DNA of 64,000 nt, taken from contig DATKWU010000009.1 in the NCBI GenBank assembly GCA_035529375.1, positions 157,848 to 221,847 on the forward strand, given 5' to 3'. The position numbers were made by a program, and so were the translations under genes. Each line of letters opens with the position of its first letter. Within the stretch, counting starts at the first letter, position 1. The notes beneath the pieces are model-generated. The model was given only the letters and a program-made list of their open reading frames with translations, was not told where the DNA came from and ran no database searches. This document shows positions 1 through 64,000 of the stretch, in pieces. This DNA comes from Patescibacteria group bacterium. GTDB taxonomy: Bacteria; Patescibacteriota; Microgenomatia; PFEM01; JAHIFH01.

Positions 1-43
1 GAATATTTTTTGTCCCCTAAAAAATTATACTATTCTATTATTT

Positions 44-463
44 TTAATTTTTCTGAAGCTTAGCTAATTCTTTTCTCAGTCTGGTCATTTCCTTGGCTAA
101 ATCTTTTTGAACTCGTTTAATCTCCGTTAATTGTCTATCGGCTTTCTCATCAAGTTTAATGTCGTGTTCTATTCTCTTTCTGTCTCGTTTTCTTTGTCTA
201 GCTTCTTGCAAATCTCTTTTTACTTCTGCTTTATTAGCGGACATTAAAAGAAAGATGCCAATGAAAATTGCTTCCAAAGAAACACTGAAAGTTAATAGAT
301 TAATATCAAAATTAAGAATCAACCAAAGACTAAACCAAAGAGTATGAAAGATAACTGCCCACCAACTACCCAAAAAACAAGAAACAAGATCAGTAAATTT
401 CTCTATTAAACTTTTAGTTTTCTTGGGAATTTTAGTAGTTTTAATTAAAGGCTCAATTGGCAT
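44..463 (-). CDS. Small membrane protein with two TM helices and a C-terminal charged coiled-coil (DUF1003-like)
   Basis: ORF of 139 aa. Hydrophobic core WWAVIFHTLWFSLWLILNF is followed by a K/E/R-rich helical tail. Family assignment is from memory only. Confidence 0.4.
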   Translation of the reverse strand: MPIEPLIKTTKIPKKTKSLIEKFTDLVSCFLGSWWAVIFHTLWFSLWLILNFDINLLTFSVSLEAIFIGIFLLMSANKAEVKRDLQEARQRKRDRKRIEHDIKLDEKADRQLTEIKRVQKDLAKEMTRLRKELAKLQKN

Positions 464-502
464 TAGTCTACCCTACTATACTAAAGAAAAAAATAAGTGA
501 AT

Positions 503-1039
503 TCAACTTTTCCAACCAAGCTTACTAAAAACAAGTTTGACTTCTTCTTTGGGTGTCATCTTGTCTGTTTCAACAATTAAATGAAAATAGTTTTTATCAA
601 ATTGATCTTTAATTTTGTAAAGCCGTTGGTGTTTTTCTATGGTCGTTTTGTCACGAAAAGTAACTTTTTCTCTGGCTTCTTTAAGAGAAACTTTTTCTCT
701 CTGGGCAAATCTTTTAATCCGAACTTCTAAAGGAGCCACACAAAGAACCCGGAAAACATGAGGCATTTCTCTAGTCAACCAACCAGCTAACCAACCCTCA
801 TAAACAATCTTTTCTTCTTTCTCCATCATTTTTTTGGCTTTTTCATCCACTTCTTTATCAATTTCTTCAGGGACATCTTGGTATCGCTCAATTGGCCAAC
901 TTTTTTTCTGACAGTACTGGCGAAAAATTTCTCCGGCCGTATGAAACCGCCAACCAAGTTTTTTGGCCAATTCCCAAGCCAAAGTAGTTGAACCCGAAGC
1001 AATGATTTTGCCAGTCACGGCAATGTTTTTATATTTCAT
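503..1039 (-). CDS. Cytidylate kinase-like P-loop NMP kinase family protein
   Basis: N-terminal Walker A-like IAVTGKIIASGSTTLAWELAKKLG, typical of the CMP/AMP kinase fold. Length is 178 aa. Confidence 0.5.
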   Translation of the reverse strand: MKYKNIAVTGKIIASGSTTLAWELAKKLGWRFHTAGEIFRQYCQKKSWPIERYQDVPEEIDKEVDEKAKKMMEKEEKIVYEGWLAGWLTREMPHVFRVLCVAPLEVRIKRFAQREKVSLKEAREKVTFRDKTTIEKHQRLYKIKDQFDKNYFHLIVETDKMTPKEEVKLVFSKLGWKS

Positions 1040-1530
1040 TAGCGTTCAATTAATTCACTGGTTGCCTCATTCCAACATTCAGGTACCATATCAACTGGGA
1101 AATAATAAGGTTCAATCTCCTCACACATCACCGTACCGTTACCATCAGCGACAATAATCCAGTCACTACCATCATTGTAAGCCAGCCACCAACCACCACC
1201 TATTTCACCAGCAAAACTAACGCCGCCTTTAGCATAAGTACCTGTATTATCACTCATCGTGACATTAACATCATTAAGGGGTTTACTATATTCCTCGGCA
1301 AAAGCCTCTTTTATTTGCTCAAGGTCTGATTTAGTCGCTTTGGTTGAAGCTGTTGGTGCTGGTAAGGCGACTGGCTCAAGTGTTGCTTCAGGACTCATCA
1401 ACGGTGTGGGTAACGGACTAGATTCAGCTAAAGATGAGCTAGATTTCATTGACCAATATAAAGCCACGCCACCTATAACAACTACTAAAACTAAAATTAT
1501 TCCTAAAAACAAAAAAATCTTTTTATTCAT
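1039..1530 (-). CDS. Hypothetical membrane-anchored or secreted protein
   Basis: N-terminal TM/signal segment IFLFLGIILVLVVVIGGVALYW, then a Pro/Thr/Ser-rich linker and a globular domain. No recognisable motif. Confidence 0.4.
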   Translation of the reverse strand: MNKKIFLFLGIILVLVVVIGGVALYWSMKSSSSLAESSPLPTPLMSPEATLEPVALPAPTASTKATKSDLEQIKEAFAEEYSKPLNDVNVTMSDNTGTYAKGGVSFAGEIGGGWWLAYNDGSDWIIVADGNGTVMCEEIEPYYFPVDMVPECWNEATSELIER

Positions 1531-1556
1531 CGAGAAAATTCACCTCCTTTTAAAAA

Positions 1557-2300
1557 CTAACTAAAAAAAACAATCAAACCAATGACCAGACAATAAAAAC
1601 CAAAAAACCAAAACTTGGCCTTCATCAAGACTCTTTCCAAAATCTTTAAAGCAAAATAGCCAATAATGCCGGCAATTATCATTCCCAGAACACCTTGTCC
1701 CAAATAGCCACAAGGTGAATAAATCAAATCCGGAATTTGTAAAACCAAAGCGCCTAGAATGGCAGGCACGACTAAATAAAAAGAGAATCGAAAAGCCGTT
1801 TTTCTTTCTGTCTTGCGTCCTAAAGCAGAAACAATTGTTGCCCCTGAACGAGAGATTCCAGGAATAATCGCCAAGGCTTGGAAAATACCAATAAAAAGAG
1901 CATCTCGCCAGTTTAATTTATCAAACTGGCGGTTTAATGATTTAAATCGATAAGTGAGAAAAAGCAAAACACTGGTAAATAATAAAGCCAATCCCACTAA
2001 TCTTAATGAATTGAAAATTTGAGTAATATAATTTTGGAGAAAAAGACCAACGATAGCGGCGGGAATTGTGCCGACAATAATCAAGTAAATGGTTTTCTTA
2101 GAAATCTTTAACCACTCTTTTCTAAAATAAAAAATAATCGCTCCTAGAGTGCCAAGATGAACTAAAATATCAAATAAAACCGGGGGTTCGGGTAGAGCAA
2201 AGAGTTTTTGGAAGATAACCAAATGACCTGAAGAAGAAATCGGTAGGAATTCTGTTAAACCCTGGACAAGACCAAGAATGATTGCCTGAAGGTAACTCAT
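1557..2300 (-). CDS. uppP: Undecaprenyl-diphosphatase
   Basis: N-terminus MSYLQAIILGLVQGLTEFLPISSSGHL and the later GISRSG motif are hallmark UppP/BacA motifs. It is a multi-TM protein of 247 aa. Confidence 0.85.
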   Translation of the reverse strand: MSYLQAIILGLVQGLTEFLPISSSGHLVIFQKLFALPEPPVLFDILVHLGTLGAIIFYFRKEWLKISKKTIYLIIVGTIPAAIVGLFLQNYITQIFNSLRLVGLALLFTSVLLFLTYRFKSLNRQFDKLNWRDALFIGIFQALAIIPGISRSGATIVSALGRKTERKTAFRFSFYLVVPAILGALVLQIPDLIYSPCGYLGQGVLGMIIAGIIGYFALKILERVLMKAKFWFFGFYCLVIGLIVFFS

Positions 2301-2328
2301 TAGCCCAATTCTATTAAATTTCTCTCTT

Positions 2329-2355
2329 TAAAACAAGAAAGCCACCTGACGGTGG
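2329..2355 (-). terminator. Rho-independent terminator after the RNase P RNA
   Basis: The minus strand reads CCACC-GUCA-GGUGG followed by CUUUCUUGUUUU, immediately 3' of the rnpB P1 helix. Confidence 0.5.
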
Positions 2356-2359
2356 TTTC

Positions 2360-2670
2360 CTTGTTGTTCCTAAAAAACCCGTAAGCCGGATTCTGTTTTA
2401 GCAGCCATCTGTCTAGGCCCTCGAACTTTGGTGCTTGGGAAGACGCCTAATAACGCACCCTTCGGAGGTTGCAGCGGGGAGGGTTACCTCTTTTCACCCT
2501 CTATCTCAAACCAATTAGGTTTAAGATGAGTTGTTGTCTCTGTGGCCCTATCTAGCTCCATACGACCAGGCGCATGGAGTGACGCCTTTCGGCGCCCACC
2601 CTGTCTTCGGCTGTCCGGACTTTCCTCCCGCCTTAAGCGGGTAGCTGCCAGTTTTTTAGGAACGGGGTTA
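2360..2670 (-). ncRNA. rnpB: RNase P RNA (bacterial-type ribozyme)
   Basis: GC-rich gap of about 400 bp with no ORF. The minus strand contains the universal GGAAAGUCCGG (P4) motif, AGGGUGAAA...GGUAACC, and a 3' ACAGAAUCCGGCUUACGG that nearly matches E. coli ACAGAACCCGGCUUAUCGG. The 5' CCGUUCCUAAAAAAC pairs with the 3' GUUUUUUAGGAAC to form P1. An extended -10 (TGcTAAAAT) lies just upstream. Confidence 0.8.
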
Positions 2671-2707
2671 TTTTAGCATAAAAAAGCGAAAAAATCCAGT
2701 TTTTGAG

Positions 2708-3718
2708 CTAAAACCGGTTAAATTTTTCGGAAGAAAAAAATTCTGAAGTAATTACTTGAATTAACAAAACACAAGGGACCGCTAAAACTGCCCCTAAAAT
2801 ACCGCCAAGTTTAAAGCCAATTGTTAAAGAAATGATTATTATTAAAGGATTAACGCCAGCTTCTTTGCCAACGATTTGAGGATAAATAAAGGTACTTTCA
2901 ATCTGTTGAATTAAAAAATAGAGAGCGGCAACTGCTAAAGCCATTAATGGCGAAACAGTTATGCCGGCTAAGATAGCTGGTATTGAAGCCGCTACTGGCC
3001 CAATATTGGGAACGACCTCAAAAAGTCCGGCTAAAAGCGCTAAAGGCAAGGCAAATTCAATCCCCAGTAAACGCAGTCCCAAATAGGACATTACTCCAAT
3101 AATTATCATGGAAACCATTTGGGCTCTTATCCAACCACCAATTTTCTCTTCCATGGCATCAATAAATTTCTCTGCCCTTCTCTCGCCATCACCACCAAAA
3201 AGAATATGGAGATAACGATTAAGATTTTTTCTTTCTAAAAGAAGGTAGAAAGTAATCACTAGGAGGGCGACAATCGCCACAACATTAGTTAAAATTCCCA
3301 CACTTATTTTAACAAGATTAGCTGGGACTGAACCTAGTTGTTGAATCTGACTCTCTATAATTCGCTGATCAATATTAGGAATACGTAGATCCTCAATGAA
3401 TTTTGGGGTATTGGCAATTAAAGTTGAAGTTTGATCAACCAAGGGTGGAATCACACCAGCAATTACCAGACCGATAATAAACAAAATTAAAATATAAACT
3501 AAAATAATTCCCAAAATCCGAGGAACTTTCATTTTCTCCAAACGGTCAATCGTGGGATTAATGGCCGTCATTAAAACTAAAGCAACAAATAAACCAATAA
3601 TTATTTGTCTTATTTGCCAAAGTAAACCGAGAAGAATTAAAAAAGCAGCGGTGAAGATAATCGTTCGATGAGAAATTTCAATTTTCTTAGGCATCGTTTT
3701 TAGAGTACCATTTTTCAA
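2708..3718 (-). CDS. AI-2E family transporter (PerM/UPF0118-like permease)
   Basis: 336 aa polytopic membrane protein whose TM pattern and length fit the AI-2E family. Confidence 0.7.
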   Translation of the reverse strand: MKNGTLKTMPKKIEISHRTIIFTAAFLILLGLLWQIRQIIIGLFVALVLMTAINPTIDRLEKMKVPRILGIILVYILILFIIGLVIAGVIPPLVDQTSTLIANTPKFIEDLRIPNIDQRIIESQIQQLGSVPANLVKISVGILTNVVAIVALLVITFYLLLERKNLNRYLHILFGGDGERRAEKFIDAMEEKIGGWIRAQMVSMIIIGVMSYLGLRLLGIEFALPLALLAGLFEVVPNIGPVAASIPAILAGITVSPLMALAVAALYFLIQQIESTFIYPQIVGKEAGVNPLIIIISLTIGFKLGGILGAVLAVPCVLLIQVITSEFFSSEKFNRF

Positions 3719-4598
3719 CTAAATCTTCTACCTTATTTTCCCATCCTTTTTGATTAATGTCAAACCAATTAATTCGTTTATCTTTTTTAAACCAAGTCAT
3801 TTGCCGACGAGCAAAAGCGTGTTCGGCCATCTGCCAACGTTCAATAACGGTTTCTCGATTAACTTTTCCTTCAAAAAAAGGTTTCCATTGAAGATAACCC
3901 ATGGCGTTCATGGCTGGCAAATCCCAAGAATAATCTTGATCAATTAAATCTTTAACTTCTTTTTCGGCTCCCTCTTTGACTCGTTCTCTCACTCGCCTAT
4001 CTATTCGTTTGTAGAGTTTTTTGTAGTCAGTTTTTAAACCAATAAACAAAACTGATGGTTTTTGATGTTTTTTTGGCTGCCAATCAGGGTTTTCCTTTTT
4101 CCAAGCCACAATCTCAATCGCTCGGATTAAGCGCCTAGGATTCTGACGATCAGACTGATTTAAAGAAGCCACTTTAATTGGATCAAGCTCTTCTAAATAT
4201 TGATAAAGTTTTTTAGGAGACCAATCCTTCATGCCTTCACGAATCCGAGGATTAGGAGGAATATCTTTGGTAGCTAAACTATCGATCACAGCTTTAATAT
4301 AAAAACCAGTGCCACCCACTAAGATTGGCAGTTTGTCTTTTTTCCAAATCTTTTTAATTACTTGCCACACTAAACGATAATATTTAGAAACACTAAATTC
4401 CTGGTCGGGTTTGACCACATCAACCAGATGAATTTTAACTGTTTCAGGATGATCTTTACCCGTCCCAATATCCAAACCCTGATAAACCTGACGAGAATCA
4501 GCCGAAATCAACTCACCTTTAAACTTTTTTGACAAACTAACAGCAAGAGCTGTTTTTCCAGTAGCGGTTAACCCGCAAATAATAAGAAGCTTATTCAT
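3687..4598 (-). CDS. miaA: tRNA dimethylallyltransferase
   Basis: N-terminus LLIICGLTATGKTALAVSLSKKF...ISADSRQVYQGLDIGTGK is the classic MiaA P-loop and DSxQVY motif. Confidence 0.85.
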   Translation of the reverse strand: MNKLLIICGLTATGKTALAVSLSKKFKGELISADSRQVYQGLDIGTGKDHPETVKIHLVDVVKPDQEFSVSKYYRLVWQVIKKIWKKDKLPILVGGTGFYIKAVIDSLATKDIPPNPRIREGMKDWSPKKLYQYLEELDPIKVASLNQSDRQNPRRLIRAIEIVAWKKENPDWQPKKHQKPSVLFIGLKTDYKKLYKRIDRRVRERVKEGAEKEVKDLIDQDYSWDLPAMNAMGYLQWKPFFEGKVNRETVIERWQMAEHAFARRQMTWFKKDKRINWFDINQKGWENKVEDLVEKWYSKNDA

Positions 4599-4617
4599 TT
4601 ATGTTATATTTTAGCAA

Positions 4618-5302
4618 ATGGAGTCCAGAAAAATTATCAAAAAGCTAAAATCCCTCTCCAATCCCAAGAATGTTGAGGGAATGATTCGTTTTGGGATTAA
4701 TTCTAAAAATATTTATGGTGTTACTATGCCTTTTTTTAAAGAAAATAGCGAAACAGATTGGCAAAGATCATCAAATATCCCAACAGCTTTGGGATTCTGG
4801 AATTTATGAAGCAAGAATTCTGGCTGGGTTAGTTGGAAAACCAAATAAGGTTACAAAAAGACAAATGGAAAAATGGGTTAATGATTTTGATTCTTGGGGT
4901 GTTTGTGATTCAATTTGCAGTAATCTTTTTGATAAAACTCAATTTGCCTATTCAAAAGCCTTTGAATGGAGCAAAAGAAAAGAAGAATTTATTAAAGGAG
5001 TGGGGTTGGTGATGATAGCTTGTTTGTCAGTTCATGATAAAGAAGCCAATAATAAAAAGTTTGAGCAATTTTTTCCCATTATCAAAAGAGAAGCTGATGA
5101 TCAAAGAAATTTTATTAGAAAAGCGATCAATTGGGCCTTAAGACAGATTGGTAAAAGAAATATTGTTTTGAACAAGAAAGCAATTGTTGTCGCCAAACAA
5201 ATCCAAAAGATGGACTCTAAAAGTGCTAAATGGATTGCTAATGATGCTTTGCGAGAATTAACCAGTGAAGCCGTTCAGAAAAGACTGGTTGCGAAAAAAT
5301 GA
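4618..5302 (+). pseudogene. DNA alkylation repair enzyme (AlkD-like HEAT-repeat glycosylase) disrupted by a +1 frameshift
   Basis: ORF 4618..4809 encodes the family N-terminus (EGMIRFGINSKNIYGVTMPF). ORF 4691..5302, in the +1 frame, continues it (KKIAKQIGKDHQISQQLWDSGIYEARILAGLV...WVNDFDSWGVCDSICSNLF...NFIRKAINWALRQIGKRN). The two frames meet at a T7 homopolymer at 4731..4737, and six T's would restore a single 227-aa ORF. Confidence 0.6.
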
Positions 5303-5338
5303 TAAAATAGTTGTTGAAAATAAAGGAGGTGATAAATA

Positions 5339-5722
5339 ATGACAGGATACGTAGGAAAAATAGAGGAGATTACCGAAAAAAATACTAACTTTAGGCAAGT
5401 CCTTTTTACAGGTAAATACTGCCAGTTGGTGGTAATGAGTCTAAAACCAAAAGAAGAGATCGGGATGGAAGTCCATTCTCAAGTGGACCAATTTTTTCGA
5501 ATTGAAGAAGGGGAAGCAAAGGTAATTATTGATGGGGAAGAATCTCTTATTGGCGATGGCGATGCGATTATTGTTCCCGCCGGCAGTCAACACAATGTTA
5601 TTAACAACTCAGAGACTGAAGCCCTTAAACTTTATACAATCTATTCCCCACCCAATCATCCTGAGGGAACCGTTCATAAAACAAAAGAGGAAGCAGACGC
5701 CGCTGAGCATGAAGGACATTAA
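5339..5722 (+). CDS. Cupin domain protein
   Basis: 127 aa small beta-barrel with the metal-site-like pattern GMEVHSQVDQFFRIEEGEAKVIIDGEE...VPAGSQHNVIN. Confidence 0.55.
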   Translation: MTGYVGKIEEITEKNTNFRQVLFTGKYCQLVVMSLKPKEEIGMEVHSQVDQFFRIEEGEAKVIIDGEESLIGDGDAIIVPAGSQHNVINNSETEALKLYTIYSPPNHPEGTVHKTKEEADAAEHEGH

Positions 5723-5731
5723 GGTAACAAC

Positions 5732-6790
5732 TTAGGATTTTTTGTTAATCAATTTCTCTAAAATTTGCCACCGTTGTTTTTTCTCTTTTGGCAAAACATT
5801 GTCTTTTAATTTAAAAGCTGTCGTACCGGGTCTCGATGAATATTTAGCAATGTAGGCTTTAACAAAACCGACTTTTTGGCAGAGTTTAACCGTATTCTCA
5901 AAAGCTTCTCTAGTTTCTTCAGGAAAACCGACAATAATATCAGTACTTATCTGAATATTAGGAATTTTCTTTTTGATTTTTACAACTAATTTTAAATATT
6001 GAAAGGCCGTGTAGGGTCGATTCATCTTCTTCAAAATCTGATTATCACCAGACTGAACTGGCAAATGAAGTTCCCGACTAATCTTTGGCAAACTCATGGC
6101 TTCAATAATGTCATCAGTTAAATCCCAAGGATTGGAAGTAAGAAAAGAAATTTTCTTAATTCCCTTTATCTCGTGAAGTTGACGAAGTAAATCACTAAAT
6201 TTCCTCTCTGGCTTAAGGCCCTTACCATAACTATTAACGTTTTGGCCTAACAGAATAATTTCCTGGTAGCCTCTTTTAGCCAATGTCTCTACCTCACCAA
6301 TAATTTCTTCAAAAGGCCGACTAATTTCTTTACCTCGAGCATAAGGAACAACACAATAAGAACAAAAATTATCACAACCTTCCATAATCGAAACCAAAGC
6401 ACTAACTTTCTTTTTTCTCTTAGGCTTAACTTTTTCAGAGGTGACTAATTCTTCAATAGTTTTAAATTCGTCAACTTGGGGTAACTTCTTTTTCAATTGA
6501 CGCAAGGTGTAACGTCGTTTCTCACCTAGAGCCGAGCCAAGAATGCAACCAGTTACAATAATTTTTTGATCTTTCTTTTTTTGCTGACTAAGATTATTGA
6601 TTAAACCAAAAACTCTGTTTTCAGCTGATTCTCGAACTGAACAAGTATTAATTACAATAACCTCAGCCTTTTCAATTTTCTTGGCTAACTGATAACCTTT
6701 TTTCTCAAAAACACCAGCCATTCTTTCTGAATCCGCCTCATTCATCTGACAGCCAAAAGTTTGAATGAAATAAGTTTTTAGTTTTAACAT
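5732..6790 (-). CDS. Radical-SAM methylthiotransferase of the MiaB/RimO family, apparently lacking a TRAM domain
   Basis: MTTase N-domain YFIQTFGCQMNEADSE and radical-SAM CxxxCxxC (CDNFCSYCVVPYARG). The likely start is MLKLKTYF at 6790; the ORF track begins at 6814. Confidence 0.7.
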   Translation of the reverse strand: MLKLKTYFIQTFGCQMNEADSERMAGVFEKKGYQLAKKIEKAEVIVINTCSVRESAENRVFGLINNLSQQKKKDQKIIVTGCILGSALGEKRRYTLRQLKKKLPQVDEFKTIEELVTSEKVKPKRKKKVSALVSIMEGCDNFCSYCVVPYARGKEISRPFEEIIGEVETLAKRGYQEIILLGQNVNSYGKGLKPERKFSDLLRQLHEIKGIKKISFLTSNPWDLTDDIIEAMSLPKISRELHLPVQSGDNQILKKMNRPYTAFQYLKLVVKIKKKIPNIQISTDIIVGFPEETREAFENTVKLCQKVGFVKAYIAKYSSRPGTTAFKLKDNVLPKEKKQRWQILEKLINKKS

Positions 6791-6876
6791 AATTCTTAAC
6801 TCTCGAAATCTCAATCATTTAAATACTTATCTGAGGGAAATTTTGGGTGAAAAAGGAAGGATTTTAATGAGTTGAC

Positions 6877-7269
6877 TCATTTTTCTACGCATGGAGCAAT
6901 TTTTGCTTTGGAAATCCTCTCATACCCTTCAGGAGTATATTTACCAATTTCTGCTTTTGTAACAATTCCCTTATCACCAGCTCTCAAGGTTTCTCCTTCT
7001 CTGACGTCGTAAGCACCTGGATCAAACTCAACAACTCTCTCCCAAAAAAGTGTGCCTATTTCACCACCAACAACTAATCCATGTTGAGCGGCTATTTTAT
7101 GCATTTTTCGCCAATTTTCCCTCACTTGCTTCTCATAAGCTTTTCTATTAAATTCGGAAAGATCGGGATTTTTCAAAGCATTTCTAGGTCCAGACCAAAT
7201 AACCTCAGCTTCTCGGAATTCCCCTACTGCCTTCTCTAAAGCTTCCTGGTCTTCTCCGTATTCAGTCAT
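6877..7269 (-). CDS. Hypothetical protein
   Basis: 130 aa acidic soluble ORF in a coding-dense context, with no motif recognised. Confidence 0.35.
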   Translation of the reverse strand: MTEYGEDQEALEKAVGEFREAEVIWSGPRNALKNPDLSEFNRKAYEKQVRENWRKMHKIAAQHGLVVGGEIGTLFWERVVEFDPGAYDVREGETLRAGDKGIVTKAEIGKYTPEGYERISKAKIAPCVEK

Positions 7270-7440
7270 TCTATTACCTCCTCTTTAACTAAAAAATTGA
7301 TTTACTACTTATTATATTAGTTATAATAACTCCTTCTATATTTTTAATCAAGAATGGATAATAATTTTTTCAAAAAATCGAATCGGTTTCTTCATCATTC
7401 ATTTCACTCATCCGACAATCAAAAGTTTTAATAAAATATT

Positions 7441-8034
7441 TCATATAAAACAAAAATACATTATTATTAATCCTATTAAAATATGAGCAATTGTAATAAA
7501 AACAACATTTCTTGTTTTCATGAACCACCAGACTACATAAATACCAAAAAAGAAGGAACCTAAAACAAGCTGTGCTCCCCAAGCAAGGTGAAGTAAAGAA
7601 AATAAAGTTACACTTAAAATAAAAATGAGTTTTTTGTTTTTCAGAACCATTTCTAAGTGATTTATAAGAAATGGCCGATAGATGACTTCTTGAACAGGAG
7701 TATTAATTAAAGCATAAATTAACAAATATAACCAAGTTGGTATTTTTTCTAGGATAGTTAATGGTTCAGGCGGGCAGAAATAGGAAAGTTTAAATCTAAT
7801 AAACAACATCAAAAGTAAAAATGAAAACGGGATCATAGGAAGAAAAAAAAGATAATCTTGCTTAGTCGGCTTAAAGTAACCAAGCTGTTTAAAATTGTAT
7901 TTTGTAAAAGTCTGATAAAAAAGAAAAATTACAAAAATAGTGACAAAAAAATATCTGACCCACATTAAAGGCAAATCTTTTATAAGAAGAAAGGGAAAGA
8001 TTGAAAATAATAAAATAATCAAATATTTCTTCAT
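7441..8034 (-). CDS. CPBP family intramembrane metalloprotease (CAAX protease/Abi-like)
   Basis: Polytopic membrane protein with the ordered motifs QEVIYRPFL (EExxxR-like), FSLLHLAW (FxxxH) and a later TIAHILIG His motif. Confidence 0.55.
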   Translation of the reverse strand: MKKYLIILLFSIFPFLLIKDLPLMWVRYFFVTIFVIFLFYQTFTKYNFKQLGYFKPTKQDYLFFLPMIPFSFLLLMLFIRFKLSYFCPPEPLTILEKIPTWLYLLIYALINTPVQEVIYRPFLINHLEMVLKNKKLIFILSVTLFSLLHLAWGAQLVLGSFFFGIYVVWWFMKTRNVVFITIAHILIGLIIMYFCFI

Positions 8035-8091
8035 TGTGACAATTTTACCATTTTAAGGCTCTTTATTTTACTCTTGTGATAAAATCAAACC

Positions 8092-8487
8092 ATGTATCAA
8101 TTCAAAGTGGCTAAATTAGTTAGAGATAAAATCGCTCAAAGAATGATTGCTAATGAAAATGCTAGTTATCGAGTTTTGAATGATAAGGATTTTATTAGCC
8201 AATTAAAAAAGAAGATTCTTGAAGAAGCCAAAGAACTAATACCTGTCAAAGATAAGGAAAAAATTATTAAGGAAATTGCTGATCTTCAAGAGATTATTGA
8301 TACTTTAATCAAAACTTTAAAATCTTCAAAAAAGGAAATTAAAACAAAACAAAGAGAAGAAAATAAAAAATCAAGTTCTTTTAGAAAAAGGCTTTATATC
8401 GAAAAGATTGAATTAGAAAACAATCACCAATGGCTTGATTATTACCTCTCTCACCCTAAAAAATATCCTAAAATCAAAAACAAGTGA
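8092..8487 (+). CDS. All-alpha MazG-like NTP pyrophosphohydrolase (COG4997-like house-cleaning NTPase)
   Basis: N-terminal KLVRDKIAQRM...YRVL and an acidic helical EEAKELI...EIADLQEIIDTL region resemble the KLVRDKIPE-type MazG family. This is from memory. Confidence 0.45.
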   Translation: MYQFKVAKLVRDKIAQRMIANENASYRVLNDKDFISQLKKKILEEAKELIPVKDKEKIIKEIADLQEIIDTLIKTLKSSKKEIKTKQREENKKSSSFRKRLYIEKIELENNHQWLDYYLSHPKKYPKIKNK

Positions 8488-8537
8488 ATTCTTTTTTTTT
8501 AATTGCCTTTTAAAGCTAATTCTGATATTATAGGGTT

Positions 8538-9431
8538 ATGAGTCTTGAAGCTGTCAGACGACTTGACGAACAAGCGATTGAAGCATCTGAATATCTTAGA
8601 AAAAATAATAATGTGATTGAAGCAGCCGAGGTGGCTGCTTATGCCTTAGGTTTTCCTGAAAATCCTCTTGATTCAGAAGAGATCGCTCAGATTTGTGAAG
8701 ACCCAGAACAGCGAGCCATTCTTGGTTGTTTAATCAGACTTCACGTAGATTCTCTAAAAAGTGTTGCTAATGAAAGAATCTTTCCGCCAGGAATCTTAAA
8801 ACCACTTGCTGAAGCAACTGAGACAATCAATTCTGTTTACAGAGACGAAAATTTTGTGACAGCGATTAGTGATGTTAGTCAAGACCATCGAGGTAGAGAT
8901 CATAATTTTCTCCCGGAAATGCAAAGAGATGTTGCTAAAACCGCCAAAGTCGCTTCCGTCCTTTTTACTGGCGAAGAGGAAGCCTCTTTAATTGAATACG
9001 GAGAAAGACTCTTAGAAGAAACTTACAAGACTCTTCTTGATGGCCATTTAACTAAACCCTTGATTAAAATAGAACTAGAACTAAGTCGACTTAATCGGGG
9101 AGCTGAATTTGACCGAGAGGCTTTACTTGAAGAGTTTAATAAATTAATAGTCACCGACCAAGCAGGTAACCCTCACCGAGCGGCGACAGTGGCTTCGTGG
9201 TTAGTGGTCCTTGGCCAAAGGAATAATGATGAAGAAATTAAAGAAATTGGTTGGCGAGTCTTTCAAGCAATTGTTTCAAAACACCCAGAATGGCAGTTTA
9301 TGATTCCCTATGAAAGAAAAAAACAAGTTTTAGCCCAACAAAGAAAAAGATTAGTCACTATTCTTAAACTATTCACTACTTCGCCTCAAACAAGAAGGGA
9401 ATTAAGAAAAGAGCTAATCGAAGAAAAGTAA
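8538..9431 (+). CDS. Hypothetical protein
   Basis: 297 aa soluble ORF with no recognisable catalytic motif, co-directional with the MazG-like gene. Confidence 0.4.
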   Translation: MSLEAVRRLDEQAIEASEYLRKNNNVIEAAEVAAYALGFPENPLDSEEIAQICEDPEQRAILGCLIRLHVDSLKSVANERIFPPGILKPLAEATETINSVYRDENFVTAISDVSQDHRGRDHNFLPEMQRDVAKTAKVASVLFTGEEEASLIEYGERLLEETYKTLLDGHLTKPLIKIELELSRLNRGAEFDREALLEEFNKLIVTDQAGNPHRAATVASWLVVLGQRNNDEEIKEIGWRVFQAIVSKHPEWQFMIPYERKKQVLAQQRKRLVTILKLFTTSPQTRRELRKELIEEK

Positions 9432-9433
9432 AA

Positions 9434-10219
9434 CTAACTACTAGCGCTAGAATATTGAGTCAGAGCATAACGCCAAAGACGAAGTGACCCCCATAAAAAC
9501 AAACCGTTAACCAAAAAGGCAGCGACTACCCAAGGCCAAGAAATTAAGCCCATTAAGGCTTTAGTGGGAATTGTAAAAAGAAAAACCACGGGAATGGTAA
9601 AAGTTAAAACCCATCTAATTACTTCCCTATAAATATCAGTCGGAAAACGAGCCATACCGGTCATATCACGATAAATCCAAAGTAAATGGTCTACTTCCAT
9701 AGTAATGATACCAACGCTGCAAGCAAAAAGATGAAAAGAAAAACCCAAGATAAAACTATTAAACAAAAGAAGCATCGCTAAAAATAAGTGATTAAAACCA
9801 GCAAAGAGTTGTTGGGAAAAGATAAACCAAACAAAGAAAATCAAAAGAGGAATTAAAGTGATTAAATCCAAAATATCGGTGTAACCAAAAATTGGTCGGA
9901 AAAAAGAAGGCAGAGGTCTTAATAAATCTAAATCAAAATTACCTGAAGTAATCAGAGATCGGAAATGGTAAGCGCCTCGAAATAAAAACTGGGTAAAGAT
10001 ATCAACGATGTTAAAAATTAAAAAGAATAAAATTACTTGTTCGCGAGAATAACCGGCCAGAGTTTTTGTTTGGGATAAAACTACTAGCAAAAAGACAATC
10101 ATAAAAAGAAATCTCAAAACCTTACCAGTAATAAAGAAAAAACCTGACGATGAAGTCAGTAATTGCTCTTGGGCTGCATTTTTAGCCATTAAAAGCCAAA
10201 TTTTAGTCAAGCGTTTCAT
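9434..10219 (-). CDS. ABC-2 type transporter permease
   Basis: 261 aa protein with six predicted TM helices. It is the last gene of an ATPase-permease-permease operon. Confidence 0.55.
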   Translation of the reverse strand: MKRLTKIWLLMAKNAAQEQLLTSSSGFFFITGKVLRFLFMIVFLLVVLSQTKTLAGYSREQVILFFLIFNIVDIFTQFLFRGAYHFRSLITSGNFDLDLLRPLPSFFRPIFGYTDILDLITLIPLLIFFVWFIFSQQLFAGFNHLFLAMLLLFNSFILGFSFHLFACSVGIITMEVDHLLWIYRDMTGMARFPTDIYREVIRWVLTFTIPVVFLFTIPTKALMGLISWPWVVAAFLVNGLFLWGSLRLWRYALTQYSSASS

Positions 10220-10223
10220 TAAT

Positions 10224-11021
10224 TTAACCTCCCCAGGCAGAGTAATGCCTTAAACCTTTTCGCCAAACTAATCGCGAAAGATAAAACATCATCACTAACC
10301 AGAAAATCATCATCCCCGTCACTCTGATTATTTCGATTGTTGAAACTTGTTCCAACCAAACTTTTAAAGGAAAATAAATTAAATAAGGAAAGGGAGTGGC
10401 GAGAATAAAGCGGGTTAGCCAATAAGGCAAAATGTCAATCGGGAAAAAAGCTCCAGACATAAATTCAACCACCACCAACATAATTAACCAGCGCGGCGCC
10501 CAAGTAGATTCTGTCCAAAAAGCTAAAGAACAAGCAATCAAATTAATAAAGAAAAAAAGAAAGGCTGATAAGAAAATCAAGAGAATAAAAAAGAGGAGAT
10601 TAAGCGGATTTTGAGGGAACCAAAAAGGCGGTTTAAAAAGATAAAGAACCAGACCAATCTCAACTAAAACAAAAGAAAGATTCAAAAGTTTGTCAGCCAG
10701 ATCGCGAGTAAAGTAAAAGCTTCTAAGAGACAAAGGTTTGACCAGAAAACTATTAATCTTGCCACTATAAATATCGGCTTCAAGATCAGTACTTCGATTA
10801 GACATTACCAATCCCCTTAAAAAGGCAATCCCAATCACGTAAGTCAACATTTGGGCTTTTTGGTAGCCAAAAATTTCACCCCGGCCTTGATAAATAGCGG
10901 CCCAGAAGAAAAAAAGAGTCAAAAAAAGAACAAAACTGCGAAACCGCCAAAGAACAAAGTTTAAACGGTAAACAAAATATTCTTCAAGCGTATTTTTAAT
11001 TAACTGAAAATACTTAGCCAT
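10224..11021 (-). CDS. ABC-2 type transporter permease
   Basis: Polytopic membrane protein immediately downstream of the ABC ATPase. The start was chosen at MAKYFQL; the ORF track extends to 11060. Confidence 0.55.
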   Translation of the reverse strand: MAKYFQLIKNTLEEYFVYRLNFVLWRFRSFVLFLTLFFFWAAIYQGRGEIFGYQKAQMLTYVIGIAFLRGLVMSNRSTDLEADIYSGKINSFLVKPLSLRSFYFTRDLADKLLNLSFVLVEIGLVLYLFKPPFWFPQNPLNLLFFILLIFLSAFLFFFINLIACSLAFWTESTWAPRWLIMLVVVEFMSGAFFPIDILPYWLTRFILATPFPYLIYFPLKVWLEQVSTIEIIRVTGMMIFWLVMMFYLSRLVWRKGLRHYSAWGG

Positions 11022-11997
11022 ACTTCTTACCGGTGAATAATTCTCGAATAATATCTTCAATCGCCGGTTCTTCGATATTCAGATCAGCTACCGGTAATTT
11101 ATCCAAAGCTCTGGCCGCAATCATCGAAACCTCATTCCTCTTAGCAGTAAGAATTAACTCTGGATAATTAAATTCCTTCACCTTCCCTATCGCTTCTAAT
11201 TTTTTAGGATCCACCTCTTTAGCTAAAATAATTGAGATTTGTTTATGGTCAGCATATTTTTTAGTAATTTCCCTAAGCTGACCGTCAAAAACAATTTTGC
11301 CCTTATCAATAATAATGACTCGCTGGCAAAGTTCTTTAACATCACTCATGTAATGAGAGGTGAGGATAATGGTTGATTTGGAGCTCCGGTTGTATTCTTT
11401 AATAAAGTCACGCATCCTTTTTTGCATGACCACATCAAGACCAATCGTTGGCTCGTCAAGAAAAAGTACCTTGGGTGAATGAAGTAAAGCCGCCACTAAT
11501 TCACATTTCATTCTCTGACCTAAGGAAAGTTTTCTCACTTGGACCCTAAGGAGATCTTTAACCTCAAGTAACCGAGTCAGTTCGTCTAAAGTTTTTTCAA
11601 ACTGCTCATCAGAAATTCCATAAATCTCCTTATTCAATAAAAAAGTTTCCATGGCTGGCAAATCCCACCAAAGCTGATTTTTTTGTCCCATGACTAAAGC
11701 AATTTGTTTGAGAAATTCTGGTTTTCTCTCCCAAGGATCAAAACCCAAAACCGAAATCTTACCCGAACTAGGATAAAGTAATCCCGAAAGACACTTTAAA
11801 GTTGTTGTTTTGCCTGCCCCATTAGGACCAATAAAACCAATTAACTCACCCTCATCAATAGAAAAGGAAATATTATTAACCGCCTTAACATCAACGTATT
11901 TTCTCTTAAAAAGAGATTTAACTGAACCGGTTAATCCCGGTTCTTTCTGATGAACTCGATAGAATTTTTTTAGACGAGAAACTTGAATTGCTGCCAC
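11014..11997 (-). CDS. ABC transporter ATP-binding protein
   Basis: Walker A GPNGAGKTTTLK, ABC signature LSLGQRMKCEL and Walker B VLFLDEPTIGLD. Confidence 0.85.
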   Translation of the reverse strand: MAAIQVSRLKKFYRVHQKEPGLTGSVKSLFKRKYVDVKAVNNISFSIDEGELIGFIGPNGAGKTTTLKCLSGLLYPSSGKISVLGFDPWERKPEFLKQIALVMGQKNQLWWDLPAMETFLLNKEIYGISDEQFEKTLDELTRLLEVKDLLRVQVRKLSLGQRMKCELVAALLHSPKVLFLDEPTIGLDVVMQKRMRDFIKEYNRSSKSTIILTSHYMSDVKELCQRVIIIDKGKIVFDGQLREITKKYADHKQISIILAKEVDPKKLEAIGKVKEFNYPELILTAKRNEVSMIAARALDKLPVADLNIEEPAIEDIIRELFTGKKYG

Positions 11998-12033
11998 TGC
12001 AGTTTAAAGTTTAACATATCTGAAGGAGAAAAA

Positions 12034-12306
12034 TTACCTGACCGCCTTCTTTAATGGTTTTCCTGGAGAAAATCTAGGAGCCCGATGACTTTTAACCATT
12101 TTCTTTTCACCGCTTCCAGGAACAATAACTGACTTTTCTTTAACCTTAGCAACTCGAAAAGTACCAAAACCAGAAAGAACGACTTTATCACCCTTTTTTA
12201 AAGCATTAGCAATTTCAGTTAAAAAAGTGTCAATTGCCTCTCGAGAAGCCCTTTTAGTCAAATGGGCCTTAGTCGCTACTAAAGTCACAATTTGTTTTTT
12301 AGTCAT
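12034..12306 (-). CDS. hup: HU family DNA-binding protein
   Basis: 90 aa protein with GFGTFRV...R.PR...G arm motifs typical of HU/IHF. A TTGACA-N17-TATCCT-like promoter lies in the upstream gap. Confidence 0.8.
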   Translation of the reverse strand: MTKKQIVTLVATKAHLTKRASREAIDTFLTEIANALKKGDKVVLSGFGTFRVAKVKEKSVIVPGSGEKKMVKSHRAPRFSPGKPLKKAVR

Positions 12307-12421
12307 AAATTCACCTCCTTTTTACCACTCTTAAATGGTGAGCAGGAGATTCCTCTAAAGGATAGCTTAAAATAAGAAGATTGTCAAGCTAATTCGGCCT
12401 TTTTGTTTATTGATTAGTTAA

Positions 12422-13810
12422 TTATTTTGCTTTAGTCGTCTCACTGGCGGAAGTCTCGCGGATACAAGTCACCTTAATCTGGCCAGCATAGGTAACTTTT
12501 TCTTCTAATTTTTGGGCAATCTTATTAGCTAAAACTACCAGTTCGTCATCACTAACTTCTTCCGGTTTAACCATCACCCGAACATCCCGGCCGGCCTGAT
12601 AAGCAAAAGCTTCCTCAACTCCCTCGAACTTGTTAGCGATTTCTTCAATTCCCTCCATCCGCTTCACATATTCTTCATGAGCGGCGTATCTAGCACCTGG
12701 TCGGGAACCGGAAATAGCGTCAGCAACCCAAATAATCCGCGATTCAGCTGACGAAAAAGGTTTATCTTCATGATGTTCAGCAATACAAGCAATCACTTCT
12801 TTGGGAATACTGTATTTCTTGGCCAAATCAACTCCTAACTGGACATGGGTACCTTCTTCTTCAGTAACCACTTTGCCAATATCGTGGAGGAGACAACCCA
12901 AACGGATGATATTAACATCGGCCCCAACTTCATGAGCAATTTGAAGACCAATTTTGGTTTCTTCAAGAGTATGAGCAATCATGTTTTGACCATAAGAAAA
13001 TCTGAATTTGAAACGGCCTAGAAGTTTAATTAGATCAGGATGAAGTCGATAAACATCAACCGCATGACAAAGCCTTTTACCTTCCTCGAACATAATCTTC
13101 TCAACCTCTTTCTTAGTTTGACTAACAACTTCTTTAATTCTGGCTGGTTGAATTCTCTGATCTCTAACTAATTTTTGCAAAGCTCTTTTGGCAATTTCCC
13201 GGCGAATTGAATCAAAAGAAGAAATAATAATGTCATTAGCATCACCTAATTCAATCTCCACTCCCGTAGCCTGTTCAAAAGCACGAATGTTTCTACCTTC
13301 ACGACCAATCACCCTGCCTTTCAATTCTTCACTCGGTAGTTGAACCGAAGAAACCGTGTATTCGGCCACATAATCAGTTGCTCCATGCTGCATGGCTTCA
13401 ACCAATAACTCTTTGGCTTTCTCTTCAACTGTCTCTTCAACTTCTTCTTCCGCTTCTTTGACTTTGCGAGCCATACTTTCAGCTAGACGTTTCTCAGTTG
13501 CTTCCAATAAAAGATTTTTTGCTTCCTCACGAGTTAATTCGGCAATCTTTTCTAATTTAGCAATTTCTTTTTTTCTTATTTCTTCAACTTCAGTTAATTT
13601 CTTATCCAAATCTTTTTGGCGCTTATCAAGCTGGTTTTCTTTTTCCTCTAAAGCCCCTTCTCTTCTTTCAATTTCTGCAATTTTAGTTGCCAGCTCTTTA
13701 GCGATTTTTTTACTGTTCACTTTTTTTATCGATTTTACTTTTTCCCCACTTTTTTGAGTTGCCTTTTCTTCATCTAAAGCTTTTGTTAATAAATTATCTA
13801 ATAATCCCAT
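12422..13810 (-). CDS. rny: Ribonuclease Y
   Basis: Coiled-coil N-region, KH domain (VIGREGRNIRAFEQATGVEI) and HD domain (LLHDIGK). The usual N-terminal TM helix is not evident in this ORF. Confidence 0.8.
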   Translation of the reverse strand: MGLLDNLLTKALDEEKATQKSGEKVKSIKKVNSKKIAKELATKIAEIERREGALEEKENQLDKRQKDLDKKLTEVEEIRKKEIAKLEKIAELTREEAKNLLLEATEKRLAESMARKVKEAEEEVEETVEEKAKELLVEAMQHGATDYVAEYTVSSVQLPSEELKGRVIGREGRNIRAFEQATGVEIELGDANDIIISSFDSIRREIAKRALQKLVRDQRIQPARIKEVVSQTKKEVEKIMFEEGKRLCHAVDVYRLHPDLIKLLGRFKFRFSYGQNMIAHTLEETKIGLQIAHEVGADVNIIRLGCLLHDIGKVVTEEEGTHVQLGVDLAKKYSIPKEVIACIAEHHEDKPFSSAESRIIWVADAISGSRPGARYAAHEEYVKRMEGIEEIANKFEGVEEAFAYQAGRDVRVMVKPEEVSDDELVVLANKIAQKLEEKVTYAGQIKVTCIRETSASETTKAK

Positions 13811-13984
13811 AAAACCTCCATATTAATAATCATTGGCGATTTGGCTTTTGGCAACGGAAAATGGCCGTTAGAAGATAACGGTTTATATCAAATTTAGATA
13901 TAATCTACATTTTTTAGAAGCCATGATTCGTAATACCAACTTCGCCAAAAAAACTAATAATAACTGAATTTCAACAACTTTATT

Positions 13985-14602
13985 TTACCAGTTTTCTAAG
14001 TATTTCGCAATAACTGTTCTAATTACTTCCCAAGAAAAACCGCGCCGAGCCAAAAAAGCCGACATTTTTCGATAAAATTCATTTTTGGACAGGTTTTTAT
14101 AAGTCTTTAATTTCTTTTGGGCTAATTCTTCAGCCAAACGCAATTCACTGACACTCTCAACCGTTTCTTTAATAACAGCCTTATCAATTCCTTTTTGACG
14201 CAATTCCATGGTTAGACCATACTTGCCTCGGGGCCGAAAACTCGTTCTTTGATCAACCCACCAACGGGCAAATTCCCGATCATCTATTTGTTTTAATTCT
14301 TTTAATTTAGCAATTACTTTTTCGGCTACTTTTGAAGATGATTTCTTTTTCTTAAAATAATTGCTGATTTCTTTTTCAGATCGAGGTCGCCTGGAGATTA
14401 AACGAAAAGCCCTATCCAGTAATTTTTGAAATTCATTCTTAAAAATTAAATCATCTATTTGTTTTTGATTTAATTTTTGGCCAATTTTTAAACGGGCTTT
14501 TAAAAAATTATCAGCATCTAAACCAAAAAAGAATTTGCCATCAAGATAAAGATTGACACGCTTTTTGTTTTTTTGGGCTTTGATTTTGGTTACTTGGGGC
14601 AC
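13985..14602 (-). CDS. recX: Regulatory protein RecX
   Basis: 205 aa helical-repeat protein directly downstream of recA, and its N-terminus matches the RecX family pattern. Confidence 0.7.
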   Translation of the reverse strand: MPQVTKIKAQKNKKRVNLYLDGKFFFGLDADNFLKARLKIGQKLNQKQIDDLIFKNEFQKLLDRAFRLISRRPRSEKEISNYFKKKKSSSKVAEKVIAKLKELKQIDDREFARWWVDQRTSFRPRGKYGLTMELRQKGIDKAVIKETVESVSELRLAEELAQKKLKTYKNLSKNEFYRKMSAFLARRGFSWEVIRTVIAKYLENW

Positions 14603-14614
14603 TGAATTAGGAAG

Positions 14615-15697
14615 CTACTCTTTCTTTTTTTCGCCAATTTCTCTAGACAAATCTAACTTACCAGCTTTAACTTTTTCCCAAATTTCTTTCTCAATTTTTT
14701 TCGTTATTTGAGGGTGTTCTTCTAGATAAGCCTTAGCTGCCTCTCTACCTTGACCGAGCATGATTTTGTCAAACTTAAAAAAAGCACCCGACTTTTCAAT
14801 AATCTCTAGTTCAACCGCAACATCAACCAAATTACCTGACTGAGAGATACCGCCAACATTCATAATATCAAATTCGGCCACTCGAAAAGGCGGCGCTACT
14901 TTGTTCTTAACCACCCTAGCTCGATGACGCGAACCAATTACAATCTCACCATCCTTAATGGCCCCAATTTTCCGTAAATCAATTCTGACAGAGGAATAAA
15001 ACTTTAAAGCTAAACCGCCAGGGGTGGTTTCCGGATTACCAAACATCACTCCAATTTTATGACGCAGTTGGTTAGTAAAGATAACAATTGTTTTTGACTT
15101 GGAAATGGCCGCAGTTAACTTTCTTAAAGCTTGAGACATTAATCTGGCCTGAACACCAATCATTGCCGCGCCCATCTCGCCTTCAATCTCGGCCCGGGGC
15201 GTCAAAGCAGCCACTGAATCAATAGCAACAACATCAATTGCTCCAGAGCGAACCAATGTCTCAACAATTTCCAAAGCTTGCTCGCCAGTATCAGGCTGAG
15301 AGATTAATAATTCATTTAAGTTAACCCCAATGGATTCGGCTCTAGCTGGATCCATGGCGTGTTCCGCATCAACAAAAGCGGCTGAACCACCTCTTTTTTG
15401 GGCTTCAGCAATAACATGCAAAGCCAAAGTGGTCTTACCTGAAGCTTCAGGTCCGTAAATCTCGACTACCCGACCTCTTGGCAAACCACCGACACCAAGA
15501 GCGACATCTAAAGCAATTGAGCCAGTGGGAATAACATTAACTTTTTTCACTTCACCCTTGCTACCCATTCTCATAATCGCCCCTTTACCATATTGTTTTT
15601 CGATCTGTTCCATGGCCATTCTAACAGCTAGAGCTTTTTTACTAGAGGTGTCTTTTTTAACAACAGGGTTTTTAGGAGCTTTTTTCTTTCTTGCCAT
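14615..15697 (-). CDS. recA: Recombinase RecA
   Basis: [40 protein letters not shown]...AFVDAEHA is unmistakable RecA. Confidence 0.95.
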
Positions 15698-15741
15698 CTT
15701 TTTAGATTTTTACACAAAATGTGATAAAATTCAAGATGTAA

Positions 15742-15815
15742 CGGGGTGTGGCGCAGTTGGCTAGCGCGCACGCATGGGGTGCGTGAGGTCGCCGGTTCGA
15801 GCCCGGCCACCCCGA
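15742..15815 (+). tRNA. tRNA-Pro (anticodon GGG)
   Basis: Hand-folded cloverleaf: acceptor CGGGGUG/CACCCCG with the C1:G72 pair typical of bacterial tRNA-Pro, D-stem GCGC, anticodon stem CACGC/GCGUG, loop AUGGGGU (anticodon GGG), T-arm GCCGG-UUCGAGC-CCGGC, discriminator A. No CCA is encoded. Confidence 0.8.
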
Positions 15816-15820
15816 CAAAT

Positions 15821-16405
15821 ATGGAAGAAGAAAAATCAGAGGTCACTCCTTTTTGGTTAGGAACCACTTGTTCTGATCGTTCTTTTGAAGAATATAGAGA
15901 TCTACTTGGTTTTTCTGAAAACGAATTTAAAGGAAAATCAATTCTCGATATTGGTGCTGGAACAACCCAAGAATTTACCAAGCAAGCTGCAAAGAAAGGT
16001 ATCAAAGTCACTACCATCAATCCCGAATTAAATAATAAATTTTACCGAATGGCCCCAGATCAAAGAAGTTGGTGGCAATTAAGAAAACCAAAAAGACCTC
16101 TATCTGTCGCAGCTTTAGGACAAAATTTACCCTTTAAAGACGAATCTTTTGACGATATCACTTCTCTAATTGCTGTCCCACATTATTTACCAAATGATAG
16201 TCAACTAATCCGTCAGTCTTTCCGAGAAATGTTAAGAGTTTTGAAACCAGGCGAAAAAGCTTATTTATGCTTTAAAAAAAGAGATTTAATTGATCAAGAA
16301 CTATCGAAACTAGAGACGGAAGGTATTTCTGTTCTATCTGAAGACATGCCAGGGTATTCCCAGAGACAAAGAACTATTTTAGAAAAGCCTCTCCAAAAAA
16401 TCTAA
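15821..16405 (+). CDS. Class I SAM-dependent methyltransferase
   Basis: Motif I ILDIGAGT and a Rossmann-fold pattern. The ORF track start (15746) lies inside the tRNA, so the true start is the ATG at 15821. Confidence 0.6.
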   Translation: MEEEKSEVTPFWLGTTCSDRSFEEYRDLLGFSENEFKGKSILDIGAGTTQEFTKQAAKKGIKVTTINPELNNKFYRMAPDQRSWWQLRKPKRPLSVAALGQNLPFKDESFDDITSLIAVPHYLPNDSQLIRQSFREMLRVLKPGEKAYLCFKKRDLIDQELSKLETEGISVLSEDMPGYSQRQRTILEKPLQKI

Positions 16406-17532
16406 TGCTGTTTCCTATCTCTAAAAGCAATCTTACTGGCTAAAATCGTTGTAATGGGAACGGCCAAAATAAGACCGACACTTCCTACTAAAGTCCTAAC
16501 AATTTCTTCAGCGATCATCTGGTAATTAATAATCTCTGAAAACGGTCGGGGATTATCAATGAAAAGAAGCATTAAAGGCAAAGCGGCGCCAGTGTAAACT
16601 AAAACTAAAGTGTTAATCATTGAGGCAATATGGTCTTGACCAACATCCATGGCTCTTAAAAACAATTCTTTTGTTTTCATTTTCGGATTAGCCTTTTTTA
16701 ATTGCTGAATAATCGCCGCTTGAGAAATAGTAATGTCATCCAAAATTCCTAAAGTACCAATAATAATGCCAGCTAATAAAATCCCTTTTATATTAATTTG
16801 TCCTCGTCTGGCTAAATGAAGAAAGGCTGCTTCTTCTGAAGCATAACCAGTCAATTTGGTTAATTCAATAAAAAACTTTGATAAAAGGCCAACAATTAAC
16901 AAAGCTATTAATGTTCCAGCCATGGCCACTAAGGTTTTTCGGTTTAAACCATGAGAAAGAAGAAAAGTTGCCGGAATAATAATTAATGAACCAACAATGG
17001 CAATAATAATCGGATCTTCGCCTTTATAAATCTGAGGTAAAATAAACAAGAAAATAACGGCAAAAGAGATAACTAGGCCTAATAAAGACATACCACCCCG
17101 CCATTGACCCACTATCAAAGCCAAAACAACAAAGATCAAAAAAAGCCAAACTAATGGTTTTCGCCGAATAAAATCAGTGATAATAAAAATGTTCTTGCCT
17201 TCAAAATCCTTAGAATAACTAATCATCACCTCATCACCCACTTGATATTTCGGCTGACCAACTATTGGAATATCGCCTACCTCGATCTTAATTTTTTCTC
17301 CAGCTAAAGAACCCTTGGATATCCTAACTTCTAATTCTTGATAAAGTAGTTTCTCACCATCTCTAATCATGGATTTTTCATCAAGAAGACTAATTACCTT
17401 TCCTTCAAGGAGTTCTTCTTGAAAAAGACTCGTTTCCATTTCTTGAGTCTCCTGCGACCAAATATAATCAATGGGTAAGCAAAAAAAGATTAAAATAAAA
17501 AAAAAGAAAGCTAATAGTTTTTTTATAACCAT
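16402..17532 (-). CDS. YibE/F family membrane protein
   Basis: Signal/TM segment, a roughly 120-aa extracytoplasmic domain, then six or more TM helices. This architecture and the 376 aa length match YibE/F-like proteins. Confidence 0.45.
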   Translation of the reverse strand: MVIKKLLAFFFFILIFFCLPIDYIWSQETQEMETSLFQEELLEGKVISLLDEKSMIRDGEKLLYQELEVRISKGSLAGEKIKIEVGDIPIVGQPKYQVGDEVMISYSKDFEGKNIFIITDFIRRKPLVWLFLIFVVLALIVGQWRGGMSLLGLVISFAVIFLFILPQIYKGEDPIIIAIVGSLIIIPATFLLSHGLNRKTLVAMAGTLIALLIVGLLSKFFIELTKLTGYASEEAAFLHLARRGQINIKGILLAGIIIGTLGILDDITISQAAIIQQLKKANPKMKTKELFLRAMDVGQDHIASMINTLVLVYTGAALPLMLLFIDNPRPFSEIINYQMIAEEIVRTLVGSVGLILAVPITTILASKIAFRDRKQH

Positions 17533-18707
17533 CCCAAGAACATCGCTAAACCTAAACCTAAAATAATGAGACCGGCTACTAAATGAAGATATTTGATATT
17601 CTTATCTTTCCAACCAGCTACATTTTCAACCGTGGTAAAGCCAATATAACAAGCGCCAGTAATTAATAACATTGGTAAAACAAAAATCAGATTATAAAGT
17701 AACAACCAAGGAATTACTTGAACTAAATCAAAGGTACATAAAATACCACCGCAAATCACATAAGGACCAATCGTACAAGGAAGCAAAAAAAGAGTAACTA
17801 AAGCCCCAACCACAAAAGCACCTCTAGGGCTAGTAACCTTAAACATTAGACTTTGGACTTTGGGACGCAGAAACATGGGCATCTCAGTTAAAAAACCTCC
17901 GGGTTTATAACGAATAAAATCTCTAAGATTTAAAATTCCTAAAATAATGGCCGCTAATCCTAAAATTCTATAAAGCCATAATTTAATACTCGTTAGAGCT
18001 TGGATTAATTGGAAAAACCTAATAATCACCAAACCATAGAAGAAATACATTACAAAAACGGCCGTGGTGAAAGCTAAGCCAGCTAAGAGGATATTGTAAC
18101 GCTTTTTCGGAGCAAAGGCTAAAATAGCAAAAAGCATCATCACTAAGACTGCCAGAGCGCAAGGATTGATGGCATCAACCGCGGCCAAAGAAATAATCTT
18201 GGGTAAGGTCAATTCTGTTTGAATTGTCTCGCCCGAAGACACAGAGATACTGCCAGCTGACGCTGACAAAATTTCTGGCTTGCCTGGCAAAGTTGAAATA
18301 TCCAAGTCTCCAAAGCTGGTCGAACTACCATCAGTCAAAGGGCAGGCATTACCTTCTAATTGCTCAAGCTTGGTTTCAATATTCTCTAAAATTGGCCTAT
18401 CGCCAATAAGGAAATTATCCTTACCAAAAATAATTAAAGGAATACTTAACCCCGAACCATAAATTTCATTATATTTAGTTAATAAGGGTGCATTATTTCT
18501 TTGTTGATAAATTTCATATTCAATGATAACTAAATTGGGATACTTTTTAGGTAATTCTTTAAGGAGAACTGGATCAACTTGAGCGCAATGAGGACAACCA
18601 ACTCCAGTAAAGTAAATCAGGCAAGTTTTCTCTTCGGCCTGGAGAGACGATGAAAACAAGACTGTCAGTAATAAAATGGAAATAAAAAAAATGGCTAATT
18701 TCTTCAT
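17523..18707 (-). CDS. Thioredoxin-like domain fused to a CcdA/DsbD-type transmembrane disulfide transporter
   Basis: Signal peptide followed by a thioredoxin fold with a CPHC active site (LIYFTGVGCPHCAQVDPVL). The C-terminal polytopic domain carries the two conserved CcdA cysteines (DAINPCAL and LLPCTIGPY). Confidence 0.65.
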   Translation of the reverse strand: MKKLAIFFISILLLTVLFSSSLQAEEKTCLIYFTGVGCPHCAQVDPVLLKELPKKYPNLVIIEYEIYQQRNNAPLLTKYNEIYGSGLSIPLIIFGKDNFLIGDRPILENIETKLEQLEGNACPLTDGSSTSFGDLDISTLPGKPEILSASAGSISVSSGETIQTELTLPKIISLAAVDAINPCALAVLVMMLFAILAFAPKKRYNILLAGLAFTTAVFVMYFFYGLVIIRFFQLIQALTSIKLWLYRILGLAAIILGILNLRDFIRYKPGGFLTEMPMFLRPKVQSLMFKVTSPRGAFVVGALVTLFLLPCTIGPYVICGGILCTFDLVQVIPWLLLYNLIFVLPMLLITGACYIGFTTVENVAGWKDKNIKYLHLVAGLIILGLGLAMFLGWL

Positions 18708-18745
18708 TCAGCTATTCTTTAGGATAAGTAATTTTAGCCTTTTTT

Positions 18746-19045
18746 TCAACCACGAATCATTTTCACTCGACCTCCCTCAATCCTAATCGCTTTACCTTCA
18801 ACCAAACCTTCACTTACTTTTTTTCTGGCGGAAGTGAGGATTCGTTGAAAAGTGGATTGAGAAACTTTCATCTTTCTAGCCGCTTTAATTTGGTCAACAC
18901 CCTGATAATCAGCCGAACGAATGGCTTCTAATTCATCGACACTTAATTTAACCTCCCTTAAATAGCGCAAAGGTACTCCCCGAGGTTTGTAGTAAGTCAC
19001 CCCTGGTCGAAATGATATCCACCGCCATCTTTTTGGTCTAGGCAC
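18746..19045 (-). CDS. DUF134 family predicted DNA-binding protein (sigma-70 region-4-like HTH)
   Basis: 99 aa. The pattern [25 protein letters not shown]...[37 protein letters not shown] matches the DUF134/UPF0251 family. Confidence 0.55.
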
Positions 19046-19052
19046 GGTTAAA

Positions 19053-19301
19053 TTACTTGCCTTGAATTTCTTTTTCTTCTTTTGCGACGTCTTCTAATTC
19101 TTCTTGAAGCGCTTTTTTGTATTCTTTTAAAGCCTCAACTTCCTCTTCTTTGGATTGAGGCCAGCGCCAACCAAAATAACGGCCCATGCCCCGGCCGGGC
19201 GCAAAACGTCGGCGCCAACCCAAACCTAGTCCACAAGGACCAAAACCACGACCTGTTGAAGGTCCTTGACCTCTTGGTCCTGTTTGATCAAATCCTGGCA
19301 T
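19053..19301 (-). CDS. DUF5320-like small protein with a Gly/Pro-rich N-terminus and a coiled-coil C-terminus
   Basis: [29 protein letters not shown]... resembles the small proteins that commonly pair with DUF134 genes. It has a strong SD, GGAGGTGA. Confidence 0.45.
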
Positions 19302-19340
19302 AAATATTCACCTCCTCTCTCTTATTATGAATATATACCC

Positions 19341-19368
19341 ATTATAACATGAACAGGAGAGTTGTCAA
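19341..19368 (-). promoter_or_regulatory. Near-consensus sigma-70 promoter for the DUF5320-DUF134-Trx::CcdA-YibE/F operon
   Basis: The minus strand reads TTGACA - 16 nt - (TG)TTATAAT about 35 nt upstream of the GGAGGTGA SD and the ATG at 19301. Confidence 0.5.
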
Positions 19369-19391
19369 GGATTATTTTTTTTCTAAGAGAA

Positions 19392-19835
19392 TTATCTTTT
19401 CGGAGATTGTTTCTTCGCTCGGGCTGATTGGGCAAGGCCGGCTTTGCGGCGCTCTTTCATTCGGGGGTCACGAGTTAAAAGACCAGCTTTTTTTAAAGGT
19501 AGATGATAAAGTTCAGAGTTTTCTTTGTCCAAAGCTCTGGCTAAGCCATGGACAACCGCTCCCAATTGACCATTTTTACCTGATCCTCTAACCTTAACCG
19601 TCGCGTAATATTTCCCTTCAGTTTTGGTGACCTGAAACGGCTTCATGTAAATAAGTTCATTGACTTCACCCGGAAACCATTCTTCAATTGGCCGATTATT
19701 GACCATCAAATCGCCTTTACCTTTGAAGAGTCTTACCCGGGCCACTGCCTCTTTCCTTCGGCCAAGAGCATAAGTATAGGCTTTTTTCCGACCTCGCTTG
19801 GTTTTTCTAACCTTAACTGTTTTTTTAGTCGTCAT
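19392..19835 (-). CDS. rpsI: 30S ribosomal protein S9
   Basis: The C-terminal ...ARKQSPKR and the overall match to S9, with an N-terminal basic extension. Confidence 0.9.
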   Translation of the reverse strand: MTTKKTVKVRKTKRGRKKAYTYALGRRKEAVARVRLFKGKGDLMVNNRPIEEWFPGEVNELIYMKPFQVTKTEGKYYATVKVRGSGKNGQLGAVVHGLARALDKENSELYHLPLKKAGLLTRDPRMKERRKAGLAQSARAKKQSPKR

Positions 19836-20254
19836 TATTTTTTAAATTTATCCTGATAAAGATGTTGATCGTCGCTAAACACTTTCAATCTCCTTAATCT
19901 TCGATCTCTTAATTTATTTTTAGGTAGCATGCCATTGACAGCGTAGTGAATTATTTTTCTCGGATCACGCTTCATCAACTCCTCAAAAGTTTTTTCCTTA
20001 AAACCACCAGGATAACCAGAATGATGTTGGTAGAGTTTTTGTTTTCTTTTACGGCCACTGACTTCAACCTCGGCCGCATTAATAACAACAACATAATCAC
20101 CGCAATCTAAATTGGGCGAGTAATAAACTTTGCTCTTACCAATCAATAATTCCGCAATCTGACTTGCTACCCGACCAAGTCTCTTATCCTTAACATCAAT
20201 CAGGTACCAACCTCTTTTAATTTCACTTGCTTTGGTTGTCTTTGTTTTTTTCAT
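19835..20254 (-). CDS. rplM: 50S ribosomal protein L13
   Basis: KRGWYLIDVKDKRLGRVASQIAELLIGK is the L13 signature. Confidence 0.9.
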   Translation of the reverse strand: MKKTKTTKASEIKRGWYLIDVKDKRLGRVASQIAELLIGKSKVYYSPNLDCGDYVVVINAAEVEVSGRKRKQKLYQHHSGYPGGFKEKTFEELMKRDPRKIIHYAVNGMLPKNKLRDRRLRRLKVFSDDQHLYQDKFKK

Positions 20255-20687
20255 TTTTTCCTCGCGCTAAGTCTTTCTTTTTCTTGTTCGACTTTTTTGT
20301 TTTTTCTTTTCCTGACTTTTCTTCAGATTTGGGTTTAACCACTAATTCTAACTTCACCATGGTGGCATCATCACCACGACGTTGACCTAGGCGAATTATT
20401 CTAGTAAAACCACTTGATCTATCTTTAAATTGGGGAGTAATATTATCTACCAACTTATTAACAACCTTTCTATCATTAAAGAAAGCCTCTATCGTTCGTC
20501 GAGTGTGGAGAGTATTCTTTTTGCCCTTGGTAACTAAGCGATCAAAAAGTCGACGGACTGCCTTAGCCTTACTCTCGGTTGTTTTGATTTCCCCATGCAA
20601 AATCAAAGCGCTGAGTAAATTTTTAAACAGCGCTCTACGGTGACTTCTGCTTCGAGATAGTTTCTTTTTAGCCACTCTATGCTTCAT
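20223..20687 (-). CDS. rplQ: 50S ribosomal protein L17
   Basis: MKHRVAKKKLSRSRSHRRALFKNL...HGEIKTT, followed by a Lys-rich C-terminal extension. Confidence 0.85.
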   Translation of the reverse strand: MKHRVAKKKLSRSRSHRRALFKNLLSALILHGEIKTTESKAKAVRRLFDRLVTKGKKNTLHTRRTIEAFFNDRKVVNKLVDNITPQFKDRSSGFTRIIRLGQRRGDDATMVKLELVVKPKSEEKSGKEKTKKSNKKKKDLARGKNEKNKDNQSK

Positions 20688-20734
20688 TTTACTCGATTCT
20701 CAGAAAAATAAGATTCTTGCTAAAGCAATCTCTC

Positions 20735-21658
20735 TTATTTCTTCTTTTTCTTGAGAGAAACTCCTTTTTGGGATAAGGCAGCTTCAACGATGTTGACCGA
20801 CTTTTCACCTAAATTTTTGACTTTAGCCAAATCGGCTTCGGTCGCCTCAACCAGATTAGCGACCGTACCATAACCTCCTTTACGAAGAGCGTTGGCGATT
20901 CTGGTTGGTAAGTCAAGCTCCTCCACTGTCAATCTCAAATTTAAATTAGGCATTTCACTCTTGGCCTTCTCCTTTTTAGGCATCTTTTTAGGAGAAGCTA
21001 TTTGTTGGAAATAGCCAACCAGAATCTCAGCTGCCTGTTTTAAGGCCTGACTGGGTTTAAGACTACCATCAGTGGTAATCTCGAAAACCAACCGATTCAA
21101 GTCAGTTCTCCGACCAACTCGAGTAGATTCGATTCGATAATTAACCTGAAGAATGGGACCAAAAATAGCGTCAATCGGAATCTCACCTAATTTTTCTACT
21201 TCTCTCTCTTCGGCCGGTAGATAACCATAACCAGTTTCAACAATCATCTCTGCCTTAAATCGATTCTTCCGACTAGCTAAATTGCCAATAACCAAGTCTG
21301 GATTAGCAATTTTAACATTAGCCGGTGTTTTAATATCACCAGCCTTAATTTCACCAGGACCAGTTTTTTCTAAAGTCAATTTGACTGGTTTTTTTCCTTC
21401 ATAACCAACCTTAACCTGTTTAAGGCCAAGAATAAACTCAATAATATCTTCCTTTAATCCTTCAAGAGTAGAAAATTTATGCTTAACGCCCGCGATCTTT
21501 ACTTGAGTGATGGCAGCACCTGGCAAAGCCGAAAGCAAAACTCGCCGCAAAGCATTACCCAGAGTGTGTCCAAATCCAAGCTCTAGGGGTTCAATCACAA
21601 AATGACCAAAATCTTGGGTTTCCTTTTCTTTTTTAATTCGAAATAATGGTTCTATCAT
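20735..21658 (-). CDS. rpoA: DNA-directed RNA polymerase subunit alpha
   Basis: GHTLGNALRRVLLSALPGAA within the N-terminal domain, and a C-terminal domain is present. Confidence 0.9.
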   Translation of the reverse strand: MIEPLFRIKKEKETQDFGHFVIEPLELGFGHTLGNALRRVLLSALPGAAITQVKIAGVKHKFSTLEGLKEDIIEFILGLKQVKVGYEGKKPVKLTLEKTGPGEIKAGDIKTPANVKIANPDLVIGNLASRKNRFKAEMIVETGYGYLPAEEREVEKLGEIPIDAIFGPILQVNYRIESTRVGRRTDLNRLVFEITTDGSLKPSQALKQAAEILVGYFQQIASPKKMPKKEKAKSEMPNLNLRLTVEELDLPTRIANALRKGGYGTVANLVEATEADLAKVKNLGEKSVNIVEAALSQKGVSLKKKKK

Positions 21659-21680
21659 AGACCTCCTTTTATTATTAAAA

Positions 21681-22304
21681 TTATCTTGAATAATATTCGA
21701 TTATTAACTTGTCGTCAATGGCAGCTTCAATTTCTTCTCTTTTTGGCAGACGCATCATTTTACCAATTGGGCCCTTCCTTTGCAACCATTTAGGCATATT
21801 TTTAGTCCTATCAGTCCAATTTTTCTCCACCGCTGCTATTTTCATCGCCTTCTCACTAATTCGAATAAGATCACCGGGTTTGACTTGATAAGAAGCAATG
21901 TTAACTTTCTTTTCATTAACATAAGCATGACCATGACTAACTAATTGCCTAGCAATTGACCGAGAAGGCGCTAAGCCTGAACGATAAACTACATTATCCA
22001 ACCTTGATTCTAAGAGTTGAAAAAGAACTTCACCGGTCACTTGAGGATTTTTAGATGCCTTATCAATATAGCGGCGAAATTGTTTCTCTAAAATACCATA
22101 GAGTCTCCTCGCTTTTTGTTTTTCCCTCAACTGCTGACCATATTCACTTAATCTTTTCCTTAACCTAGGACCATGCTGGCCTGGAGGTACTGCACCCTTT
22201 CTTTCAATCGGGCACTTGGGCGAATAACAACGCTCACCCTTTAAAAAAAGTTTGATTCCTTCGCGTCGGCAGAGTCGACATTTAGCATCAGTATATCTTG
22301 CCAT
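21681..22304 (-). CDS. rpsD: 30S ribosomal protein S4
   Basis: MARYTDAKCRLCRREGIKLFLKGERCYSPKC is the S4 zinc-ribbon N-terminus. Confidence 0.9.
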   Translation of the reverse strand: MARYTDAKCRLCRREGIKLFLKGERCYSPKCPIERKGAVPPGQHGPRLRKRLSEYGQQLREKQKARRLYGILEKQFRRYIDKASKNPQVTGEVLFQLLESRLDNVVYRSGLAPSRSIARQLVSHGHAYVNEKKVNIASYQVKPGDLIRISEKAMKIAAVEKNWTDRTKNMPKWLQRKGPIGKMMRLPKREEIEAAIDDKLIIEYYSR

Positions 22305-22712
22305 TTAAACTCTCCTTTTCTTTTTTGGCCTTGGTCCATTATGAGGAATTGGGGTCACGTCAGCAATCAAACTCATTTTGATGCCAGCGGCTCTCAGAGC
22401 CCTTAAGGCTGAATCGCGGCCCGATCCTGGGCCTTTAATGTAAACTTCAACTTCCCTGAAACCGTGAGCTAAAGCTTTTTTAGCGGCTTTTTCAACGGTA
22501 CTAATAGCCGCAAAAGGAGTTGATTTCCTTGCTCCCTTAAAACCGACTTCACCCGAACTCCCCCAACAAACGGTATTACCTTTTAAATCAGTAAAGGTAA
22601 TGATCGTGTTGTTAAAAGTAGCCTGAATGTAAACTTTTCCTTTAGCCACAATCTTAGGCTCTTTCTTTTGGGGTTTGGTTTTAGTTTTTTCTTTTTTAGC
22701 TTTAACCATCAT
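22305..22712 (-). CDS. rpsK: 30S ribosomal protein S11
   Basis: The ...[24 protein letters not shown] pattern and the rpsM-rpsK-rpsD order. Confidence 0.9.
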
Positions 22713-23152
22713 GCCTCCTTGTCCTCTTTAGCTACTTTTTCCTCTTCTGGATTCTTCTCGGCAACACCAAACTTAGTTAAATCCTTCTTGCGCATTGCTC
22801 CAATTGTCTTTCGCTTACCCCTTTTTGTCCGAGCATTTGATCGAGTTCTCTGGCCACGAGAAGGTAAGCCCTGTAAATGTCTTGTTCCTCGATAACTTCC
22901 CGTCACTTTCAGTTGTTTAATATTCTCGTTCACAATCGTTCTTAACTCTCCCTCCGTAGGTATTTTTTCAACCGTCTTTTGTAAACGAGTAATTTCTTCA
23001 GCCGTCAAATCCTTAATTCTTTTATTAGCATCAACGGCCGCTGTTTCTAAAACCCCTTGAACATTCTTACGACCAATACCATAAATTGCGGTTAAACCAC
23101 TATCAACTTTCTTTTCAACTGGTAAATCAACTCCGGCAATTCGAACAGCCAT
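22709..23152 (-). CDS. rpsM: 30S ribosomal protein S13
   Basis: [28 protein letters not shown] is the S13 N-terminus. Confidence 0.9.
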
Positions 23153-23154
23153 GA

Positions 23155-23268
23155 TTAACCCTGTCTTTGCTTATGGCGAGGATTAGAACAAATAACGTAG
23201 ACTCGCCCTCGCCGGCGAGCAATTTTACAATTTTTACAACGTTTTTTAACTGACGCTTTAACTTCCAT
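23155..23268 (-). CDS. rpmJ: 50S ribosomal protein L36
   Basis: This gene is absent from the ORF track because it is under 60 aa. The minus strand translates to [37 protein letters not shown] (37 aa), a near-canonical L36 with Cys3His zinc ligands. Confidence 0.8.
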
Positions 23269-23270
23269 AA

Positions 23271-23489
23271 TTATTTCTCCCGATAAACTATTCTTCCTTT
23301 CGTCTCATCATAAGGTGTCAATTCTACCCGAACCTTATCTCCAGGCATCACTCGAATGTGATGGATTCTTATCTTGCCTGAAAGATGACACAAAAGCTTT
23401 CTACCATCTTCCAGTTCGACCCTAAACATTGTATTGGGCAAGGCTTCGGTGACTGTCCCGGTAGTTTCTTCTTTTTTCTCTTTAATCAT
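23271..23489 (-). CDS. infA: Translation initiation factor IF-1
   Basis: [31 protein letters not shown]...[13 protein letters not shown] is the S1-like IF-1 fold. Confidence 0.9.
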
Positions 23490-23542
23490 TGATTGAATTT
23501 TAACAAAATTTAGTTACTTTTTCAAGCTTAATTAGGCATAAA

Positions 23543-24301
23543 TCATTTTCGAGTCAAAACTAATGGCTCTCCTGGAGTCACAAGAATTGTGTCTTCAAAA
23601 AGAGCCGCTAAATGACCATCAACTGTTTCTACTGTCCAACCATCTTCTCCTACCATGACTTCCGAATTTCCTTGGGTATAAATTACCTCAATGGCCAAAG
23701 TCATGCCAGGCTTCAATTTTTCAGTCTCCTCTATTCTTTTTTGCAAATAACAGGGTATTTGAGGTGGTTCGTGTAATTTTTTTCCCACCCCATGACCCAC
23801 TAAAGCCTGAACTGGTTGCCAACCTTTGCTCTTAATTGTTGTTTGGATTGCCTGAGAGAGATGGCCAATCCGATTACCTAGTCTGACTGACTTAATAGCA
23901 ACCTCTAAAGCCTCCCTACCAACCGATAGAAATTCTCTTTCCTTAAGTCGTTGATTGGTGCCTATGTCACCTACTAGCAAGCTATTAGCCTTATCAGTGT
24001 GATAGCCTTTGTAAAAAATACCAATATCGACACTAAGAAGATCACCTACCTTTAATCGATAGTCATTAGGAATTCCATGAACAACTCCCTGATTAACATT
24101 TAAACAAGTCGCCCAATGATAATCCTTAACCATTTTGAAAGAAGGTTTCCCATTTTGTTTTTTAATGAGCTCTTCAGCCAGAGTATCGACCTCTTTTAAA
24201 CTCATTCCTGGCTTAATTTTGAGTTGTTCAAAAACCCAAGCCAATTTCTTGCCTCCCTCTTGCATTATCTTGATCTCTTTAGCTGTTTTTAGGGGAATCA
24301 T
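23543..24301 (-). CDS. map: Type I methionine aminopeptidase
   Basis: 252 aa pita-bread fold (VVHGIPNDYRLKVGDLLSVDIG) in the conserved position after adk. Confidence 0.85.
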   Translation of the reverse strand: MIPLKTAKEIKIMQEGGKKLAWVFEQLKIKPGMSLKEVDTLAEELIKKQNGKPSFKMVKDYHWATCLNVNQGVVHGIPNDYRLKVGDLLSVDIGIFYKGYHTDKANSLLVGDIGTNQRLKEREFLSVGREALEVAIKSVRLGNRIGHLSQAIQTTIKSKGWQPVQALVGHGVGKKLHEPPQIPCYLQKRIEETEKLKPGMTLAIEVIYTQGNSEVMVGEDGWTVETVDGHLAALFEDTILVTPGEPLVLTRK

Positions 24302-24945
24302 TGATTCAACCGTTTCATAATCTCCTGATGAATCACTTCGATTGGCCTCTCACCATCAATCTCTATCAAAATTCCCTGTTGGCGAACATAATTAATTAAA
24401 GGTTCAGTTAGTCGATGGTAAGTTTCCAATCTCTTCTTGACTATTTTTGGTTTGTCATCTTGGCGCAAAACTAACTTCACCTGACAAAAGTCGCAAAGTT
24501 TATCTTTTTTAGGCGGTCTTGTTACTAAATTATATTCTTTATCACATTTTGGACAGACTCGTCGAGAGCTAATTCTCTTAATTGAAGTCATCTCGATTAC
24601 CTTTAAATGAATTACTTTATTAATCTTAGTTCCTCGTTCAGTTAAAATTTTTTCTAAATCCTGATATTGGCTCAATTTTCTTGGATAGCCATCAAAAACA
24701 ATTCCCTTACTAGTTTTGACTTTATCTAGCCAAGAATTGGCTACCTTTTTAATAACTGAGTCAGGAACTAAAGTACCTTGTTGATAAATAATTTGATTGA
24801 TCTTTTCGCCAAGAGATGTCTTTTGTTTAGCAATCTCTCTAAGAACTTCGCCCATCTCAAGATGAGCAAACCCAAGTTTTTTAGCTAAAAGCTCTGCTTG
24901 AGCACCCTTACCTGAAGCTTGTGGTCCTAAAACAATAAAATTCAT
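24298..24945 (-). CDS. adk: Adenylate kinase
   Basis: P-loop [11 protein letters not shown] and a zinc lid with CPKC...CDFC. Confidence 0.9.
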
Positions 24946-26228
24946 TTTAAAAAGCCCTCATAGCTTCTCATTGTCATCATCGCTTCTAGTTGACGAGTTG
25001 TCTCCAAAATGACCGAAACGACAATCAAAATCCCGGTACCGCCAATCGTCATAGTGGCAATCCCAGTTAAACCTTGGGCAATTGAGGGTAAAATGGCAAT
25101 CAAACCTAGGAAAATCGCTCCGGCTAAAGTGATTCGATTTAAAATTCGATTAAGATAATCAGCCGTTGGTTGACCCGGTCGAATTCCGGGAATGAAACCA
25201 CCATATTTACGAATTTCCTCAGCAATTTTGTCTGGATTAAAAACCACCGCCGTGTAAAAATAGGTGAAACCAACCACTAATAAGAAATAGGTAAGATTAT
25301 AGACAACACCGCCTGGTTGAAAGATGGTGGCCAAACTAACCGCTATTTTAGCAATCATTGGTTGAGGAACTCCCTGAAGAAAATTACCCAACATTGAGGG
25401 TAAAAGAATCAGGGAAACCGCAAAAATAATAGGAATCACTCCGGCTTGATTAATTTTCAAAGGTAAATAAGTTGATTGACCACCATAAATCTTTCTGCCT
25501 CTCATCCGACGGGCATACTGAATCCTAATTTTTCGACTCGCCTCGTCAACCACTATAATAGCCACAATTACCGCTAAGGCCATTGCTAGAAAAATGATGA
25601 GATTAAATAAATTACCTGGTTCGAAAATACTAAAAGTTTGACCAAGTTGGACCGGATAACGAGCGACAATACCGGCAAAAATTAACATGGAAATTCCGTT
25701 GCCAATGCCGTATTCACTAATCAGTTCGCCTAACCACATCAAGAAAATCGTTCCAGCCACCATGGTGATAACTAAACTAATTAAACTCAATGGTAAAAGG
25801 CTAGTAATGATCTGTTGGTTTTTTAAAAGAGCATACATACCCAAAGATTGAACCACAGCTAAAGGAACGGTTAAAATCCGAGTATATTGGTTAATTTTTT
25901 CTCGACCATATTCACCTTCTTTAGAAAGTTCTTCTAATTGAGGAATCACCATCGTCAATAATTGGAAAATAATTGAGGCATTAATATAGGGGTTAAGGCC
26001 AAGAGCCATAATTGAAAAATTAGCTAAAGTGCCACCCGAAAAAATATCTAATAAACCTAATAATTGATTGCGGGCAAAGAGCTCTCGCAGAGCGATGGTA
26101 TTAACTCCACCTACGGGAACATGGGCGGCAAAGCGAAAAACAATAAAAATCCCGGCCGTAAAAAGGATTTTTTTTCTTAATTCGGCAATCTTCCAGGCGT
26201 TAAGAAGAGTATTAAGAATTCTATTCAT
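24942..26228 (-). CDS. secY: Preprotein translocase subunit SecY
   Basis: 428 aa protein with ten TM helices, placed between rplO and adk. Confidence 0.9.
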
Positions 26229-26815
26229 CTCTTAACTTCTTTTTTATTAACTTTGGTTATTTCTTTTTTCTTCTTTGCTGCTTCCTTTTGGGTTTTAACT
26301 GGTTTTGTTTTCTTTTTCTTGGCCGGCTTAGACTTTAATCGATTGGCCTTAGGTTGCTTTTCAACCTCAACTACCTTGCCTCCGGCTTTTTCAATTTTTT
26401 TAGTCGCTCCTTTAGAGGCGGGTAACTCAATCGTCAGCGCCACGTTCAAATCACCATCACCTAAAATTTTAACTCCTTGTTTTTCAGCTTTATCACTTGT
26501 TATAATTCTCTTTTTGGCCAGAGTGGTCAAATTAACCTTTTCCCCTTTCTTAAAAAGATTAAGATATTTAAGGTTAACCACCAAGGGTTTAGGCTTTAAT
26601 GACTTAAATCTTCCTTTACCTCGCTGAAGCGGCAATTTTTTGATAAAGGATTTTTTTGTTTTAGTTCCTTCAAAGGTCAAACCAACCTTGCCTCGAGCTT
26701 TTAATCCCTTCGCACCTCGACCAGAAGTATGACCACCTTTTCCCGAACCATAACCCCGACCAACTCTTTTCTTTTTCCTCTTAGTAGTTTTTGGTAATTT
26801 ATCTAATTTTATCAT
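26225..26815 (-). CDS. rplO: 50S ribosomal protein L15
   Basis: [21 protein letters not shown], followed by a long Lys-rich C-terminal extension. Confidence 0.85.
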
Positions 26816-26819
26816 TTTA

Positions 26820-27305
26820 TTAATTTCCTTTTGGATGTTTAAGCTGCTTCAAAGCTTCAAGCGTCGCATAAACATTATTAATCTTATTATTACTCCCCAG
26901 GATTTTAGAAACAATATCCTTTATTCCCGCCGCTTCAACCACCACCCGAACCGCACCACCGGCTTTAACCCCTGTGCCCGGAGGAGCTGGTTTGATTAAG
27001 ATTTTGGCAGCACCCCGTTTAATCCGCACCTCGTGAGGAATGGTAGTTCCTTTAATAGGCACCTCAATCATTTTCTTTTTAGCTTGTTTCATTCCTTTTT
27101 TGATTCCAGAAATAACGTCAGGCGCCCTGCCCAAACCAACACCAACCTTTCCCTTTTTATCACCAACAACGGTCAGAACCGAAAAGCTAATCCGATTACC
27201 TCCCTTTGTCTTTTTCGAAACTCGATTGACTTGAACCACCTTCTCTTCAAATTCTCTTTCTCCTTGATTTTCTTCCATCATTCTTCTTCTAGGTTGATTA
27301 AACAT
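26820..27305 (-). CDS. rpsE: 30S ribosomal protein S5
   Basis: Match to S5, directly followed by rplO with no L30 gene in between. Confidence 0.85.
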
Positions 27306-27348
27306 TGTTTTATTTTTCTTAATTTTAAATTAATTTTTTAAACCTTAA

Positions 27349-27699
27349 TTAAAATTTAAGACCTCCTTCTCTGGCGCCTTCAGCAAGCGCTTTAACTCGT
27401 CCGTGATAGCGATAAGGACCGCGATCAAAAATAACCTTTTTGATCTTTTTCTTCAGCGCTTTTTTCGCCAAGGCTTCCCCAATTAACTTAGCTTTCTTGA
27501 TTTTGGTAACTGGCTTAGCTTCTTTACCAAGATCTTTCTCACTCGATCCCACTAAAGTTTTACCCTGCTCATCATTAATAAGTTGAGTATAGATCCTCTT
27601 ATTAGAACGAAAAACCGATAGTCTGGGTCTCTCGTTTGTCCCTTTAATTTTCTGTCTGACTCTGTTTTTTCTTTTTAATTCTTGCTCTTTTTTAGTCAT
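27349..27699 (-). CDS. rplR: 50S ribosomal protein L18
   Basis: 116 aa basic protein in the L6-L18-S5 order. Confidence 0.85.
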
Positions 27700-27711
27700 C
27701 TTCCCTCCTGA

Positions 27712-28278
27712 TTATTCACCACCACCAAAACCACCTTCGCCTGTCTTACCGGCTTTACCTGGTTTTCGCCTTACTTCTTCGTCTTGATAACGAACACCTT
27801 TGCCTTTATAAGGTTCGGGTGGTCTAATCTGACGAATTTTGGCGGCTACTTGACCAACTAAGGCTTTATCGATTCCAGAGATTTTGATTGTTTCTTTATC
27901 CTCAACTTCAAATTGGATTTCTTTAATTGGTTCAACTACCACTGGATGAGAAAAACCTAAAGACAAAACCAAATTTTCCTCCTGCTTTTCTACCCGATAA
28001 CCTGTGCCTACTAATTTTAAGACTTTACTGTAGCCTTGAGTGACACCTGTAATCATATTAGCCACTAAAGTTCTTATTAGGCCGTGCAAAGAACGGCTGA
28101 ATTTATCATTCTTTTTTCGAATGACTTTAATTTCATCTTGGCCAATCTCCAACTTGATTTCCGACCGAATCTTTTGCTTCAACTCGCCTAGGGGGCCTTT
28201 TACTGTCAAAGTTGAACCATGATAATTAATTTCGACTCCCTCTGGTATTTTAACTGGTTGTTGACCTATTCTCGACAT
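27712..28278 (-). CDS. rplF: 50S ribosomal protein L6
   Basis: Start taken at MSRIGQQPVKIP (the ORF track begins 13 codons earlier). There is a Gly-rich C-terminal tail. Confidence 0.85.
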   Translation of the reverse strand: MSRIGQQPVKIPEGVEINYHGSTLTVKGPLGELKQKIRSEIKLEIGQDEIKVIRKKNDKFSRSLHGLIRTLVANMITGVTQGYSKVLKLVGTGYRVEKQEENLVLSLGFSHPVVVEPIKEIQFEVEDKETIKISGIDKALVGQVAAKIRQIRPPEPYKGKGVRYQDEEVRRKPGKAGKTGEGGFGGGE

Positions 28279-28285
28279 TTTTCCT

Positions 28286-28678
28286 TTACCATAATTGACA
28301 AATAACTTCGCCGCCAAGTTTTTTCTTTCTGGCTTGTTTATCGGTCATTAAGCCTTTAGAGGTAGAAAGAATTCTCATCCCAAAACCACTCCGAACTGGC
28401 TTCAATTCTTCAGCTTGAAGATAAACCCTCAGACTAGGCTTCGAAACGCGTTCTATACTTGTAATCGCCGGCTCCTGGTAAGGATATTTCAAACCAACAA
28501 CTAATTGTTTCTCTTGAGGTTTTTTACCTTCAACTTCTATCTTTTTGAGATAGCCTTCCTGAACCAAAATCTTAGTTAAATTTTCTTTAGCAGCCGAATA
28601 AGGCACTTCAAATTTCCTTTTTCGAACGGCATAGCCATTTCTAATTCTGGTAATCAAATCACCAATTGGATCAGTCAT
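28286..28678 (-). CDS. rpsH: 30S ribosomal protein S8
   Basis: MTDPIGDLITRIRNGYAVRK is the S8 N-terminus. Confidence 0.9.
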   Translation of the reverse strand: MTDPIGDLITRIRNGYAVRKRKFEVPYSAAKENLTKILVQEGYLKKIEVEGKKPQEKQLVVGLKYPYQEPAITSIERVSKPSLRVYLQAEELKPVRSGFGMRILSTSKGLMTDKQARKKKLGGEVICQLW

Positions 28679-28679
28679 T

Positions 28680-28865
28680 TTACCAACTTGCCTTGGTCAC
28701 CCCAGGCAACTCTCCTCTATGAGCTAATTCACGAAAACAAAGCCGACAAAGACCAAAAAGACGTAAAAAGCCTCTTGGCCGACCACAAAGCTGACAGCGA
28801 TTGTGTTGTCGAGTCGGATACTTTGGTTTTCGACCATCTTTAACGACTTTTGATTTTTTTGCCAT
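28680..28865 (-). CDS. rpsZ: 30S ribosomal protein S14 type Z (zinc-binding)
   Basis: 61 aa protein with a CQLCGRPRG...CRLCFRE zinc ribbon. Confidence 0.85.
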
Positions 28866-29419
28866 TATTTTTCTCCTTTTTCAAAAGGCATACCTAATAA
28901 CTCTAACAATCTCTTGGCCTTTTCGTTTGTTCGGGCATTAGTCACAAGCGTCATCTCCAAACCTCTGACTTTGTCCACCCTAGAATGGTCAATCTCTGAA
29001 AAAACAATCTGTTCTGATATCCCAAGACTGTAATTACCCTGACCATCAAAGCTCTTCAAAGAAACCCCTTGAAAATCTCTTAACCGAGGTAAAACGACGC
29101 TTATCAGCTTTTCTAAAAAATCATACATCCGGCGGCCTCTTAAAGTAACCATGAGGCCAATTGGCTGGCCTTTGCGCAATTTAAAACCAGCAATTGATTG
29201 CCGAGCCAGAGTCATTTTAGGTCGTTGGCCAGTAATCACCGCTAAATCTTCACTGGCTGACTTTAAAGCCTTCTTGTCAGTTAAAGCATCACTTAAACCA
29301 ATATTAACCATAATCTTCTCCAATCTTGGTGCCGCTAAAGAATTACCTAGATCAAATTCTTTAGCCAGTTGAGGAGCAATTTCCTTCTGATATTTTTCTT
29401 TTAAATTGTTGCTTGACAT
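28865..29419 (-). CDS. rplE: 50S ribosomal protein L5
   Basis: Conserved position and match to L5. Confidence 0.9.
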
Positions 29420-29730
29420 TTTCGACAGATTCTTGTTTTAACCGCCTTACTATGAACCTTGCCACTCTTTTGTTCAATTCGATAACCGACTCGGGTCGGT
29501 TTTTTACATTTCGGACAAAAAAGGGCGACGTTAGCCACGAATAAAGGTTTAACAATTTCAATAATCCCGCCTGGTTTTTTCTCGCTTTGCTTCCGAGCAT
29601 GTTTTTTATAAACATTAATGCCGGGAATAAGCACCTTATTGGTCTTGGGAAAAATTTTTTCAATTTTTCCTTTTCGACCTTTATCTTTACCTTTAAGAAC
29701 GATAACTGAATCACCTTTCCTTATTTTCAT
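29401..29730 (-). CDS. rplX: 50S ribosomal protein L24 (Cys4 zinc-ribbon variant)
   Basis: KOW N-terminus [23 protein letters not shown]. The C-terminal region carries CPKC...CRKC where E. coli L24 has no cysteines. Confidence 0.85.
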
Positions 29731-30095
29731 ATAACCTCCTTAGCCAAAGAAACAATCTTAGCATAACCTAAATCTTTAATTTCCCTAGCCACTGGACCTA
29801 AAATTCTGGTTCCTTTTGGGTTGCCATGCTTATCAATAATCACCGCCGCATTATCATCAAAACGAACAAAAGAACCATCAGCCCGACCCTGTTCCTTCTT
29901 GGTTCTAACAATGACAGCCTTAACTATCTCGGCATCTTCAACCACGCCATTAGAATCAGCCTGATCAACAACGGCCACGACAACGTCACCAATTTTACCG
30001 AATCGCCTCTTCGAACCACCTAAAACCCGGATTACTTTTAATTTTTTTGCCCCAGCATTATCGGCTGGTTTTAAGACCGTTCTTAATTGAATCAT
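29727..30095 (-). CDS. rplN: 50S ribosomal protein L14
   Basis: [31 protein letters not shown] is the L14 N-terminus. Confidence 0.9.
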
Positions 30096-30322
30096 TTTTT
30101 AACCACCTCTAAAACCTTCCATTTTTTAGTTTTGCTGATTGGTTTTGTCTCCGTAATAATGACTTGATCGCCAACTTTAACCCCCAATTCATCATGGGCA
30201 TGAAATTTTTTCTTAACTTTCATTCTCTTTTTATAAATAGGATGAGTCTTAAACCTAATAATCTCAACAGTAGCCGTTTTATTCATTTTAGTCCTAACAA
30301 CTTCACCTTTAAATTTTTTCAT
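30092..30322 (-). CDS. rpsQ: 30S ribosomal protein S17
   Basis: 76 aa OB-fold protein between L14 and L29. Confidence 0.85.
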
Positions 30323-30522
30323 TTAGTTAACTCCTTTTCTCTTAGAATTGTTTTTAAAACCGCCAGATGATGACGCTGATTCATTAACTGACGAGTGTTC
30401 TTAAGTTTACCTGCTCTTAATTCTAATCTTAACTTAGTTAATTTTTCCTCTACCTTAATAATTTCTTTTTGTAATTGAGCGATGGTTTTTTGATGCAATT
30501 CCTGTTTTTCTTTATCTTTCAT
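30319..30522 (-). CDS. rpmC: 50S ribosomal protein L29
   Basis: Only the last 67 codons of the 157-aa track ORF, MKDKEKQELHQKTIAQLQKEIIKVEEKLTKLRLELRAGKLKN..., are L29-like. The start at 30522 abuts the L16 stop at 30524. Confidence 0.75.
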   Translation of the reverse strand: MKDKEKQELHQKTIAQLQKEIIKVEEKLTKLRLELRAGKLKNTRQLMNQRHHLAVLKTILREKELTK

Positions 30523-30523
30523 T

Positions 30524-30931
30524 CTACTCCTTCTTAATAAACTTAATTTTAAAAGGTAATTTGGCTCCGGCTCGCCTAATCGCTTCTTTAGCCATCTTTT
30601 CATCAACACCAGCCAATTCAAAAATAATTCTACCAGGTGTAACCACAGCAACGTGATGATCAATAGCGCCTTTACCCGATCCCATCCTGACGCCTGCTGG
30701 TTTCTTGGTAACTGGTTTATCGGGAAAAACTCGAATCCAAATTTTACCTTGTCTTTTGGTTTGATGGGTAATCGCTTTCCGAGCCGCTTCAATTTGCCGG
30801 GCCATCAGCCAACCGCGACCAAGACTTTTCAAACCATAATCACCAAAAGCCAAAGTTGAACCTTTAATTGACTTACCTTTCATTCTGCCTCGAAATTGTT
30901 TTCGGTATTTAGCTCTTTTTGGTTCTAGCAT
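30524..30931 (-). CDS. rplP: 50S ribosomal protein L16
   Basis: [19 protein letters not shown] is the L16 N-terminus. Confidence 0.9.
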
Positions 30932-30933
30932 GA

Positions 30934-31668
30934 TTATTCTTCTTTCTCGCCTTTATAAACCCAAACTTTCACTCCAACATAACCAAATCTAGTGGTGGCT
31001 GGAATTTGAGCATAGTCAATTTCCGCTCGCAAAGTCTGTAAAGGAATGGCTCCCTTTTTAAAAGTTTCTGTTCGACTAATTTCCGCCCCGCCGACTCGAC
31101 CTGAGAGAGCAATCTTAATCCCCTGAGCGCCGGCATCCATGGCTCGTTCAACCGTTTTATTGGCCACTCGCCGATAAGGCATCCTTTTCTCTAATTGCTG
31201 AACGACTCGAACCGCTATCAATTGGGCTGATAGTTCTGGTTCTTTGACTTCTTCAACATCCAACTCCAGATTCTTTTCTGGTTCAGTTAGACTAACCATT
31301 TTTACTAATTCCTTTTTTAAAAGCTCTAGGCCAGAACCGCCTCGACCAATGACCACTCCTGGCCGGGAAACTTTTAAGGTAATTTTCATTTTGTTAATTG
31401 ATCGTTCAATCTGAGCTTCAACGATACCGGCTAAAGCCAATTTATCCATAAGATAACGACGGATTTGATGATCCTCCAAAATATTTTTTCGATATTGTTT
31501 GGAATCACGAGCAAACCAACGTGATCGCCACTGCTTAGAATTTGTTAATCTAAATCCAAAAGGATTAACTTTTTGTCCCACGTTTTTTTCCTTTTTTAAC
31601 TTTAGTAGAAATCGGTTTTTTCTCTTTCTTGATTGATTTTTTAGCCTTTTTTTCTTCCTCACCTTCAA
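30934..31668 (-). CDS. rpsC: 30S ribosomal protein S3
   Basis: [11 protein letters not shown]... is the S3 KH domain. The true start may be the GTG at about 31581 (V-GQKVNP), since the ATG at 31668 overlaps the rplV tail by about 100 nt. Confidence 0.85.
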
Positions 31669-31987
31669 GAATAATTTTAATATGAGCCATTTTCTTCAAA
31701 ATCTGATGAACTCTGCCTTTGGCAACAAAACGATAACGTTTCATTTGAGGGCCTTCACCAATTTCTAATCTTTTAATTTTCAGATCATCTTTCTTAAGAT
31801 GAAAATTATTTTCGGCATTGGCAATCCCTTGTCTTAAAGTTTTTAATAATAATCTGGCAGCCTTTTTATTGAAACTTTTCAAGATTATCTCTGCTTCTAG
31901 AGCCTTTAGACCACGAACCTCAGCCGCTACTAAACGTAACTTCCTTGGTGTCTGGCGAACAAATTTGGTTTGAGCAATAATTTCCAT
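31565..31987 (-). CDS. rplV: 50S ribosomal protein L22
   Basis: Match to L22 with a Lys-rich C-terminal extension. Confidence 0.8.
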   Translation of the reverse strand: MEIIAQTKFVRQTPRKLRLVAAEVRGLKALEAEIILKSFNKKAARLLLKTLRQGIANAENNFHLKKDDLKIKRLEIGEGPQMKRYRFVAKGRVHQILKKMAHIKIILEGEEEKKAKKSIKKEKKPISTKVKKGKKRGTKS

Positions 31988-31993
31988 TTTTCT

Positions 31994-32278
31994 TTAAGTT
32001 TTAGTAACCATTCGCTTAACTACTCGACCATGGCCTCGAAAAGTCCGAGTCGGCGCAAATTCACCTAATCGTTGGCCAACCATGGACTCGGAAACAAAAA
32101 CATCAATAAAATTTCGACCATTATGGACCTGAAAAGTATGACCCACAAATTCTGGTGGAATTTGACTAGCTCGAGCCCAAGTTTTAATCGGCTCCTTTTT
32201 ACCTGTTCCTTTCTGGGTCATAACCTTTTTAAATAATTTTTGGTCGATATATGGTCCTTTTTTACTGGATCTACTCAT
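31994..32278 (-). CDS. rpsS: 30S ribosomal protein S19
   Basis: [15 protein letters not shown]...[10 protein letters not shown] is the S19 pattern. Confidence 0.9.
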
Positions 32279-33035
32279 AGCGCCTCTTTCTGCCTTTAAT
32301 GATTAACTTATCACTATATTTCTTTGATTTTCGCGTCTTTTTCCCTAAGGTCTTTTTTCCCCAAGGTGACTTAGGGCTAGGCATACCAATCCCGGAACGA
32401 CCTTCACCACCACCGTGCGGATGAGAACTGGGATTTTGGGCCACTCCTCGAACCGAGGGGCGAATCCCCATATGCCTTTTTCTGCCCGCTTTACCTAATT
32501 TTCTGGTTTTCAATTCTGGCTTACCAACCTGACCAACAGTGGCGTAACAATCTTCCTTAATTAATCTTTGCTCGCTTGATGGTAATTTGACAATAACATA
32601 ACCTTTTTCCTTACTGGCAATCGTTGCCCCAGTACCCGCGCCGCGAACAATTTGACCACCCTTACCTGGCATTAACTCGATATTGTGGATAACTGTTCCC
32701 ACTCTAATCATCTTTAAGGGTAAGGCATTACCAGGTTTAATTTCCGCTTTTTCACCAGCCATAACCAGATCACCAACTTTTAAACCAACTGGGGTAAGAA
32801 TGTACCTTTTTGCTCCATCCGGATAGTGCAAAAGAGAGATATCGGCTCCACGATTAGGCGAGCATTCAATCGAAACGACTTTAGCTTCGATATCTCTTTT
32901 ATTTCTCCTGAAATCAATTTCCCTCAGAAACCTTTTTTGTCGACCACCCTGGTGGCGAGTTGTTACCTTGCCAAGAGCATTCCTACCCGAATGTTTCTTT
33001 AAGATTTTCTTTAATTTTTTTTCTTTTCTTGCCAT
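32271..33035 (-). CDS. rplB: 50S ribosomal protein L2
   Basis: Match to L2, including the [10 protein letters not shown]... C-terminal region. Confidence 0.9.
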
Positions 33036-33040
33036 CTTTA

Positions 33041-33334
33041 TTATTCTCCAGTTTCAAAAATATCAATTTTTTCTCCTTCAGCTAATTCAACTACGGCTTT
33101 TTTCCAATCTGGCTGCTTAATCGGTTGGCGATTACGACCACTCCGCTTAGTTTTTCCTCGAAAATTAACCGTTCTCACCTTGATAACCTTAACACCAAAT
33201 GTCTTTTCAATTACTTGGGCAATCTCTAACTTATTGGCTCTCCGATCAACCTCAAAAACATAGCGCCCCCAGGCTGACTCTTGGGTTCCTTTTTCAGTAA
33301 CAATTGGTCTTTTAAAAATATCTTTAGCTTTCAT
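33041..33334 (-). CDS. rplW: 50S ribosomal protein L23
   Basis: 97 aa protein with the conserved position and an L23 pattern. Confidence 0.85.
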
Positions 33335-33981
33335 TATTTCAAAAAAGTCTCTTTTAATTTTTTAATACTTTCTTCCATTAAAACAATCTGTTGATGATTC
33401 AAAACTTGGTAAGTATTAAGCTGATTAGCCTGAACCAACTCAATCCCAACTAGATTCCTTGAAGCCCGAATAACGTTTTCCAAAACTTCTGGCAAAACCA
33501 AAAGAATCTTCACTTTTTTTTCCTTTTTTTCTTTTAAAGGCAAACTCGCAAGAACCGCAGCCATGATCTTAGTCTTTGGTTCCACCTTGCTCAATCCCTT
33601 AACCGCAACTATTTCTTTTTCCTTAAATTTACTTGTTAAAGCGGAAAACAAGGCTTGGCGTTTCATTTTCTTGCTCATTTTCAATTTATAATTTTCCTTG
33701 CCCGTCGGACTGTGAGCCCGACCACCACCAACAAAAATCGGGGCATAACGATCACCGTGACGGGCCCGACCCGTGCCTTTTTGACGCCAAATTTTTCTTC
33801 GGGAACCTGTGACTTCGGCCCGAGTTTTGGTTTTAGCACCGGCTTTTCTTTGATTTGAAAGATAAACCCTAATAGCCTGAGTCATTAAGAGCTGGTTAAT
33901 TTTAGCTTCAAATATCTCTTTAGGTAAACTAACTTGACCTGCCTTTCTACCAGAAATTGTGTAGAGATCTGCTTTAGCCAT
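33334..33981 (-). CDS. rplD: 50S ribosomal protein L4
   Basis: 215 aa protein with the conserved position and an L4 pattern. Confidence 0.85.
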   Translation of the reverse strand: MAKADLYTISGRKAGQVSLPKEIFEAKINQLLMTQAIRVYLSNQRKAGAKTKTRAEVTGSRRKIWRQKGTGRARHGDRYAPIFVGGGRAHSPTGKENYKLKMSKKMKRQALFSALTSKFKEKEIVAVKGLSKVEPKTKIMAAVLASLPLKEKKEKKVKILLVLPEVLENVIRASRNLVGIELVQANQLNTYQVLNHQQIVLMEESIKKLKETFLK

Positions 33982-34837
33982 TTTCTTTTACCTCCTCAGT
34001 TTGTTTTTCTTTTGGTTTTTCCTCTTTTTTCTCTCCTGGTTTTTCCTCTTGACCTGATTCTGGTTTAGTTTTAGCTGCTTCGGCGGCAGTCAAAGATTCT
34101 TTAGCTTCTTTTTCTCGCCGCAAACGCTCAATTCGCTGTCCCTCAGTTTCTTCAATCTCTTTCTTACCCATCTCCATTAAAGGTACAAACCGCTTGTCTT
34201 TGCCTGTTTTGGTAATAATCAAAAACCCATTTCGGGCTCCTGGAACCAATCCTTTAATTAATAATTCTTCATTTTCCTCATCAACTGCCTGGAGTGTTAA
34301 TCCCTTAACCGCTATTCGGGCGTTACCGGATCGACCTGGCATTTTCTTGCCTTTGTGAACCCTACCGGGTGTGGTGCCTTGGCCAATTGAACCTGGTGCT
34401 CTTTCTCGATCAGATTGACCATGAGTTCGCGGTCCACCTTTAAAGCCCCAGCGTTTCATTACACCGGTAAAACCCTTGCCTTTTGACCAACCAGTCACTT
34501 TTACCTGGTCGCCCGGCTGAAAAATATCAGTAATCTTAATTCGTCCGCCCACTTTAATCTCATCCCCAAAAGGCTTCTCTAATCTAATTTCCCGCAAAAA
34601 ACGAGGAGCCTTTTCTAATTTGGCTCCTTTTAAGTGTCCTTTTAATGGCTTCTTAATCTTAGTTATTTTTTTCTCCCCCCAACCAATCTGAACTGCATGA
34701 TAGCCGTCTTTCTTCTCTTTCCGAACCTGAACCACATGACAAGGCCCAGCTTTAACTCTGGTTACTGGTATTCTTGTTCCGTCTTGAGTAAATCTCTGAT
34801 TTACCTCTTTTTTTATGCCTAAAATCGCGTTCAGCAT
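33974..34837 (-). CDS. rplC: 50S ribosomal protein L3, with an acid/Lys-rich C-terminal extension of about 85 aa
   Basis: The start is taken at MLNAILGIKKEV (34837), whereas the ORF track extends to 34867. The ...FTGVMKRWGFKGGPRTHGQSDRERAPGSIGQ core is L3. The tail EEKPGEKKEEKPKEKQTEEVKENG is atypical for L3. Confidence 0.85.
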   Translation of the reverse strand: MLNAILGIKKEVNQRFTQDGTRIPVTRVKAGPCHVVQVRKEKKDGYHAVQIGWGEKKITKIKKPLKGHLKGAKLEKAPRFLREIRLEKPFGDEIKVGGRIKITDIFQPGDQVKVTGWSKGKGFTGVMKRWGFKGGPRTHGQSDRERAPGSIGQGTTPGRVHKGKKMPGRSGNARIAVKGLTLQAVDEENEELLIKGLVPGARNGFLIITKTGKDKRFVPLMEMGKKEIEETEGQRIERLRREKEAKESLTAAEAAKTKPESGQEEKPGEKKEEKPKEKQTEEVKENG

Positions 34838-34846
34838 TTTGACCAC

Positions 34847-34870
34847 CAAAAAGAGTGCCGGAGGCACTCT
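34847..34870 (-). terminator. Hairpin plus T-run immediately upstream of the rplC start (terminator or attenuator)
   Basis: The minus strand reads AGAGUGCC-UCC-GGCACUCU followed by UUUUUGGUGG and then 6 nt to the rplC ATG. The perfect 8-bp stem sits about 155 nt downstream of the methyltransferase stop. Confidence 0.5.
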
Positions 34871-35025
34871 TAGGATTACTCCATTAACTAAATTAGTTTA
34901 ATTTCAATAGGTGTTTAACCTCACCTCCATTACTGAGTATTATAGAAAAATTTAGGATAAAAAGCAAGCTGATTCTTAGTGTAATAGAAAATGTTCGAAC
35001 CGCGACAATTTTAAGAGAAAATTCT

Positions 35026-35721
35026 TTATTTTTTAATCGCTTTTATTAATAGCCTGGTAGGAACAGAAGAATATTTCTTATATTCCGTCAAGTTTTTTTT
35101 GGCTTCTTCGCCCATAGGAATTGGCTCTTCAACAGTCATTAAGTCAAAACCAGAATTTATTGTTGTATTAATGTAATCTGAAATCTTTTTCGGATGATAT
35201 TCAATTTCTGTTCCCCAAGGCGTTTTTTCTATCTTTACTTTATTACTGAAGTATTCTGAATGATTAGTAACAAACCGAAGTGGGTGAATAGCAATAAGAA
35301 ATAGATATCCTCCTCTTACTAACCATCTGGAGATATTCTCCATTGTTTTCTTAAAATCCTTTTGACTTAAGTAATTAAAAGTCATATTACTTACGACAAG
35401 GTCTAAGCTTTCACTCCGTAGTTTTAAATTAGGCAAGTCTGCCTGTATAAGTTTCACATTAGGAAAAGACTTTCGGGTGATATTTAGCATATCGGAACTT
35501 ATGTCAGTTCCGATAAGATTTTTTTCCTGCACTCCCAAATCGAAAAGAAGTTTCATTGTTCTCCCAGCCCCACAACCAGCATCAAGAACCTGCATATCAC
35601 TTTTCAATATTGGTTTTAAGTGCTTTTCTATTGCTGGTTTTTCTATAAATTTCCAACTAAATGATTTCTCTGAAAACTGGACATACTTGGCGGCTTGGGC
35701 GCCTGAATACTTTATTTTCAT
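35026..35721 (-). CDS. Class I SAM-dependent methyltransferase
   Basis: Motif I VLDAGCGAGR and a DISSDM acidic motif II region. Length is 231 aa. Confidence 0.6.
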   Translation of the reverse strand: MKIKYSGAQAAKYVQFSEKSFSWKFIEKPAIEKHLKPILKSDMQVLDAGCGAGRTMKLLFDLGVQEKNLIGTDISSDMLNITRKSFPNVKLIQADLPNLKLRSESLDLVVSNMTFNYLSQKDFKKTMENISRWLVRGGYLFLIAIHPLRFVTNHSEYFSNKVKIEKTPWGTEIEYHPKKISDYINTTINSGFDLMTVEEPIPMGEEAKKNLTEYKKYSSVPTRLLIKAIKK

Positions 35722-35753
35722 GGGGCTAATTATACTTGAAAAACAAATTATAT

Positions 35754-36965
35754 TCAGTCAACAAAAGTCAGGGCTACACCCTTTTTTCCCATTCTTCCTG
35801 TTCTACCTATCCGATGGACATAATCACCATATGTTCTTGGTACGTCATAGTTGATGACATGAGTCACATTCTCTATGTCAATCCCTCTGGAAGCCACATC
35901 TGTCGCCAGTAAAATCTGAACCTCATTATTCTTTAACATATTCAAAGCCCGCAACCTCTGTCCCTGGCTCTTGTTACCATGAATCGCCGCAGCTTTGAAA
36001 CCTCTCTGGGTTAGATTTGCTTCAAGCTTGTTCACTCCCCATTTGGTTCGGCCAAAAACCAAAACCTTCCTAAATTCCTCTTTAATCAACAGCTGGTGAA
36101 GAATCTCAAGTTTGTTTTTGCCCCGAGTTCGAATTATGTCTTGATCAACATTTTGAGGAGTCACACCGGTTTTTACCGACACTGTTACTGGATCAACTAA
36201 AAAACTTTGCATAATCACCTCAGTTTCCTTTGGTATCGTTGCCGAGAAGAATAAAGATTGGCGACTCTTTGGTAAAAATGAAATAATATGTCGGATATCG
36301 TTGATAAATCCCATGTCCAACATACGATCAACTTCATCTAAGACCACGTTTCCGTATTGACTTAAGTTCAAAATCCGTCGTCCTTCTAGATCCTTTATCC
36401 TCCCAGGGGTTCCAATCACAAAATTTGGCTGACGTGACAACTCGCGTGCCTGGACATTCAGTGAGGCACCTCCAATACATAGTGTTGAGAAAACTCTCGT
36501 ACCCAAACTAAACAATTTAAATTCGTCTTGAATCTGTGAAGCTAGTTCGCGAGTAGGTGCCACGATTAAAACCTTTTGACTTCGATCTTTTGACACTTTT
36601 GTAATCAAAGGTAGTAAAAAAGCCGCTGTTTTTCCAGTTCCTGTGTTGGCAAGACCAACCAAGTCCCTTCCTTCCAATACGGGAAGTATTGCCTGGTCTT
36701 GAATTGCAGTCGGCTTGTCAAAACCACGCACTAGAATATTCTTTTTTACAGTTTCATCCAAAGGAAAGTCTGAAAAACTATTCGCTGGCACATATGGCAT
36801 TTCGACAACGTCAATAGCCTTTTTGACAAACATAAGTGGGTTCAAGGAAGCACCTTTGCTTCGGTATCTACCTTGACCTCCTGATCTGTTTGGTCGATAT
36901 TGACCAAAAGATCTATTATTCTGCCCGCGAAAACCACGGGAACGATCGCGCTTAAAATTTCTCAT
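35754..36965 (-). CDS. DEAD-box ATP-dependent RNA helicase with an arginine-rich N-terminal leader
   Basis: Q-motif and motif I GLANTGTGKTAAF, motif II VLDEVDRM, SAT, and motif VI HRIGRTGR. The 40-aa N-terminal leader MRNFKRDRSRGFRGQNNRSFGQYRPNRSGGQGRYRSKG is unusual. Confidence 0.85.
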   Translation of the reverse strand: MRNFKRDRSRGFRGQNNRSFGQYRPNRSGGQGRYRSKGASLNPLMFVKKAIDVVEMPYVPANSFSDFPLDETVKKNILVRGFDKPTAIQDQAILPVLEGRDLVGLANTGTGKTAAFLLPLITKVSKDRSQKVLIVAPTRELASQIQDEFKLFSLGTRVFSTLCIGGASLNVQARELSRQPNFVIGTPGRIKDLEGRRILNLSQYGNVVLDEVDRMLDMGFINDIRHIISFLPKSRQSLFFSATIPKETEVIMQSFLVDPVTVSVKTGVTPQNVDQDIIRTRGKNKLEILHQLLIKEEFRKVLVFGRTKWGVNKLEANLTQRGFKAAAIHGNKSQGQRLRALNMLKNNEVQILLATDVASRGIDIENVTHVINYDVPRTYGDYVHRIGRTGRMGKKGVALTFVD

Positions 36966-37135
36966 TTTTATTATATTAATGGCTTTAAAGGAGACGATTT
37001 GAAAAAAGGGGAAGATACGAATACCTAAACCAAATAAACCGACTCAAATCAGTATTAACTACTGATCAATATTTAAAGCTAACGGAAAGCATTGTAACAC
37101 ATCTAATTATCACTGTCAAACTATAGGATATTTGC

Positions 37136-37639
37136 TCACTTTTTCCCTTTAGTATCTTTTTTCTTGACTGGCGTTAACACTTCAATAGCTTTATCTGCTT
37201 TCTTGATTGTTGATTTTTTACTCTTTTTCGCCTTATTCTCTACCAACTTTGGTTTCTTCTCCCCGACCGACGATAGCAAATCAATAATTATATCAAGCCT
37301 GGTATTTAGAATTTCAATTTTTTCTACAAGTTGTGAAATGCTACGACTATTTATATCGCTTTGCGAAGGCCTTCTTGAATCTCTGTCGCCAAAACTTCTT
37401 CTGGGAGAACCTCTTCTGTCTCTTGATCTATCACTATCGCTTCCGCCTTTCTTCTCAAAACAGTCACTGCAATATACTGGCTTCTCACCGCTTGGCCTGA
37501 AGGGTACTTGACAATCCTTGCCACATTCATCGCAAACTGCATTGTGCAATAAAGGCCTTCTTGAATCTCTGTCGCCAAAACTTCTTCTGGGAGAACCTCT
37601 TCTGTCTCTTGATCTATCACCTGGATTAAAGTTTCTCAT
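37136..37639 (-). CDS. Arginine-rich (RSFG-repeat) protein with a CxxC...CxxC zinc ribbon and a Lys-rich coiled-coil tail
   Basis: MRNFNPGDRSRDRRGSPRRSFGDRDSRRP appears twice, flanking CDECGKDCQVPFRPSGEKPVYCSDCF. The N-terminus is homologous to the leader of the downstream DEAD-box helicase. Confidence 0.5.
   Translation of the reverse strand: MRNFNPGDRSRDRRGSPRRSFGDRDSRRPLLHNAVCDECGKDCQVPFRPSGEKPVYCSDCFEKKGGSDSDRSRDRRGSPRRSFGDRDSRRPSQSDINSRSISQLVEKIEILNTRLDIIIDLLSSVGEKKPKLVENKAKKSKKSTIKKADKAIEVLTPVKKKDTKGKK
37367..37620. repeat. Exact 69-bp direct repeat (copies at about 37367..37435 and 37552..37620) inside the arginine-rich gene
   Basis: aaggccttcttgaatctctgtcgccaaaacttcttctgggagaacctcttctgtctcttgatctatcac occurs twice, identically, about 116 bp apart. 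It encodes the duplicated DRSRDRRGSPRRSFGDRDSRRP peptide. Confidence 0.8.
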
Positions 37640-37883
37640 AAATGCTCCTACTAAATATTAAATATATTAGTGAGTATATGTATTATTAGTATAAATAGCA
37701 AGGAATACTGTAAAAAAATGCAAATAATTGATGAAATAGGAACGGTTTTTAAATAGTCTCGATACTCGTAATTTTGGTTATATTAAGTTGTAAACTGCTC
37801 AGGATAATAGAAAATGTTTGAACTGCTGTTCAGACTAAAGAATACGCTTATACTTCTTGTTAAATAAAAGCTTTTTAATAACC

Positions 37884-38930
37884 TTAATCTTTTAAGGCTT
37901 TATCAAAAAAATCTACTGAACGTTGGAGTGCTGTATCTAAGTTATTAGAAAGATTATGATTGTCTCCTTCATAAGTGTATAACTCTACGGGCTTGCCGGC
38001 ATTTCTCAACGCTTCATCTAATCTCTGACTAAACAGGAGTGGTACTTCATCATCTGCCGTCCCATGTTGAAGCTGTATCGGGCCGGAAATGTCTTTGACA
38101 AACGATATGGGTGAAATTGACTGCCAAAACTGGGGATTTTCTTCAAAGTTACCGTATTTATCAATCAGTTCCTGTCTTCCTGGCCGTCTTTCCGCCTGTT
38201 CTCTTTGCGAAGGCACCCAAGGCTGAGGATTATGAACTGGATGATGCCAGTTTATGGCTAAATCTTCATAAGAAGCCACTACTCCTGCCCAGATTTCTCC
38301 TGCCTTAATATCTTCTGTTACTACCATTGAACGCAAAACTATCATTCCTCCCATAGAATGACCCCACATGCCGATTCTTTCTGGGTCAGCATCTTTATAT
38401 TTTTTCATCGATGAAACAGCATTCAAAACATCTACTGTATAGGCTGATGAATAATAAGCGCCTTCTGGTTTGCCTTCTGAATTGCCGTGCCCCCTAAAAT
38501 CGGGTTTAAAAACAAGATATCCATTCCTGGAGAAAGCATCAATGTAAGCAACATATTTCTCGGTTGTTCTATACTGTTCTGGTTGAATGTAGCCGTGGTT
38601 AAAAACAATCACCGGCCAGCCGGTCTCAGGTTGTTCTCCTTGTGGTATCGTTAACAGAGCATAAATTTTTAAACCGTCTGATTTATAAGAAGCAATGTAT
38701 CTATTGTAATTTGAGCCGGGAGGCAGTGTCTGTTCGATAACAATATCGCTTCCGGGGTATTCCTGCTTCCTCATATATTCTATGGAGAGAGAGTTGGGTT
38801 CGTTTGTCAATCCGCCGAGGTTCTGCTCATTTATTTCTTTGGGAATACTTTTAAAGAAGCGGTTATAAGTGATAGTGCCGCCGAATATACATACAACAAT
38901 AATAGAAATAACAAGAGTACGTTTTCTCAT
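37884..38930 (-). CDS. Secreted or membrane-anchored alpha/beta hydrolase (prolyl-oligopeptidase/S9 or dienelactone-hydrolase-like)
   Basis: N-terminal TM/signal segment TLVISIIVVCIFGG and a nucleophile elbow GHSMGG, with later Asp/His residues (GTADDEV, GDNHNL). A TATAAT box lies 12 nt upstream with no SD. Confidence 0.6.
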   Translation of the reverse strand: MRKRTLVISIIVVCIFGGTITYNRFFKSIPKEINEQNLGGLTNEPNSLSIEYMRKQEYPGSDIVIEQTLPPGSNYNRYIASYKSDGLKIYALLTIPQGEQPETGWPVIVFNHGYIQPEQYRTTEKYVAYIDAFSRNGYLVFKPDFRGHGNSEGKPEGAYYSSAYTVDVLNAVSSMKKYKDADPERIGMWGHSMGGMIVLRSMVVTEDIKAGEIWAGVVASYEDLAINWHHPVHNPQPWVPSQREQAERRPGRQELIDKYGNFEENPQFWQSISPISFVKDISGPIQLQHGTADDEVPLLFSQRLDEALRNAGKPVELYTYEGDNHNLSNNLDTALQRSVDFFDKALKD

Positions 38931-39076
38931 TTTGCACAAAAAAAATTATTATACCAGGTTTTTCTGACAAAATCATAAAGAAAATTACTTCTGGTTTTTG
39001 AAGATTTTAAGTTTGTGCAGGAATTGAGGGAGGAAATAAAAAAACTAACCTCTCAAGAGGCATTAATAGGCTGTTG

Positions 39077-39745
39077 TTAATTACTCAGCCTATTTCCCCT
39101 CCCTGGATGGGCCGGAACCTGTGCGCCAGCAAACCAATCATTGATTCCGTTATATAAAGATTGGGCAATCTGCTGTTGCCGGTTTCCAGTACCATCAGTT
39201 AATAAACCACATTCAGTCATATTTGATATAAAAGCTACTTCCTGAATAGTGGCGGGCATTTCCGCTTTAAGAATTACTCCAGAGGCAAACTGCAATAATC
39301 CTCCATTGCCAATTCCCAAGCTCGGATATAGTTGATTATGGATTGTCGAGGCTAAATCAATGTCTTTTTTCCATTTAGCGTACAATCCTTGAGTGTAATT
39401 CAATTCATGGTCGGTTGAACCGTTGAAATGAATGGAAACCAGAATTTCACCATCTGTATTGTTGGCAAGAGTGTATCTATCTCTATTGGTCATATAGACA
39501 TCGCTTTCTCTAGTCATGTAAACTGTTACATCGGGCTCAAGCAGTGCTTTTAGCCTTTTTGCTACATCTAAATTTGCATCAGCCTCTGATAAACCAGGAC
39601 ACTCCATTGAACCAGGCTCATCGCCGCCGTGTCCAGCGTCAATGACTATTTTGTGGCCAGTTGCCTCTGCCGTATTGGAAACAAACACTAATGACGCAAC
39701 CCACAATAACAAAACCAAAACAAGAAATACTATTTTTTTATTCAT
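39077..39745 (-). CDS. N-acetylmuramoyl-L-alanine amidase (Amidase_3 family) with a signal peptide
   Basis: KIVIDAGHGGDEPG zinc-site motif and SIHFNG. The start is at the ATG (MNKKIV...) downstream of the AAAGGGGGTGA SD. Confidence 0.7.
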   Translation of the reverse strand: MNKKIVFLVLVLLLWVASLVFVSNTAEATGHKIVIDAGHGGDEPGSMECPGLSEADANLDVAKRLKALLEPDVTVYMTRESDVYMTNRDRYTLANNTDGEILVSIHFNGSTDHELNYTQGLYAKWKKDIDLASTIHNQLYPSLGIGNGGLLQFASGVILKAEMPATIQEVAFISNMTECGLLTDGTGNRQQQIAQSLYNGINDWFAGAQVPAHPGRGNRLSN

Positions 39746-39775
39746 CCATTTCACCCCCTTTCAAACACTAGTTTT

Positions 39776-40378
39776 TTATCTGTAAAACAGTCTGATAAGC
39801 CAGCCGAAAATACTTCCGACCTGCTCTTCTGCCTGAATCTGCTCTTCTAAACTCGTATTCTGCTCAACCAGAGCCTGAATCGCTTCCTCAAGTTGGGTTT
39901 CATCAGCCTGGTTAGCTACTTGGTTTTGCAGTTGAGTTAACTGCCGGATTCTAAGCTGATTTTGTTCCATTTGTTGCTTGAGGTTTTTGATGGCTCCGTA
40001 GTCAGGACCAAACAACTTTTTCATTAAACCTGACCTGGATTCCAATTTGTTCAATTGAGTCTGAGTCTGTGTTTGAGTCTGGACCTGTTCCTGGGCAATA
40101 TTTCTTACCTGACTGCCGACTTCCTCATTTAAACCTTCCATGTCCATTAACTGCTCCATGTGCTGTGTGGCCACCTGCAATTGGGTTTCTTCTCCTTGAT
40201 TTTGAGTTTGGACCTGATTTTGATTCTGAACTTGGTTGCCTTGGGGAGTTGGCGAACCGCTAAGGTGGGTAGATGGGTCCTGGACTTTATTTTGCTGCTG
40301 GACTCCTTGAGCTGATACAAAAGAGGGAACAAGTATTAACGCTAACGCGATTATTGATGTTGCAATCAATTTCTTCAA
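39776..40378 (-). CDS. Secreted Gln-rich coiled-coil protein with a C-terminal hydrophobic tail
   Basis: Signal peptide KKLIATSIIALALILVPSFVSA, QTQTQTQ tracts and a C-terminal SIFGWLIRLFYR. A probable TTG start lies 8 nt after AAGGAGGTG. Confidence 0.45.
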   Translation of the reverse strand: MKKLIATSIIALALILVPSFVSAQGVQQQNKVQDPSTHLSGSPTPQGNQVQNQNQVQTQNQGEETQLQVATQHMEQLMDMEGLNEEVGSQVRNIAQEQVQTQTQTQTQLNKLESRSGLMKKLFGPDYGAIKNLKQQMEQNQLRIRQLTQLQNQVANQADETQLEEAIQALVEQNTSLEEQIQAEEQVGSIFGWLIRLFYR

Positions 40379-40607
40379 TTTTCTCACCTCCTTTTCCAGT
40401 AATTTTACTATATTTTACCTCAAGTTAAAGAAATTTATAAGTTTTAACTCTACTCTACAAAGTTAAAATATTAAAAACCTCTCATTATCTATAATTCGGC
40501 CAGTGAATTTAGCCAGACAGTCTTTCAAGGCTTTAAATAGGCGCGGGAATTGAGAAAGGAAATTGATAGGGTTAAAAACCCTACCACAATACCCGCAATT
40601 ATCTAAT

Positions 40608-41312
40608 TCACTCGTTATAAAGCTCTTGAATTCCTAGCCAGTCTCCGGTTCCTAAGGTTTGCTTATCAATCTCTCCGTAACCGCTATATCCATACATGGT
40701 CAACGCCGTGCTTGGCGGCATGTATAAGTCACTTAATCCATTGTGCCCGAATTCATGAGTGGCAATGTTTTGCAGGTCCATTTTGCCGCTTTCACCAGCC
40801 AAACTCCAAGTGAAACCTGTACTAAATACAACATCAGATTCTACTATAATTTTTAATGCTGGATTATACCAAAATTGATTTACTGCAATAATTCCTGATC
40901 CTAGACTTCCCCATGTTACTGTATTAGTATAATCTCTGTTTTCATTAAAACTTACGCTATCATCTAACTCTGGTGTTGCAAAAAGCTCAAATGAAGTTTC
41001 AATATCCCATGTTTCTAAACTTTCGCTTAGAGTAGCTATCACTTCATTTTCATTTAAGTAGCTTCCATAGGGGTTCACTTCATAAGTCATGGTGTCGGCC
41101 CACCTTATTCCACCGGCAATGAATTTGAATTTATCTACCGTGTCATCCCAAACTGGTTTGGAATTTTTAGCAGATTTTGCGTAGTGAATAAAGGTTATTT
41201 TTTCTAAATCCGGCGGAGTGGTTTCTGGTTTTCCTGGCTGTTCTTTTGCCAATACCGGAAAAGCTAAAGCCAAAAACAGCAAACAACTAGCTCCAATTAA
41301 AAATTTCCTCAT
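40608..41312 (-). CDS. Secreted zinc metalloprotease, metzincin-like with a snapalysin-type HExxHxxGxxD site
   Basis: Signal peptide, then HEFGHNGLSDLY and a Met-turn TALTMYGY. The start is at MRKFLIG after the AAAGGGGGTGA SD. Confidence 0.6.
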   Translation of the reverse strand: MRKFLIGASCLLFLALAFPVLAKEQPGKPETTPPDLEKITFIHYAKSAKNSKPVWDDTVDKFKFIAGGIRWADTMTYEVNPYGSYLNENEVIATLSESLETWDIETSFELFATPELDDSVSFNENRDYTNTVTWGSLGSGIIAVNQFWYNPALKIIVESDVVFSTGFTWSLAGESGKMDLQNIATHEFGHNGLSDLYMPPSTALTMYGYSGYGEIDKQTLGTGDWLGIQELYNE

Positions 41313-41388
41313 ATATTTGTTCACCCCTTTCTAAACACTAAAATTGCTAAATAATCTTACGCGAAAATCGCAAAAGAATATCTATAAA

Positions 41389-41592
41389 TTAGTTCAGAGG
41401 TCCCCAAGGTCCAGCCGGGGCTTCATCCTCCATGTCAAATCGACAACGAGCCTCAGGGCCCCAAGGACCGGACCGATGTTCCGTGCAGTCGCCATCTTCA
41501 GGCTGGCTGGCCGCCATAACGCTCACGCTGAGTACCGACATGATTACTGTCATCAACAGCCCCACGGCCACAATGAAAGTTAATTTCTTCAT
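41389..41592 (-). CDS. Small secreted Cys-containing peptide precursor (67 aa) with GPWGP repeats
   Basis: MKKLTFIVAVGLLMTVIMSVLSVSVMA | ASQPEDGDCTEHRSGPWGPEARCRFDMEDEAPAGPWGPLN. It has the same AAAGGGGGTGA SD as its neighbours, and its GC content is markedly higher than the flanking DNA. Confidence 0.45.
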   Translation of the reverse strand: MKKLTFIVAVGLLMTVIMSVLSVSVMAASQPEDGDCTEHRSGPWGPEARCRFDMEDEAPAGPWGPLN

Positions 41593-41623
41593 TTTATTCA
41601 CCCCCTTTCAATTTCAAATTTTC

Positions 41624-41650
41624 AATAAAAAATCCGCATAAAAGCGGATT
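41624..41650 (-). terminator. Rho-independent terminator downstream of the 2H-phosphoesterase gene
   Basis: The minus strand reads AAUCCGC-UUUUAU-GCGGAUU followed by UUUUUAUUG. It lies only about 25 nt upstream of the peptide gene's SD. Confidence 0.5.
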
Positions 41651-41932
41651 AATAAATTTTCTTTGAATTGGGCAGGCAAGTGACTTGCCTCATTAGTCAG
41701 ACGATAACAAGTTTTTCACGAATAGTCAACCAGCGGGTCAATCGAGATGTAAATAGTAAAAATGAAGCCCATCTAGTTTTAGCCTCATAATTCCCTTACA
41801 ACTAGGGGATTTTATTAGAGGCGATTTAAGGCTAGTTTCTGCCTGAAGTTTTAAACCAAAGCTAACTTGGGTATATTAAATTCCAACTAGCTCACCCGAT
41901 GGGACGATTTTCGAACCTTTATAAAATATTAC

Positions 41933-42487
41933 TTAATAGAAAGTTATTTCTCGAAGCATACCCCATGACTTTGCGTCTGTTGCTTTTTTAAATACAAATA
42001 TTGACTCAACCTTAAAGGAAAACACATTGTTAAAATTTTTTAATTCCTTTTTAATCTTAGGAAGTGAGTTGTTTGGTATTTTCTCCGCAATAGTCATATG
42101 AGGATTAAACTTGTCAGGAGTTGGACTATATTCACTGTAAACACTTTTTGTATAACCTTCTAAGAACTTAACAGTTTTTACTAGTAAGTTAATAATATAT
42201 TTAGACGATTTAGAATCAGGTTTTACAAACGCAACATTATTTCTACCTTTAAAATAATCAATTGAATTAAGAGTAACTTCACCACATTTCGTTTTAGAAA
42301 AGTCGTTTACAAGTTTTGTAAGAAATCGTCTTTCCGTAATACCTTTTAAAAAGAATGGTGGATATACGGTAATGTGTGAGGGAATAGTGTAACTTGTGTA
42401 TTTTGCATACAATCTGCGATATTTATCCATTGTTTTAATAACTTCTTTTGGAGGGAGAATGACTATTAGGTAAGAGTAAGAGTTCAT
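41933..42487 (-). CDS. 2H phosphoesterase superfamily protein (LigT/cyclic-phosphodiesterase-like)
   Basis: Two H-x-T-x motifs (PSHITVYP and NPHMTIAE) with appropriate spacing. The gene is AT-rich and has a leaderless-type promoter. Confidence 0.5.
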   Translation of the reverse strand: MNSYSYLIVILPPKEVIKTMDKYRRLYAKYTSYTIPSHITVYPPFFLKGITERRFLTKLVNDFSKTKCGEVTLNSIDYFKGRNNVAFVKPDSKSSKYIINLLVKTVKFLEGYTKSVYSEYSPTPDKFNPHMTIAEKIPNNSLPKIKKELKNFNNVFSFKVESIFVFKKATDAKSWGMLREITFY

Positions 42488-42637
42488 ACGTGAAGTATAT
42501 CATCTGAGGCTAAAGGTCGTGGCTCGAGGATCTTAACGCTAATATAACCAGTCAATTCGTGCGTATTTTCAAGGTATTTGAGGATTCCAAGTTTATCAGT
42601 CAACTACAGGAAGAAATGAATAGAGTGATACCAGCAG

Positions 42638-43042
42638 TCAATCTTTCAAGTGGTACGATTCGTTCATCCATTCAATGATTTCATCGTCTATTTCTTGCTT
42701 GCTGCTTATATCAAAACAATTCTTATATACCATGCTGGACATTGGTACACATACTTTCAACCTTGGGCTATCAAGTTTTCTATCTAATGCAAACCTTATC
42801 TCTAACCTATCATTTTTAGGTAACGCTGCCAAAAAGTCATATTTACCAAACAAATGAACACAGCAAGGAATAGAAATTATTTTGCATTTACCAATCTTGC
42901 TGTCAATTTGTTCTACTAAAAAGTCAAACAGCTTTTTTGCTTGCTTCTTACCTACAAAATGCTTTTGCAAAGGAATCTTTTTACAACTATGAGGTTGGTT
43001 GGCGCCTCTGAAAATTCGTTTGCATTTAGGACACGTCCACAT
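42638..43042 (-). CDS. Hypothetical protein with an N-terminal C2HC zinc finger
   Basis: MWTCPKCKRIFRGANQPHSC. A TACAAT box ends 6 nt before the ATG. Confidence 0.4.
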   Translation of the reverse strand: MWTCPKCKRIFRGANQPHSCKKIPLQKHFVGKKQAKKLFDFLVEQIDSKIGKCKIISIPCCVHLFGKYDFLAALPKNDRLEIRFALDRKLDSPRLKVCVPMSSMVYKNCFDISSKQEIDDEIIEWMNESYHLKD

Positions 43043-43260
43043 GGTTCAATTGTACTAGTTTTATCAGGAAATGATAAATGGAAGGTTATATTAAAGACTA
43101 TTCGACTAATTTAATTTCATGGCTAAATTTCTTTATGCTCCCCAAACCAAAAGATATTATATCCAAGGTTTTAGGCACAATTCTTACTGCTTTTGAGGAT
43201 GTAAACCAGATGGAAGTGATTAAAGTGAGGTGGGAGGAGATAAAGAAGTTACAGCCACAA

Positions 43261-43545
43261 CTAGCGACTTCCTAGTTTTTTTATCCTCTCAGCTAATAAA
43301 CCAGTTAATGAACCTATCCCAAACCAGAAAATTCCAACAAAAAGAACATTAAAAATAAAATTGTCAGAAAATGCTCGGCAACAGGTTTCAAAAATCTCTT
43401 CAAAAATGATTGAGGGAATAACCATCCAAAATAAAATACTTATTTTACCTCCAGTAATGAGTCCGAAGAGTAACCCCAAAACTATCAAGACTGGAAAAAT
43501 CATAACTCCGGAAACTAACCAATAAGGTAAGTTTTTAAGTTTCAT
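43261..43545 (-). CDS. Small membrane protein
   Basis: 94 aa with three predicted TM helices and a leaderless-type promoter (TGATATAAT 4 nt before the ATG). Confidence 0.4.
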   Translation of the reverse strand: MKLKNLPYWLVSGVMIFPVLIVLGLLFGLITGGKISILFWMVIPSIIFEEIFETCCRAFSDNFIFNVLFVGIFWFGIGSLTGLLAERIKKLGSR

Positions 43546-43648
43546 TATTTTAATTATATCAGAAGTTCGAAGGGCAACACTTGGTATATTAAAAACGAGA
43601 CTAAATTTCTAAGCCCTCCCTTGCGGACGATGTTCTAACTAGCCTATT

Positions 43649-44050
43649 TTAGTAGATTTTTTTTCGAAGATGTGTTAAATAGGCAGAAAAAATTGTTGTT
43701 AAAAGTTGCAAGAAAGGAGAAATAACAACCATCAAGACTAACCATCCCCAAAAACTAGCAACTGGAGTAAAAAGTATTAGAGGTTCACCAAAATTAGCAA
43801 TATCTTTTGTAGAGTCTAAACAATATGGCAACATCGCTAATAACCAAATAACAGCAAGGATTAAAAAGGTAAATAACGAGGCGAAGATTGAATATCTAAA
43901 AACCTTCCGCTCATCAATAAAATTACGAGCAAGAAAATATCCCAGAGGAAAACCTAAAAGTATATTAAAAAACGGGACTCCCATGCCCATGCCTATACAA
44001 ATAATGTCAATTGCCAGATAACCTAAAATCCATTTTTTCTTTATTTTCAT
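43649..44050 (-). CDS. Small membrane protein
   Basis: 133 aa with four predicted TM helices. It has a classical SD (AAGGAGG) and a TATAAT box after the upstream terminator. Confidence 0.45.
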   Translation of the reverse strand: MKIKKKWILGYLAIDIICIGMGMGVPFFNILLGFPLGYFLARNFIDERKVFRYSIFASLFTFLILAVIWLLAMLPYCLDSTKDIANFGEPLILFTPVASFWGWLVLMVVISPFLQLLTTIFSAYLTHLRKKIY

Positions 44051-44140
44051 TTTTCCTCCTTATGCCAATATTTTACATCAATCTTATAAAAGACTAAACC
44101 ATGTCCAGGGTGGGGTGGTAGATGGAAATTATTATAACCA

Positions 44141-44183
44141 ACAAAAAAGGACGTAGTATCGGAATAATTTGATACCTGCGTCC
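44141..44183 (-). terminator. Rho-independent terminator after the 172-aa hypothetical gene
   Basis: The minus strand reads GGACGCAGGUAUC...GAUACUACGUCC followed by UUUUUUGUUGG. Confidence 0.5.
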
Positions 44184-44258
44184 AACCGAGCTCCCCCTAA
44201 AGGACCTATTCTGCAACCAAGAACTAGAATTTGATTTGAGCCTACAGGAAGTTAAAAC

Positions 44259-44777
44259 TTACTTTCTAGTCCAACTCGCTGATTGACTCATTGTTACGCT
44301 CAATCTATCTCCATATAGACACATCTCATCTATCACAACTCGATACTCCAGTGCACTTTCTATCATTGATTTAAGATAAATTGCTACAGGCAGAGTTCCA
44401 TCGCTTTCTTGTCCGAAAGCTTCTAATACTCGTATTCGTGTGTCCTTATCTGTATGGATAACTACACTTTCTTCGCTAGAAAGAACTCCTTGAGAATCAT
44501 TCTTCACTCTACCCTCTATTACCAGGCCGACCCTTTCTTTGGGGTTATCGAGGTCTGAAACTGTATATGGTGTAAGGAGGTATAAACCGTCTTGTGTAAC
44601 TTCGGCCACAAAATTAGACAGAAGAACCGGATGGTCCTCAGAGTCATCAATCTCAGCCTGCCTTTTGAATAACTCGTGTAGTTCATCCATGGTTAGAGAA
44701 TATTCACCTCTGCTTTTTTCCGCCACAACCTCTATTAAAGCAATGTGCACTGGTCTTAACTCTGGTCTCTCAGGCAT
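44259..44777 (-). CDS. Hypothetical protein
   Basis: 172 aa acidic soluble protein with higher GC than its neighbours and an extended -10 (TGATATACT) ending 8 nt before the ATG. Confidence 0.4.
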   Translation of the reverse strand: MPERPELRPVHIALIEVVAEKSRGEYSLTMDELHELFKRQAEIDDSEDHPVLLSNFVAEVTQDGLYLLTPYTVSDLDNPKERVGLVIEGRVKNDSQGVLSSEESVVIHTDKDTRIRVLEAFGQESDGTLPVAIYLKSMIESALEYRVVIDEMCLYGDRLSVTMSQSASWTRK

Positions 44778-44879
44778 GTCCGAAGTATATCAAATCTGAA
44801 GCTAAAATCCTAGCTCCCCACGGTATACAGGCTTCGAGACTGGCTAACAGACAACTTTTTAGATATTCCGGCTCTAAGA

Positions 44880-45272
44880 CTAAGCGTTGCTATCTAAGAA
44901 TTGCTTAAGCGCTTGCAGGTCTTTTTTATCGGGGTCGTAATAATATGAGGTTATACCGAGCGATTGAGCGCTTTTTGTTGCTTCTGGACTGTGTTCAAAA
45001 TAGACAACATCTTCCGGTTGGAGGCTAAAGTGTTCTAGCATTTTCCTAAAATACTCGGGGTCAGTCTTTTCCGGATTGTGCTTTAGTGTAAAAACCTCAT
45101 AGGGCATTTTGTCCAAGCCAAACTTCTTAAATTGCTTATCGTTCGCGCCGGTTAAGATTATTTTTTGATTTGGAAAGCCCTCAAGAAGATCGTGCATTTC
45201 CTTAAAAATCTTAAAGGCATCCTTACCCTTAACCACAAAAGCGCCAATTGCGTCTACTAAAATAGTTTTCAT
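44880..45272 (-). CDS. Hypothetical protein, possibly a degenerate HAD-like fold
   Basis: ILVDAIGAF (a weak DxDG-like motif I) and a VVYFEHSPEATKSAQSLGI motif III/IV-like stretch. The assignment is tentative. Confidence 0.3.
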   Translation of the reverse strand: MKTILVDAIGAFVVKGKDAFKIFKEMHDLLEGFPNQKIILTGANDKQFKKFGLDKMPYEVFTLKHNPEKTDPEYFRKMLEHFSLQPEDVVYFEHSPEATKSAQSLGITSYYYDPDKKDLQALKQFLDSNA

Positions 45273-45347
45273 AATTGAAGTATAACAAAAAGCGTTTTAG
45301 GGTTACATTCTATGCTCCGCGAACAGGACTCGAACTAATATTAAAAT

Positions 45348-45656
45348 TTACATTTTGATTTCAATATCCACTCCTGAAGGAAGTTCAAGATGCATTAAGG
45401 AGTCAATTGTTTTACTGGTTGGTTCAAGAATATCAATCAATCTTTTATGAGTGAGGATTTGGAAGTGTTCTCTGGCGTCTTTGTCAGTGTGGGGACTGGT
45501 GGTAACCGTAATCAGTTTTCGGTGGGTTGGTAGAGGCACAGGACCCACTACTTTGGCACCACTAGCTAAGGCTGTTTCTAAGATTTTTTCGCAACTCTCA
45601 TCGATGACTCGATGATCATATGCTTTTAAACGTACCCTTATTCTGCCCTTTGGCAT
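45348..45656 (-). CDS. rpsJ: 30S ribosomal protein S10
   Basis: [25 protein letters not shown] is the S10 N-terminus. The start is taken at 45656 (the ORF track extends further), directly after the tuf stop. Confidence 0.85.
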
Positions 45657-45663
45657 TCTCTCC

Positions 45664-46854
45664 TTAGGCGATAATTTTACTAATTGCTCCCGCCCCAACA
45701 GTGTGACCACCCTCACGGATAGCAAAACGGAAGCCTTCTTCCATAGCGACCGGCTGAATAAGCTTGACTGTCATCTTGGCATTATCACCAGGCATGACCA
45801 TTTCTACTCCCTTAGAGAGAGTGACTTCACCGGTTACATCTGTAGTTCGAACATAAAATTGAGGTTTGTAACCACTGAAGAAAGGGGTATGACGACCACC
45901 TTCTTCTTTGGTAAGGATATAAACTTCTGCCTCAAATTCTTGATGAGGCTTAATGGTACCAGGTTTTGCTAAAGCTTGACCTCGTTCCACGTCTTTCTTT
46001 TCGACTCCTCGAAGAAGAATACCAACGTTATCACCAGCTTCACCTTCATCAAGAGTTTTACGGAACATCTCAACACCAGTGACCGTTGTCTTTTGGGTGT
46101 CGCGAAGACCGATGATTTCGATTTCATCACCAACTTTAATTTTACCTCGTTCGATTCTTCCAGTGACAACAGTCCCTCGACCTTTAATAGAGAAAACATC
46201 CTCAAGAGGCATCAAGAAGGGTTTGTCTAAAGGCCGTTTAGGTGTCGGAATATTTTCATCAACCGCCTTCATCAGTTCAAGAACGGCTTTTTCTGCTTCA
46301 GCATCGCCCTCAAGGGCCTTAGCGGCGGAGCCTCGAATAATCGCAATTTTGTCACCAGGGAATTTATATTTAGTTAAAAGTTCCCTAATTTCCATTTCAA
46401 CCAGATCAAGCATCTCTTTGTCCTTAACCAAATCGACTTTATTTAGGAAAACGATCATGGCTGGCACATCAACCTGACGAGCCAAGAGAATATGCTCTCG
46501 AGTCTGAGGCATTGGACCATCATCGGCGGCGACAACAAGAATGGCACCATCCATTTGAGCAGCACCGGTAATCATGTTTTTAATAAAGTCTTTGTGTCCG
46601 GGACAGTCAATGTGAGCATAGTGACGCTTTTCCGTCTCATACTCAATGTGGGAAATAGAAATTGTCAAACCCCGTTCTTTTTCTTCAGGAGCGTTATCAA
46701 TCTGATCAAAGGGAATATATTTTGTCCCCGTATTTGCTTTCTCTAAAACCTTGGTAATTGCTGAGGTTAAAGTCGTCTTACCATGGTCAACGTGACCAAT
46801 GGTCCCAATATTAACGTGAGGTTTTTCTCTTTTAAATTTTGTTTTTTCAGCCAC
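45664..46854 (-). CDS. tuf: Elongation factor Tu
   Basis: [24 protein letters not shown]... is full-length EF-Tu. Confidence 0.95.
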
Positions 46855-46927
46855 TTTTTCTCCTTGATGCTATTTTAGCTAATTCTCGAGTATTTTACAA
46901 GACTGTTTTTTCTTTTGCAAGCCCTAT

Positions 46928-49054
46928 TTATTTTCCTCTGTCAGAAGCAGCTCCAGTTTTGGCGGAAACAATTTTTTCCGTAATATTAGCCGGCACTTCT
47001 TGATAATGAGAAAATTCCATATAGGGATTGGCCCTACCCTGAGTAATACTCCTCAAAGTTGTGGCATAACCTGAGACTTCAGCCAAAGGAATGAGAACCG
47101 TAATCACCCGAATATTGCCCCGTGCCTCTGTCTCCTGAATTTGAGCCCGTTTACTAGACAAATCGCCAATAACATCACCCATAAACCCATCAGGCGTAGT
47201 CACTTCTAATTTCATAATCGGTTCTAAGAGAACCAAATTGGCTTGCTTAGCCGCATCTTGAAAACCCATTGAACCAGCAATCTTAAAAGCAATATCTGAA
47301 GAGTCAACTTCATGATAACTGCCGTCATAGACAGCCACAAACACATCAGTCACCGGATAACCTGCTAAAATTCCTTTATCCATCGCCTCCTTAACGCCCT
47401 TTTCAATCGCCGGAATGTAAACAGAAGGAATGGCTGTCCCTCGAATTTCATTGGTAAACTTAAAGCCCTCGCCTCGACCTAAAGGTTCCAGTCTAAGAAA
47501 ACAATGACCATATTGACCTCGGCCACCTGATTGACGAATATATTTACCTTCGCCTCTAGCCATCCGGGTAATCGTTTCCTTATAGGCAACTTGGGGCCGT
47601 CCAGTCCTGGCTTCGACCCCAAATTCCCGCTTCATTCGGTCAACAATAATTTCCAGATGCAACTCACCCATACCAGAAATAATTGTCTGGCCAGTCTCCC
47701 GATCAGACTTGATTTGAAAAGTCGGATCTTCTTCAGAAAGACGATTAAGAGCATAACCGAGTTTCCCTTGGTCAGCCCGGGTTTTAGGTTCAATCGCAAG
47801 AGAAATGACTGGCTCAGGAAAAGTAATCGATTCTAAAACAATCGGCTTGGCTTTGTCACAGAGAGTATCACCCGTCGCCGCTTCTTTCAAACCAACAATG
47901 GCAATAATTTCCCCGGCTTCAGCCGTTTCAATTTGCTCTCGATTGTTGGCATGCATCAGTAATAAACGCCCAACTCTTTCAGACCGTTTTTTGGTACTAT
48001 TGTAAACTTCCTCACCGGCTTTTAATGTTCCCGAATAAATACGAATATAAGTTAGTCTACCCACATGGGGGTCAGATTGAATTTTAAAAGCCAGAGCTGC
48101 AAAAGAACCTTTAGGATCACATGTTCTTCTTTCTTCCTTACCCGTTTCAGGGTTAGTCCCTTTAATCGCCGGAACATCAAGCGGATTGGGTAAAAAATCG
48201 ATCACTCCATCCAAAATAGGTTGGACACCTTTATTACGCAAGGAGGCTCCGGTATAAACCGGGACAAGTTGATTAGCGATGGTTGCTTGACGAATGCCTG
48301 TTTTTAATTCTTCAAGGCTAATTTCTTCACTCCGTAAAAATTTTTCTGTGAGGTCTTCATTGGTTTCGGCCACTAACTCAACCAATTCTTCTCGATATTT
48401 TTTCGCTTGCTCAATTAGATTAGCGGGAATTTCTTTGGTTTCAAATTTCTCTCCGGTTTTATCCTTTTCTTCCCAAATCAAGGCTTTTTGATTGAGGACA
48501 TCAACCACGCCGACAAAATCTTTCTCACTACCAATCGGCATCGTAAGAACAATCGGCTTGGCCCCTAAACGATCTTTAATCATTTCCACTGTCCGTTCAA
48601 AGTTTGCTCCCAATTTATCCATCTTATTAATGAGACAGAGACGAGGAACGTGATAGCCATCAGCTTGGTGCCAAACTTTTTCTGATTGAGATTGAACGCC
48701 TTCTTCAGCATCAAAAACAACAATCCCACCGTCTAAAACTCTTAAAGAGCGTTCCACTTCAGCCGTAAAATCAATATGGCCAGGAGTATCAATGATATTA
48801 ATCCGATAGTCACGCCAAAAAGCGGTTGTCGCTGCTGACATAATCGTAATTCCCCGTTCCTTTTCCTGCTCCATCCAATCCATCTGGGTAGTACCTTCAT
48901 CGATATCGCCGATTTTATAGCTCTTGCCAGTATAATAAAGGACCCGCTCGGTCGTGGTCGTTTTACCGGCATCAATATGGGCAATAATACCAATGTTCCG
49001 AACTTTTTCAATCGGGACTTTTCTTTTAGTAACTGTTTCGTTTTTTTCGGCCAT
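46928..49054 (-). CDS. fusA: Elongation factor G
   Basis: 708 aa protein with the G-domain [12 protein letters not shown] and the EF-G domains. Confidence 0.95.
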
Positions 49055-49169
49055 CTTTCTGTCTTTATTTTATCAATTTTTAGGCAAATAAAAAACCGCC
49101 TCTGTCAAGAAGCAGGCTTGCTTCGAGCTCATTTTAACAAAATCCTATTGATTACTCAAGCGTAATGTC

Positions 49170-49526
49170 CTAATAACCTCGCTCTTTCCCTAGGCTTCTT
49201 GTTTCCTTAAGCAATTCTTGTTGAATCTCATTATCTTCCGTTTCGAAATGATGGCCGCTTGCAAAATTTCTTACTTCCATCATCCCAAATATCCCTGAAC
49301 CATCAAAAACAACAAAAATGTCATGTTGAGGTAATCTGTAATTACCTACGACCCTATTAGTTTGGTGGTGTTCAATACAAAGTTCGGCTAAATCACCTTC
49401 AGCCCTGATAACAAGTCTATTTCTCGCCCAAGCAACCATCTCACTCTTTCTAAGGGAAAGTGGGCCTTCCATTTCGTCCCAACAATCCCGACAGATTGCT
49501 TTTACTTTAGGTTTTCTAATCGACAT
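49170..49526 (-). CDS. Hypothetical protein
   Basis: 118 aa ORF with no recognised motif. It is unusually placed between rpsG and fusA. Confidence 0.4.
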   Translation of the reverse strand: MSIRKPKVKAICRDCWDEMEGPLSLRKSEMVAWARNRLVIRAEGDLAELCIEHHQTNRVVGNYRLPQHDIFVVFDGSGIFGMMEVRNFASGHHFETEDNEIQQELLKETRSLGKERGY

Positions 49527-49587
49527 AAACTAAAAAATTGCTTTTGGGCAGGCAATAAAATAAAAATAATAGAATCCTGACTTCTAC

Positions 49588-50163
49588 TCAAGAACCTCTT
49601 TGTCGGTAAAGCTTGGGATCAATCACCTTTGCCATAGCTTGAGTATCAAGAGTTCCATCTAAAAATTGGTTAATCTTTTTTACTTGACTCGCTGGCTTTT
49701 TCAAAACTTGATTATAGTCAATATAGATGACTTCAATATTGGGCTGTTTTCCCAACCATAATTTGGCCTCTTTTAAATGCTTTTTGAATAAGGCAGCCAT
49801 CTTCTTATCACTGGCTTTATTTACTGGCTTACCTCTTCTTTTAAGCATTTGTCTTTGGGAAGCAAGAATCTCTTCCATCTTCCGTTGCATAAAAATTACT
49901 TTGTAATTGTAGCTTCTGGGTAAATATTTTAAGAATTCAGAAACCATCTTGACGGTCTTACCTTGAGCCTGTTTAAGCCAAGTTTTATCCCGCCTAATTT
50001 GTTTAACTTTTTCAAATTCATAATAACCCTTAGGATTATCTTCATCGGCCTTTCTCAAATTATCCGTCAAAACAGATATCCCACCGGCTTTCATCATCTT
50101 CATCATCATTGAGGTACCAGAACGAGGTAAACCAGAAACAATCGTAATCGTTTTTTGTTTCAT
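49588..50163 (-). CDS. Sulfotransferase-family-like P-loop protein
   Basis: IVSGLPRSGTSMMMKMM resembles the PAPS-binding 5'-PSB motif (PKSGTT) of Stf0-type sulfotransferases. A small nucleotide kinase is the alternative reading. Confidence 0.5.
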   Translation of the reverse strand: MKQKTITIVSGLPRSGTSMMMKMMKAGGISVLTDNLRKADEDNPKGYYEFEKVKQIRRDKTWLKQAQGKTVKMVSEFLKYLPRSYNYKVIFMQRKMEEILASQRQMLKRRGKPVNKASDKKMAALFKKHLKEAKLWLGKQPNIEVIYIDYNQVLKKPASQVKKINQFLDGTLDTQAMAKVIDPKLYRQRGS

Positions 50164-50199
50164 TAAGTCAATTTTAGCAAACGTGGTGAATAAAAAAAA

Positions 50200-50676
50200 T
50201 TACCACCTGAAGTGAGCAAAGGCTTTATTAGCTTCAGCAATTTTATTAATTTCTTCTTTCTTAGCGACCGCGCCGCCTTCTTTTTTAGCCGCCTCGATTA
50301 ACTCAACCGCTAATTTCTCATAAAAGTGATGGTATTCCTTATTGGGCCTTGCTTGGGCGGCCTGAATAAGCCAACGAATAGCCAGTGATTCTCGCCGGTC
50401 ACCTTTAACCGGTATCGGTACTTGGTAAGCAGCACCGCCAACTCGACGAGGTCGAACCTCCATTTGAGGTTTAACATTTTCCAAAGCTTGATGAAAAATT
50501 TCCAAAGGATTGCTTTTGGTTTTTTCTTCAATAAGTTTAAAAGCCTGATAAACATGTTTTTGGGCAACTGATTTCTTTCCCTGACGCATCGTCCGATTGA
50601 TCAACTTGGTCACTAACCGGCTTTTATAGACTTCATCAGGAACGACCGTTCTTTTTGGTGCTCTTTTACCTCTCAT
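50200..50676 (-). CDS. rpsG: 30S ribosomal protein S7
   Basis: [39 protein letters not shown] is the S7 N-terminus. The start is taken at 50676; the ORF track extends upstream into the rpsL tail. Confidence 0.85.
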
Positions 50677-51160
50677 TGTTTTCTCCTTTCTCTTCTCCTT
50701 TTTTCTCAGTTCTTTCGTCACTCTTTCCGCCACCAGCTGCTGGTGTGGCGGCGGCGCCCTTACGGGTACCATATTTGGATCGAGCCTTTTTTCTGTCCTC
50801 TACGCCGGCCGTATCAAATTTACCTCTAACCACATGATATTTCACTCCTGGTAAATCTTTAACTCGACCACCCCTAACTAAAACAACCGCATGTTCAGCC
50901 AGATTATGACCTTCACCAGCAATATAGGCGGTCACTTCCTTTTTATTAGAAAGCCTAACTCGAGCCACTTTTCTTAAAGCCGAATTAGGTTTCTTAGGAG
51001 GCATTGTTTTGACATAAAGAACTACTCCTCGTTTAAAGGGATTGGTTGCTTCTGTCATTCGCCTGTCTTTGGCATTAAAAGTTTTTCGCAAGGCAGCCGC
51101 TTTGACCTTTTTTCTTGTTTTCTTTCTGCCTTTACGAATTAATTGACTGATTCTTGGCAT
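50666..51160 (-). CDS. rpsL: 30S ribosomal protein S12
   Basis: [14 protein letters not shown]...[15 protein letters not shown] is S12, with a Gly/Ala/Glu-rich C-terminal extension of about 35 aa. Confidence 0.9.
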
Positions 51161-51203
51161 ATTTTTATTCTATCATGAATTTAGGTTCAAATAAAGGAGT
51201 TTT

Positions 51204-54200
51204 TCACTCTTCAATCTTAGCTCTCTCTGGAGTCACTGGAATTAAACGACCAATAATTACATTTTCTTTAAGACCAAGTAGCTTATCTTCTTTCCCTTCA
51301 ACTGCGGCATCGGTCAAAACAATGGTGGTTCTTTCAAAGGAGGCAGCCGAAAGCCAGGATTCGGTGTAAATTGAAGAACGACTTATCCCCAGGATCACCA
51401 CTTGAGCTGAGGCCGGCTCGCCACCCTCCGCCAGTACTTTTTCATTCTCCTCTTCAAAAGTAGTCCGATTAACAAACTGACCAGGTAACAAAGAAGTATC
51501 GCCTGAAGTTTCTATCCGAACTTTATCGCTCATTTTCTTGACAATCACCTCAAAATGCTTATCTTGAATCTGAATTCCTTGTGATTCATAAACCATCTGT
51601 AGTTCCTCAATCAAATAGGCCTGAGCGGCTTTTAGGCCTCTGACTTCTAAGACTTCTCTTGTGTCAAGCGATCCAGTCGCCAATTGAGTTCCGGCATCAA
51701 CCAAGTCTCCATCACTAACATTAATTTCACTAACGGCTGGAATAAGATATTCTTTTTCTTCAGGAGGTTTAACACCAACTGTCTTTATCTTTATTTTATA
51801 ACTTTCTTCTGTTTCCAAAACTTCAACCTTCCCAGCAATTTCGGCTAGGGGCGCCAAAATTTTGGGCTTTCTAGCTTCAAATAACTCTTCAACTCTCGGC
51901 AAACCTTGAGTCACGTCAGAAACAGCAATCCCACCAAAATGATGAGTTCTTAAAGTCAGCTGAGTACCTGGTTCGCCAATTGATTGAGCCCCGATTACCC
52001 CCACTGGTGTTCCTATTTCTACCATGGTTTTAGTGGAAAAATCCCAACCATAACATTGAACACACATACCATGCTTCGTCTCGCAGGTCAAAGGTGAACG
52101 AATTTGGAGATTATTGATATTGTGTTTTTCTAAAAGGCCAATATTATTTTCGGTAATTAACTCGCCTTTTTTAAGGATGATTTTCTTTGTTTTAGGATCA
52201 CTAACCTTCTTAGCCAAAACCCGACCCAAAGCTCTCTCCAAAAACTTATCGCCCCTCTTGCCGGAACGATTAATTTCAATTGAATCTTTCGTCCCACAAT
52301 CTTCTTCACGAACAATAACGTCATGGGCGACATCAATCAATCGCCGCGTTAAATAACCGGCATCAGCGGTCTTCAAAGCCGTATCAGTTAAACCCTTGCG
52401 TCCACCTCTAGCGGAAGTAATGTATTCAAAAACCGATAAACCTTCTCTGAAATTCGATTTGACCGGCAACTCAACAATTTTACCCAAAGGGTCAACCACG
52501 AGCCCTTGCATGGCTGAAAGTTGCTTAACCTGTTCTTTAGAAGCTCTGCCTACTTTAGCTTCAATAATTAAGCGAACACTGTTTTCCAAATCAAATTTTT
52601 CCCAAGTTTTATCCGCCAATTCCTCTGTTGTTTCCATCCAAACTTCTTGGGTCAAACGTCGCTTTTCCTGATCAGTAATTAATCCTTTATTAAAGTTATT
52701 CTCGATTTCGGCCACCTTCTGATTCGCCTGATCAATCACCTTCTTTTTATCATCTAACATTGTGCAATCCATCACCCCAACTGAAAGACCAGAAAGAGTT
52801 GATCCCCAAAAACCAATCATCTTAATATCATCGACTAAATTGACCACCGTCTTTTTCTGACAGATCTGGATGGCTCGGGTAATCAAAGCTTTCACGGTCG
52901 GTCCTTTAACTTCATCATTGATAAAGGCTAATTCTTTAGGCAGAATTTTGTTGAAGATAATTCTTCCAGGAGTGGTTTCCATAATTTTGCCGTCAATTTT
53001 AACTTTAACCAATCGACGCAGTTCAACCTTCTTCCCCTGATAAGCTAAAATTACTTCTACTTGACTGGCAAAAATCGTTGGGTAGATTGGCAACTTAGTA
53101 TTAACCGCAGTGACAAAAAAGCAACCTAAAGCCATTTCTTTACTCGGAATTGTCACCGGGCTGCCATCAGAAGGTTTAAGTAAATTTTGTTCGGGGAACA
53201 TTAAATCTATAGATTCTTTCTTTGCTTTGGCGCTCAGAGGAATATGAACCGCCATTTGGTCACCATCAAAATCAGCGTTAAAACCAGCACAAACACAAGG
53301 ATGAATTTGAATAGCTTCACCCTCAATTAAAACAGGGTAAAAGGCCTGGATGCCTAATTTATGGAGGGTTGGTGCTCGATTGAGGAGAACAGGATGATCT
53401 TTGGTGATTCTTCCAAGAATATCAAAAACTTCAGGTGGTTTTTGATCAAGAACATTTTTGGCATTCTTAACATTAGGAGCAATCCCGGTCAAAATCATCT
53501 CTCGTAAAACAAAAGGTTTAAACATTTCCAAAGCCATTTCTTTCGGTAAACCACATTGATTAAGCTTTAATTCTGGCCCAACCACAATGACCGAACGACC
53601 CGAGTAATCAACTCGCTTACCCAATAAATTCTGCCTAAAACGTCCTTGTTTACCTCGCAACATATCAGAAAGAGACCGTAATGGTTGGTTACCCCGACGA
53701 TAACGACGAATTGGCCTTTTGGAAGCATCAATTAGCGTATCGACTGATTCTTGAAGCATTCTCTTTTCATTTCGAAGAATGATTTCTGGGGCTCCTAAAT
53801 CAATTAAATGCTTCAAACGATTATTCCGATTGATAACCCGGCGATAAAGATCATTCAAATCACTAGTTGCAAACCGGCCACCTGAAAGTTGAACCATCGG
53901 TCGTAGATCTGGAGGAATAACGGGCAAATTCTTTAAAATCATCCAGGCTGGATCAATTTCAGCTTTTCTAAATCCTTCAACTACTTGCAATCTCTTAATC
54001 GCTTTGATATGACGAGCACCTTTACTTTCCTTAACTACTTTCCTCAAATCAGCCGCTAGCTTCTCGAGATCAATCATTTTAATAGCTTCTATGACTGCCT
54101 CAGCTCCCATATTCACCTTGAAAAAACCAGCTGCTTTATACTCAACCAGCTTCAAATATTCATCTTCACTTAAAAGGGCTTTTTCTTTCAAACCATTGGC

Positions 54201-54908
54201 AAGATTAATAATCGCTTGGTAAATTTCTTCAGCCCGCTCTCCTTCAGCTAGATATTCATCCCGAAGATTTTGGATTTTTTGTTTAGTTTTAAGTTCAATT
54301 TCTCCCAGAGCTAATGTCTGTCGTTCTTTATCCTTAATTTCTTTTCTAATTCTGGTCTTTTCTTTATTAACTTTTTCTTTGGCTTCCCTGATCTTTCCTT
54401 CGCACTCTTCTTTAAGGGTATTTTTCTTTTCCAATAAGTCTTTCTTTAAACGGTCAATTATTTTTTGCTGTTTTTTCTCGTCAACTCCAAAAATTAAATA
54501 TTGAGAGAAATAAATCACCGATTCTAAACCACGTGGAGAGATATCAAGAAGAAGGGATAATTTCGAAGGCATCCCTTTGAAAAACCAAATATGGGCTATT
54601 GGTGAGGCTAAGCTAATATGACCCATTCTCTCTCGCCTGACTCGAGATTGGGTTACTTCAACACCACATTTATCACAAATAATACCGCGATAGCGAATTC
54701 GTTTATATTTACCACAGTAACACTCCCAATCTTTGGTTGGACCAAAAATCCTCTCACAAAAAAGACCGTCCTTCTCTGGTTTTAAAGTTCGATAATTAAT
54801 CGTTTCTGGTTTGGTCACTTCACCATGAGACCAATCCTTAATCTCCTGGGGCGAAGCCAGTTTAATTCTTAAACCAGAAAAATCAACAATTTTTCTACCA
54901 AAAATCAC
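51204..54908 (-). CDS. rpoC: DNA-directed RNA polymerase subunit beta'
   Basis: 1234 aa protein with the NADFDGDQM catalytic motif and a zinc-binding CYCGKYKRIRYRGIICDKCGVEV. Confidence 0.95.
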   Translation of the reverse strand: MIFGRKIVDFSGLRIKLASPQEIKDWSHGEVTKPETINYRTLKPEKDGLFCERIFGPTKDWECYCGKYKRIRYRGIICDKCGVEVTQSRVRRERMGHISLASPIAHIWFFKGMPSKLSLLLDISPRGLESVIYFSQYLIFGVDEKKQQKIIDRLKKDLLEKKNTLKEECEGKIREAKEKVNKEKTRIRKEIKDKERQTLALGEIELKTKQKIQNLRDEYLAEGERAEEIYQAIINLANGLKEKALLSEDEYLKLVEYKAAGFFKVNMGAEAVIEAIKMIDLEKLAADLRKVVKESKGARHIKAIKRLQVVEGFRKAEIDPAWMILKNLPVIPPDLRPMVQLSGGRFATSDLNDLYRRVINRNNRLKHLIDLGAPEIILRNEKRMLQESVDTLIDASKRPIRRYRRGNQPLRSLSDMLRGKQGRFRQNLLGKRVDYSGRSVIVVGPELKLNQCGLPKEMALEMFKPFVLREMILTGIAPNVKNAKNVLDQKPPEVFDILGRITKDHPVLLNRAPTLHKLGIQAFYPVLIEGEAIQIHPCVCAGFNADFDGDQMAVHIPLSAKAKKESIDLMFPEQNLLKPSDGSPVTIPSKEMALGCFFVTAVNTKLPIYPTIFASQVEVILAYQGKKVELRRLVKVKIDGKIMETTPGRIIFNKILPKELAFINDEVKGPTVKALITRAIQICQKKTVVNLVDDIKMIGFWGSTLSGLSVGVMDCTMLDDKKKVIDQANQKVAEIENNFNKGLITDQEKRRLTQEVWMETTEELADKTWEKFDLENSVRLIIEAKVGRASKEQVKQLSAMQGLVVDPLGKIVELPVKSNFREGLSVFEYITSARGGRKGLTDTALKTADAGYLTRRLIDVAHDVIVREEDCGTKDSIEINRSGKRGDKFLERALGRVLAKKVSDPKTKKIILKKGELITENNIGLLEKHNINNLQIRSPLTCETKHGMCVQCYGWDFSTKTMVEIGTPVGVIGAQSIGEPGTQLTLRTHHFGGIAVSDVTQGLPRVEELFEARKPKILAPLAEIAGKVEVLETEESYKIKIKTVGVKPPEEKEYLIPAVSEINVSDGDLVDAGTQLATGSLDTREVLEVRGLKAAQAYLIEELQMVYESQGIQIQDKHFEVIVKKMSDKVRIETSGDTSLLPGQFVNRTTFEEENEKVLAEGGEPASAQVVILGISRSSIYTESWLSAASFERTTIVLTDAAVEGKEDKLLGLKENVIIGRLIPVTPERAKIEE

Positions 54909-57900
54909 TCTACCTCCTTTTCTTTAACAATAGTTGCGCCTGACGCTTGGGCTAATTCCTCTGCTTCCCCTCTCGCTTCTTCTTCTTCCTTCAACTCTTC
55001 TTCTGTTTCCTCTTTTTCTTTTTCTTCAATCACGCCAGTAGGTTCAATTTTTAAGCTAAGACTATTTAATTCCTTAACCAAAACTTTAAAAGATTCAGGG
55101 ACAGTTGATTCCGGAATTTCTGTTCCCTTAACAATCGCTTCAAAGCTTTTTGCCCGACCAACAACATCATCACTCTTAATCGTTAACATTTCCTGAAGGG
55201 TATTAGCCGCTCGATGGGCTTCGAGTGCCCAAACTTCCATCTCTCCCAAACGTTGACCACCCATTTGGGCTTTACCTCCTAATGGCTGTTGGGTGACTAA
55301 GGAATAGGGACCAGTTGAACGGGCGTGACTTTTATCTTCAACCATGTGAGCCAGCTTGAGAATATAGCTAATTCCAACTACACTTTTCTTCTCAAAGGTT
55401 TCACCTGTTCGTCCGTCGTAAAGAGTGACTTTACCGTCAACCGGTAAACCTGCCTTCTTCAAAGCTTGAACGATTTCTTCTTCACTAAGTTTCTCAAAAA
55501 CAGGTAAATCAACTTTATAGCCATCTTTCTTGGCTGCCCAGCCTAAGTGAGTTTCTAATAATTGACCTAGATTCATTCTCGTCAAAACCGAGAGGGGAGA
55601 AATGATGATATCCACAGGTGTACCGTCCGCCAGATAGGGCATGTCAGCTTCGGGAACAATCTTAGAAATAACTCCTTTATTACCATGACGACCAGCAATT
55701 TTATCACCCGCAGTTAATCGTCGCATTTGGGCCACTTTGACAATTACTTTCTTAAGAGTCCCTGGTTCGAGTTCATCACCCTTGATCCGATCCAATATCT
55801 GAACATCAATGACGGTTCCTCTTTCTCCGTGAGGCACCCGTAGAGAGGTATCACGAACTTCTCTTGCTTTTTCACCAAAAATCGCCCTTAGTAGCCTTTC
55901 TTCAGCCGTCAATTCTGTTTCCCCTTTAGGAGCAATCTTACCCACTAAAATATCGTGGGTGCCAACCTCGCTGCCAACCACTACAATACCATCCTCAGCC
56001 AGATTAGCCAGGTCAGACTCACCGACATTGGGAATATCCCGAGTGAGTTCTTCAGGACCAAGTTTTGTTTCCACCACCGAGGCTTCATATTCCTCAATCG
56101 TAATTGAAGTCAAAGCATCGTCTCTAACAACTCGATCAGAAACAACAATAGCATCTTCATAGCCTAGACCCTCAAAAGAAGCATAAGTAATCACCAAGTT
56201 TGTTCCTAAAGCCAGTTCACCTTGATCACAAGCCGGTCCATCAATCAATAAATCACCTTTTTTAACTAAATCTCCAGTCAAAACTAAGGGGTGCTGAGAG
56301 TAACAAGTGCTACTGGGACTAGTTCGTTTAAACTTAGTTAGATAATAAATCTCTTCCCTACCTTTGATTTTAATATATTCCGTATCCTGAAGATCATTCT
56401 TCTTACCATTAATTTTTAAGATAATCTCTTCGCTGTCAACATAAATGACTTTACCATCATGCCGAGCTCTAATAACCCAACCCATCTGTTCGGGAACAAC
56501 CGACTCCATGCCTGTACCAATTATTGGCATCTCTGGCTTGACTAAAGGAATTGCCTGACATTGCATATTGGTTCCCATTAAAGCTCGATTGGCCATATCA
56601 TGGGATAAGAAAGGAATCAAAGAAGCGGAAGTACCCACGATTTGTCGGGGAACAACATCAATATATTCCACTTTTTCCACCGGTGTTTCAAGGAATTCGC
56701 CCTGATAACGAACCGGTACCCAACTATCAATGATATAACTATTCTTATCGGTATGAACACCGCAATGAGTAATATAATGTTCCTGTTCATCATCAGCTTG
56801 GAGATAAACAATTTCATCGGTAATTTTCACTCGGTCTTTCCCCAGAATCTTCTTTCTAATCACCTTCCGATAAGGGGCTTCAAGAAAACCATATTCGTTC
56901 ACTCGAGTATAAAGAGCCATATAAGTCACCAAACCAATATTAGGTCCTTCAGGAGAACGAACCGGACAAATTCGGCCATATTGAGAAGCGTTGATATCGC
57001 GAATCGAGAAACTGGCTCTTTCTCGAGTAATACCTCCCGGTCCAGTAACTGAAAGTCGCCGCAAATTATCAATTTCGGAAAGGGGATTAACCTGATCTAG
57101 AATTGCGGAAAGTTGACTGGAACGGAAAAACTCATTAAGTAAAGCCACGACTGGCCGGGCATTAACCAATTGAACTGGACTTGCCTTCTCCTCAGTTGAA
57201 ATCAAACTCATTTTTTCTTTAATAGAACGCTCTAAACGAAGAAGGCCAACCCGAAAAACAGTATCAGTAACAATCTCGCCTACCCGGCGAACCCGGCGAT
57301 TAGACAAGTGATCAATATCATCAACTCTCCCTTCACCATTTTGGAGTTTAATCAAGTAACGAATGGAGGCGATAACGTCTTCTTGACGAAGAATCCAGTT
57401 CTTTTTTTCATTGGCGACTTTTAAATCCAAACGCCTATTGATTTTGTAACGACCAACCTTACCTAAGTTATAGCGCCGACTGTCAAAAAACATATTCTCA
57501 AACATCTCTCGGGCGTTATCCAAAACCGCAGGCTCACCCGGTCGCATTTTTTGATAAATCTCGATTAAAGCTTCTTCTTTGGTTTTAGTTGAATCTTTTT
57601 CTAAAGTGGCAAGAATATAATCGTTACTTTCCTTAATTAAATCCTTAAAAGTATCAATAATTTCTTCATCACTAACTAAACCAAAAGCCCGCAAAAGAAC
57701 TGTGATAGGAAATTTTCGCCTTCGGTCCAAACGACAACTGATAACGTCGTTGCGATTAATCTTAAACTCCAGCCAAGAACCTCGTAAGGGACGAATTTCC
57801 GCATTATAAAGCATTCGGCCGCTGACCCGGTCTATTTCACCAAAGAAAAACGCGCCCGGAGCGCGTATAATCTGGTTGATAACCCCTCTCTCGATCCCGT

Positions 57901-58267
57901 TAACAATAAAAGTCGCCCTTTCGGTCATCTGGGGAATATCACCCAAGAAAACTTCTCGAGTTACCTTCCGGTCATTCTTTTTGTTAATCAGAGTGGCTTC
58001 GACTCTTAGAGGGATATCATAAGTCAAACCTTTCCTAAGAGCTTCAGAAGGAGTTACTCGAGGTTTACCAAAATAATAATCACCGAAAGCCAATTGCCAA
58101 TTTTTACCGGTAAAGTCATCAATTGGAGAAATTTCTTCCAATGCCTCCTTAATCCCCTCTTTAATGAACCATTGGTACGACTCTCTCTGAGTTTCCAGGA
58201 GATTTAATGGTGGCAGATTTTTATATTCATGTCCCCAGTTTAGGCGCTTTATTTTAGCGGTGGGCAT
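54905..58267 (-). CDS. rpoB: DNA-directed RNA polymerase subunit beta
   Basis: Full-length rpoB. The start is taken at MPTAKIKRLNWG (58267), whereas the ORF track extends to 58315. Confidence 0.95.
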   Translation of the reverse strand: MPTAKIKRLNWGHEYKNLPPLNLLETQRESYQWFIKEGIKEALEEISPIDDFTGKNWQLAFGDYYFGKPRVTPSEALRKGLTYDIPLRVEATLINKKNDRKVTREVFLGDIPQMTERATFIVNGIERGVINQIIRAPGAFFFGEIDRVSGRMLYNAEIRPLRGSWLEFKINRNDVISCRLDRRRKFPITVLLRAFGLVSDEEIIDTFKDLIKESNDYILATLEKDSTKTKEEALIEIYQKMRPGEPAVLDNAREMFENMFFDSRRYNLGKVGRYKINRRLDLKVANEKKNWILRQEDVIASIRYLIKLQNGEGRVDDIDHLSNRRVRRVGEIVTDTVFRVGLLRLERSIKEKMSLISTEEKASPVQLVNARPVVALLNEFFRSSQLSAILDQVNPLSEIDNLRRLSVTGPGGITRERASFSIRDINASQYGRICPVRSPEGPNIGLVTYMALYTRVNEYGFLEAPYRKVIRKKILGKDRVKITDEIVYLQADDEQEHYITHCGVHTDKNSYIIDSWVPVRYQGEFLETPVEKVEYIDVVPRQIVGTSASLIPFLSHDMANRALMGTNMQCQAIPLVKPEMPIIGTGMESVVPEQMGWVIRARHDGKVIYVDSEEIILKINGKKNDLQDTEYIKIKGREEIYYLTKFKRTSPSSTCYSQHPLVLTGDLVKKGDLLIDGPACDQGELALGTNLVITYASFEGLGYEDAIVVSDRVVRDDALTSITIEEYEASVVETKLGPEELTRDIPNVGESDLANLAEDGIVVVGSEVGTHDILVGKIAPKGETELTAEERLLRAIFGEKAREVRDTSLRVPHGERGTVIDVQILDRIKGDELEPGTLKKVIVKVAQMRRLTAGDKIAGRHGNKGVISKIVPEADMPYLADGTPVDIIISPLSVLTRMNLGQLLETHLGWAAKKDGYKVDLPVFEKLSEEEIVQALKKAGLPVDGKVTLYDGRTGETFEKKSVVGISYILKLAHMVEDKSHARSTGPYSLVTQQPLGGKAQMGGQRLGEMEVWALEAHRAANTLQEMLTIKSDDVVGRAKSFEAIVKGTEIPESTVPESFKVLVKELNSLSLKIEPTGVIEEKEKEETEEELKEEEEARGEAEELAQASGATIVKEKEVE

Positions 58268-58401
58268 TGGCGATTTTTTATAATAAAAAGGACAGAGAAA
58301 ACCTAAGTATAGCAAAGAAGCGTACGCTTAGGTACGCCTACCCTACTATTGCTTAACTGGAAAAAGATTAACACATTAAAAGAAATCTGTCAAGGACAAA
58401 A

Positions 58402-59427
58402 TCACCTCAAATATTTTTCTATATTCTCGCTATGTTCCTCGGCTGTTTTAGCGTAATAAATTTTTCCCTGACTATCAGAAAGGTAAAACCAATAATCAGT
58501 TTCTTGTGGATAAATCACGGCTTCGATTGAAGCTAGACCCGGATTGCAAATTGGTCCTAACGGTAAACCTTTATATTGATAAGTGTTATAAGGGGAATTA
58601 ATTTTCAAATCATCTTTAGTTAACTTTGCTGGCCACCAATCAACTTCTTGCCAGTCCTTACCCATTGAATTTCTTTGATTAGCAAGAGCATATTGAACCG
58701 TCGCATCGGCTTGAAGCGGCCAGCCCTCTCGCCAGCGTTTAAGTAGGATTCCAGCGATAATCGGACTGTCTTTACCTCCCTTTGATTCTCTTTCGACAAT
58801 CGACGCCAAAGTAATTACTTCTACCTGAGTTAAACCCGCTTTTTTAGCGGCAAGTTCTAATTCCAAAGAATATTTTTTTTCAGAGTTATTAGTTAAAATC
58901 TCTAAGACAGCTGAAGAACTGGCATCTTTAGGAATAAGATAGGTATCAGGAAAAAGATAACCCTCAAGATCATCTGTCAGTTGAAGAAATTGTGGATAAC
59001 TAAAATCTTCCAGATTACTGGCCAGGCGCCGGCCGAACTCTTCCCGACGCCAACCCTCAGGAAAAGTTAACCAAAGATCTAGACTGCCGTGAGTCAAAAG
59101 ATAAACCACCTCTTCAGCTGTCCAAGAAGGATTAATCCGAAAATCGCCAGCCTGAATCTTGCCTGATAAATTTTTAACCAGGACGAGAACCTTAAAAGCC
59201 GAAGCGCTTTTAACAAGACCTTCATCTTCTAATCGCTGAGCAATCAGAGATAAACCTTCGCCTTTGTGAATAACAAAAATCTGGCTTTGGCCTGGAGGTG
59301 ATTGAACTGGAGAAACTGCCCAGCGCCACCAAAAAAAGCCGCCAATAACAGCGGCAATCAGGAAGAAAAAGACAAGACTAAACTTCTTCAAAAAGGGCAC
59401 GACGATATTTTTTGGTTTTCGGATCAT
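58402..59427 (-). CDS. mltG: Endolytic murein transglycosylase MltG (YceG-like)
   Basis: N-terminal TM segment and a YceG-like domain (ARERGYSEDDLVTLASIVERESK-type region, here TQVEVITLASIVERESK). Confidence 0.75.
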   Translation of the reverse strand: MIRKPKNIVVPFLKKFSLVFFFLIAAVIGGFFWWRWAVSPVQSPPGQSQIFVIHKGEGLSLIAQRLEDEGLVKSASAFKVLVLVKNLSGKIQAGDFRINPSWTAEEVVYLLTHGSLDLWLTFPEGWRREEFGRRLASNLEDFSYPQFLQLTDDLEGYLFPDTYLIPKDASSSAVLEILTNNSEKKYSLELELAAKKAGLTQVEVITLASIVERESKGGKDSPIIAGILLKRWREGWPLQADATVQYALANQRNSMGKDWQEVDWWPAKLTKDDLKINSPYNTYQYKGLPLGPICNPGLASIEAVIYPQETDYWFYLSDSQGKIYYAKTAEEHSENIEKYLR

Positions 59428-59578
59428 AAATAAAAATCCGACCGCACTTACAAGTTACTTTGACGATACCGTCTTTTCTTTTAACTCTTTTTCCTTTATC
59501 TAATGGTGTTCCACAACCCACACACTGGCCACGACTTAAAAGCCAAGCTTGAACTGGAGCAATAATATTTTTAAACAT
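59378..59578 (-). CDS. Small zinc-ribbon protein (hypothetical)
   Basis: 66 aa protein with CVGCG...CKCG Cys4 spacing. It overlaps the 5' end of mltG by 50 nt. Confidence 0.3.
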   Translation of the reverse strand: MFKNIIAPVQAWLLSRGQCVGCGTPLDKGKRVKRKDGIVKVTCKCGRIFIYDPKTKKYRRALFEEV

Positions 59579-59954
59579 TTTGTTTATCTAAATAAGCTTG
59601 CAAAATAATCGCTGCGGCAAAAGCATCTTCCTTTTCTTGACGATATTTCTTTTTTTTGCCTACCTCTATCATTTTAGCAATTGCCTCTTTAGTGGTCAAG
59701 GTTTCGTCTTGGAAAAAAACTTCCAAGCCCGTGGCTTCTTTTAATCTTTGACCATACTCTTGTGCCTTCTGACCAATTTTGCCTTCGCTAACACCAATGA
59801 CAATCTCTTCTATTCCCTCCTGCTCAATTATTTGAATAATCTTGCTTAATGTTTCTCGATGATTCTTAATCACTACTAAGGGCTGAGCCAAACTATTATC
59901 AGTGATCGCGAGGCCAATCTTTACTATTCCAAAATCGACTCCTAGAATTCTCAT
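59571..59954 (-). CDS. ruvX: Putative pre-16S rRNA nuclease / Holliday junction resolvase-like YqgF
   Basis: MRILGVDFGIVKIGLAITD is the RuvX N-terminus. The start is taken at 59954. Confidence 0.7.
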   Translation of the reverse strand: MRILGVDFGIVKIGLAITDNSLAQPLVVIKNHRETLSKIIQIIEQEGIEEIVIGVSEGKIGQKAQEYGQRLKEATGLEVFFQDETLTTKEAIAKMIEVGKKKKYRQEKEDAFAAAIILQAYLDKQNV

Positions 59955-60667
59955 ATTGCTACCAGTTGAGCCCGAATAACTAGCCTTCTTAAATAAGTAC
60001 CTGGAGGAACGCAAGTAATTAGAGAAAGCCATTGACTATCATAATTCTGTTCTAAAACAGTAATATCTCCAGGTTCTGTTTCAACCAGCTTTCTGACTAG
60101 ATAACGGTATTTGATACCGTCAAAGTCAACCAGAATCTCATCTCCCTTTTCAAGTTTAGGCAGAGTAGAAAAAATTGTTTTATAGTTTTTAGGGTTAAAA
60201 AACTGGGGTAAGACCGAATGACCAAAGATAACGGTGTTACCATATTGACCTGGTAAAGCGGTTCCCGGATACTGAACTAAACTAACCATCAAATCCTCCC
60301 CGCCAATTTGAACCGCAGCCTGGTTAATCTTCAACTTTGGAATATAAAGACTGTAATGGGTAATCCTGCTTGGTTGAGGCGGTAAGATTGGGACCGCCGG
60401 AAACCAAGTTTTAGGATTAGCGTAATTAATGTTGGCATCTTCGCCTAAAATAACACCCTGGGAAGAAACTGGACTGACTAGTTTTTGGGTAAAACGACTA
60501 TTAGTCAACTCATAATAAAGAATAGGCAAAACAGCATTGCTGATTAAAATCAAACCAGTTGTTAAGATCAAAAGAGACAAACCCCGCCAGATAAAAGCCG
60601 TTTTTCTCTGATAGGCTAATCGTTCTCCAAGAGGGGCAGATTTTAAATAGCGGTAAGGAACGGTCAT
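59951..60667 (-). CDS. Sortase family transpeptidase
   Basis: N-terminal TM segment, catalytic His (VIFGHS) and the LITC active-site motif, followed by the conserved Arg region. Confidence 0.7.
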   Translation of the reverse strand: MTVPYRYLKSAPLGERLAYQRKTAFIWRGLSLLILTTGLILISNAVLPILYYELTNSRFTQKLVSPVSSQGVILGEDANINYANPKTWFPAVPILPPQPSRITHYSLYIPKLKINQAAVQIGGEDLMVSLVQYPGTALPGQYGNTVIFGHSVLPQFFNPKNYKTIFSTLPKLEKGDEILVDFDGIKYRYLVRKLVETEPGDITVLEQNYDSQWLSLITCVPPGTYLRRLVIRAQLVAI

Positions 60668-63036
60668 TGAATTTCTGTGATTATTTCAATTCGTTTGGCG
60701 ATTCTGGGAAAAGTACCCAGTCGGCCAGGTAATTTAGGCGTAATTTCGACTTCAAATCCGGCTACTTTAGAAAGATTGTTCAAATAAGATTCACCTATTA
60801 GCAAATACTTACCAGCTAGATTTTCCCTTATTTGTTCTAAATCTTGCTGGGGAATTAGCCTGGCCTTAAGGTGAGCTTCTACGATTGCCTTGCCTTCTTC
60901 ATCGATTTCGCCTAAATCAAAAGAAAATTCGGTTTCTTCAGGCAAATATTCAAAACCCTCGGTAACGGATTCTAAAACACTATCTTCGACTAATTCCTGA
61001 AGTTCTTTCTCAGTGTAAATAAGGGCTTTTGCTTGAACTTTTAAGGATAATTCCAAATTGTCAATTTCCTCACCTACATCATGACTGTAATCACTGCTAA
61101 CTACCTTGGTAGAAATTGATTCTTCGACTAATTTATCTTCTGGTGAAAGCTGAGAAATTAATTTTTCCCTCGCCTCTTTTTCTAACTTGGCTTCCAAATC
61201 AGCTAGGAGAACTTCCTGGTCTTCTTTGGAAACAGCCTGAATTTGACGACTCATACCGCCACTAAAAGCTGATTCATTTTTGGCGACATAATCCGATTTA
61301 GCATAATTAGCGATTGTGAATTCCGTTCCTGAGGCTAAATTAGCCTCAGTTCCAATCTCTACCGCCGTCACCTTAACCACGGCTTTACCTGGTGGATCAG
61401 CGGCACTACTCTGAGAAGCAACAGTGACATCATCATCTAAAGTAAACTCTAAATCGGCCGTACTACTAATGACTGTGTTGGCATCGAATTTCTTCTCATT
61501 AGAAGTTCCATTATAAATAGTCACCTCTCCCTTGGCTGGGTCGCCAATATCTTTAGTTCCAGTCGTCGTTCGACTCTCGGTCCCTTCAACCTCCTCACCA
61601 ACTTGCTGGGCAGGCAAAATAAAATTCTCTTTGTCTGGAGAACCAATCGTTGGATCTAATTCAACCGTAAAGTCTTTTTCTAAAATTTCTGGTTCTAAAT
61701 AGAGAGTTATTTTGGCTTGGGGTAAATACCAATAGCCGGCAAAGGCACTTCCAGCCAGAATAAGGAAAAGAGCAAGAACAATAATTAGGATTGGCGAGCC
61801 CCGAAAAGAGGCAGGCATCAGCTCTTTAAAGAAAGCTAAATTAAACTTCTTCAATCCCGAAAAACCACCGAGAAAAGAAGTTATCTTAGAAAAAAAGTCT
61901 GCTCTGGCAAAAACAGGCTGTTTTGTCTTCATCTCTGGCTCTCCCATAAGAGATGGTTTTTCAACTGACTCTAATTCTTCTGGTTTTTCTAATACCTCTG
62001 GTTCCTCTAATGACTCTTCTAGTGGAGATGGTGGTGACTCCATAGCGATATCACCACCTTTAACAAAACCTAAATCCTCAGCCGGAATAAAACCTGGTTT
62101 TTCAATTCCTTCCTTAGCTTCTTCTTCAACTGCCTCTGTTTCTTTTTCCTCTTTAACTCCCTCTTCGGCTTCTGCTTCTTTCTTTTTCTCTTCTTCTCCT
62201 GGTTCCTCTTCAAGCACAAAACCAGCCGCTTTGACCACTTCTTTACCACCTGCTAAAGCAATTGCCTGAATATCAAAATCAAGAGGGAGAATCTCAACCT
62301 TAGGTAGATGAAGAAATTCAACTCCTTCTTTCTTTTTCTCCAGCCAGGGATAAGTAGTTAATTGTTGTCTCGCTTCTTCTAGATTTTCCTCGCCATTATA
62401 GATTAAAATTCGGGCAGGCAACGGTTCGTGAGTTTCAAATCGAGACAGACCTTCAATTAAATCATCAGCTAAATTATCGCTTTTATCAACTAGCTGGGGG
62501 CCAAAAATTCTGCCAATTCTCACTAAACCAATATCCACTTTCTTAAGACCAAGGTGAACCAAAACGGCTGTCGGCGGAATACCTTCAGTGGTTTTTAAAT
62601 GATGAATAATTGCCTCAATAATCACCACAAAACCAGCTGGTTTAAGATCAAGCTTCTCGGAAACTTTCTTAAGAAGTTTTAATTTATCTTCAACAATCTT
62701 TTCCCCATCAACCCAACTAAAAGGCAAACCAAAAACAACCTTATCTGGTTCCTGAACTTCTCCTTCTACTGGTAATTTCTCAGCTGCCGAAGATAAACTA
62801 GCGTCAATAGCCTCAATCAATTCCTCTTCAGCCTGCCACCTCTCGGTATTACCCAGAGAAAGAACTTTAATCTGATTATCGACAATCGAGAAGACGGCAC
62901 TTTTGACAAATTCTAAGCCGATCTCTAAAGCAAAATAATATTCAGAAGGTTGGCCTTCTTTTTGACGAATCTTACTTAAAATAGTTTTAACTTCCATGGG
63001 CAAGTTGAATGTATATTCGGCGCCGACCGGCACCAA
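60664..63036 (-). CDS. Large membrane protein with an FtsA/PilM-like actin-fold N-region, a Glu/Lys-rich linker, one TM helix and a large extracellular domain
   Basis: The N-terminus YFALEIGLEFVKSAVFSI...KVLSLG resembles an FtsA/PilM phosphate-1 loop. The EEPGEEEKKKEAEAEEG linker precedes the TM helix ILIIVLALFLILAGSAFAGYWYL, and no LPxTG motif is present. Confidence 0.45.
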   Translation of the reverse strand: MVPVGAEYTFNLPMEVKTILSKIRQKEGQPSEYYFALEIGLEFVKSAVFSIVDNQIKVLSLGNTERWQAEEELIEAIDASLSSAAEKLPVEGEVQEPDKVVFGLPFSWVDGEKIVEDKLKLLKKVSEKLDLKPAGFVVIIEAIIHHLKTTEGIPPTAVLVHLGLKKVDIGLVRIGRIFGPQLVDKSDNLADDLIEGLSRFETHEPLPARILIYNGEENLEEARQQLTTYPWLEKKKEGVEFLHLPKVEILPLDFDIQAIALAGGKEVVKAAGFVLEEEPGEEEKKKEAEAEEGVKEEKETEAVEEEAKEGIEKPGFIPAEDLGFVKGGDIAMESPPSPLEESLEEPEVLEKPEELESVEKPSLMGEPEMKTKQPVFARADFFSKITSFLGGFSGLKKFNLAFFKELMPASFRGSPILIIVLALFLILAGSAFAGYWYLPQAKITLYLEPEILEKDFTVELDPTIGSPDKENFILPAQQVGEEVEGTESRTTTGTKDIGDPAKGEVTIYNGTSNEKKFDANTVISSTADLEFTLDDDVTVASQSSAADPPGKAVVKVTAVEIGTEANLASGTEFTIANYAKSDYVAKNESAFSGGMSRQIQAVSKEDQEVLLADLEAKLEKEAREKLISQLSPEDKLVEESISTKVVSSDYSHDVGEEIDNLELSLKVQAKALIYTEKELQELVEDSVLESVTEGFEYLPEETEFSFDLGEIDEEGKAIVEAHLKARLIPQQDLEQIRENLAGKYLLIGESYLNNLSKVAGFEVEITPKLPGRLGTFPRIAKRIEIITEIQ

Positions 63037-64000
63037 CTGCTTTCTCCTTTATTATCTTAACACGACCAATCTCTCTCGTCGACTTGACATGAGGACCACC
63101 GCAAACCTCTTGGGAATAATTTCCAATCGAATAAACTTTAACTTGATCGCCATACTTCTCACCAAAAAAAGCTAAAGCCTCTTTTTTCTTGGCTTCTTCT
63201 AAAGAGATTGTCTCTGCCTTAACTGGTAAATTAGCTTTAATTTTGGCATTAATAATTGCTTCAACTTTCTTTATTTGTTCATCAGTTAGTTTTTCTGGAT
63301 GACTAAAATCAAAACGCAATCTTTCCGGAGTAATATTACTGCCTACTTGCTGAACATGTTTACCAAGAACATCTCGAAGGGCCTGATGAAGTAAGTGAGT
63401 AACGGTGTGGTATTTGGTAACAGTTTCTGAATGATCAACTAACCCACCAGCAAATTTCTTTTCTGCGCTTATTTTTGAAACTTCTTGATGCTTTTTTTGA
63501 AGTTCTTGAAAAGACGCATTAGATTTATTTTCGTCGAAAGGACGAATATATTTTTTAAGTATATTTGTAGTACCTTCAATTGGCCTGCCAAATACACTCT
63601 TTTGAGTAAAAACTATAGTACCAGCTACTCCTGAAGGTGAAGAAACATAAGGCAAAAAAGAATCATAATCTTTTTTATTCTTAATCAATCCCTTTAATTT
63701 AGGCAAAACCTCTGCCTTAAAAACCTCTGCCGGTTTATCCCCTTTTTTCAATCTTTTAGCTGGATTTTCTATTTTTTTTCTTTCTGAAGGTTTTTCTAAG
63801 TCTTTATCTTTTTCAATAAGCTTTTCTACTTTTTCTTTATACTCTTTTTCAATTTTTTTCTTTTTATCTTTAAGATATTCATACTCCTCTTGATAATTAT
63901 TTATTACTGTTTTTACTATTTCGACTGTGAATTCGTCCTCAATACCTAATTTTTTTCCTTCGAACCTCGCATCCTTAATCAAGAGATGGATAATATTGCC
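62987..64000 (-). CDS. alaS: Alanine--tRNA ligase C-terminal editing region (or AlaX-like), 5'-truncated at the window edge
   Basis: Editing-domain motifs HTVTHLLHQAL...LRFDF.H and CGGPHV...GAGRRRIY. The ORF runs off the window end. Confidence 0.55.
   Translation of the reverse strand, partial: GNIIHLLIKDARFEGKKLGIEDEFTVEIVKTVINNYQEEYEYLKDKKKKIEKEYKEKVEKLIEKDKDLEKPSERKKIENPAKRLKKGDKPAEVFKAEVLPKLKGLIKNKKDYDSFLPYVSSPSGVAGTIVFTQKSVFGRPIEGTTNILKKYIRPFDENKSNASFQELQKKHQEVSKISAEKKFAGGLVDHSETVTKYHTVTHLLHQALRDVLGKHVQQVGSNITPERLRFDFSHPEKLTDEQIKKVEAIINAKIKANLPVKAETISLEEAKKKEALAFFGEKYGDQVKVYSIGNYSQEVCGGPHVKSTREIGRVKIIKEKAVGAGRRRIYIQLAHGS

What the first reader, a model, noticed from the sequence alone, without database searches (positions are those of the whole stretch)
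16402..19368. DUF5320 - DUF134 - secreted thioredoxin::CcdA fusion - YibE/F operon behind a near-consensus promoter
Immediately downstream of rpsI, a TTGACA-N16-TGTTATAAT promoter precedes four co-oriented, overlapping or abutting genes. They are a Gly/Pro-rich DUF5320-like protein, a DUF134 putative HTH regulator, and a signal-peptide thioredoxin domain (CPHC) fused to a CcdA/DsbD-type membrane electron and disulfide transporter. CcdA normally reduces periplasmic thioredoxin-like partners, so this reads as a self-contained reductant shuttle. The fourth gene is a YibE/F-family membrane protein. DUF134/DUF5320 pairs are widespread but uncharacterised, so this locus links them to an extracytoplasmic thiol-redox module.
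Basis: partly seen in the sequence, partly recalled or inferred. Interest (0 to 1): 0.55.

Follow-up and report, generated by a model that had tools for sequence, protein, structure and literature searches.

The report
Self-regulated surface thiol-redox operon
A four-gene operon in a tiny candidate-phyla-radiation (Patescibacteria) bacterium pairs an uncharacterised DNA-binding protein (DUF134) and its small partner (DUF5320) with a surface thioredoxin fused to a membrane cysteine relay, and comparing it with relatives reveals the DNA palindrome this regulator family probably binds in both bacteria and archaea.

Summary
On the minus strand, directly after rpsI, sits the only perfect TTGACA-N16-TATAAT promoter in the 64-kb window (it also has the TG extension). 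It precedes four abutting genes: DUF5320 (PF17253), DUF134 (PF02001), an exported CPHC thioredoxin fused to a membrane domain, and YibE/F (PF07907).

The "CcdA" label is only partly right. The window protein matches no DsbD or CcdA profile. Its homologues score as GAP/SfLAP (PF11139) and borderline DsbD_2, both in the LysE/DsbD superfamily. The cysteines of CPHC and of the Pro-Cys motifs in TM1 and TM4 are invariant.

New findings:
- A 16-bp palindrome (consensus ATGAATATATATTCAT) overlaps the -10 element and the likely transcription start.
- Of 120 metagenome loci holding the exact 20-mer, 100 have it just upstream of a DUF5320 or DUF134 gene. This holds behind both bacterial and archaeal promoters.
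- DUF134 lies within 6 kb of the thioredoxin fusion in 33 of 80 species.
- Gene fusions elsewhere link the parts: DUF134::DUF5320, DUF134::YibE/F, TRX::YibE/F, and split TRX plus membrane genes.

Best reading: an autorepressed envelope module that exports reducing power. A thiol-based metal-handling role is the main rival. No experiments exist.

The parts
19363..19368 (-). -35 hexamer TTGACA
   Evidence: Promoter scan gives 12/12. It is the unique exact match in the window, with 0.01 expected.
19341..19349 (-). Extended -10 element, TG-T-TATAAT
   Evidence: The spacer to the -35 hexamer is 16 nt.
19327..19342 (.). 16-bp palindromic candidate operator. It reads ATGGGTATATATTCAT on the minus strand; the family consensus is ATGAATATATATTCAT. 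It overlaps the last 2 nt of the -10 element and the expected transcription start.
   Evidence: It is the only site with <=3 mismatches in the 64 kb. In 80 related loci there are 28 sites with <=2 mismatches against 1-3 in shuffles, almost all 2-110 bp upstream of DUF5320 or DUF134. In the reverse test, 100 of 120 exact 20-mers in metagenomes lie upstream of these genes.
19309..19316 (-). Shine-Dalgarno sequence (GGAGGTG), 7 nt before the DUF5320 ATG
   Evidence: Read directly from the sequence.
19053..19301 (-). DUF5320 protein, 82 aa. It has a Gly/Pro/Arg-rich N-terminus with the conserved motif MP..DGTGP.G.GP.TGRG.GpC, then a charged helical C-terminus. Proposed role: sensor or co-regulator acting in trans.
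   Evidence: PF17253 2e-15. Conservation across 80 sequences. Adjacent to or near 44 of 50 short DUF134 genes but only 10 of 39 long ones. Fused to DUF134 in 5 of 60 long forms.
18746..19045 (-). DUF134 (UPF0251) protein, 99 aa, with no Cys. It has a sigma-70-region-4-like helix-turn-helix. Proposed role: repressor that binds the palindrome.
   Evidence: PF02001 6.7e-25. Weak sigma70-ECF region-4 similarity. Sigma70_r4_2 is hit in 30 of 60 family members. Co-occurs with the palindrome.
17523..18707 (-). Exported thioredoxin-fold domain fused to a 6-TM membrane domain of the LysE/DsbD superfamily (GAP/SfLAP-DsbD_2 type), 394 aa
   Evidence: Homologues found. Pfam scan by member. AlphaFold model with pLDDT 79. 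C38, C41, C183 and C311 are invariant.
18348..18635 (-). Thioredoxin-fold domain (aa 25-120). CPHC codons are at 18585-18596. The cis-Pro candidate is P90. The signal peptide is aa 1-24 (18636-18707).
   Evidence: Foldseek finds thioredoxins with probability 1.0 and TM-score (target) 0.6-0.7. The best sequence matches in the PDB are ScsC/DsbA-like proteins, E 8e-5 with the profile.
17526..18215 (-). Membrane domain (aa 165-394). TM1 is broken at N-P-C183 (codon 18159-18161) and TM4 at L-P-C311-TIGP (codon 17775-17777).
   Evidence: AlphaFold helices. SfLAP and DsbD_2 hits in homologues. hhalign places C311 on the Cys of DsbD's SPCTTAP motif.
16402..17532 (-). YibE/F-family polytopic membrane protein, 376 aa. 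It has an N-terminal anchor and an exported domain, then a TM bundle with conserved SHG.N.KT, SEEA, LDD and G.DHI.SM.NTL motifs. It has essentially no Cys.
   Evidence: PF07907 2.5e-79. Conservation. DUF134::YibE/F fusions P0164, P0170, P0176, P0185, P0209 and P0214. One TRX::YibE/F fusion at L075 2444-3910.

Best explanation
This is an autoregulated envelope operon.

Regulation (inferred from comparative genomics). A consensus sigma-70 promoter is overlapped, at its -10 element and transcription start, by a 16-bp palindrome. That palindrome is the family-wide cis element of DUF5320-DUF134 operons. DUF134, a sigma-70-region-4-like helix-turn-helix protein, most likely binds it as a dimer and represses its own operon.

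Sensor (inferred). DUF5320 is Gly/Arg-rich, has one conserved Cys and a helical tail. It most likely acts as a separate sensor or co-regulator subunit. In other genomes its place is taken by a Cys-rich zinc-ribbon, a NifX-like domain or a DUF5320 domain fused to DUF134. The signal is therefore probably read through cysteine or metal chemistry: thiol oxidation, a metal, or Fe-S status.

Cargo (inferred from sequence). The 394-aa protein is a one-polypeptide transmembrane thiol-disulfide relay. Cytoplasmic thioredoxin would reduce the Cys183/Cys311 pair, which sits at proline kinks of TM1 and TM4 in a 6-TM DsbD/GAP-superfamily domain. That pair would in turn reduce the exported thioredoxin-fold domain (C38-P-H-C41), which reduces targets on the cell surface.

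YibE/F (role unknown). It is Cys-free and carries conserved acidic and His residues in its membrane helices. It works alongside the relay, probably as a permease or as a signal input to DUF134, but its chemistry is not known.
For: Promoter:
- 12/12 match, unique in 64 kb, 0.01 expected by chance.

Operator:
- It is the only site with <=3 mismatches in the window and it lies on the promoter.
- In 80 loci chosen only for carrying the TRX fusion, there are 28 sites with <=2 mismatches against 1-3 in shuffles. Nearly all are 2-110 bp upstream of DUF5320 or DUF134.
- In the reverse test, 100 of 120 metagenome loci holding the exact 20-mer have a DUF5320 (65) or DUF134 (35) start within -90 to +250 bp, with a median of 27 bp. 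Nine of the rest are at contig ends.
- The palindrome keeps a fixed geometry on core promoters. A TATA-like box directly precedes it in 61 of 99 loci. TTGAC lies exactly 8 nt before it in 17 loci and 9 nt before it in one more.

DUF134 as the DNA binder:
- PF02001 hit, plus sigma-70 region-4 similarity.

DUF5320 as a partner:
- It accompanies short DUF134 in 44 of 50 cases and long DUF134 in 10 of 39.
- Long forms carry Cys-rich zinc-ribbon, NifX-like or DUF5320 domains.

Relay:
- C38, C41, C183 and C311 are invariant in 120 of 120 homologues.
- There is a signal peptide and a thioredoxin fold.
- Homologues hit SfLAP (43 of 51) and DsbD_2 (15 of 51) over their full length. Both families belong to the LysE superfamily of 3+3 TMS proteins (PMC4608589).
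- C311 aligns with the Cys of E. coli DsbD's SPCTTAP motif.
- In 9 of 80 loci the TRX and membrane parts are separate adjacent genes.
- WCGPC thioredoxin or TrxB genes directly flank the gene in some loci.
- The closest solved relatives of the TRX domain are ScsC proteins. ScsC is kept reduced by the DsbD-type protein ScsB (PMC3322552).

Co-function of all four genes:
- DUF134 lies within 6 kb of the fusion in 33 of 80 species.
- DUF134::YibE/F fusions exist, and one TRX::YibE/F fusion.
- YibE/F and the TRX fusion also occur in the opposite order, in L090 and L167.
Against: - There is no experimental or transcript data of any kind.
- The window protein itself has no significant DsbD, CcdA or SfLAP hit.
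- Foldseek with the membrane-domain model (pLDDT 75) found nothing, including no CcdA.
- The 3+3 internal repeat was not detectable.
- CPHC is, from my own knowledge, the active-site motif of the oxidase DsbA rather than of typical reductases.
- No obvious clients such as Msr, peroxiredoxin or cytochrome c maturation genes are encoded nearby.
- The recurrent neighbours are metal or Fe-S related: ZIP, NifX-like proteins, MinD-ferredoxin ATPases and ArsP-like permease halves.
- YibE/F has no cysteines, so it cannot be a thiol client.
- 47 of 80 TRX-fusion loci have no DUF134 within 6 kb.
- Binding of the palindrome by DUF134, rather than by DUF5320 or another factor, is inferred from co-occurrence only.
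Confidence: 0.55

Rival explanations
1. Metal-handling module. The CPHC domain and the two membrane cysteines bind and pass on a thiophilic metal or metalloid. This would follow MerP/MerT-like logic, or act as an exporter or importer like other LysE-superfamily metal carriers. YibE/F (or ZIP in other genomes) would be the companion permease. DUF134/DUF5320 would be a metal- or Fe-S-responsive repressor in the manner of Zur, Fur or IscR.
For: - The LysE superfamily contains many metal-ion transporters as well as DsbD (PMC4608589).
- ZIP transporters sit directly next to the fusion in many archaeal loci, and occur in 19 of 80 loci overall.
- Other cargo of these operons includes NifX-like proteins, MinD-ferredoxin ATPases, ArsP-like halves and SufC-like ATPases.
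- DUF134 sensor modules are zinc ribbons, HypA-like domains or NifX-like domains.
- The best PDB sequence matches are copper-resistance ScsC proteins.
- YibE/F has conserved Asp, Glu and His residues in its membrane helices and no Cys.
- NifU and NifS genes lie next to one DUF134::YibE/F locus.
Against: - The exported domain has a complete thioredoxin fold with CxxC and an invariant cis-Pro candidate. That is typical of redox-active thioredoxins.
- Cysteines preceded by Pro in TM1 and TM4 are the DsbD/CcdA signature. They are not known in the metal-transporting LysE families (my own knowledge).
- Thioredoxin and TrxB genes neighbour the fusion in some loci.
- ScsC itself acts through thiol redox chemistry (PMC3322552).
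Confidence: 0.22
2. Oxidative pathway. The CPHC domain is a DsbA-like disulfide-forming oxidase for surface proteins, and the membrane domain re-oxidises it.
For: - CPHC is the E. coli DsbA motif (my own knowledge).
- The PDB sequence hits include DsbA and DsbA-like proteins.
- A second conserved Cys pair, C29/C122 (~90%), looks like a structural disulfide and so implies an oxidising exterior.
Against: - The domain is a minimal thioredoxin fold of about 95 aa, without the helical insertion that DsbA has (secondary structure; Foldseek hits are plain thioredoxins).
- The membrane partner resembles DsbD_2/GAP, not DsbB or VKOR.
- Candidate-phyla-radiation (CPR) bacteria and DPANN archaea generally lack the quinones and respiratory chains needed to drain electrons (my own knowledge).
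Confidence: 0.08
3. Adjacency without shared function. The promoter and palindrome control only DUF5320-DUF134. The fusion and YibE/F are unrelated housekeeping membrane proteins that happen to lie downstream in a compact genome.
For: - 47 of 80 TRX-fusion loci lack DUF134 nearby, and only 7 of 80 have YibE/F.
- There is a 38-nt gap and a weak promoter-like match (9/12) before the fusion gene.
- CPR genomes are densely packed and largely co-oriented, as this window is.
Against: - The association is far above chance for single-copy genes: 33 of 80 loci, on the same strand, across bacteria and archaea.
- It recurs in operons found through the palindrome alone (16 of 120).
- In L051 the palindrome sits directly upstream of a TRX-membrane-DUF134 operon.
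- Fusions join DUF134 to YibE/F and TRX to YibE/F.
- No terminator-like site lies in the gaps between the genes.
Confidence: 0.1

Closest known systems
DsbD / ScsB membrane electron transporters (TC 5.A.1), with their thioredoxin-fold partners such as ScsC
   Same: - A membrane domain of the LysE/DsbD superfamily carries one cysteine in each of two Pro-kinked helices.
- It is covalently joined to an extracytoplasmic thioredoxin-fold CxxC domain.
- The nearest solved relatives of the TRX domain are ScsC proteins, which ScsB keeps reduced (PMC3322552).
   Different: - There are six rather than eight helices.
- The TRX domain is N-terminal, whereas DsbD gamma is C-terminal.
- There is no Ig-like alpha domain.
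- The Pfam profile match is to GAP/SfLAP and borderline DsbD_2, not to DsbD PF02683.
- The second motif is PCxxxP, and TM1 lacks the second Pro.
- The hosts are CPR bacteria and DPANN archaea, which have no periplasm and no cytochrome c pathway.
CcdA plus surface thioredoxins of monoderm bacteria (B. subtilis CcdA-ResA/StoA; S. pneumoniae CcdA-Etrx-MsrAB2, PMC3914529)
   Same: - A six-helix carrier with two cysteines feeds an exported thioredoxin-fold protein on a cell that has no outer membrane.
- In 9 of 80 relatives the two parts are separate genes, as in these systems.
   Different: - Here the two parts are fused.
- No Msr, cytochrome or sporulation client is encoded nearby.
- A CcdA profile match is absent, and Foldseek did not recover CcdA structures.
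GAP/Sap family (PF11139, TC 2.A.116; mycobacterial glycolipid-addressing proteins)
   Same: It is the best Pfam match for the membrane domain of homologues: full-length alignment, with several members above the 35-bit cut-off.
   Different: - To my knowledge the mycobacterial members have no thioredoxin domain.
- They are not known to use membrane cysteines.
- Their proposed substrates are lipids (PMC4608589).
Autoregulated metal or redox repressors whose operator overlaps their own promoter (Zur, Fur, IscR, ArsR types)
   Same: - A palindromic operator lies on the -10 element and transcription start of the regulator's own operon.
- Cys- or metal-binding sensor modules are present.
- The cargo includes a ZIP importer and Fe-S-related proteins.
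   Different: - The DNA-binding fold is different: sigma-70-region-4-like DUF134.
- The sensor can be a separate small protein, DUF5320.
- The same operator is used behind bacterial sigma-70 promoters and archaeal TATA/BRE promoters.
- No ligand is known.
Membrane-tethered one-component regulators (ToxR/CadC type)
   Same: In one lineage DUF134 is fused in frame to the N-terminal anchor of YibE/F (P0176 and others). This gives a cytoplasmic helix-turn-helix tied to a polytopic membrane domain.
   Different: - In the window the two are separate genes.
- The DNA-binding domain is not OmpR-like.

Membership tests
DUF134 / UPF0251 (PF02001) | Profile match above the curated cut-off | tested here: met
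   88 bits against a cut-off of 27, E 6.7e-25, covering 6-96 of 98 profile positions.
DUF134 / UPF0251 (PF02001) | Helix-turn-helix of the sigma-70 region 4 type, and DNA binding | tested here: inconclusive
   The window protein has sub-threshold sigma70-ECF and HTH_31 hits. Sigma70_r4_2 is hit in 30 of 60 family members. Binding is inferred only from co-occurrence with the palindrome. No solved structure exists by sequence search.
DUF5320 (PF17253) | Profile match above the curated cut-off | tested here: met
   58 bits against a cut-off of 27, E 2e-15. The conserved N-terminal motif with one Cys is present.
YibE/F (PF07907) | Profile match above the curated cut-off | tested here: met
   267 bits against a cut-off of 27, over the full-length profile 1-240 of 241.
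Thioredoxin fold | Thioredoxin fold with CxxC at the start of helix 1 and a cis-Pro loop | tested here: met
   Foldseek finds thioredoxins with probability 1.0 and TM-score (target) 0.6-0.7. C38-P-H-C41 and P90 are invariant. The Pfam Thioredoxin score is below the cut-off, 18-20 bits against 23.5.
DsbA family | Helical domain inserted into the thioredoxin fold | tested here: not met
   The modelled domain is a plain beta-alpha-beta-alpha-beta-beta-alpha fold of about 95 aa with no insertion. The structural hits are plain thioredoxins.
CcdA / DsbD (PF02683, TC 5.A.1) | Profile match to the DsbD/CcdA transmembrane model | tested here: not met
   No PF02683 hit for the window protein even at E<=10, nor among the families matched by most of its 51 homologues.
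CcdA / DsbD (PF02683, TC 5.A.1) | Two essential cysteines, one in TM1 and one in TM4, each next to a helix-breaking Pro | tested here: met
   N-P-C183 and L-P-C311-TIGP are invariant in 120 of 120 homologues. Both sit at helix breaks in the models. C311 aligns with the Cys of DsbD's SPCTTAP motif, although weakly: E 0.0014, probability 18%.
CcdA / DsbD (PF02683, TC 5.A.1) | Six-helix 3+3 inverted repeat; structural similarity to solved CcdA | tested here: inconclusive
   The model has six long helices, with charged loops that fit an N-out, C-out topology (plus the sequence). hhalign of the two halves is not significant. Foldseek against the PDB gives no significant hit.
CcdA / DsbD (PF02683, TC 5.A.1) | Accepts electrons from cytoplasmic thioredoxin and reduces an exported partner | not testable with these tools
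   Only contextual hints exist: thioredoxin and TrxB genes flank the gene in a few loci.
DsbD_2 (PF13386) | Profile match above the curated cut-off | tested here: inconclusive
   There is no hit for the window protein. 15 of 51 homologues hit at E<=1 with full-length alignments. The best is 24.9 bits, exactly the cut-off.
GAP / SfLAP (PF11139) | Profile match above the curated cut-off | tested here: inconclusive
   There is no hit for the window protein at E<=1. 43 of 51 homologues hit. Several are above the 35-bit cut-off: P0107 at 41.4, P0119 at 41.0 and P0066 at 38.5. One source names P0082 a 'GAP family protein'.

The most novel reading that the evidence does not exclude
DUF134, DUF5320 and the ATGAATATATATTCAT palindrome form a self-contained regulator-operator cassette. 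It works behind both bacterial sigma-70 promoters and archaeal TATA/BRE promoters. It reads a cysteine-, metal- or Fe-S-based signal through interchangeable sensor modules: DUF5320 in trans, or zinc-ribbon or NifX-like domains in cis. It would control a so far unrecognised trace-metal, Fe-S and surface-thiol homeostasis regulon that is widespread in candidate-phyla-radiation (CPR) bacteria, DPANN archaea and other anaerobes. Within that regulon, the N-terminal-thioredoxin::6-TM GAP/DsbD-like fusion would be a new class of transmembrane electron transporter and the main extracytoplasmic reductase of these organisms.
Probability: 0.35. Interest if true: 0.75.

Novelty: new variant of a known kind. 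Interest (0 to 1): 0.6.

Why it matters
DUF134/UPF0251 is a large family: 3,561 clusters at 50% identity. The searchable literature holds no characterised member, no solved structure and no known DNA target.

This locus and its relatives supply three things that make the family directly testable:
- A precise operator sequence that is conserved across two domains of life.
- A likely partner, DUF5320.
- A defined set of cargo genes.

It also describes an abundant but unstudied thioredoxin::membrane-cysteine-relay fusion, present in at least 587 species representatives. Most of the hosts are candidate-phyla-radiation (CPR) bacteria and DPANN archaea, which have no cytochrome c pathway. The fusion is therefore a candidate for how these minimal, surface-attached cells keep exposed thiols reduced or handle thiophilic metals. 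Finally, it gives the first functional associations for YibE/F proteins, which matter for Staphylococcus aureus fitness in blood (PMC13227979).

Tried and rejected
1. Direct Pfam and NCBIfam search of the fusion for CcdA or DsbD found no hit, even at E<=10.
2. Foldseek with the full-length model found only thioredoxins. Foldseek with a separate membrane-domain model found nothing significant, including no CcdA. This is inconclusive rather than negative, because the query is all-helical and, as I recall, the solved CcdA structures are NMR models.
3. hhalign of the N-half against the C-half of the membrane domain, to show the 3+3 repeat, was not significant; the alignment has low diversity, Neff 1.7.
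4. The PDB sequence search gave CcdA 5vkv only at E = 9.3.
5. Literature searches for DUF134, UPF0251, COG1342, DUF5320 and the operator sequence found nothing relevant. One YibE search was wasted on word-start matches. The whole-word search gave only a transposon-screen mention.
6. An Rfam scan of 15000-20500 found no riboswitch or leader RNA, only tRNA-Pro.
7. A PADLOC scan shows none of the four proteins is a known defence component.
8. A palindrome scan at <=3 mismatches is too loose in AT-rich DNA (49 observed against 29 in shuffles), so <=2 mismatches and the exact 20-mer were used instead.
9. I considered that the DUF134::YibE/F fusions might be gene-calling run-throughs. I rejected this: the sequences join in frame at the YibE/F membrane anchor, and the fusion recurs in six clusters and three independent contigs.

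Full report
**1. What is there**

The region lies on the minus strand at the end of the ribosomal-protein/rpoA/rplQ/rplM/rpsI block of a Patescibacteria genome assembled from a metagenome. An identical copy of the fusion protein is annotated 'hypothetical protein VMY36_02100, Patescibacteria group bacterium'. The same gene order occurs on a 234-kb ENA contig.

After rpsI (19392-19835) come four genes:
- an 82-aa DUF5320 protein (19053-19301)
- a 99-aa DUF134 protein (18746-19045)
- a 394-aa fusion protein (17523-18707)
- a 376-aa YibE/F protein (16402-17532)

The spacings are 7 nt, 38 nt and a 10-nt overlap. The last gene overlaps a convergent methyltransferase gene by 4 nt. No terminator-like site lies in the gaps between the genes.

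In the 90-nt gap after rpsI sits TTGACA-N16-TG-T-TATAAT, a 12/12 match. It is the only exact consensus promoter in the 64-kb window, where shuffles give 0.01. A strong GGAGGTG ribosome-binding site follows. An Rfam scan finds no leader RNA.

**2. Domain assignments**

Pfam confirms DUF5320 (2e-15), DUF134 (6.7e-25) and YibE_F (2.5e-79), all far above their cut-offs. DUF134 shows weak sigma-70 region-4 similarity. This is reproduced in 30 of 60 diverse family members.

The fusion is less clear-cut. Its N-terminus has a signal peptide and a CPHC motif. Its Pfam Thioredoxin score is below the cut-off (18-20 bits against 23.5). The thioredoxin fold is nevertheless confirmed by the AlphaFold model (pLDDT 79) and by Foldseek (probability 1.0, TM-score 0.6-0.7 relative to thioredoxins). 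The closest solved sequences are ScsC/DsbA-like copper-resistance proteins (E 8e-5 with the family profile).

The C-terminal 230 residues give no DsbD or CcdA hit at all. In homologues they match:
- SfLAP/GAP PF11139 in 43 of 51, over the full length, with several above the cut-off
- DsbD_2 PF13386 in 15 of 51, with the best exactly at the cut-off

GAP and DsbD are both six-helix 3+3 families of the LysE superfamily (PMC4608589).

Across 120 homologues, four cysteines are invariant: C38 and C41 (CPHC), C183 (N-P-C) and C311 (L-P-C-T-I-G-P). A further pair, C29/C122, is about 90% conserved. In the models C183 and C311 sit at proline breaks of the first and fourth membrane helices.

hhalign against E. 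coli DsbD is weak (E 0.0014, probability 18%). It does align C311 with the Cys of DsbD's SPCTTAP motif, which I take from memory to be the essential TM4 cysteine. Three further tests were uninformative: Foldseek with the membrane domain, an internal-repeat test, and the PDB sequence search for CcdA.

The protein is therefore a DsbD/GAP-superfamily member with the CcdA-type cysteine pattern. It is not a demonstrable CcdA family member.

**3. The fusion family and its neighbours**

A degenerate-pattern scan of one genome per GTDB species found at least 587 relatives. By record title they are mostly candidate-phyla-radiation (CPR) bacteria and DPANN archaea, with a few Proteobacteria and others.

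In the 80 best loci (+/-6 kb) I called ORFs and searched them with profiles built from the window proteins. The counts are:

| Feature | Loci (of 80) |
|---|---|
| DUF134 present | 33 |
| DUF5320 present | 25 |
| YibE/F present | 7 |
| TRX and membrane parts as separate adjacent genes | 9 |

These genes are almost always on the same strand as the fusion and often directly upstream. The nine split cases support a partnership between the two halves.

Clustering the remaining ORFs and annotating representatives showed a recurrent modular neighbourhood:
- small NifX-like (Nitro_FeMo-Co) proteins
- MinD/ParA ATPases with an inserted 2x[4Fe-4S] ferredoxin domain (28 loci)
- ZIP metal transporters (19 loci, often directly next to the fusion in archaea)
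- ArsP-like permease halves
- a SufC-like ATPase
- thioredoxin reductase (7 loci)
- WCGPC thioredoxins

The window's operon is a minimal version of this neighbourhood.

**4. The operator**

I aligned the regions upstream of the first gene of each DUF5320/DUF134 unit. This exposed a 16-bp perfect palindrome, ATGAATATATATTCAT; the 20-mer is TTATGAATATATATTCATAA.

The window copy is ATGGGTATATATTCAT at 19327-19342. It overlaps the last two bases of the -10 element and covers the expected transcription start. It is the only site with <=3 mismatches in the whole window.

In the 80 loci, which were chosen without reference to the motif, there are 28 sites with <=2 mismatches. Shuffles give 1-3. Nearly all sites lie 2-110 bp upstream of DUF5320 or DUF134. 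Archaeal loci often carry two or three tandem copies spaced 23-24 bp apart.

As an independent reverse test I scanned the metagenome collection for the exact 20-mer.
- 100 have a DUF5320 (65) or DUF134 (35) start within -90 to +250 bp, reading away from the palindrome; the median is 27 bp
- 105 have such a gene somewhere in the locus
- 9 of the remainder are at contig ends

The palindrome keeps a fixed position on core promoters. A TATA-like box directly precedes it in 61 of 99 oriented loci (archaeal type). TTGAC lies exactly 8 nt before it in 17 loci and 9 nt before it in one more (bacterial type), which makes the palindrome centre the -10 element. In the window's lineage the palindrome is shifted one helical turn downstream of a separate consensus -10.

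The held literature does not contain this sequence.

The most economical reading is that the helix-turn-helix protein encoded just downstream, DUF134, binds the palindrome and represses its own operon. This is inference from co-occurrence, not a demonstration.

**5. DUF5320 and the sensor question**

- Short DUF134 proteins (<=105 aa, helix-turn-helix only, like the window's, which has no Cys) have a DUF5320 gene within 3 kb in 44 of 50 cases.
- Long DUF134 proteins (>=140 aa) have one in only 10 of 39 cases.

The C-terminal extensions of the long forms are mostly Cys-rich zinc-ribbon-like segments preceded by a Gly/Arg-rich stretch resembling the DUF5320 N-terminus (29 of 39). Some are NifX-like domains.

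In the exhaustive 1.84-billion-protein library the family has 3,561 clusters at E<=1e-3. The DUF134 domain is nearly always at or close to the N-terminus. Among 60 long representatives the added domains are Nitro_FeMo-Co (11), zinc ribbons or HypA-like domains (about 20) and DUF5320 itself (5).

DUF5320 carries the conserved motif MP..DGTGP.G.GP.TGRG.GpC with a single conserved cysteine, followed by a charged helix.

DUF5320 therefore behaves as a detachable version of the sensor module. The input signal is probably read through cysteine or metal chemistry. Which signal it is remains unknown.

**6. YibE/F**

The family is uncharacterised. It has no solved structure by sequence search. The only literature found is a transposon screen in which two S. 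aureus YibE/F genes are needed for fitness in blood.

The CPR homologues have essentially no cysteines (106 of 120 have none beyond the anchor). They do have conserved Ser-Glu-Glu, Asp-Asp and Asp-His motifs in membrane helices. YibE/F is therefore not a thiol client and looks more like a permease.

Two kinds of fusion tie it to the other genes:
- Six of the 120 best homologues are in-frame DUF134::YibE/F proteins, joined at the YibE/F membrane anchor. On three independent contigs they sit behind a promoter-palindrome-DUF5320 unit.
- One Patescibacteria homologue (L075 2444-3910) carries an N-terminal thioredoxin-like CxxC domain of the same subfamily and lies next to a TRX-fusion gene.

YibE/F and the fusion also occur in the opposite order behind DUF5320-DUF134, in L090 and L167.

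Fusions elsewhere thus connect all four window genes into one chain: DUF5320 to DUF134, DUF134 to YibE/F, YibE/F to the thioredoxin domain, and the thioredoxin domain to its membrane partner.

**7. Mechanism and rivals**

I commit to an autorepressed operon that exports reducing power. Electrons would pass from cytoplasmic thioredoxin to C183/C311, then to C38/C41, then to surface targets. This is the logic of DsbD/ScsB (PMC3322552) and of CcdA-Etrx in pneumococci (PMC3914529).

My estimated confidence by step:

| Step | Confidence |
|---|---|
| Operon and promoter | high |
| Operator-DUF134 link | about 0.8 |
| Thiol relay | about 0.6 |
| Role of YibE/F | low |

The main rival (0.22) is that the cysteines relay a thiophilic metal rather than electrons, and that the regulator senses metal or Fe-S status. 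This would explain the ZIP, NifX-like and MinD-ferredoxin cargo, the zinc-ribbon and NifX-like sensors, and the ScsC similarity. The two readings are not exclusive.

An oxidative DsbA-like role (0.08) is suggested only by the CPHC motif. It is disfavoured by the lack of a DsbA insertion and of any quinone-linked partner.

Mere adjacency (0.10) is disfavoured by the conservation and the fusions.

**8. Novelty and score**

Fusions of a thioredoxin domain to a DsbD-type membrane domain, and autoregulated palindromic operators, are both known kinds of system. What is new here:
- the particular architecture: an N-terminal thioredoxin on a six-helix GAP/DsbD_2-like domain, abundant in CPR and DPANN organisms
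- the first predicted DNA target and partner for the large, unstudied DUF134 family, apparently used in both bacteria and archaea
- the first functional associations for DUF5320 and YibE/F

I rate it a new variant of a known kind, with interest 0.6. It would not overturn anything, but it turns several 'domains of unknown function' into directly testable hypotheses.

Noticed in passing
window 15742-15816 (+): tRNA-Pro(GGG) lies between recA and the convergent methyltransferase gene. The long ORF 15746-16405 starts inside the tRNA, so the true methyltransferase start is downstream; the ENA gene call gives 194 aa.
   Followed up: partly
L005 3939-5183, L008 3939-5183 and neighbours: Close CPR relatives insert extra genes between DUF134 and the TRX fusion: NifX-like small proteins, a ~414-aa protein that clusters with NifX-like domains, and two MinD/ParA-ferredoxin ATPases. 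This is an uncharacterised Fe-S-looking gene set in organisms that have no nitrogenase.
   Followed up: partly
L028 4363/4387, L053 1220/1244, L063 1645/1669, L067 242/265, L074 817/840, L078 3001/3037/3078: Archaeal-type loci carry two or three tandem copies of the palindrome, mostly 23-24 bp apart. This suggests cooperative binding on the same face of the DNA helix.
   Followed up: partly
L083-L202 (metagenome loci) compared with window 19327-19368: In other bacterial loci TTGAC lies 8 nt (17 loci) or 9 nt (1 locus) before the 20-mer, so the palindrome centre serves as the -10 element. In the window's lineage the palindrome sits about 10 nt further downstream, behind a separate consensus TATAAT.
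   Followed up: yes
L204 8171-9643 (-) and 9696-10880 (-): A NifU_N gene is interrupted by a LAGLIDADG-type (intein-like) segment. It lies next to a NifS-like aminotransferase and an ArsR-type regulator, convergent on a DUF134::YibE/F fusion gene. A ParE/Phd toxin-antitoxin pair is also present in this locus.
   Followed up: no
window 17523-18707 (-), residues C29 and C122: A second cysteine pair, about 90% conserved, flanks the exported thioredoxin domain. It may be a structural disulfide, which would be odd next to a reductase domain.
   Followed up: no
L003-L008, L007: The organism names in some record titles look unreliable. Contigs with ribosomal operons 63-97% identical to this Patescibacteria window are titled 'uncultured Gammaproteobacteria'. 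A 'Bathyarchaeia' contig (L007) has a bacterial TTGACA/TATAAT promoter.
   Followed up: no
L051 5882-7921 (Devosiaceae contig of 657 kb), L036, L040, L066: GC-rich contigs labelled as proteobacterial carry the same system with a different gene order: palindrome variant ATGAACATATGTTCAA, then TRX, the membrane protein, a DUF134::NifX-like fusion and two MinD-ferredoxin ATPases. The system is therefore not confined to CPR and DPANN organisms.
   Followed up: partly

Follow-up and report, generated by a model that had tools for sequence, protein, structure and literature searches.

About 10.4 kb of ordinary, non-mobile genes separates rpsJ from rplC in the genome of a Patescibacteria (CPR) bacterium. 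The window that we analyzed, the whole stretch of DNA under study, comprises 64,000 nt of a Patescibacteria group bacterium (contig DATKWU010000009.1 of assembly GCA_035529375.1, positions 157,848-221,847 of the forward strand). Within it, 14 co-directional non-ribosomal genes stand between rpsJ and rplC, with fusA and tuf upstream of the islet and rplD and the remaining ribosomal cluster downstream (Table 1). The block is probably an islet of non-mobile genes, specific to this lineage, that accumulated in the spacer separating two transcription units of the ribosomal cluster.

Results

The islet and its extent

A sequence-only reading of this DNA had reported that rpsJ and rplC are split by about 14 non-ribosomal genes. 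Gene calls and coordinates hold, and nine independent assemblies agree: the same rpsJ-islet-rplC arrangement is found in seven contigs with an identical helicase and two with an identical rpsJ, drawn from ENA, Logan, JGI and NCBI assemblies. Homology between the window and the sister species, L153, ends 35 nt past the rpsJ stop and restarts 145 nt before the rplC ATG, which places the truly inserted DNA at about 34983-45312, with the variable left edge at about 45312. In the interval first proposed, 34868-45347, the final ~130 nt (34868-34967) belong to the conserved promoter and leader of rplC and are not cargo.

Table 1. Features of the islet and its flanks, in the direction of coding
Feature	Position	Strand	Evidence or start type
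tuf (EF-Tu)	45664..46854	-	ORF and translation; Pfam GTP_EFTU on the identical gene in L062
rpsJ (S10)	45348..45656	-	Ribosomal_S10 1e-32
35 nt after rpsJ, still homologous to sister species	45313..45347	-	blastn against L153, homology 46000-45313
HAD-IA family hydrolase, 130 aa	44880..45272	-	leaderless-type start, TATACT 6 nt before ATG
orf172, clade-restricted protein	44259..44777	-	leaderless-type start
Small membrane protein, 133 aa	43649..44050	-	SD-led (AAGGAGG)
Small membrane protein, 94 aa	43261..43545	-	leaderless-type start, TATAAT 7 nt before ATG
DUF5655 protein, 134 aa, N-terminal Cys/His motif CxxC...HxC	42638..43042	-	PF18899 1.5e-6; leaderless-type start
2H / LigT-like phosphoesterase, 184 aa	41933..42487	-	PF13563 2e-14; leaderless-type start
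Terminator-like hairpin, either strand, between 2H and secreted-peptide genes	41631..41650	-	hairpin scan
Secreted peptide, 67 aa	41389..41592	-	SD AAAGGGGGTGA; GC 0.48 locally
Secreted M10 (matrixin-like) metalloprotease	40608..41312	-	PF00413 1e-9; SD AAAGGGGTGA
Terminator-like hairpin 3' of M10 gene	40564..40586	-	hairpin scan
Q-rich secreted coiled-coil-like protein, 200 aa	39776..40378	-	ORF translation
Secreted N-acetylmuramoyl-L-alanine amidase (Amidase_3)	39077..39745	-	PF01520 6e-35; SD AAAGGGGGTGA
Terminator-like hairpin 3' of amidase gene	39048..39061	-	hairpin scan
Membrane-anchored or secreted S9/alpha-beta-fold hydrolase, 348 aa	37884..38930	-	Peptidase_S9 5e-19 and related families
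Arg-rich CxxC-x17-CxxC (zf_Tbcl_2) protein	37136..37639	-	PF23477 2e-17, TIGR04272
DEAD-box RNA helicase (CshA/RhlE-like)	35754..36965	-	PF00270 and PF00271
Class I SAM methyltransferase	35026..35721	-	leaderless-type start
rplC promoter-like element: TTGCTT (34967-34962), 17 nt, TATAAT (34944-34939)	34939..34967	-	read from sequence
rplC leader, ~95 nt, three predicted hairpins	34838..34932	-	alignments and RNAalifold
rplC (L3), first gene of downstream unit rplC-rplD-rplW-rplB ... secY	33974..34837	-	PF00297; L062 gene order

Among the islet products, orf172 has no Pfam, PHROG or PADLOC match and belongs to a tiny family (only 4 clusters among 5.8 billion); its AlphaFold2 model predicts an alpha+beta fold (pLDDT 87), for which Foldseek returned no match to solved structures at E<=0.001. 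The 67-aa peptide consists of a signal peptide followed by a 38-aa part with two Cys and two GPWGP motifs. In the related locus L066, a homologue of the Q-rich protein (29-32%) is encoded by the second gene downstream of that for the DEAD helicase, and the Amidase_3 protein has no close relative among viral contigs. Inside the zf_Tbcl_2 gene, a 69-nt stretch occurs twice as a perfect direct repeat (37366-37434 and 37552-37620), and the gene recurs as a pair with the DEAD helicase in L064, L075, L077 and L099; the helicase has CshA as its top NCBIfam match, under the curated cutoff.

Most islet genes appear to be self-contained and leaderless, with a -10 box placed 6-7 nt ahead of the ATG, and the many self-contained transcription units bear out the description of the block as modular. 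It also has its own terminators, as had been proposed: three terminator-like hairpins fall between genes on the coding strand (the count for the region is 17 vs 10.4 ± 3.4 in shuffles). The reported repeated intergenic motif exists and corresponds to the SD region AAAGGGGGTGA together with the opening codons of the secreted-protein genes. SD-led and leaderless initiation are both real, but they are no sign of a mosaic origin, both styles being present across the window and in the sister islet.

Flanking units and the rplC leader

The upstream unit reads rpsL-rpsG-(two accessory genes)-fusA-tuf-rpsJ, with tuf as the next-to-last gene. Because rpsJ starts 7 nt past the tuf stop and its SD lies at that stop (upstream sequence gcctaaggagagaATG), we take rpsJ, which is 97-98% identical in L001, L146 and L153, to be the final gene of a str-type unit. 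There is no clear terminator 3' of rpsJ, so read-through from rpsJ into the islet is possible.

On the other side, the promoter-like element before rplC is kept in the window, L001, L002, L144, L145, L146 and L153. It falls under the threshold of a generic promoter scan, with 3/6 matches in its -35 hexamer, and that scan is itself not above chance (35 found vs 31.8 ± 4.6). The last hairpin of the leader, AAGAGUGCC-UCC-GGCACUCUU (34871-34851), is terminator-like and is followed by a U-rich stretch, GGUGG and the rplC ATG; automatic callers choose a GTG at 34867 as the rplC start. A covariance model of the leader finds exactly one copy, 5' of rplC, in each of 7 related loci and in 0/27 other loci, and the leader has no Rfam match. 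We regard it as a candidate attenuator or regulatory leader. Promoter and leader are conserved whatever DNA stands further upstream.

From these elements we infer how the islet and the rplC unit are transcribed, and that the islet would sit exactly at the boundary between two transcription units. To place the block inside one of the most conserved loci of the genome, as the sequence-only reading did, thus overstates the case: it lies at a putative unit boundary and leaves the rplC promoter and leader intact.

Origin of the islet genes

Orthologues were traced for three of the 14 islet genes. Those of the DEAD helicase are 85%, 74% and 61% identical in relatives and never adjoin rplC (L064 has the order MT-like, Zn-ribbon, DEAD, two RimK-like genes, NusA). 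The methyltransferase has orthologues at 80%, 72%, 68% and 67%, the first in the sister species at the same junction and the others at three different non-ribosomal loci, one of them in the assembly of L001. Homologues of orf172 (66%, 61% and 55%) occupy ordinary CPR chromosomal neighborhoods. Because graded orthologues are present in relatives at ordinary, differing loci, sequence comparison indicates that these three genes are clade-native.

That the block is instead a horizontally acquired genomic island, be it cargo of foreign or mobile origin or the remains of an integrative element, is unlikely. Such an origin would fit its absence from the next outgroups, its internal terminators and self-contained promoters, and the tiny orf172 family. 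It would also fit a lower tetranucleotide correlation of the block to the remainder of the window (r 0.88-0.91, vs 0.92-0.98) and codon-usage scores slightly below average in 12/13 block genes, with z down to -2.7 in orf172. However, the codon test is weak because rpsJ itself, scored as a 125-aa ORF, has z -2.9, and codon bias in the block is only mildly atypical. The heterogeneous local GC, from 0.28 in the 2H gene (the most AT-rich gene of the block, with a gene GC of 0.30) to 0.48 in the peptide gene, would fit as well; against it, mean GC equals that of the host, GC3 is host-like, and genes elsewhere in the window span 0.27-0.44.

Signs of mobility are likewise missing. Profile searches of the islet proteins found no integrase or transposase among the protein family matches, in keeping with the earlier remark that none is visible; PHROG and PADLOC gave nothing specific and no phage or defence match; the islet has no tRNA, att-like site or flanking repeat; and no viral relatives were found. 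Clustered at 90%, all islet proteins form groups of 1-3 members that come from this one organism, and they are not spread beyond it. The graded orthologues of the tested genes in sister lineages are consistent with vertical descent, and the methyltransferase, in place in the sister islet, argues for stepwise turnover and not a single element. The term acquired cargo, taken as foreign or mobile DNA, therefore does not fit, although some islet genes could have been transferred from related CPR, since codon scores deviate slightly.

Another account, to which we give little credence, is adaptive co-location, in which RNA and translation genes (the DEAD-box helicase, its Zn-ribbon partner, the methyltransferase and the 2H phosphoesterase) would have been recruited beside the ribosomal operons to share the regulation of ribosome synthesis. 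In its favor, the helicase resembles CshA, RhlE and DbpA, and members of this family act in RNA decay and ribosome assembly. The methyltransferase is kept in the rpsJ-rplC junction of two species, an FtsJ/TlyA-like methyltransferase stands directly 5' of rplC in a Woesebacteria genome, and in Gammaproteobacteria the tRNA-modification genes tusDCB are inserted between rpoBC and str (PMC8046335). Yet translation has no link to the majority of the islet genes (envelope hydrolases, membrane proteins, HAD), the helicase and methyltransferase lie at unrelated loci in all other relatives, the sister islet carries LTD/fn3, GNAT and EamA genes, and each islet gene has an apparent promoter of its own.

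Derived state and turnover at the junction

DNA identities give the tree ((window, L153/L145), L144), (L001, L146, L002), with tuf DNA of the window 93% identical to that of L153 and 86% to that of L144. The junction is also split in L153, by 6.8 kb and eight genes, LTD/fn3, GNAT and EamA among them; only the methyltransferase CDS is homologous between the two islets (80% aa, 85% DNA). In L001 the junction holds a single unrelated 140-aa ORF. Because rpsJ and rplC are 131 bp apart in L144 and 111 bp apart in L146/L147, the next outgroups, these comparisons show the islet to be a derived addition and not an ancestral arrangement. The proposal of an insertion accordingly survives the synteny comparison: close relatives with the same content were not found, and the content in the sister differs.

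In a biased sample of 50-odd loci, gene-sized rpsJ-rplC gaps occur, among species representatives, only in CPR-like loci (L001, L004, L042, L046, L054 and probably L005), whereas every gap is <=289 bp in the loci without a Patescibacteria/CPR label for which both genes could be located. Related lineages also gain and swap genes at rpsJ|rplC, a junction that appears to be recurrently used. The presence of genes in this junction in several CPR lineages, together with an archaeal S10 encoded with EF-1alpha and apart from the L3 cluster (L060), might suggest that the separation is ancestral for the clade and that relatives with adjacent rpsJ and rplC re-joined them or lost the block. We consider this highly improbable: gaps are short in two successive outgroups and in most CPR loci, the inserted genes vary from one examined lineage to the next, and gain is more parsimonious than a precise loss that would have had to restore the same ~30-nt spacer and promoter in several lineages.

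That unrelated contigs were fused by an error of assembly or binning has a negligible chance, even though the source is a metagenome-assembled genome and contigs of two relatives stop ~140 bp upstream of rplC: independent assemblies from different samples and pipelines (contigs up to 359 kb) cross both junctions with the same sequence order, GC skew and coding-strand bias are continuous over the junctions, and the identical arrangement in all nine assemblies rules out a chimera or misassembly.

Discussion

Multigene insertions between operons of the rpoBC-str-S10-spc cluster have been described (Brandis 2019, 2021); in other phyla, a few genes invade the inter-operon region and rearrangement follows, without long-distance HGT (PMC8046335, PMC6735719). 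The islet matches these insertions, here at the rpsJ|rplC link. Like them, it places non-ribosomal genes in an inter-operon spacer whose flanking genes remain contiguous in outgroups, consists of same-lineage genes without long-distance HGT or an evident mobile element, and would have begun with a small insertion that was followed by further change. Unlike them, it has its breakpoint at rpsJ|rplC and not tuf/rpsJ, its host belongs to Patescibacteria/CPR, its turnover is faster (a near-complete difference in content at 93% tuf DNA identity), and it is made up mostly of single leaderless units where theirs form an operon.

In archaea and in cyanobacteria and plastids, S10 ends a str-type unit after EF-Tu/EF-1alpha, apart from the L3-L4-L23-L2 unit. 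The islet genome resembles this order in that rpsJ is tightly joined to tuf and the L3-led unit has its own start, but the two units of the clade are normally adjacent (111-131 bp) and their boundary here is putative. Oliveira, Touchon, Cury and Rocha reportedly set out in 2017 a hot-spot model of gene gain, in which chromosomal integration hot spots have core genes on either side. As in such hot spots, close relatives carry different accessory genes in one and the same interval, bordered by highly conserved core genes; unlike them, the islet is small, lacks integrases and mobile elements, and includes at least some relocated native genes.

The E. coli S10 leader acts through L4-mediated attenuation and translational control. 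The rplC leader is likewise structured, has a terminator-like hairpin and directly precedes the first cistron of the L3-L4-L23-L2 unit, but it lies 5' of rplC and not of rpsJ, does not resemble the E. coli leader in sequence or by Rfam and is confined to a genus-level clade, where attenuation or protein binding is putative. The E. coli leader is reported to be narrowly distributed in Gammaproteobacteria (PMC3616713).

The reading that we prefer, an islet built up in the spacer, would work as follows. In a genus-level, Microgenomatia-like clade of Patescibacteria, rpsJ would close a str-type unit and rplC would head the next with its own promoter and leader; because of this, the ~30-nt spacer between the rpsJ stop and the rplC promoter could take in DNA without uncoupling either unit. 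From an ancestor with contiguous rpsJ and rplC, a methyltransferase gene would have entered the spacer in the common ancestor with the sister species, after which each lineage would have added genes of its own, 13 in this organism and 7 in the sister species. We favor gain by illegitimate or duplication-and-loss rearrangement, or by homologous exchange through the highly conserved flanks, as the probable route. The gained genes would be ordinary clade-native chromosomal genes that serve RNA metabolism or encode hydrolases of the cell envelope, small membrane proteins and proteins of unknown function, and most of them, as compact leaderless units, would remain expressible wherever inserted. The islet is an event of a known kind, in a new lineage and at a new position.

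Gene order and the point of insertion

Gene calls and independent assemblies confirm that rpsJ and rplC are separated by 14 non-ribosomal ORFs, as the sequence-only reading had claimed. From high to low coordinates, the upstream genes are rpoB, rpoC, rpsL, rpsG, two accessory genes, fusA, tuf and rpsJ, all on the minus strand; on the other side, rplC is followed by rplD, and the S10/spc-type cluster continues as far as secY. Almost every item in the gene list first proposed for the block is matched by Pfam, NCBIfam and the translations. Starting at rpsJ, this islet encodes a HAD hydrolase, orf172 (a clade-restricted 172-aa protein), two small membrane proteins, a DUF5655 protein with a Cys/His N-terminus, a 2H/LigT phosphoesterase, a 67-aa secreted peptide, a secreted M10 metalloprotease, a Q-rich secreted protein, an Amidase_3 enzyme and an S9/alpha-beta hydrolase; at the rplC end lie an Arg-rich CxxC-x17-CxxC protein (Zn-ribbon), a DEAD-box RNA helicase and a class I SAM methyltransferase.

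The tuf stop and the rpsJ start are 7 nt apart, and rpsJ has its Shine-Dalgarno (SD) sequence where tuf ends. Upstream of rplC, an alignment of the window with six relatives (L001, L002, L144, L145, L146 and the sister species L153) reveals a strongly conserved element of ~130 nt, whatever lies beyond it, which comprises a promoter-like sequence and a predicted three-hairpin leader. From these features we infer that rpsJ closes a str-type unit in this clade and that rplC opens the next. The islet begins 35 nt past the rpsJ stop and ends at the conserved rplC promoter; the insertion thus appears to fall between predicted transcription units rather than inside one, precisely in a spacer of ~30 nt, so that neither unit would be disrupted. 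In archaea, cyanobacteria and plastids, S10 likewise stands at the end of a str-type unit, with a separate L3-led unit; among the compared loci, the archaeal L060 has rpsJ in this position.

A covariance model of the rplC leader finds exactly one copy, always before rplC, in 7/7 of these loci and none in 27 others. It has no Rfam match at gathering thresholds (best E-value 0.1, to an unrelated sRNA). Compensatory changes occur in 3 of 25 predicted pairs, at an effective sequence number of only 1.06; because this covariation is thin, we term the leader a candidate regulatory element, possibly a clade-specific attenuator or autoregulatory leader. The terminator-like hairpin directly before the rplC start codon is invariant among the seven loci. 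At 287 aa, compared with ~210 in most bacteria, the L3 protein itself is lengthened by a Lys/Glu-rich C-terminal stretch of ~75 aa that L001 and other close relatives have as well.

Coordinates of the features discussed; loci other than the window are relatives or other CPR genomes
Feature	Locus	Positions	Strand	Remarks
fusA	window	46928-49054	-	
tuf	window	45664-46854	-	
rpsJ	window	45348-45656	-	
orf172	window	44259-44777	-	
Secreted peptide gene	window	41389-41592	-	
Terminator-like hairpins	window	41650-41631; 40586-40564; 39061-39048	-	coding strand
Zn-ribbon gene	window	37136-37639	-	
Direct repeat, 69 nt	window	37366-37434; 37552-37620		in Zn-ribbon gene
DEAD-box helicase gene	window	35754-36965	-	
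Methyltransferase gene	window	35026-35721	-	
Two-copy repeat, 29 nt	window	34975-35003; 37798-37826		83% identical
rplC promoter-like element	window	34967-34939	-	TTGCTT, 17 nt, TATAAT
rplC leader	window	within 34838-34967	-	~95 nt, three predicted hairpins
Last leader hairpin	window	34871-34851	-	AAGAGUGCC-UCC-GGCACUCUU, then U-rich sequence, GGUGG, ATG at 34837
rplC	window	33974-34837	-	
L3 C-terminal extension	window	33974-34200	-	
rpsG-fusA insert	window	49170-50163	-	
Sulfotransferase gene	window	49588-50163	-	
orf118	window	49170-49526	-	118 aa
Leaderless-type starts elsewhere	window	51160 (rpsL); 50163 (sulfotransferase); 8034 (gene 7441-8034); 8092 (8092-8487); 8538 (8538-9431)		
SD-led genes elsewhere	window	1039-1530; 5339-5722; 6877-7269; 12034-12306		
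Cupin gene	L066	1534-1917		
Cupin orthologue	window	5339-5722	+	
SET-domain gene	L151	within 526-1571		
SET-domain gene	L154	within 9416-10699		
RNase P RNA, bacterial class A	window	2366-2659	-	
tRNA-Pro(GGG)	window	15742-15816	+	
Genes in the rpsJ-rplC gap, Woesebacteria	L004	5523-6821		three ORFs: 128 aa, 107 aa, FtsJ/TlyA-like methyltransferase
Genes in the rpsJ-rplC gap, Gracilibacteria	L042	7764-9882		ABC transporter and 112-aa ORF
Genes in the rpsJ-rplC gap, Saccharibacteria	L054	8833-9747		aldo-keto reductase
rpsJ-rplC gap, Peribacteria	L046			gene-sized
rpsJ-rplC gap, Shapirobacteria	L005			probable; no rpsJ within 1.1 kb

Origin of the islet genes

Three of the 14 islet genes (those for the helicase, the methyltransferase and orf172) were traced by orthologue identity and context. 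All three have graded orthologues in relatives, at ordinary and mutually different loci. Helicase orthologues (85% in L064/L065, 74% in L066, 61% and so on) never adjoin rplC: the order in L064 is a methyltransferase-like gene, Zn-ribbon, DEAD, two RimK-like genes and NusA, and that in L066 is DEAD, cupin and a Q-rich protein. Simple translocation from a nusA-proximal site was also considered; the final ORF of the window encodes the C-terminus of an alanyl-tRNA-synthetase-like protein rather than NusA. An 80% orthologue of the methyltransferase sits in the junction of the sister species L153, and those at 72% (L156), 68% (L154, another contig of the L001 assembly, with the order SET, methyltransferase, RuvC) and 67% (L157) occupy three unrelated loci. 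The orf172 family comprises four clusters among 5.8 billion; one homologue (L151) adjoins a SET-domain gene, and another (L148) lies in a chromosomal stretch that, a few kilobases upstream, has genes for NusG, RNase HII and D-Ala-D-Ala ligase.

Searches for the block as a conserved unit elsewhere failed: 0/80 metagenomic helicase loci carry the other block genes in order, with an M10 gene near DEAD (L079) and a Q-rich protein gene near DEAD (L066) as single cases, and the Zn-ribbon and DEAD pair is its sole recurring unit. Because the traced genes have graded orthologues at other loci and only this pair recurs together, we favour reading the islet as a set of clade-native genes that were relocated, perhaps with some exchange among related CPR mixed in, rather than as an element. 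For the three traced genes, the orthologues point to an origin within the lineage, without long-distance horizontal transfer.

Several neighbouring observations concern the genes themselves. The L066 cupin gene is directly downstream of DEAD, and its window orthologue (65% aa) is 30 kb away from the helicase gene; non-ribosomal gene order is evidently fluid in this clade. A SET-domain gene is found immediately upstream of both the orf172 homologue in L151 and the methyltransferase orthologue in L154, a hint that orf172 and the methyltransferase may once have lain in the same neighbourhood before both reached the islet. Within the Zn-ribbon gene, a perfect 69-nt direct repeat, spaced 186 nt, duplicates the DRSRDRRGSPRRSFGDRDSRRP segment and thus points to recent internal duplication or gene conversion. 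The secreted peptide gene is situated just upstream of the M10 protease gene; past the signal peptide, its 38 aa include two Cys and two GPWGP motifs, and the peptide could be a protease substrate, a pro-peptide or a signalling peptide.

We weighed this reading against the alternative that the block is a foreign island. In favor of the latter, the block has lower tetranucleotide correlations (0.88-0.91, against 0.92-0.98), and synonymous-codon scores are slightly low in 12/13 block genes. The codon test is weak, because rpsJ (scored as a 125-aa ORF; z = -2.9) and the demonstrably native helicase (-2.2) also score low. On the mosaic composition reported for the block, the evidence points both ways: these two signals and a GC-rich peptide gene (0.48, the most GC-rich 300 bp in the block) are present, but mean GC is the same as in the host, and the GC and GC3 of its genes stay inside the window's range.

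Against an island, the block proteins yielded no integrase, recombinase, transposase or remnant in Pfam, NCBIfam, PHROG and PADLOC scans, in line with what the sequence-only reading had seen of integrases and transposases. No repeat family flanks the block, att-like direct repeats included, and no tRNA or tmRNA insertion site is found at it, the sole tRNA in the window being 19 kb away. PHROG matches are limited to generic HAD proteins and generic methyltransferases, two scans of viral contigs in IMG/VR gave no viral relatives of the amidase or the M10 protease, and PADLOC matches only generic helicase and methyltransferase domains, without partner genes of a defence system. With all of these searches negative, a mobile element or prophage was rejected. 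All ten block proteins looked up fall into 90%-identity clusters of one to three members from the same organism. Together with the graded orthologues of the traced genes and the host-like GC, these results render a foreign island unlikely. The idea of acquired cargo inside an operon is accordingly abandoned: mobility genes are lacking, GC is host-like, the traced genes are native and the site is a predicted operon boundary.

A recombinase hidden in orf172 was rejected: its confident AlphaFold2 model (pLDDT 87) has no recombinase-like fold, and we assign it no fold because the best Foldseek PDB match has E 4e-3 and TM 0.26. The DUF5655 protein matched no PDB sequence. A 29-nt two-copy repeat lacks conservation in L153 and is treated as chance.

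Adaptive recruitment of RNA and translation genes beside ribosomal operons would be compatible with relocation of clade-native genes; as an explanation in its own right, we consider it quite unlikely.

Relatives and the ancestral arrangement

On the evidence of L3, tuf and fusA, the window belongs among Microgenomatia-like Patescibacteria/CPR. DNA identity of tuf, rplC and rplD groups the compared loci as ((window, L153/L145), L144), (L001, L146, L002), with L003 and other CPR further out. In L144 (tuf 86%) and L146/L147, tuf, rpsJ and rplC are contiguous, with rpsJ-rplC gaps of 131 and 111 bp, respectively; the gap in L001 holds a single unrelated 140-aa ORF. The closest relative, L153 (GCA_964653685.1; tuf DNA 93%, fusA protein 97%), has a junction likewise split, by 6.8 kb and eight genes: a 388-aa protein (opposite strand), an LTD/fn3 protein, a GNAT, a 163-aa protein, an EamA fragment, a methyltransferase, a 186-aa protein (opposite strand) and a 97-aa protein.

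By blastn, the window and L153 share three homologous stretches at the junction. The first runs through rpsJ to 35 nt past its stop (45313), the second is the methyltransferase coding sequence alone (35725-35032; 85% DNA identity), and the third resumes 145 nt upstream of the rplC ATG (34982 and below). Apart from the methyltransferase, which was probably already in the spacer in the common ancestor of the two organisms, all junction genes differ. Because the outgroups are contiguous and the L153 content differs, we take rpsJ-rplC contiguity to be ancestral. The block is thus a derived insertion, as first proposed, and the closest relative does not carry the same gene content, which would have spoken against this; that the split itself is ancestral is very improbable, given gaps of only 131 and 111 bp in the outgroups. 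An assembly artefact has practically no chance of explaining the split, and chimerism is excluded because the identical arrangement recurs in separate assemblies (seven contigs with an identical helicase and two with an identical rpsJ, up to 359 kb, from ENA, Logan, JGI and NCBI). The L002 and L145 contigs break off 138 and 143 bp before rplC (in L002 at the contig start), at the same place; contig ends just upstream of the rplC promoter would fit strain-level junction variation that breaks assemblies.

Expression signals

In eight islet genes the ATG follows 6-7 nt after a -10-like hexamer, a leaderless architecture that is evident for HAD, orf172, the 94-aa membrane protein, DUF5655, 2H and the methyltransferase and less clear for the S9 hydrolase and DEAD. 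The four secreted-protein genes are led by an SD sequence, AAAGGGGGTGA or AAGGAGGTGA. Both initiation styles described by the sequence-only reading are therefore real, but they are no sign of mosaic origin, since both occur across the window and in the sister islet, there including a GGGGGTGA variant. Initiation style may instead reflect position in the transcription unit. The repeated intergenic motifs are present too, but prove to be just the SD region and first codons (repeat families D3 and D6). The block's own terminators have a counterpart in three intergenic terminator-like hairpins on the coding strand. A generic promoter scan was set aside as evidence because the 35 promoters found are not above chance (31.8 +/- 4.6).

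Many genes of the window, among them rpsL as the first gene of the str-type unit, have their ATG 6-7 nt after a TATAAT-like box and no SD, and leaderless mRNAs may be common in this organism. Judging from these signals, compact promoter-plus-ORF units would stay expressible after relocation, which may be why such genes accumulate in permissive spacers. In the literature open to search, we found nothing on leaderless genes in Patescibacteria/CPR or on CPR ribosomal-operon synteny.

Other junctions and other CPR genomes

A second junction, rpsG-fusA, behaves alike, its gene content varying among the window, L153, L001 and L146. The window's sulfotransferase and orf118 are both present in L153 (95% and 82% aa), only orf118 (51%) is present in L001, and L146 has three different genes, for a 743-aa GT2/deacetylase and for 241-aa and 279-aa proteins.

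We also compared rpsJ-rplC gaps among species-representative loci for which both genes could be located. Only CPR-like genomes (L001, L004, L042, L046, L054 and probably L005) have gaps of gene size, and the junction genes of the other CPR classes are unrelated to those of the islet. In all such loci not labelled Patescibacteria/CPR, the gap is at most 289 bp. Because this sample is small and biased, a CPR-restricted loosening of rpsJ-rplC is a lead rather than a result.

The only Rfam matches in the window at the gathering threshold are RNase P RNA and tRNA-Pro(GGG). The former, at 114 bits, is shortened (294 nt matched to a 367-position model).

Discussion

The block is probably a non-mobile islet at the boundary between a str-type unit ending in rpsJ and an rplC-led unit, where clade-native genes, most of them with expression signals of their own, turn over rapidly. 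Its genes could have been gained by duplication and loss, by illegitimate recombination or by exchange through the conserved flanks. Elsewhere, the first step is the invasion of an inter-operon region by a few genes, such as bfd-bfr or ilv-leu between str and S10; selection to keep the operons contiguous then weakens and more rearrangement follows, without long-distance horizontal transfer (PMC6735719, PMC8046335). The islet fits such inter-operon multigene insertion (Brandis 2019/2021) in lying between predicted units, with contiguous outgroups and with traced genes of the same lineage, but differs in three respects: its breakpoint follows rpsJ instead of preceding it, it belongs to a CPR lineage, and its content turns over fast between sister species. 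Integration hot spots flanked by core genes are similar too, but the islet lacks mobile elements.

A broader reading, which we offer tentatively and with some doubt, is that in Patescibacteria rpsJ-rplC has turned into a genuine operon boundary, comparable to that of archaea and cyanobacteria, and into a recurrent hot spot where compact, self-expressing leaderless genes accumulate and are exchanged fast, the boundary being marked in this clade by an undescribed, possibly autoregulatory rplC leader. If so, exchange is so quick that sister species share only one junction gene, and the leader, with its attenuator-like hairpin, may autoregulate the L3-L4 operon.

No new mobile element or functional system is revealed here. 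Gene order in the str-S10-spc cluster is the textbook case of a frozen arrangement, and the cluster is a source of marker genes for placing uncultured bacteria; in this CPR case one of its links, rpsJ-rplC, is loose, with contents that differ even between sister species. The model of operon concatenation and insertion is thereby extended past Gammaproteobacteria and Bacilli, and in CPR metagenome bins contig breaks or interrupted syntenic marker blocks may occur at this junction. Most worth following up are the apparent loosening of rpsJ-rplC across CPR and the conserved rplC leader, whose regulatory role is testable.

Follow-up and report, generated by a model that had tools for sequence, protein, structure and literature searches.

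Five genes on the minus strand of the window (the whole 64-kb stretch of DNA analysed), from a Microgenomates-type member of the Patescibacteria with a tiny genome, probably form a recently assembled accessory set of Sec-exported, envelope-active proteins, and the idea that they constitute a special-leader regulon is probably to be rejected. Comparison with relatives suggests that the cluster is a recent mosaic of swappable gene cassettes beside a decayed tRNA-Asn. Its first two genes appear to follow a conserved, undescribed control leader, which is a new item.

Exported proteins of the cluster

The five genes, in coding order, were as follows.
41389-41592, minus strand: 67-aa secreted peptide gene, n-h-c N-terminus
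40608-41312, minus strand: secreted MMP-like metzincin (234 aa), HEFGHNGLSD site and LTMY Met-turn
39776-40378, minus strand: secreted Q/N-rich helical protein, TTG start, of a large uncharacterised family
39077-39745, minus strand: secreted single-domain Amidase_3 (MurNAc-L-Ala amidase, CwlV/CwlD type), from Pfam and alignment
37884-38930, minus strand: alpha/beta hydrolase of S9/DLH/esterase type, membrane-anchored or secreted

The preliminary description had proposed a row of secreted-protein genes, and all five were indeed located on one strand. However, the Cys peptide that it placed after the protease sits upstream of the metzincin gene on the coding strand. Signal peptides had been assigned to four of the genes, the hydrolase gene among them. 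Among the five N-termini inspected, those of the peptide, metzincin, Q-rich protein and amidase showed n-h-c regions with AxA-type cleavage sites, whereas that of the hydrolase looks like an uncleaved signal anchor. Pfam searches agreed with the proposed families, with matches to Amidase_3 (E 5.6e-35) for the amidase, Peptidase_M10 (E 1.1e-9, above the curated cut-off) for the metzincin, and Peptidase_S9 together with many other alpha/beta-hydrolase families (E 5e-19) for the hydrolase, which has a GHSMG elbow and no propeller. No Pfam family was found for the 67-aa peptide or for the Q-rich protein, whose family comprises 1279 cluster representatives at E<=1e-3 and is conserved over the C-terminal ~140 aa.

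The metzincin resembles the matrixins (M10A: MMPs, karilysin) in its MMP-like fold, profile match, HExxH helix and LTMY Met-turn, and snapalysin (M7) in having an Asp in place of the third zinc ligand. The assignment to the metzincins and the Met-turn thus stand, but the site is not strictly of snapalysin type: HExxHxGxxD, which is invariant in the family, is one residue short of snapalysin/MMP spacing. The cysteine-switch prodomain is missing, and Pfam gave no Peptidase_M7 match. The amidase aligns end to end with the single catalytic domain of CwlV/CwlD Amidase_3 enzymes (PDB 1jwq, 4rn7) and has the His, Glu, His zinc ligands and the catalytic Glu. It differs from them in carrying only a signal peptide, without wall-binding repeats, and its score falls under every NCBIfam equivalog cut-off. 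It aligns in one stretch with CwlV and in two separate stretches with AmiA, AmiB and AmiC, whose inserted regulatory helix it lacks.

An episymbiont could use exported amidase, metzincin and hydrolase to breach a host cell's wall or surface layer. This offensive role is a tentative possibility and somewhat unlikely. It is in line with the predicted export of all products, the missing AmiA/B/C helix and the accessory, strain-variable nature of the genes. The metzincin family was found mainly in Patescibacteria and in DPANN or methanogenic archaea, and Patescibacteria and DPANN archaea are lineages known for episymbiosis. However, Pfam detected no cell-wall-binding or targeting domains, and nothing in the sequence tells autolysins from attack enzymes, or host attack from remodelling of the cell's own wall. 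Moreover, many archaea with the metzincin family lack murein, so the metzincin would need no amidase partner.

The genes appear to fall into three transcription units: leader-peptide-metzincin, Q-rich-amidase, and hydrolase. Each unit either ends at a predicted intrinsic terminator or starts with a promoter region of its own. The promoter regions of the three units are unrelated to one another, and the hydrolase gene has its own TGgTATAAT promoter and no Shine-Dalgarno (SD) site. Intrinsic terminators were predicted at 41650-41631 and at the two positions below, and none in the Q-rich-amidase gap (30 nt) or the peptide-metzincin gap (76 nt).
40564-40586, minus strand: intrinsic terminator after the metzincin gene (terminator prediction)
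39048-39061, minus strand: intrinsic terminator after the amidase gene (terminator prediction)

The leader module before the peptide gene

A leader of ~150 nt precedes the peptide gene and runs from a promoter through a 5' hairpin and an intrinsic terminator to an SD site.
41701-41729, minus strand: sigma-70-type promoter of the leader, TTGACT-17 nt-TATCGT with TG before the -10 (promoter scan)
41674-41693, minus strand: predicted transcript start ATG (invariant), then 5' hairpin P1 (AGGCAAG-TCA-CTTGCCT)
41625-41650, minus strand: intrinsic terminator in the leader, AATCCGC-TTTTAT-GCGGATT and T-run
41598-41608, minus strand: SD site of the peptide gene, AAAGGGGGTGA, at the 3' end of the leader module

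Ten copies of the leader were found in seven contigs, i.e. the window and six others (four copies within L102; nhmmer E 1e-12 to 1e-43). This multicopy module precedes secreted-protein genes that are unrelated to one another, and an Rfam search returned no family matching it. Promoter geometry and sequence are kept in the 10 copies. In the terminator helix 96% of cells pair across them, with T-A to C-G exchanges, and leader helix cells pair in 89% of cases, compared to 36-52% when the 3' partners are slid.

The terminator ends 38 nt before the peptide ATG. Transcription of the peptide and metzincin genes would have to read through it, which would make their expression subject to attenuation or antitermination. 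This gating may be mediated by a ribosome on a leaderless mini-ORF: the invariant ATG at the predicted transcript start opens a 14-codon frame, MRQVTCLPNSKKIY, whose stop lies at the terminator foot. However, this is only one option, because frame 2 is at least as open and the encoded peptide shows no conservation among the copies. The pyrBI and trp leaders are known leader-terminator attenuators, and HK022 put and EAR are cis-acting antiterminator RNAs. The module resembles these systems in its order of promoter, short structured leader and intrinsic terminator directly before the SD site of the gene that would be regulated, and in a tiny ORF whose end falls at or within the terminator. In contrast to them, the mini-ORF would start at the first transcript base, no regulatory codons were seen, no conserved alternative antiterminator hairpin was found in the leader copies, and the module recurs before unrelated genes.

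It is unlikely that the promoter, hairpin and terminator make up an independent sRNA gene of ~70-95 nt, with the downstream genes expressed by leak-through or from unseen promoters. The build is that of a trans-acting sRNA (consensus promoter, 5' hairpin, single-stranded linker, strong intrinsic terminator), and the unit is multicopy in L102. However, all 10 terminators are followed ~25-45 nt on by a same-strand SD site and start codon, a space that cannot fit a promoter, and the RNA showed no preferred target pairing within the window.

Mosaic origin of the cluster

Comparison with relatives involved the following features.
41888-41939, minus strand: decayed tRNA-Asn remnant with an anticodon-loop-like CTATTAA, T-arm, acceptor 3' end and a 5-nt insertion
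41778-41887, minus strand: element X, conserved and non-coding, which follows tRNA-Asn in L107
40445-41777, minus strand: 1333-nt inserted cassette (leader module, peptide gene, metzincin gene, 3' module)
40520-40563, minus strand: motif-44 copy 2, a degenerate dispersed repeat with a stop codon in the opposite-strand frame
40379-40444, minus strand: native stretch before the Q-rich gene; the promoter falls somewhere within it, and the SD site AAAGGAGGTGA is at 40384-40394
38994-39037, minus strand: motif-44 copy 1, the native copy, whose distal end (38993) is the end of synteny with L107 and L110

The tRNA-Asn remnant overlaps the stop of a LigT-like gene and was called by neither ARAGORN nor Rfam. 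It can be aligned to the 3' half of the intact tRNA-Asn gene found upstream of the homologous cluster in each of L107, L101 and L110. Element X shows 82% identity to L107 6825-6937, a segment located after tRNA-Asn and before the promoter of the Q-rich gene. Element X and this promoter are contiguous in L107, with a single TGAAGCTAAAC, whereas in the window they are separated by the 1333-nt cassette, which has an imperfect 12-nt direct repeat, TGAGGCTAAAAC / TAGAGTTAAAAC, at its flanks. BLAST breakpoints showed that the cassette is absent from L107 and from L110. The upstream region of the Q-rich gene is colinear with both (79% and 88.5%, respectively). The Q-rich gene and its promoter thus appear native, with the 1.33-kb cassette inserted upstream, a call of insertion rather than deletion that rests on these two relatives. 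Downstream of the Q-rich gene, the amidase would have taken the place of a DUF5661 gene. In L107, L108 and L112, it is DUF5661 that comes after the Q-rich gene. In a further case, L104 and L007 have flanks that are 99% identical, and a peptide is swapped for a 614-aa gene directly after the leader. The modular assembly suggested earlier was borne out by these three comparisons.

The preliminary description had also reported a terminator plus a shared motif after both amidase and protease. Both copies of the motif, GGAATTGAGRRAGGAAAT, are present at 39020-39037 and 40546-40563 (0.09 expected), each after a predicted intrinsic terminator. However, their similarity extends to 44 nt at 75% identity, and this motif-44 appears to be a dispersed repeat that marks synteny breakpoints rather than part of the terminators. 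It is probably the relic of an opposite-strand ORF. The hydrolase, which is not found at this position in relatives, L107 and L110 included, lies beyond the repeat marking the end of synteny. The metzincin terminator belongs to a 70-nt segment (40612-40543) with 83% identity to the sequence flanking the 3' end of an S8 subtilase gene in L101.

The cassettes might have been moved by a dedicated site-specific system, either integron-like or an integrative element targeting tRNA-Asn, with motif-44 or the 12-nt repeat as its site. Consistent with this, the insertion between the direct repeats is clean, two comparisons (L107, L110) place the break in synteny exactly at the distal end of motif-44, motif-44 itself is found again behind different genes in L101 and L107, the swapped cassette starts right after the leader, and a tRNA-Asn gene or remnant adjoins the clusters. 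We nevertheless consider such a system improbable. The genes in the 10 kb flanking each side include no integrase or recombinase family, the direct repeat is mismatched at 3 of its 12 positions, and motif-44 lacks attC-like inverted-repeat anatomy, has no exact match in viral contigs, and shows a substitution pattern resembling decayed coding sequence on the other strand. Compared with tRNA-linked genomic islands and integron cassette arrays, the cluster has accessory genes by a tRNA gene or remnant, repeats at junctions, and gene-sized replacements between fixed boundaries. It differs from them in lacking integrase and attC anatomy and in that each cassette has its own promoter or SD site.

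Shine-Dalgarno sites and the possible function of the set

A nearly identical leader before the amidase, protease and peptide genes had been taken as a distinctive signal of co-regulation. Besides the peptide site, it involves two further sites.
41321-41330, minus strand: SD site of the metzincin gene, AAAGGGGTGA, preceded by TAGTGTTT
39751-39761, minus strand: SD site of the amidase gene, AAAGGGGGTGA, 30 nt past the Q-rich stop

The shared core AAAGGnGGTGA is a Shine-Dalgarno sequence, i.e. a strong ribosome-binding site. It stands 5-8 nt before the start codon in all three genes and is the complement of the anti-SD sequence at the 16S 3' end, which is assumed here, the 16S rRNA gene lying outside the window. 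The GGGGG form would be a G·U-wobble version of AAAGGAGGTGA, with one G·U pair instead of A-U, and the metzincin copy has one G fewer than the peptide and amidase copies. Extended SD sites of Bacillus type (AAAGGAGGTGA) include the cryIIIA STAB-SD stabiliser. The sites of the cluster share with them the 11-nt 16S 3'-end complement and its spacing, and differ in G for the central A at two sites and the loss of one G at the third. Four other genes of the window have the canonical form.

The motif was said to be not seen elsewhere. Within the 64-kb window this holds for exact AAAGGGGGTGA, which occurs only at the amidase and peptide genes, and all three G-variant sites belong to this cluster. However, allowing one mismatch gave 7 matches (1.9 expected), and canonical AAAGGAGGTGA accounts for four of the remaining ones, including that of the Q-rich gene.

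The 8-mer TAGTGTTT lies just upstream of the SD site in both the amidase and metzincin leaders, and this sharing is not accounted for by ribosome binding. At all four positions that separate the amidase leaders of the window and L110, the window matches the metzincin leader, which suggests that the two leaders either share ancestry or underwent gene conversion.

It is very unlikely that (G)TGTTT(A)GAAAGGGGGTGAA is a dedicated cis-regulatory leader, read by a translational regulator or sRNA and uniting amidase, protease and peptide in one lytic regulon: the confined GGGGG variant, the extra TAGTGTTT and the closeness of the amidase leader to the metzincin leader rather than to that of its own ortholog would fit, but the core perfectly complements the anti-SD, the central base varies freely among homologous leaders of relatives (GGAGG, GGTGG, GGCGG, GGGGG), TGTTT is absent from the peptide copy, and pairing with the leader-RNA linker is not preferential (the three sites rank 9, 10 and 23 among 78 start regions). 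The motif marks no regulon, because the nearest amidase ortholog (L110; block 88.5% identical in DNA) has gaaaaagggtgaa and ttgtattt, with neither GGGGG nor TAGTGTTT.

Gene neighbourhood suggests how the products may act together. The mature peptide (~40 aa; two Cys, GPWGP present twice) has one known homolog, which occupies the same slot in L104 with the leader-peptide-metzincin order kept. Made just before the metzincin, it is inferred to be the protease's secreted partner, and it may be an in-trans inhibitor or prodomain of the metzincin, or its substrate. This role derives from synteny, and that of inhibitor is a conjecture. In serralysin-inhibitor gene pairs (AprA/AprI, PrtA/Inh), as here, a small exported protein adjoins an M10-clan protease with predicted co-transcription, and prodomains supplied in trans are also known; the order here is kept in two lineages. 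In contrast to those inhibitors, the peptide is far smaller, unrelated in sequence, and encoded upstream of the protease rather than downstream.

It is plausible that amidase and metzincin are functionally linked, because four further Patescibacteria genomes (L007/L012, L013/L098, L009, L027) have the two genes side by side or close together. Judging by family membership and synteny, the amidase would cut MurNAc-L-Ala bonds, and the metzincin and hydrolase would act on the released peptides or on envelope proteins.

Genes and exported proteins of the cluster

The contig carrying the cluster belongs to a Patescibacteria MAG and occurs in several samples. All five genes are read from the minus strand, downstream of a LigT-like gene.

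Features of the cluster in order of transcription (window coordinates)
42487-41933, minus strand, LigT-like gene, most upstream in the direction of transcription
about 340 nt, minus strand, non-coding DNA between the LigT-like gene and the peptide gene
41729-41701, minus strand, leader promoter TTGACT-17-TATCGT with TG ahead of the -10 hexamer, near-consensus in a promoter scan
41650-41631, minus strand, predicted intrinsic terminator inside the leader
41592-41389, minus strand, peptide gene (67 aa)
41312-40608, minus strand, metzincin gene
40586-40564, minus strand, predicted intrinsic terminator on the 3' side of the metzincin gene
40378-39776, minus strand, Q-rich protein gene with a TTG start
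39745-39077, minus strand, amidase gene
39061-39048, minus strand, predicted intrinsic terminator on the 3' side of the amidase gene
38930-37884, minus strand, alpha/beta hydrolase gene, last in transcription order

Inspection of the N-termini identified classical signal peptides with AxA-type sites in four of the cluster proteins, and the N-terminus of the hydrolase resembles an uncleaved anchor. No terminator was predicted in the gap between the peptide and metzincin genes (76 nt) or in that between the Q-rich and amidase genes (30 nt). The terminator positions and the terminator-free gaps thus divide the cluster into three units: peptide-metzincin, Q-rich-amidase, and hydrolase. These units differ in what lies upstream, with no relationship between the three regions. 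The first unit is preceded by a conserved leader, the Q-rich gene by a stretch conserved in two related contigs (L107 and the closest relative, L110), and the hydrolase gene by a TGgTATAAT box without a Shine-Dalgarno (SD) site. The cluster had been described preliminarily as a co-regulated cassette. The observation behind that description is real, and its Amidase_3 and metzincin (M10) calls were upheld by Pfam; co-regulation gives way to three separate, recently joined transcription units.

The amidase matched Pfam Amidase_3 with E 5.6e-35 (121.4 bits, against a curated cut-off of 27). Its IDAGHGG, SEAD, SIHFN, and IQEVAF motifs align with residues of CwlV (1jwq), keeping the His-Glu-His zinc ligands and the catalytic Glu. 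By profile and active-site residues it is a MurNAc-L-Ala amidase, predicted to hydrolyze peptidoglycan. The protein could be aligned with CwlV in one stretch, whereas E. coli-type AmiA/B/C were matched only in two pieces, implying that the inserted regulatory helix of the latter is missing.

The metzincin matched Pfam Peptidase_M10 (E 1.1e-9; 38.8 bits, cut-off 24), and its family profile matched MMP-8 (E 9e-9). Foldseek searches with the AlphaFold model, which is confident for residues ~65-190 only, gave MMP-12, MMP-9, MMP-13, and karilysin as best matches (probability 1.0). Profile and predicted fold therefore group the protein with MMP catalytic domains and karilysin. The matrixin zinc motif HExxHxxGxxH is not present; in its place stands HEFGHNGLSD (HExxHxGxxD), invariant across 25 family members, whose Asp zinc-ligand candidate falls in a low-confidence part of the model. 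The cysteine-switch prodomain of matrixins is also absent, the sole Cys being in the signal peptide. The site had been called snapalysin-type. Snapalysins (M7) likewise have Asp in the place of the third ligand, but the spacing here is one residue shorter and no Peptidase_M7 match was found in Pfam at E<=0.01, so this label was dropped. LTMY, a candidate Met-turn 10 residues past the zinc motif, is conserved and lies in a model region of pLDDT <50. The family is tight, with HE[FL]GHNGLxD and LTMY invariant, and its members come mostly from Patescibacteria, DPANN archaea, and methanogens.

The hydrolase matched Peptidase_S9 with 69 bits over its C-terminal part, with GHSMG (GxSxG nucleophile) at residue 190, and matched the DLH, esterase, and many other alpha/beta-hydrolase (Abhydrolase) families just as well. 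Unlike prolyl oligopeptidases of S9, it has no N-terminal beta-propeller: the protein is 348 aa long, with ~85 residues ahead of the fold. Of the proposed S9-like assignment, the alpha/beta domain with its GxSxG stands, while a peptidase is no better supported than an esterase; the protein is best called a putative S9/DLH-type alpha/beta hydrolase, peptidase or esterase.

Neither the Q-rich protein nor the peptide matched any Pfam family. The Q-rich family is large and uncharacterized, comprising 1279 cluster representatives, with a conserved C-terminal region of ~140 residues ending in SLFGWLxKLF. A member in contig L109 (5872-7603) directly follows the genes for an ECF-type sigma factor and a 186-aa protein, a context which hints that the family may form part of an envelope-stress type unit.

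Ribosome-binding sites

The amidase, metzincin, and peptide genes were reported to share a distinctive regulatory leader. Exact copies of AAAGGGGGTGA occur twice in the 64 kb, ahead of the amidase and peptide genes, and the metzincin site is AAAGGGGTGA. AAAGGAGGTGA, which we take to be complementary over its whole length to the usual 16S 3' end, serves four other genes in the window, among them the mid-cluster Q-rich gene. The SD site can pair with the generic anti-SD UCACCUCCUUU if a single G·U pair is allowed (the window holds no 16S gene from which the genome's own 3' end could be read), and the A-to-G change in the SD core turns an A-U pair into a G·U pair and does nothing else. The gaps from GGTGA to the start codon are 5 nt for the amidase, 8 nt for the metzincin, and 5 nt each for the peptide and Q-rich genes, all within 4-10 nt.

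Among homologous leaders of other contigs, the central SD base is A, T, C, or G. In L110, whose Q-rich-amidase block is colinear with 88.5% DNA identity, the amidase leader is cttgtatttgaaaaagggtgaaatagATG, with both GGGGG and TAGTGTTT altered. The variable central base and the altered L110 leader argue against a function beyond ribosome binding, and as judged from sequence the element is probably an ordinary strong ribosome-binding site. At all four positions differing from L110, the window's amidase leader is identical to its metzincin leader, pointing either to a brief tract of gene conversion or to shared ancestry of the two leaders. If the ribosome-binding reading is true, the G-variant of AAAGGNGGTGA is expected at many unrelated genes of the complete MAG; if it marks a regulon, the variant should be confined to exported hydrolases. 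Two other explanations were rejected. An in-frame GTG within each SD would, as the real start, have no SD ahead of it, and duplexes of the leader RNA, as an anti-SD small RNA, with the amidase, metzincin, and peptide genes rank only 9, 10, and 23 of 78 start regions in energy.

Strong SD sites are a minority in the window. A TAnnnT box (often TGnTAnnnT) lies 5-8 nt upstream of ATG, without an SD, in 16 of 76 long ORFs versus a background of 9% (e.g., starts at 42487, 43545, 44777, 45272, 51160, 8092, 8538, 60032, and 463). This suggests that leaderless mRNAs may be frequent and widespread in this genome. A search of the literature library for leaderless translation or lytic enzymes in Patescibacteria found nothing.

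Origin of the cluster and its shared 3' motif

Comparison with relatives bears on how the three units came together. The gene order in L107 is rpoD, tRNA-Asn, element X (a non-coding element), the Q-rich gene (its protein 81% identical to that of the window), DUF5661, and a 51-nt stretch 90% identical to the first copy of motif-44, the motif shared by the 3' flanks of the amidase and metzincin genes. Element X and the Q-rich promoter, contiguous in L107, are 1333 nt apart in the window (41777-40445). The intervening stretch, bounded by TGAGGCTAAAAC and TAGAGTTAAAAC, contains the leader, the peptide and metzincin genes, the metzincin terminator, and the second copy of motif-44. This cassette is also absent from L110, where a tRNA 3' end lies ahead of the Q-rich gene; the window retains only a decayed tRNA-Asn remnant ahead of element X. 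Since DUF5661 lies downstream of the Q-rich gene in L107, L108, and L112, the amidase gene took its place in the lineage to which the window and L110 belong. Homology to both L107 and L110 ends exactly at 38993, the distal end of motif-44 copy 1, and the hydrolase gene beyond is found in neither.

A similar exchange is seen between L104 and L007. Their amidase 3' ends and leaders are 99% identical, as are their metzincin regions; in the interval from the leader SD to the region upstream of the metzincin gene, L104 has a 65-aa peptide gene and L007 a 614-aa gene. From these comparisons, the three units of the cluster were brought together recently, and the modular assembly originally proposed is borne out more literally than first meant. 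A conserved Q-rich-amidase operon was rejected: only L110 has the pair, the Q-rich gene being followed by DUF5661 in L107, L108, and L112 and standing in an ECF sigma context in L109. Within 10 kb in both directions, no integrase or recombinase family is recorded. An integron/attC arrangement was likewise rejected, with no IntI and no attC R''/R' anatomy in the motif-44 and terminator regions.

Element X (~110 nt, 41778-41887, minus strand) is 82% conserved with L107 6831-6937, where it directly follows tRNA-Asn. It holds the hairpin TCCCCTAGTTGTAAGGGA, and a similar piece (caggcagaaactagccttaaatcg) occurs in L101 near 2250.

Motif-44 is present in two copies only in the window, after the amidase gene (38994-39037) and after the metzincin gene (40520-40563). 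A third candidate (42617-42574) was rejected, matching 20 of 33 conserved positions, no better than random sites. Related copies stand after DUF5661 in L107 and after each of three different genes in L101; L101 also has an S8 subtilase gene whose 3' flank shows 83% identity to the 70 nt past the metzincin stop. On the opposite strand, the motif encodes VF(E/K)(D/N)F(R/K)FVQ(E/K)LREEI; of its variable sites, 5 fall on first, 2 on second, and 9 on third codon positions. Copy 2 in the window has an in-frame stop in this frame. No match to the motif was found in viral contigs, and Pfam gave no identity for the opposite-strand ORFs covering it. Motif-44 is not part of the terminators. In our reading, an ORF on the opposite strand has left these dispersed remnants, which now mark sites of recombination and may even favor it.

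The cluster lies within a block of ~10.5 kb with 15 accessory genes (35026-45725; L001 4021-15772) between rpsJ (S10) and rplC (L3), usually direct neighbors. Its genes encode hypothetical proteins, DUF5655, a LigT-like protein, the five cluster proteins, zf_Tbcl_2, a DEAD helicase, and a methyltransferase. The zf_Tbcl_2 gene (37639-37136) contains a perfect 69-nt direct repeat (37366-37434 and 37552-37620) that doubles an Arg/Ser/Asp-rich protein segment. The rpsG-fusA interval holds a sulfotransferase gene and a hypothetical gene. Rfam and ARAGORN called only two RNA genes over the window:

2366-2659, minus strand, RNase P RNA (class A)
15742-15816, plus strand, tRNA-Pro(GGG)

A conserved leader module containing a terminator

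Of greatest interest is the leader module, a terminator-containing element situated where the interval originally flagged ends. An ATG stands 7 nt downstream of the promoter, immediately followed by a 7-bp hairpin. From the end of the terminator hairpin to the ATG of the peptide gene there are 38 nt, a distance leaving no room for a promoter after the terminator. The same anatomy and spacings were found in L007/L012, L104, L013/L098, L095, and L101; the 10.9-kb contig L102 has four copies. Every copy then has GAAAGGnGGTGA and a gene start. What was first noticed ahead of the peptide gene is just the module's own 3' end.

The terminator helix is maintained by compensatory change: 96% of its cells pair over 10 copies, and U-A is exchanged for C-G at one position. 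Three versions of the 5' hairpin sequence occur (AGGCAAG/CTTGCCT, GACAAA/TTTGTC, and GGGA/TCCC). Over all module helices 89% of cells pair, versus 36-52% with the 3' partners slid. An invariant ATG stands at the predicted transcript start and opens mini-ORFs of 9-29 codons, whose stops range from 16 nt ahead of the hairpin to just past the T-run. The mini-ORF peptides are not conserved, and frame 2 is open as much as frame 0. Most genes behind the module encode uncharacterized secreted proteins, including a camelysin-like one, and two of the products lack a signal peptide. The L102 copies lie at 1838-9522 (minus strand); one precedes a camelysin/TasA-like gene, which is followed by an ORF resembling a SipW-type signal peptidase, with no Pfam match at E<=0.01.

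As in known transcription attenuators, the promoter is 5' of the terminator, none follows, and the hairpin and U-run are kept by compensatory change. We read the leader as a probable attenuator or antiterminator, with read-through predicted to be conditional. The main rival is a free-standing small RNA gene. A search for a conserved alternative (antiterminator) fold of the leader found none, and the promoter-terminator-gene arrangement is kept in all 10 copies; Rfam returned only sub-threshold noise, and no family, for the leader and the 280-nt spacer. Were the leader an attenuator, one candidate mechanism is that a ribosome translating from the leaderless AUG would run into the terminator and cause read-through; another is a put-like role of the 5' hairpin.

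The small peptide has a single detectable homolog, in L104, likewise located between leader and metzincin: a word-indexed search found the query alone, and a motif scan of all fetched loci found L104 only. The conserved pattern is C-x8-9-GP[WF]G...C-x-F-[DE]-M-x-D-x-AP-x-GP[WF]GP. Serralysin-inhibitor gene pairs are known, and by analogy the peptide is plausibly an inhibitor or trans-prodomain of the metzincin. Of the 80 genomes that have a metzincin relative, L012, L013, and L027 carry an Amidase_3 gene adjoining that of the metzincin, and a fourth genome with the pair, L009, was reached via protein look-up; none was found beside the metzincin in the archaeal loci examined.

In two other Patescibacteria (L009 5930-6000, 6770-6848, and 7540-7590; L027 ~2310-2366), the metzincin, the amidase, and a neighboring gene each follow a terminator and (G)TAGAATAAAnATGAAnGGTCnA, so that this gene pair has a different shared upstream motif there. 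The amidase, metzincin, and 614-aa protein of relatives share the N-terminus MLNKIKSA(S/P)GGKK (L013 1907-1960 and 2979-3030; L007 3883-3940; protein P0002). Its DNA contains a hairpin, TCYGCC-nnn-GGCRGA, with compensatory change between copies, and the shared start may be a signal-peptide motif particular to the lineage or else an RNA element. A conserved structured region past the metzincin stop in L007 (6740-6830) and L013 (3745-3860), ttcaagcttagccatYcaccccRgg ... cctggggtggtgg, is absent from the window.

A wider proposal, which we consider rather unlikely as a whole, is that the leader represents a new class of portable expression modules of Microgenomates-type Patescibacteria. The consensus promoter, invariant 5' AUG, 5' hairpin, intrinsic terminator, and SD would together insulate the gene from upstream transcription. 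The module's own transcripts would pass only if a 70S ribosome translated the leaderless mini-ORF into the terminator, or if the 5' hairpin made the polymerase termination-resistant. The module and the 3' repeat would provide homology for swapping secreted-protein genes between strains, and the two-Cys GPWGP peptide would act in trans as prodomain or inhibitor of the prodomain-less metzincin.

As first framed, the finding is an ordinary one of exported hydrolases and a strong ribosome-binding site. The cluster provides a concrete sequence-level case of a route by which streamlined Patescibacteria diversify what they export, with gene-sized cassettes swapping between conserved non-coding 5' and 3' modules beside tRNA-Asn. 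The result here lies inside the usually unbroken rpsJ-rplC row of ribosomal genes. The recurrent pairings of amidase with prodomain-less metzincin, and of metzincin with a tiny two-Cys peptide, lead to hypotheses on wall remodeling or host attack. To our knowledge, almost nothing is known about gene regulation in uncultured Patescibacteria, and a conserved multicopy leader with a built-in terminator, not in Rfam, is a new and directly testable item.
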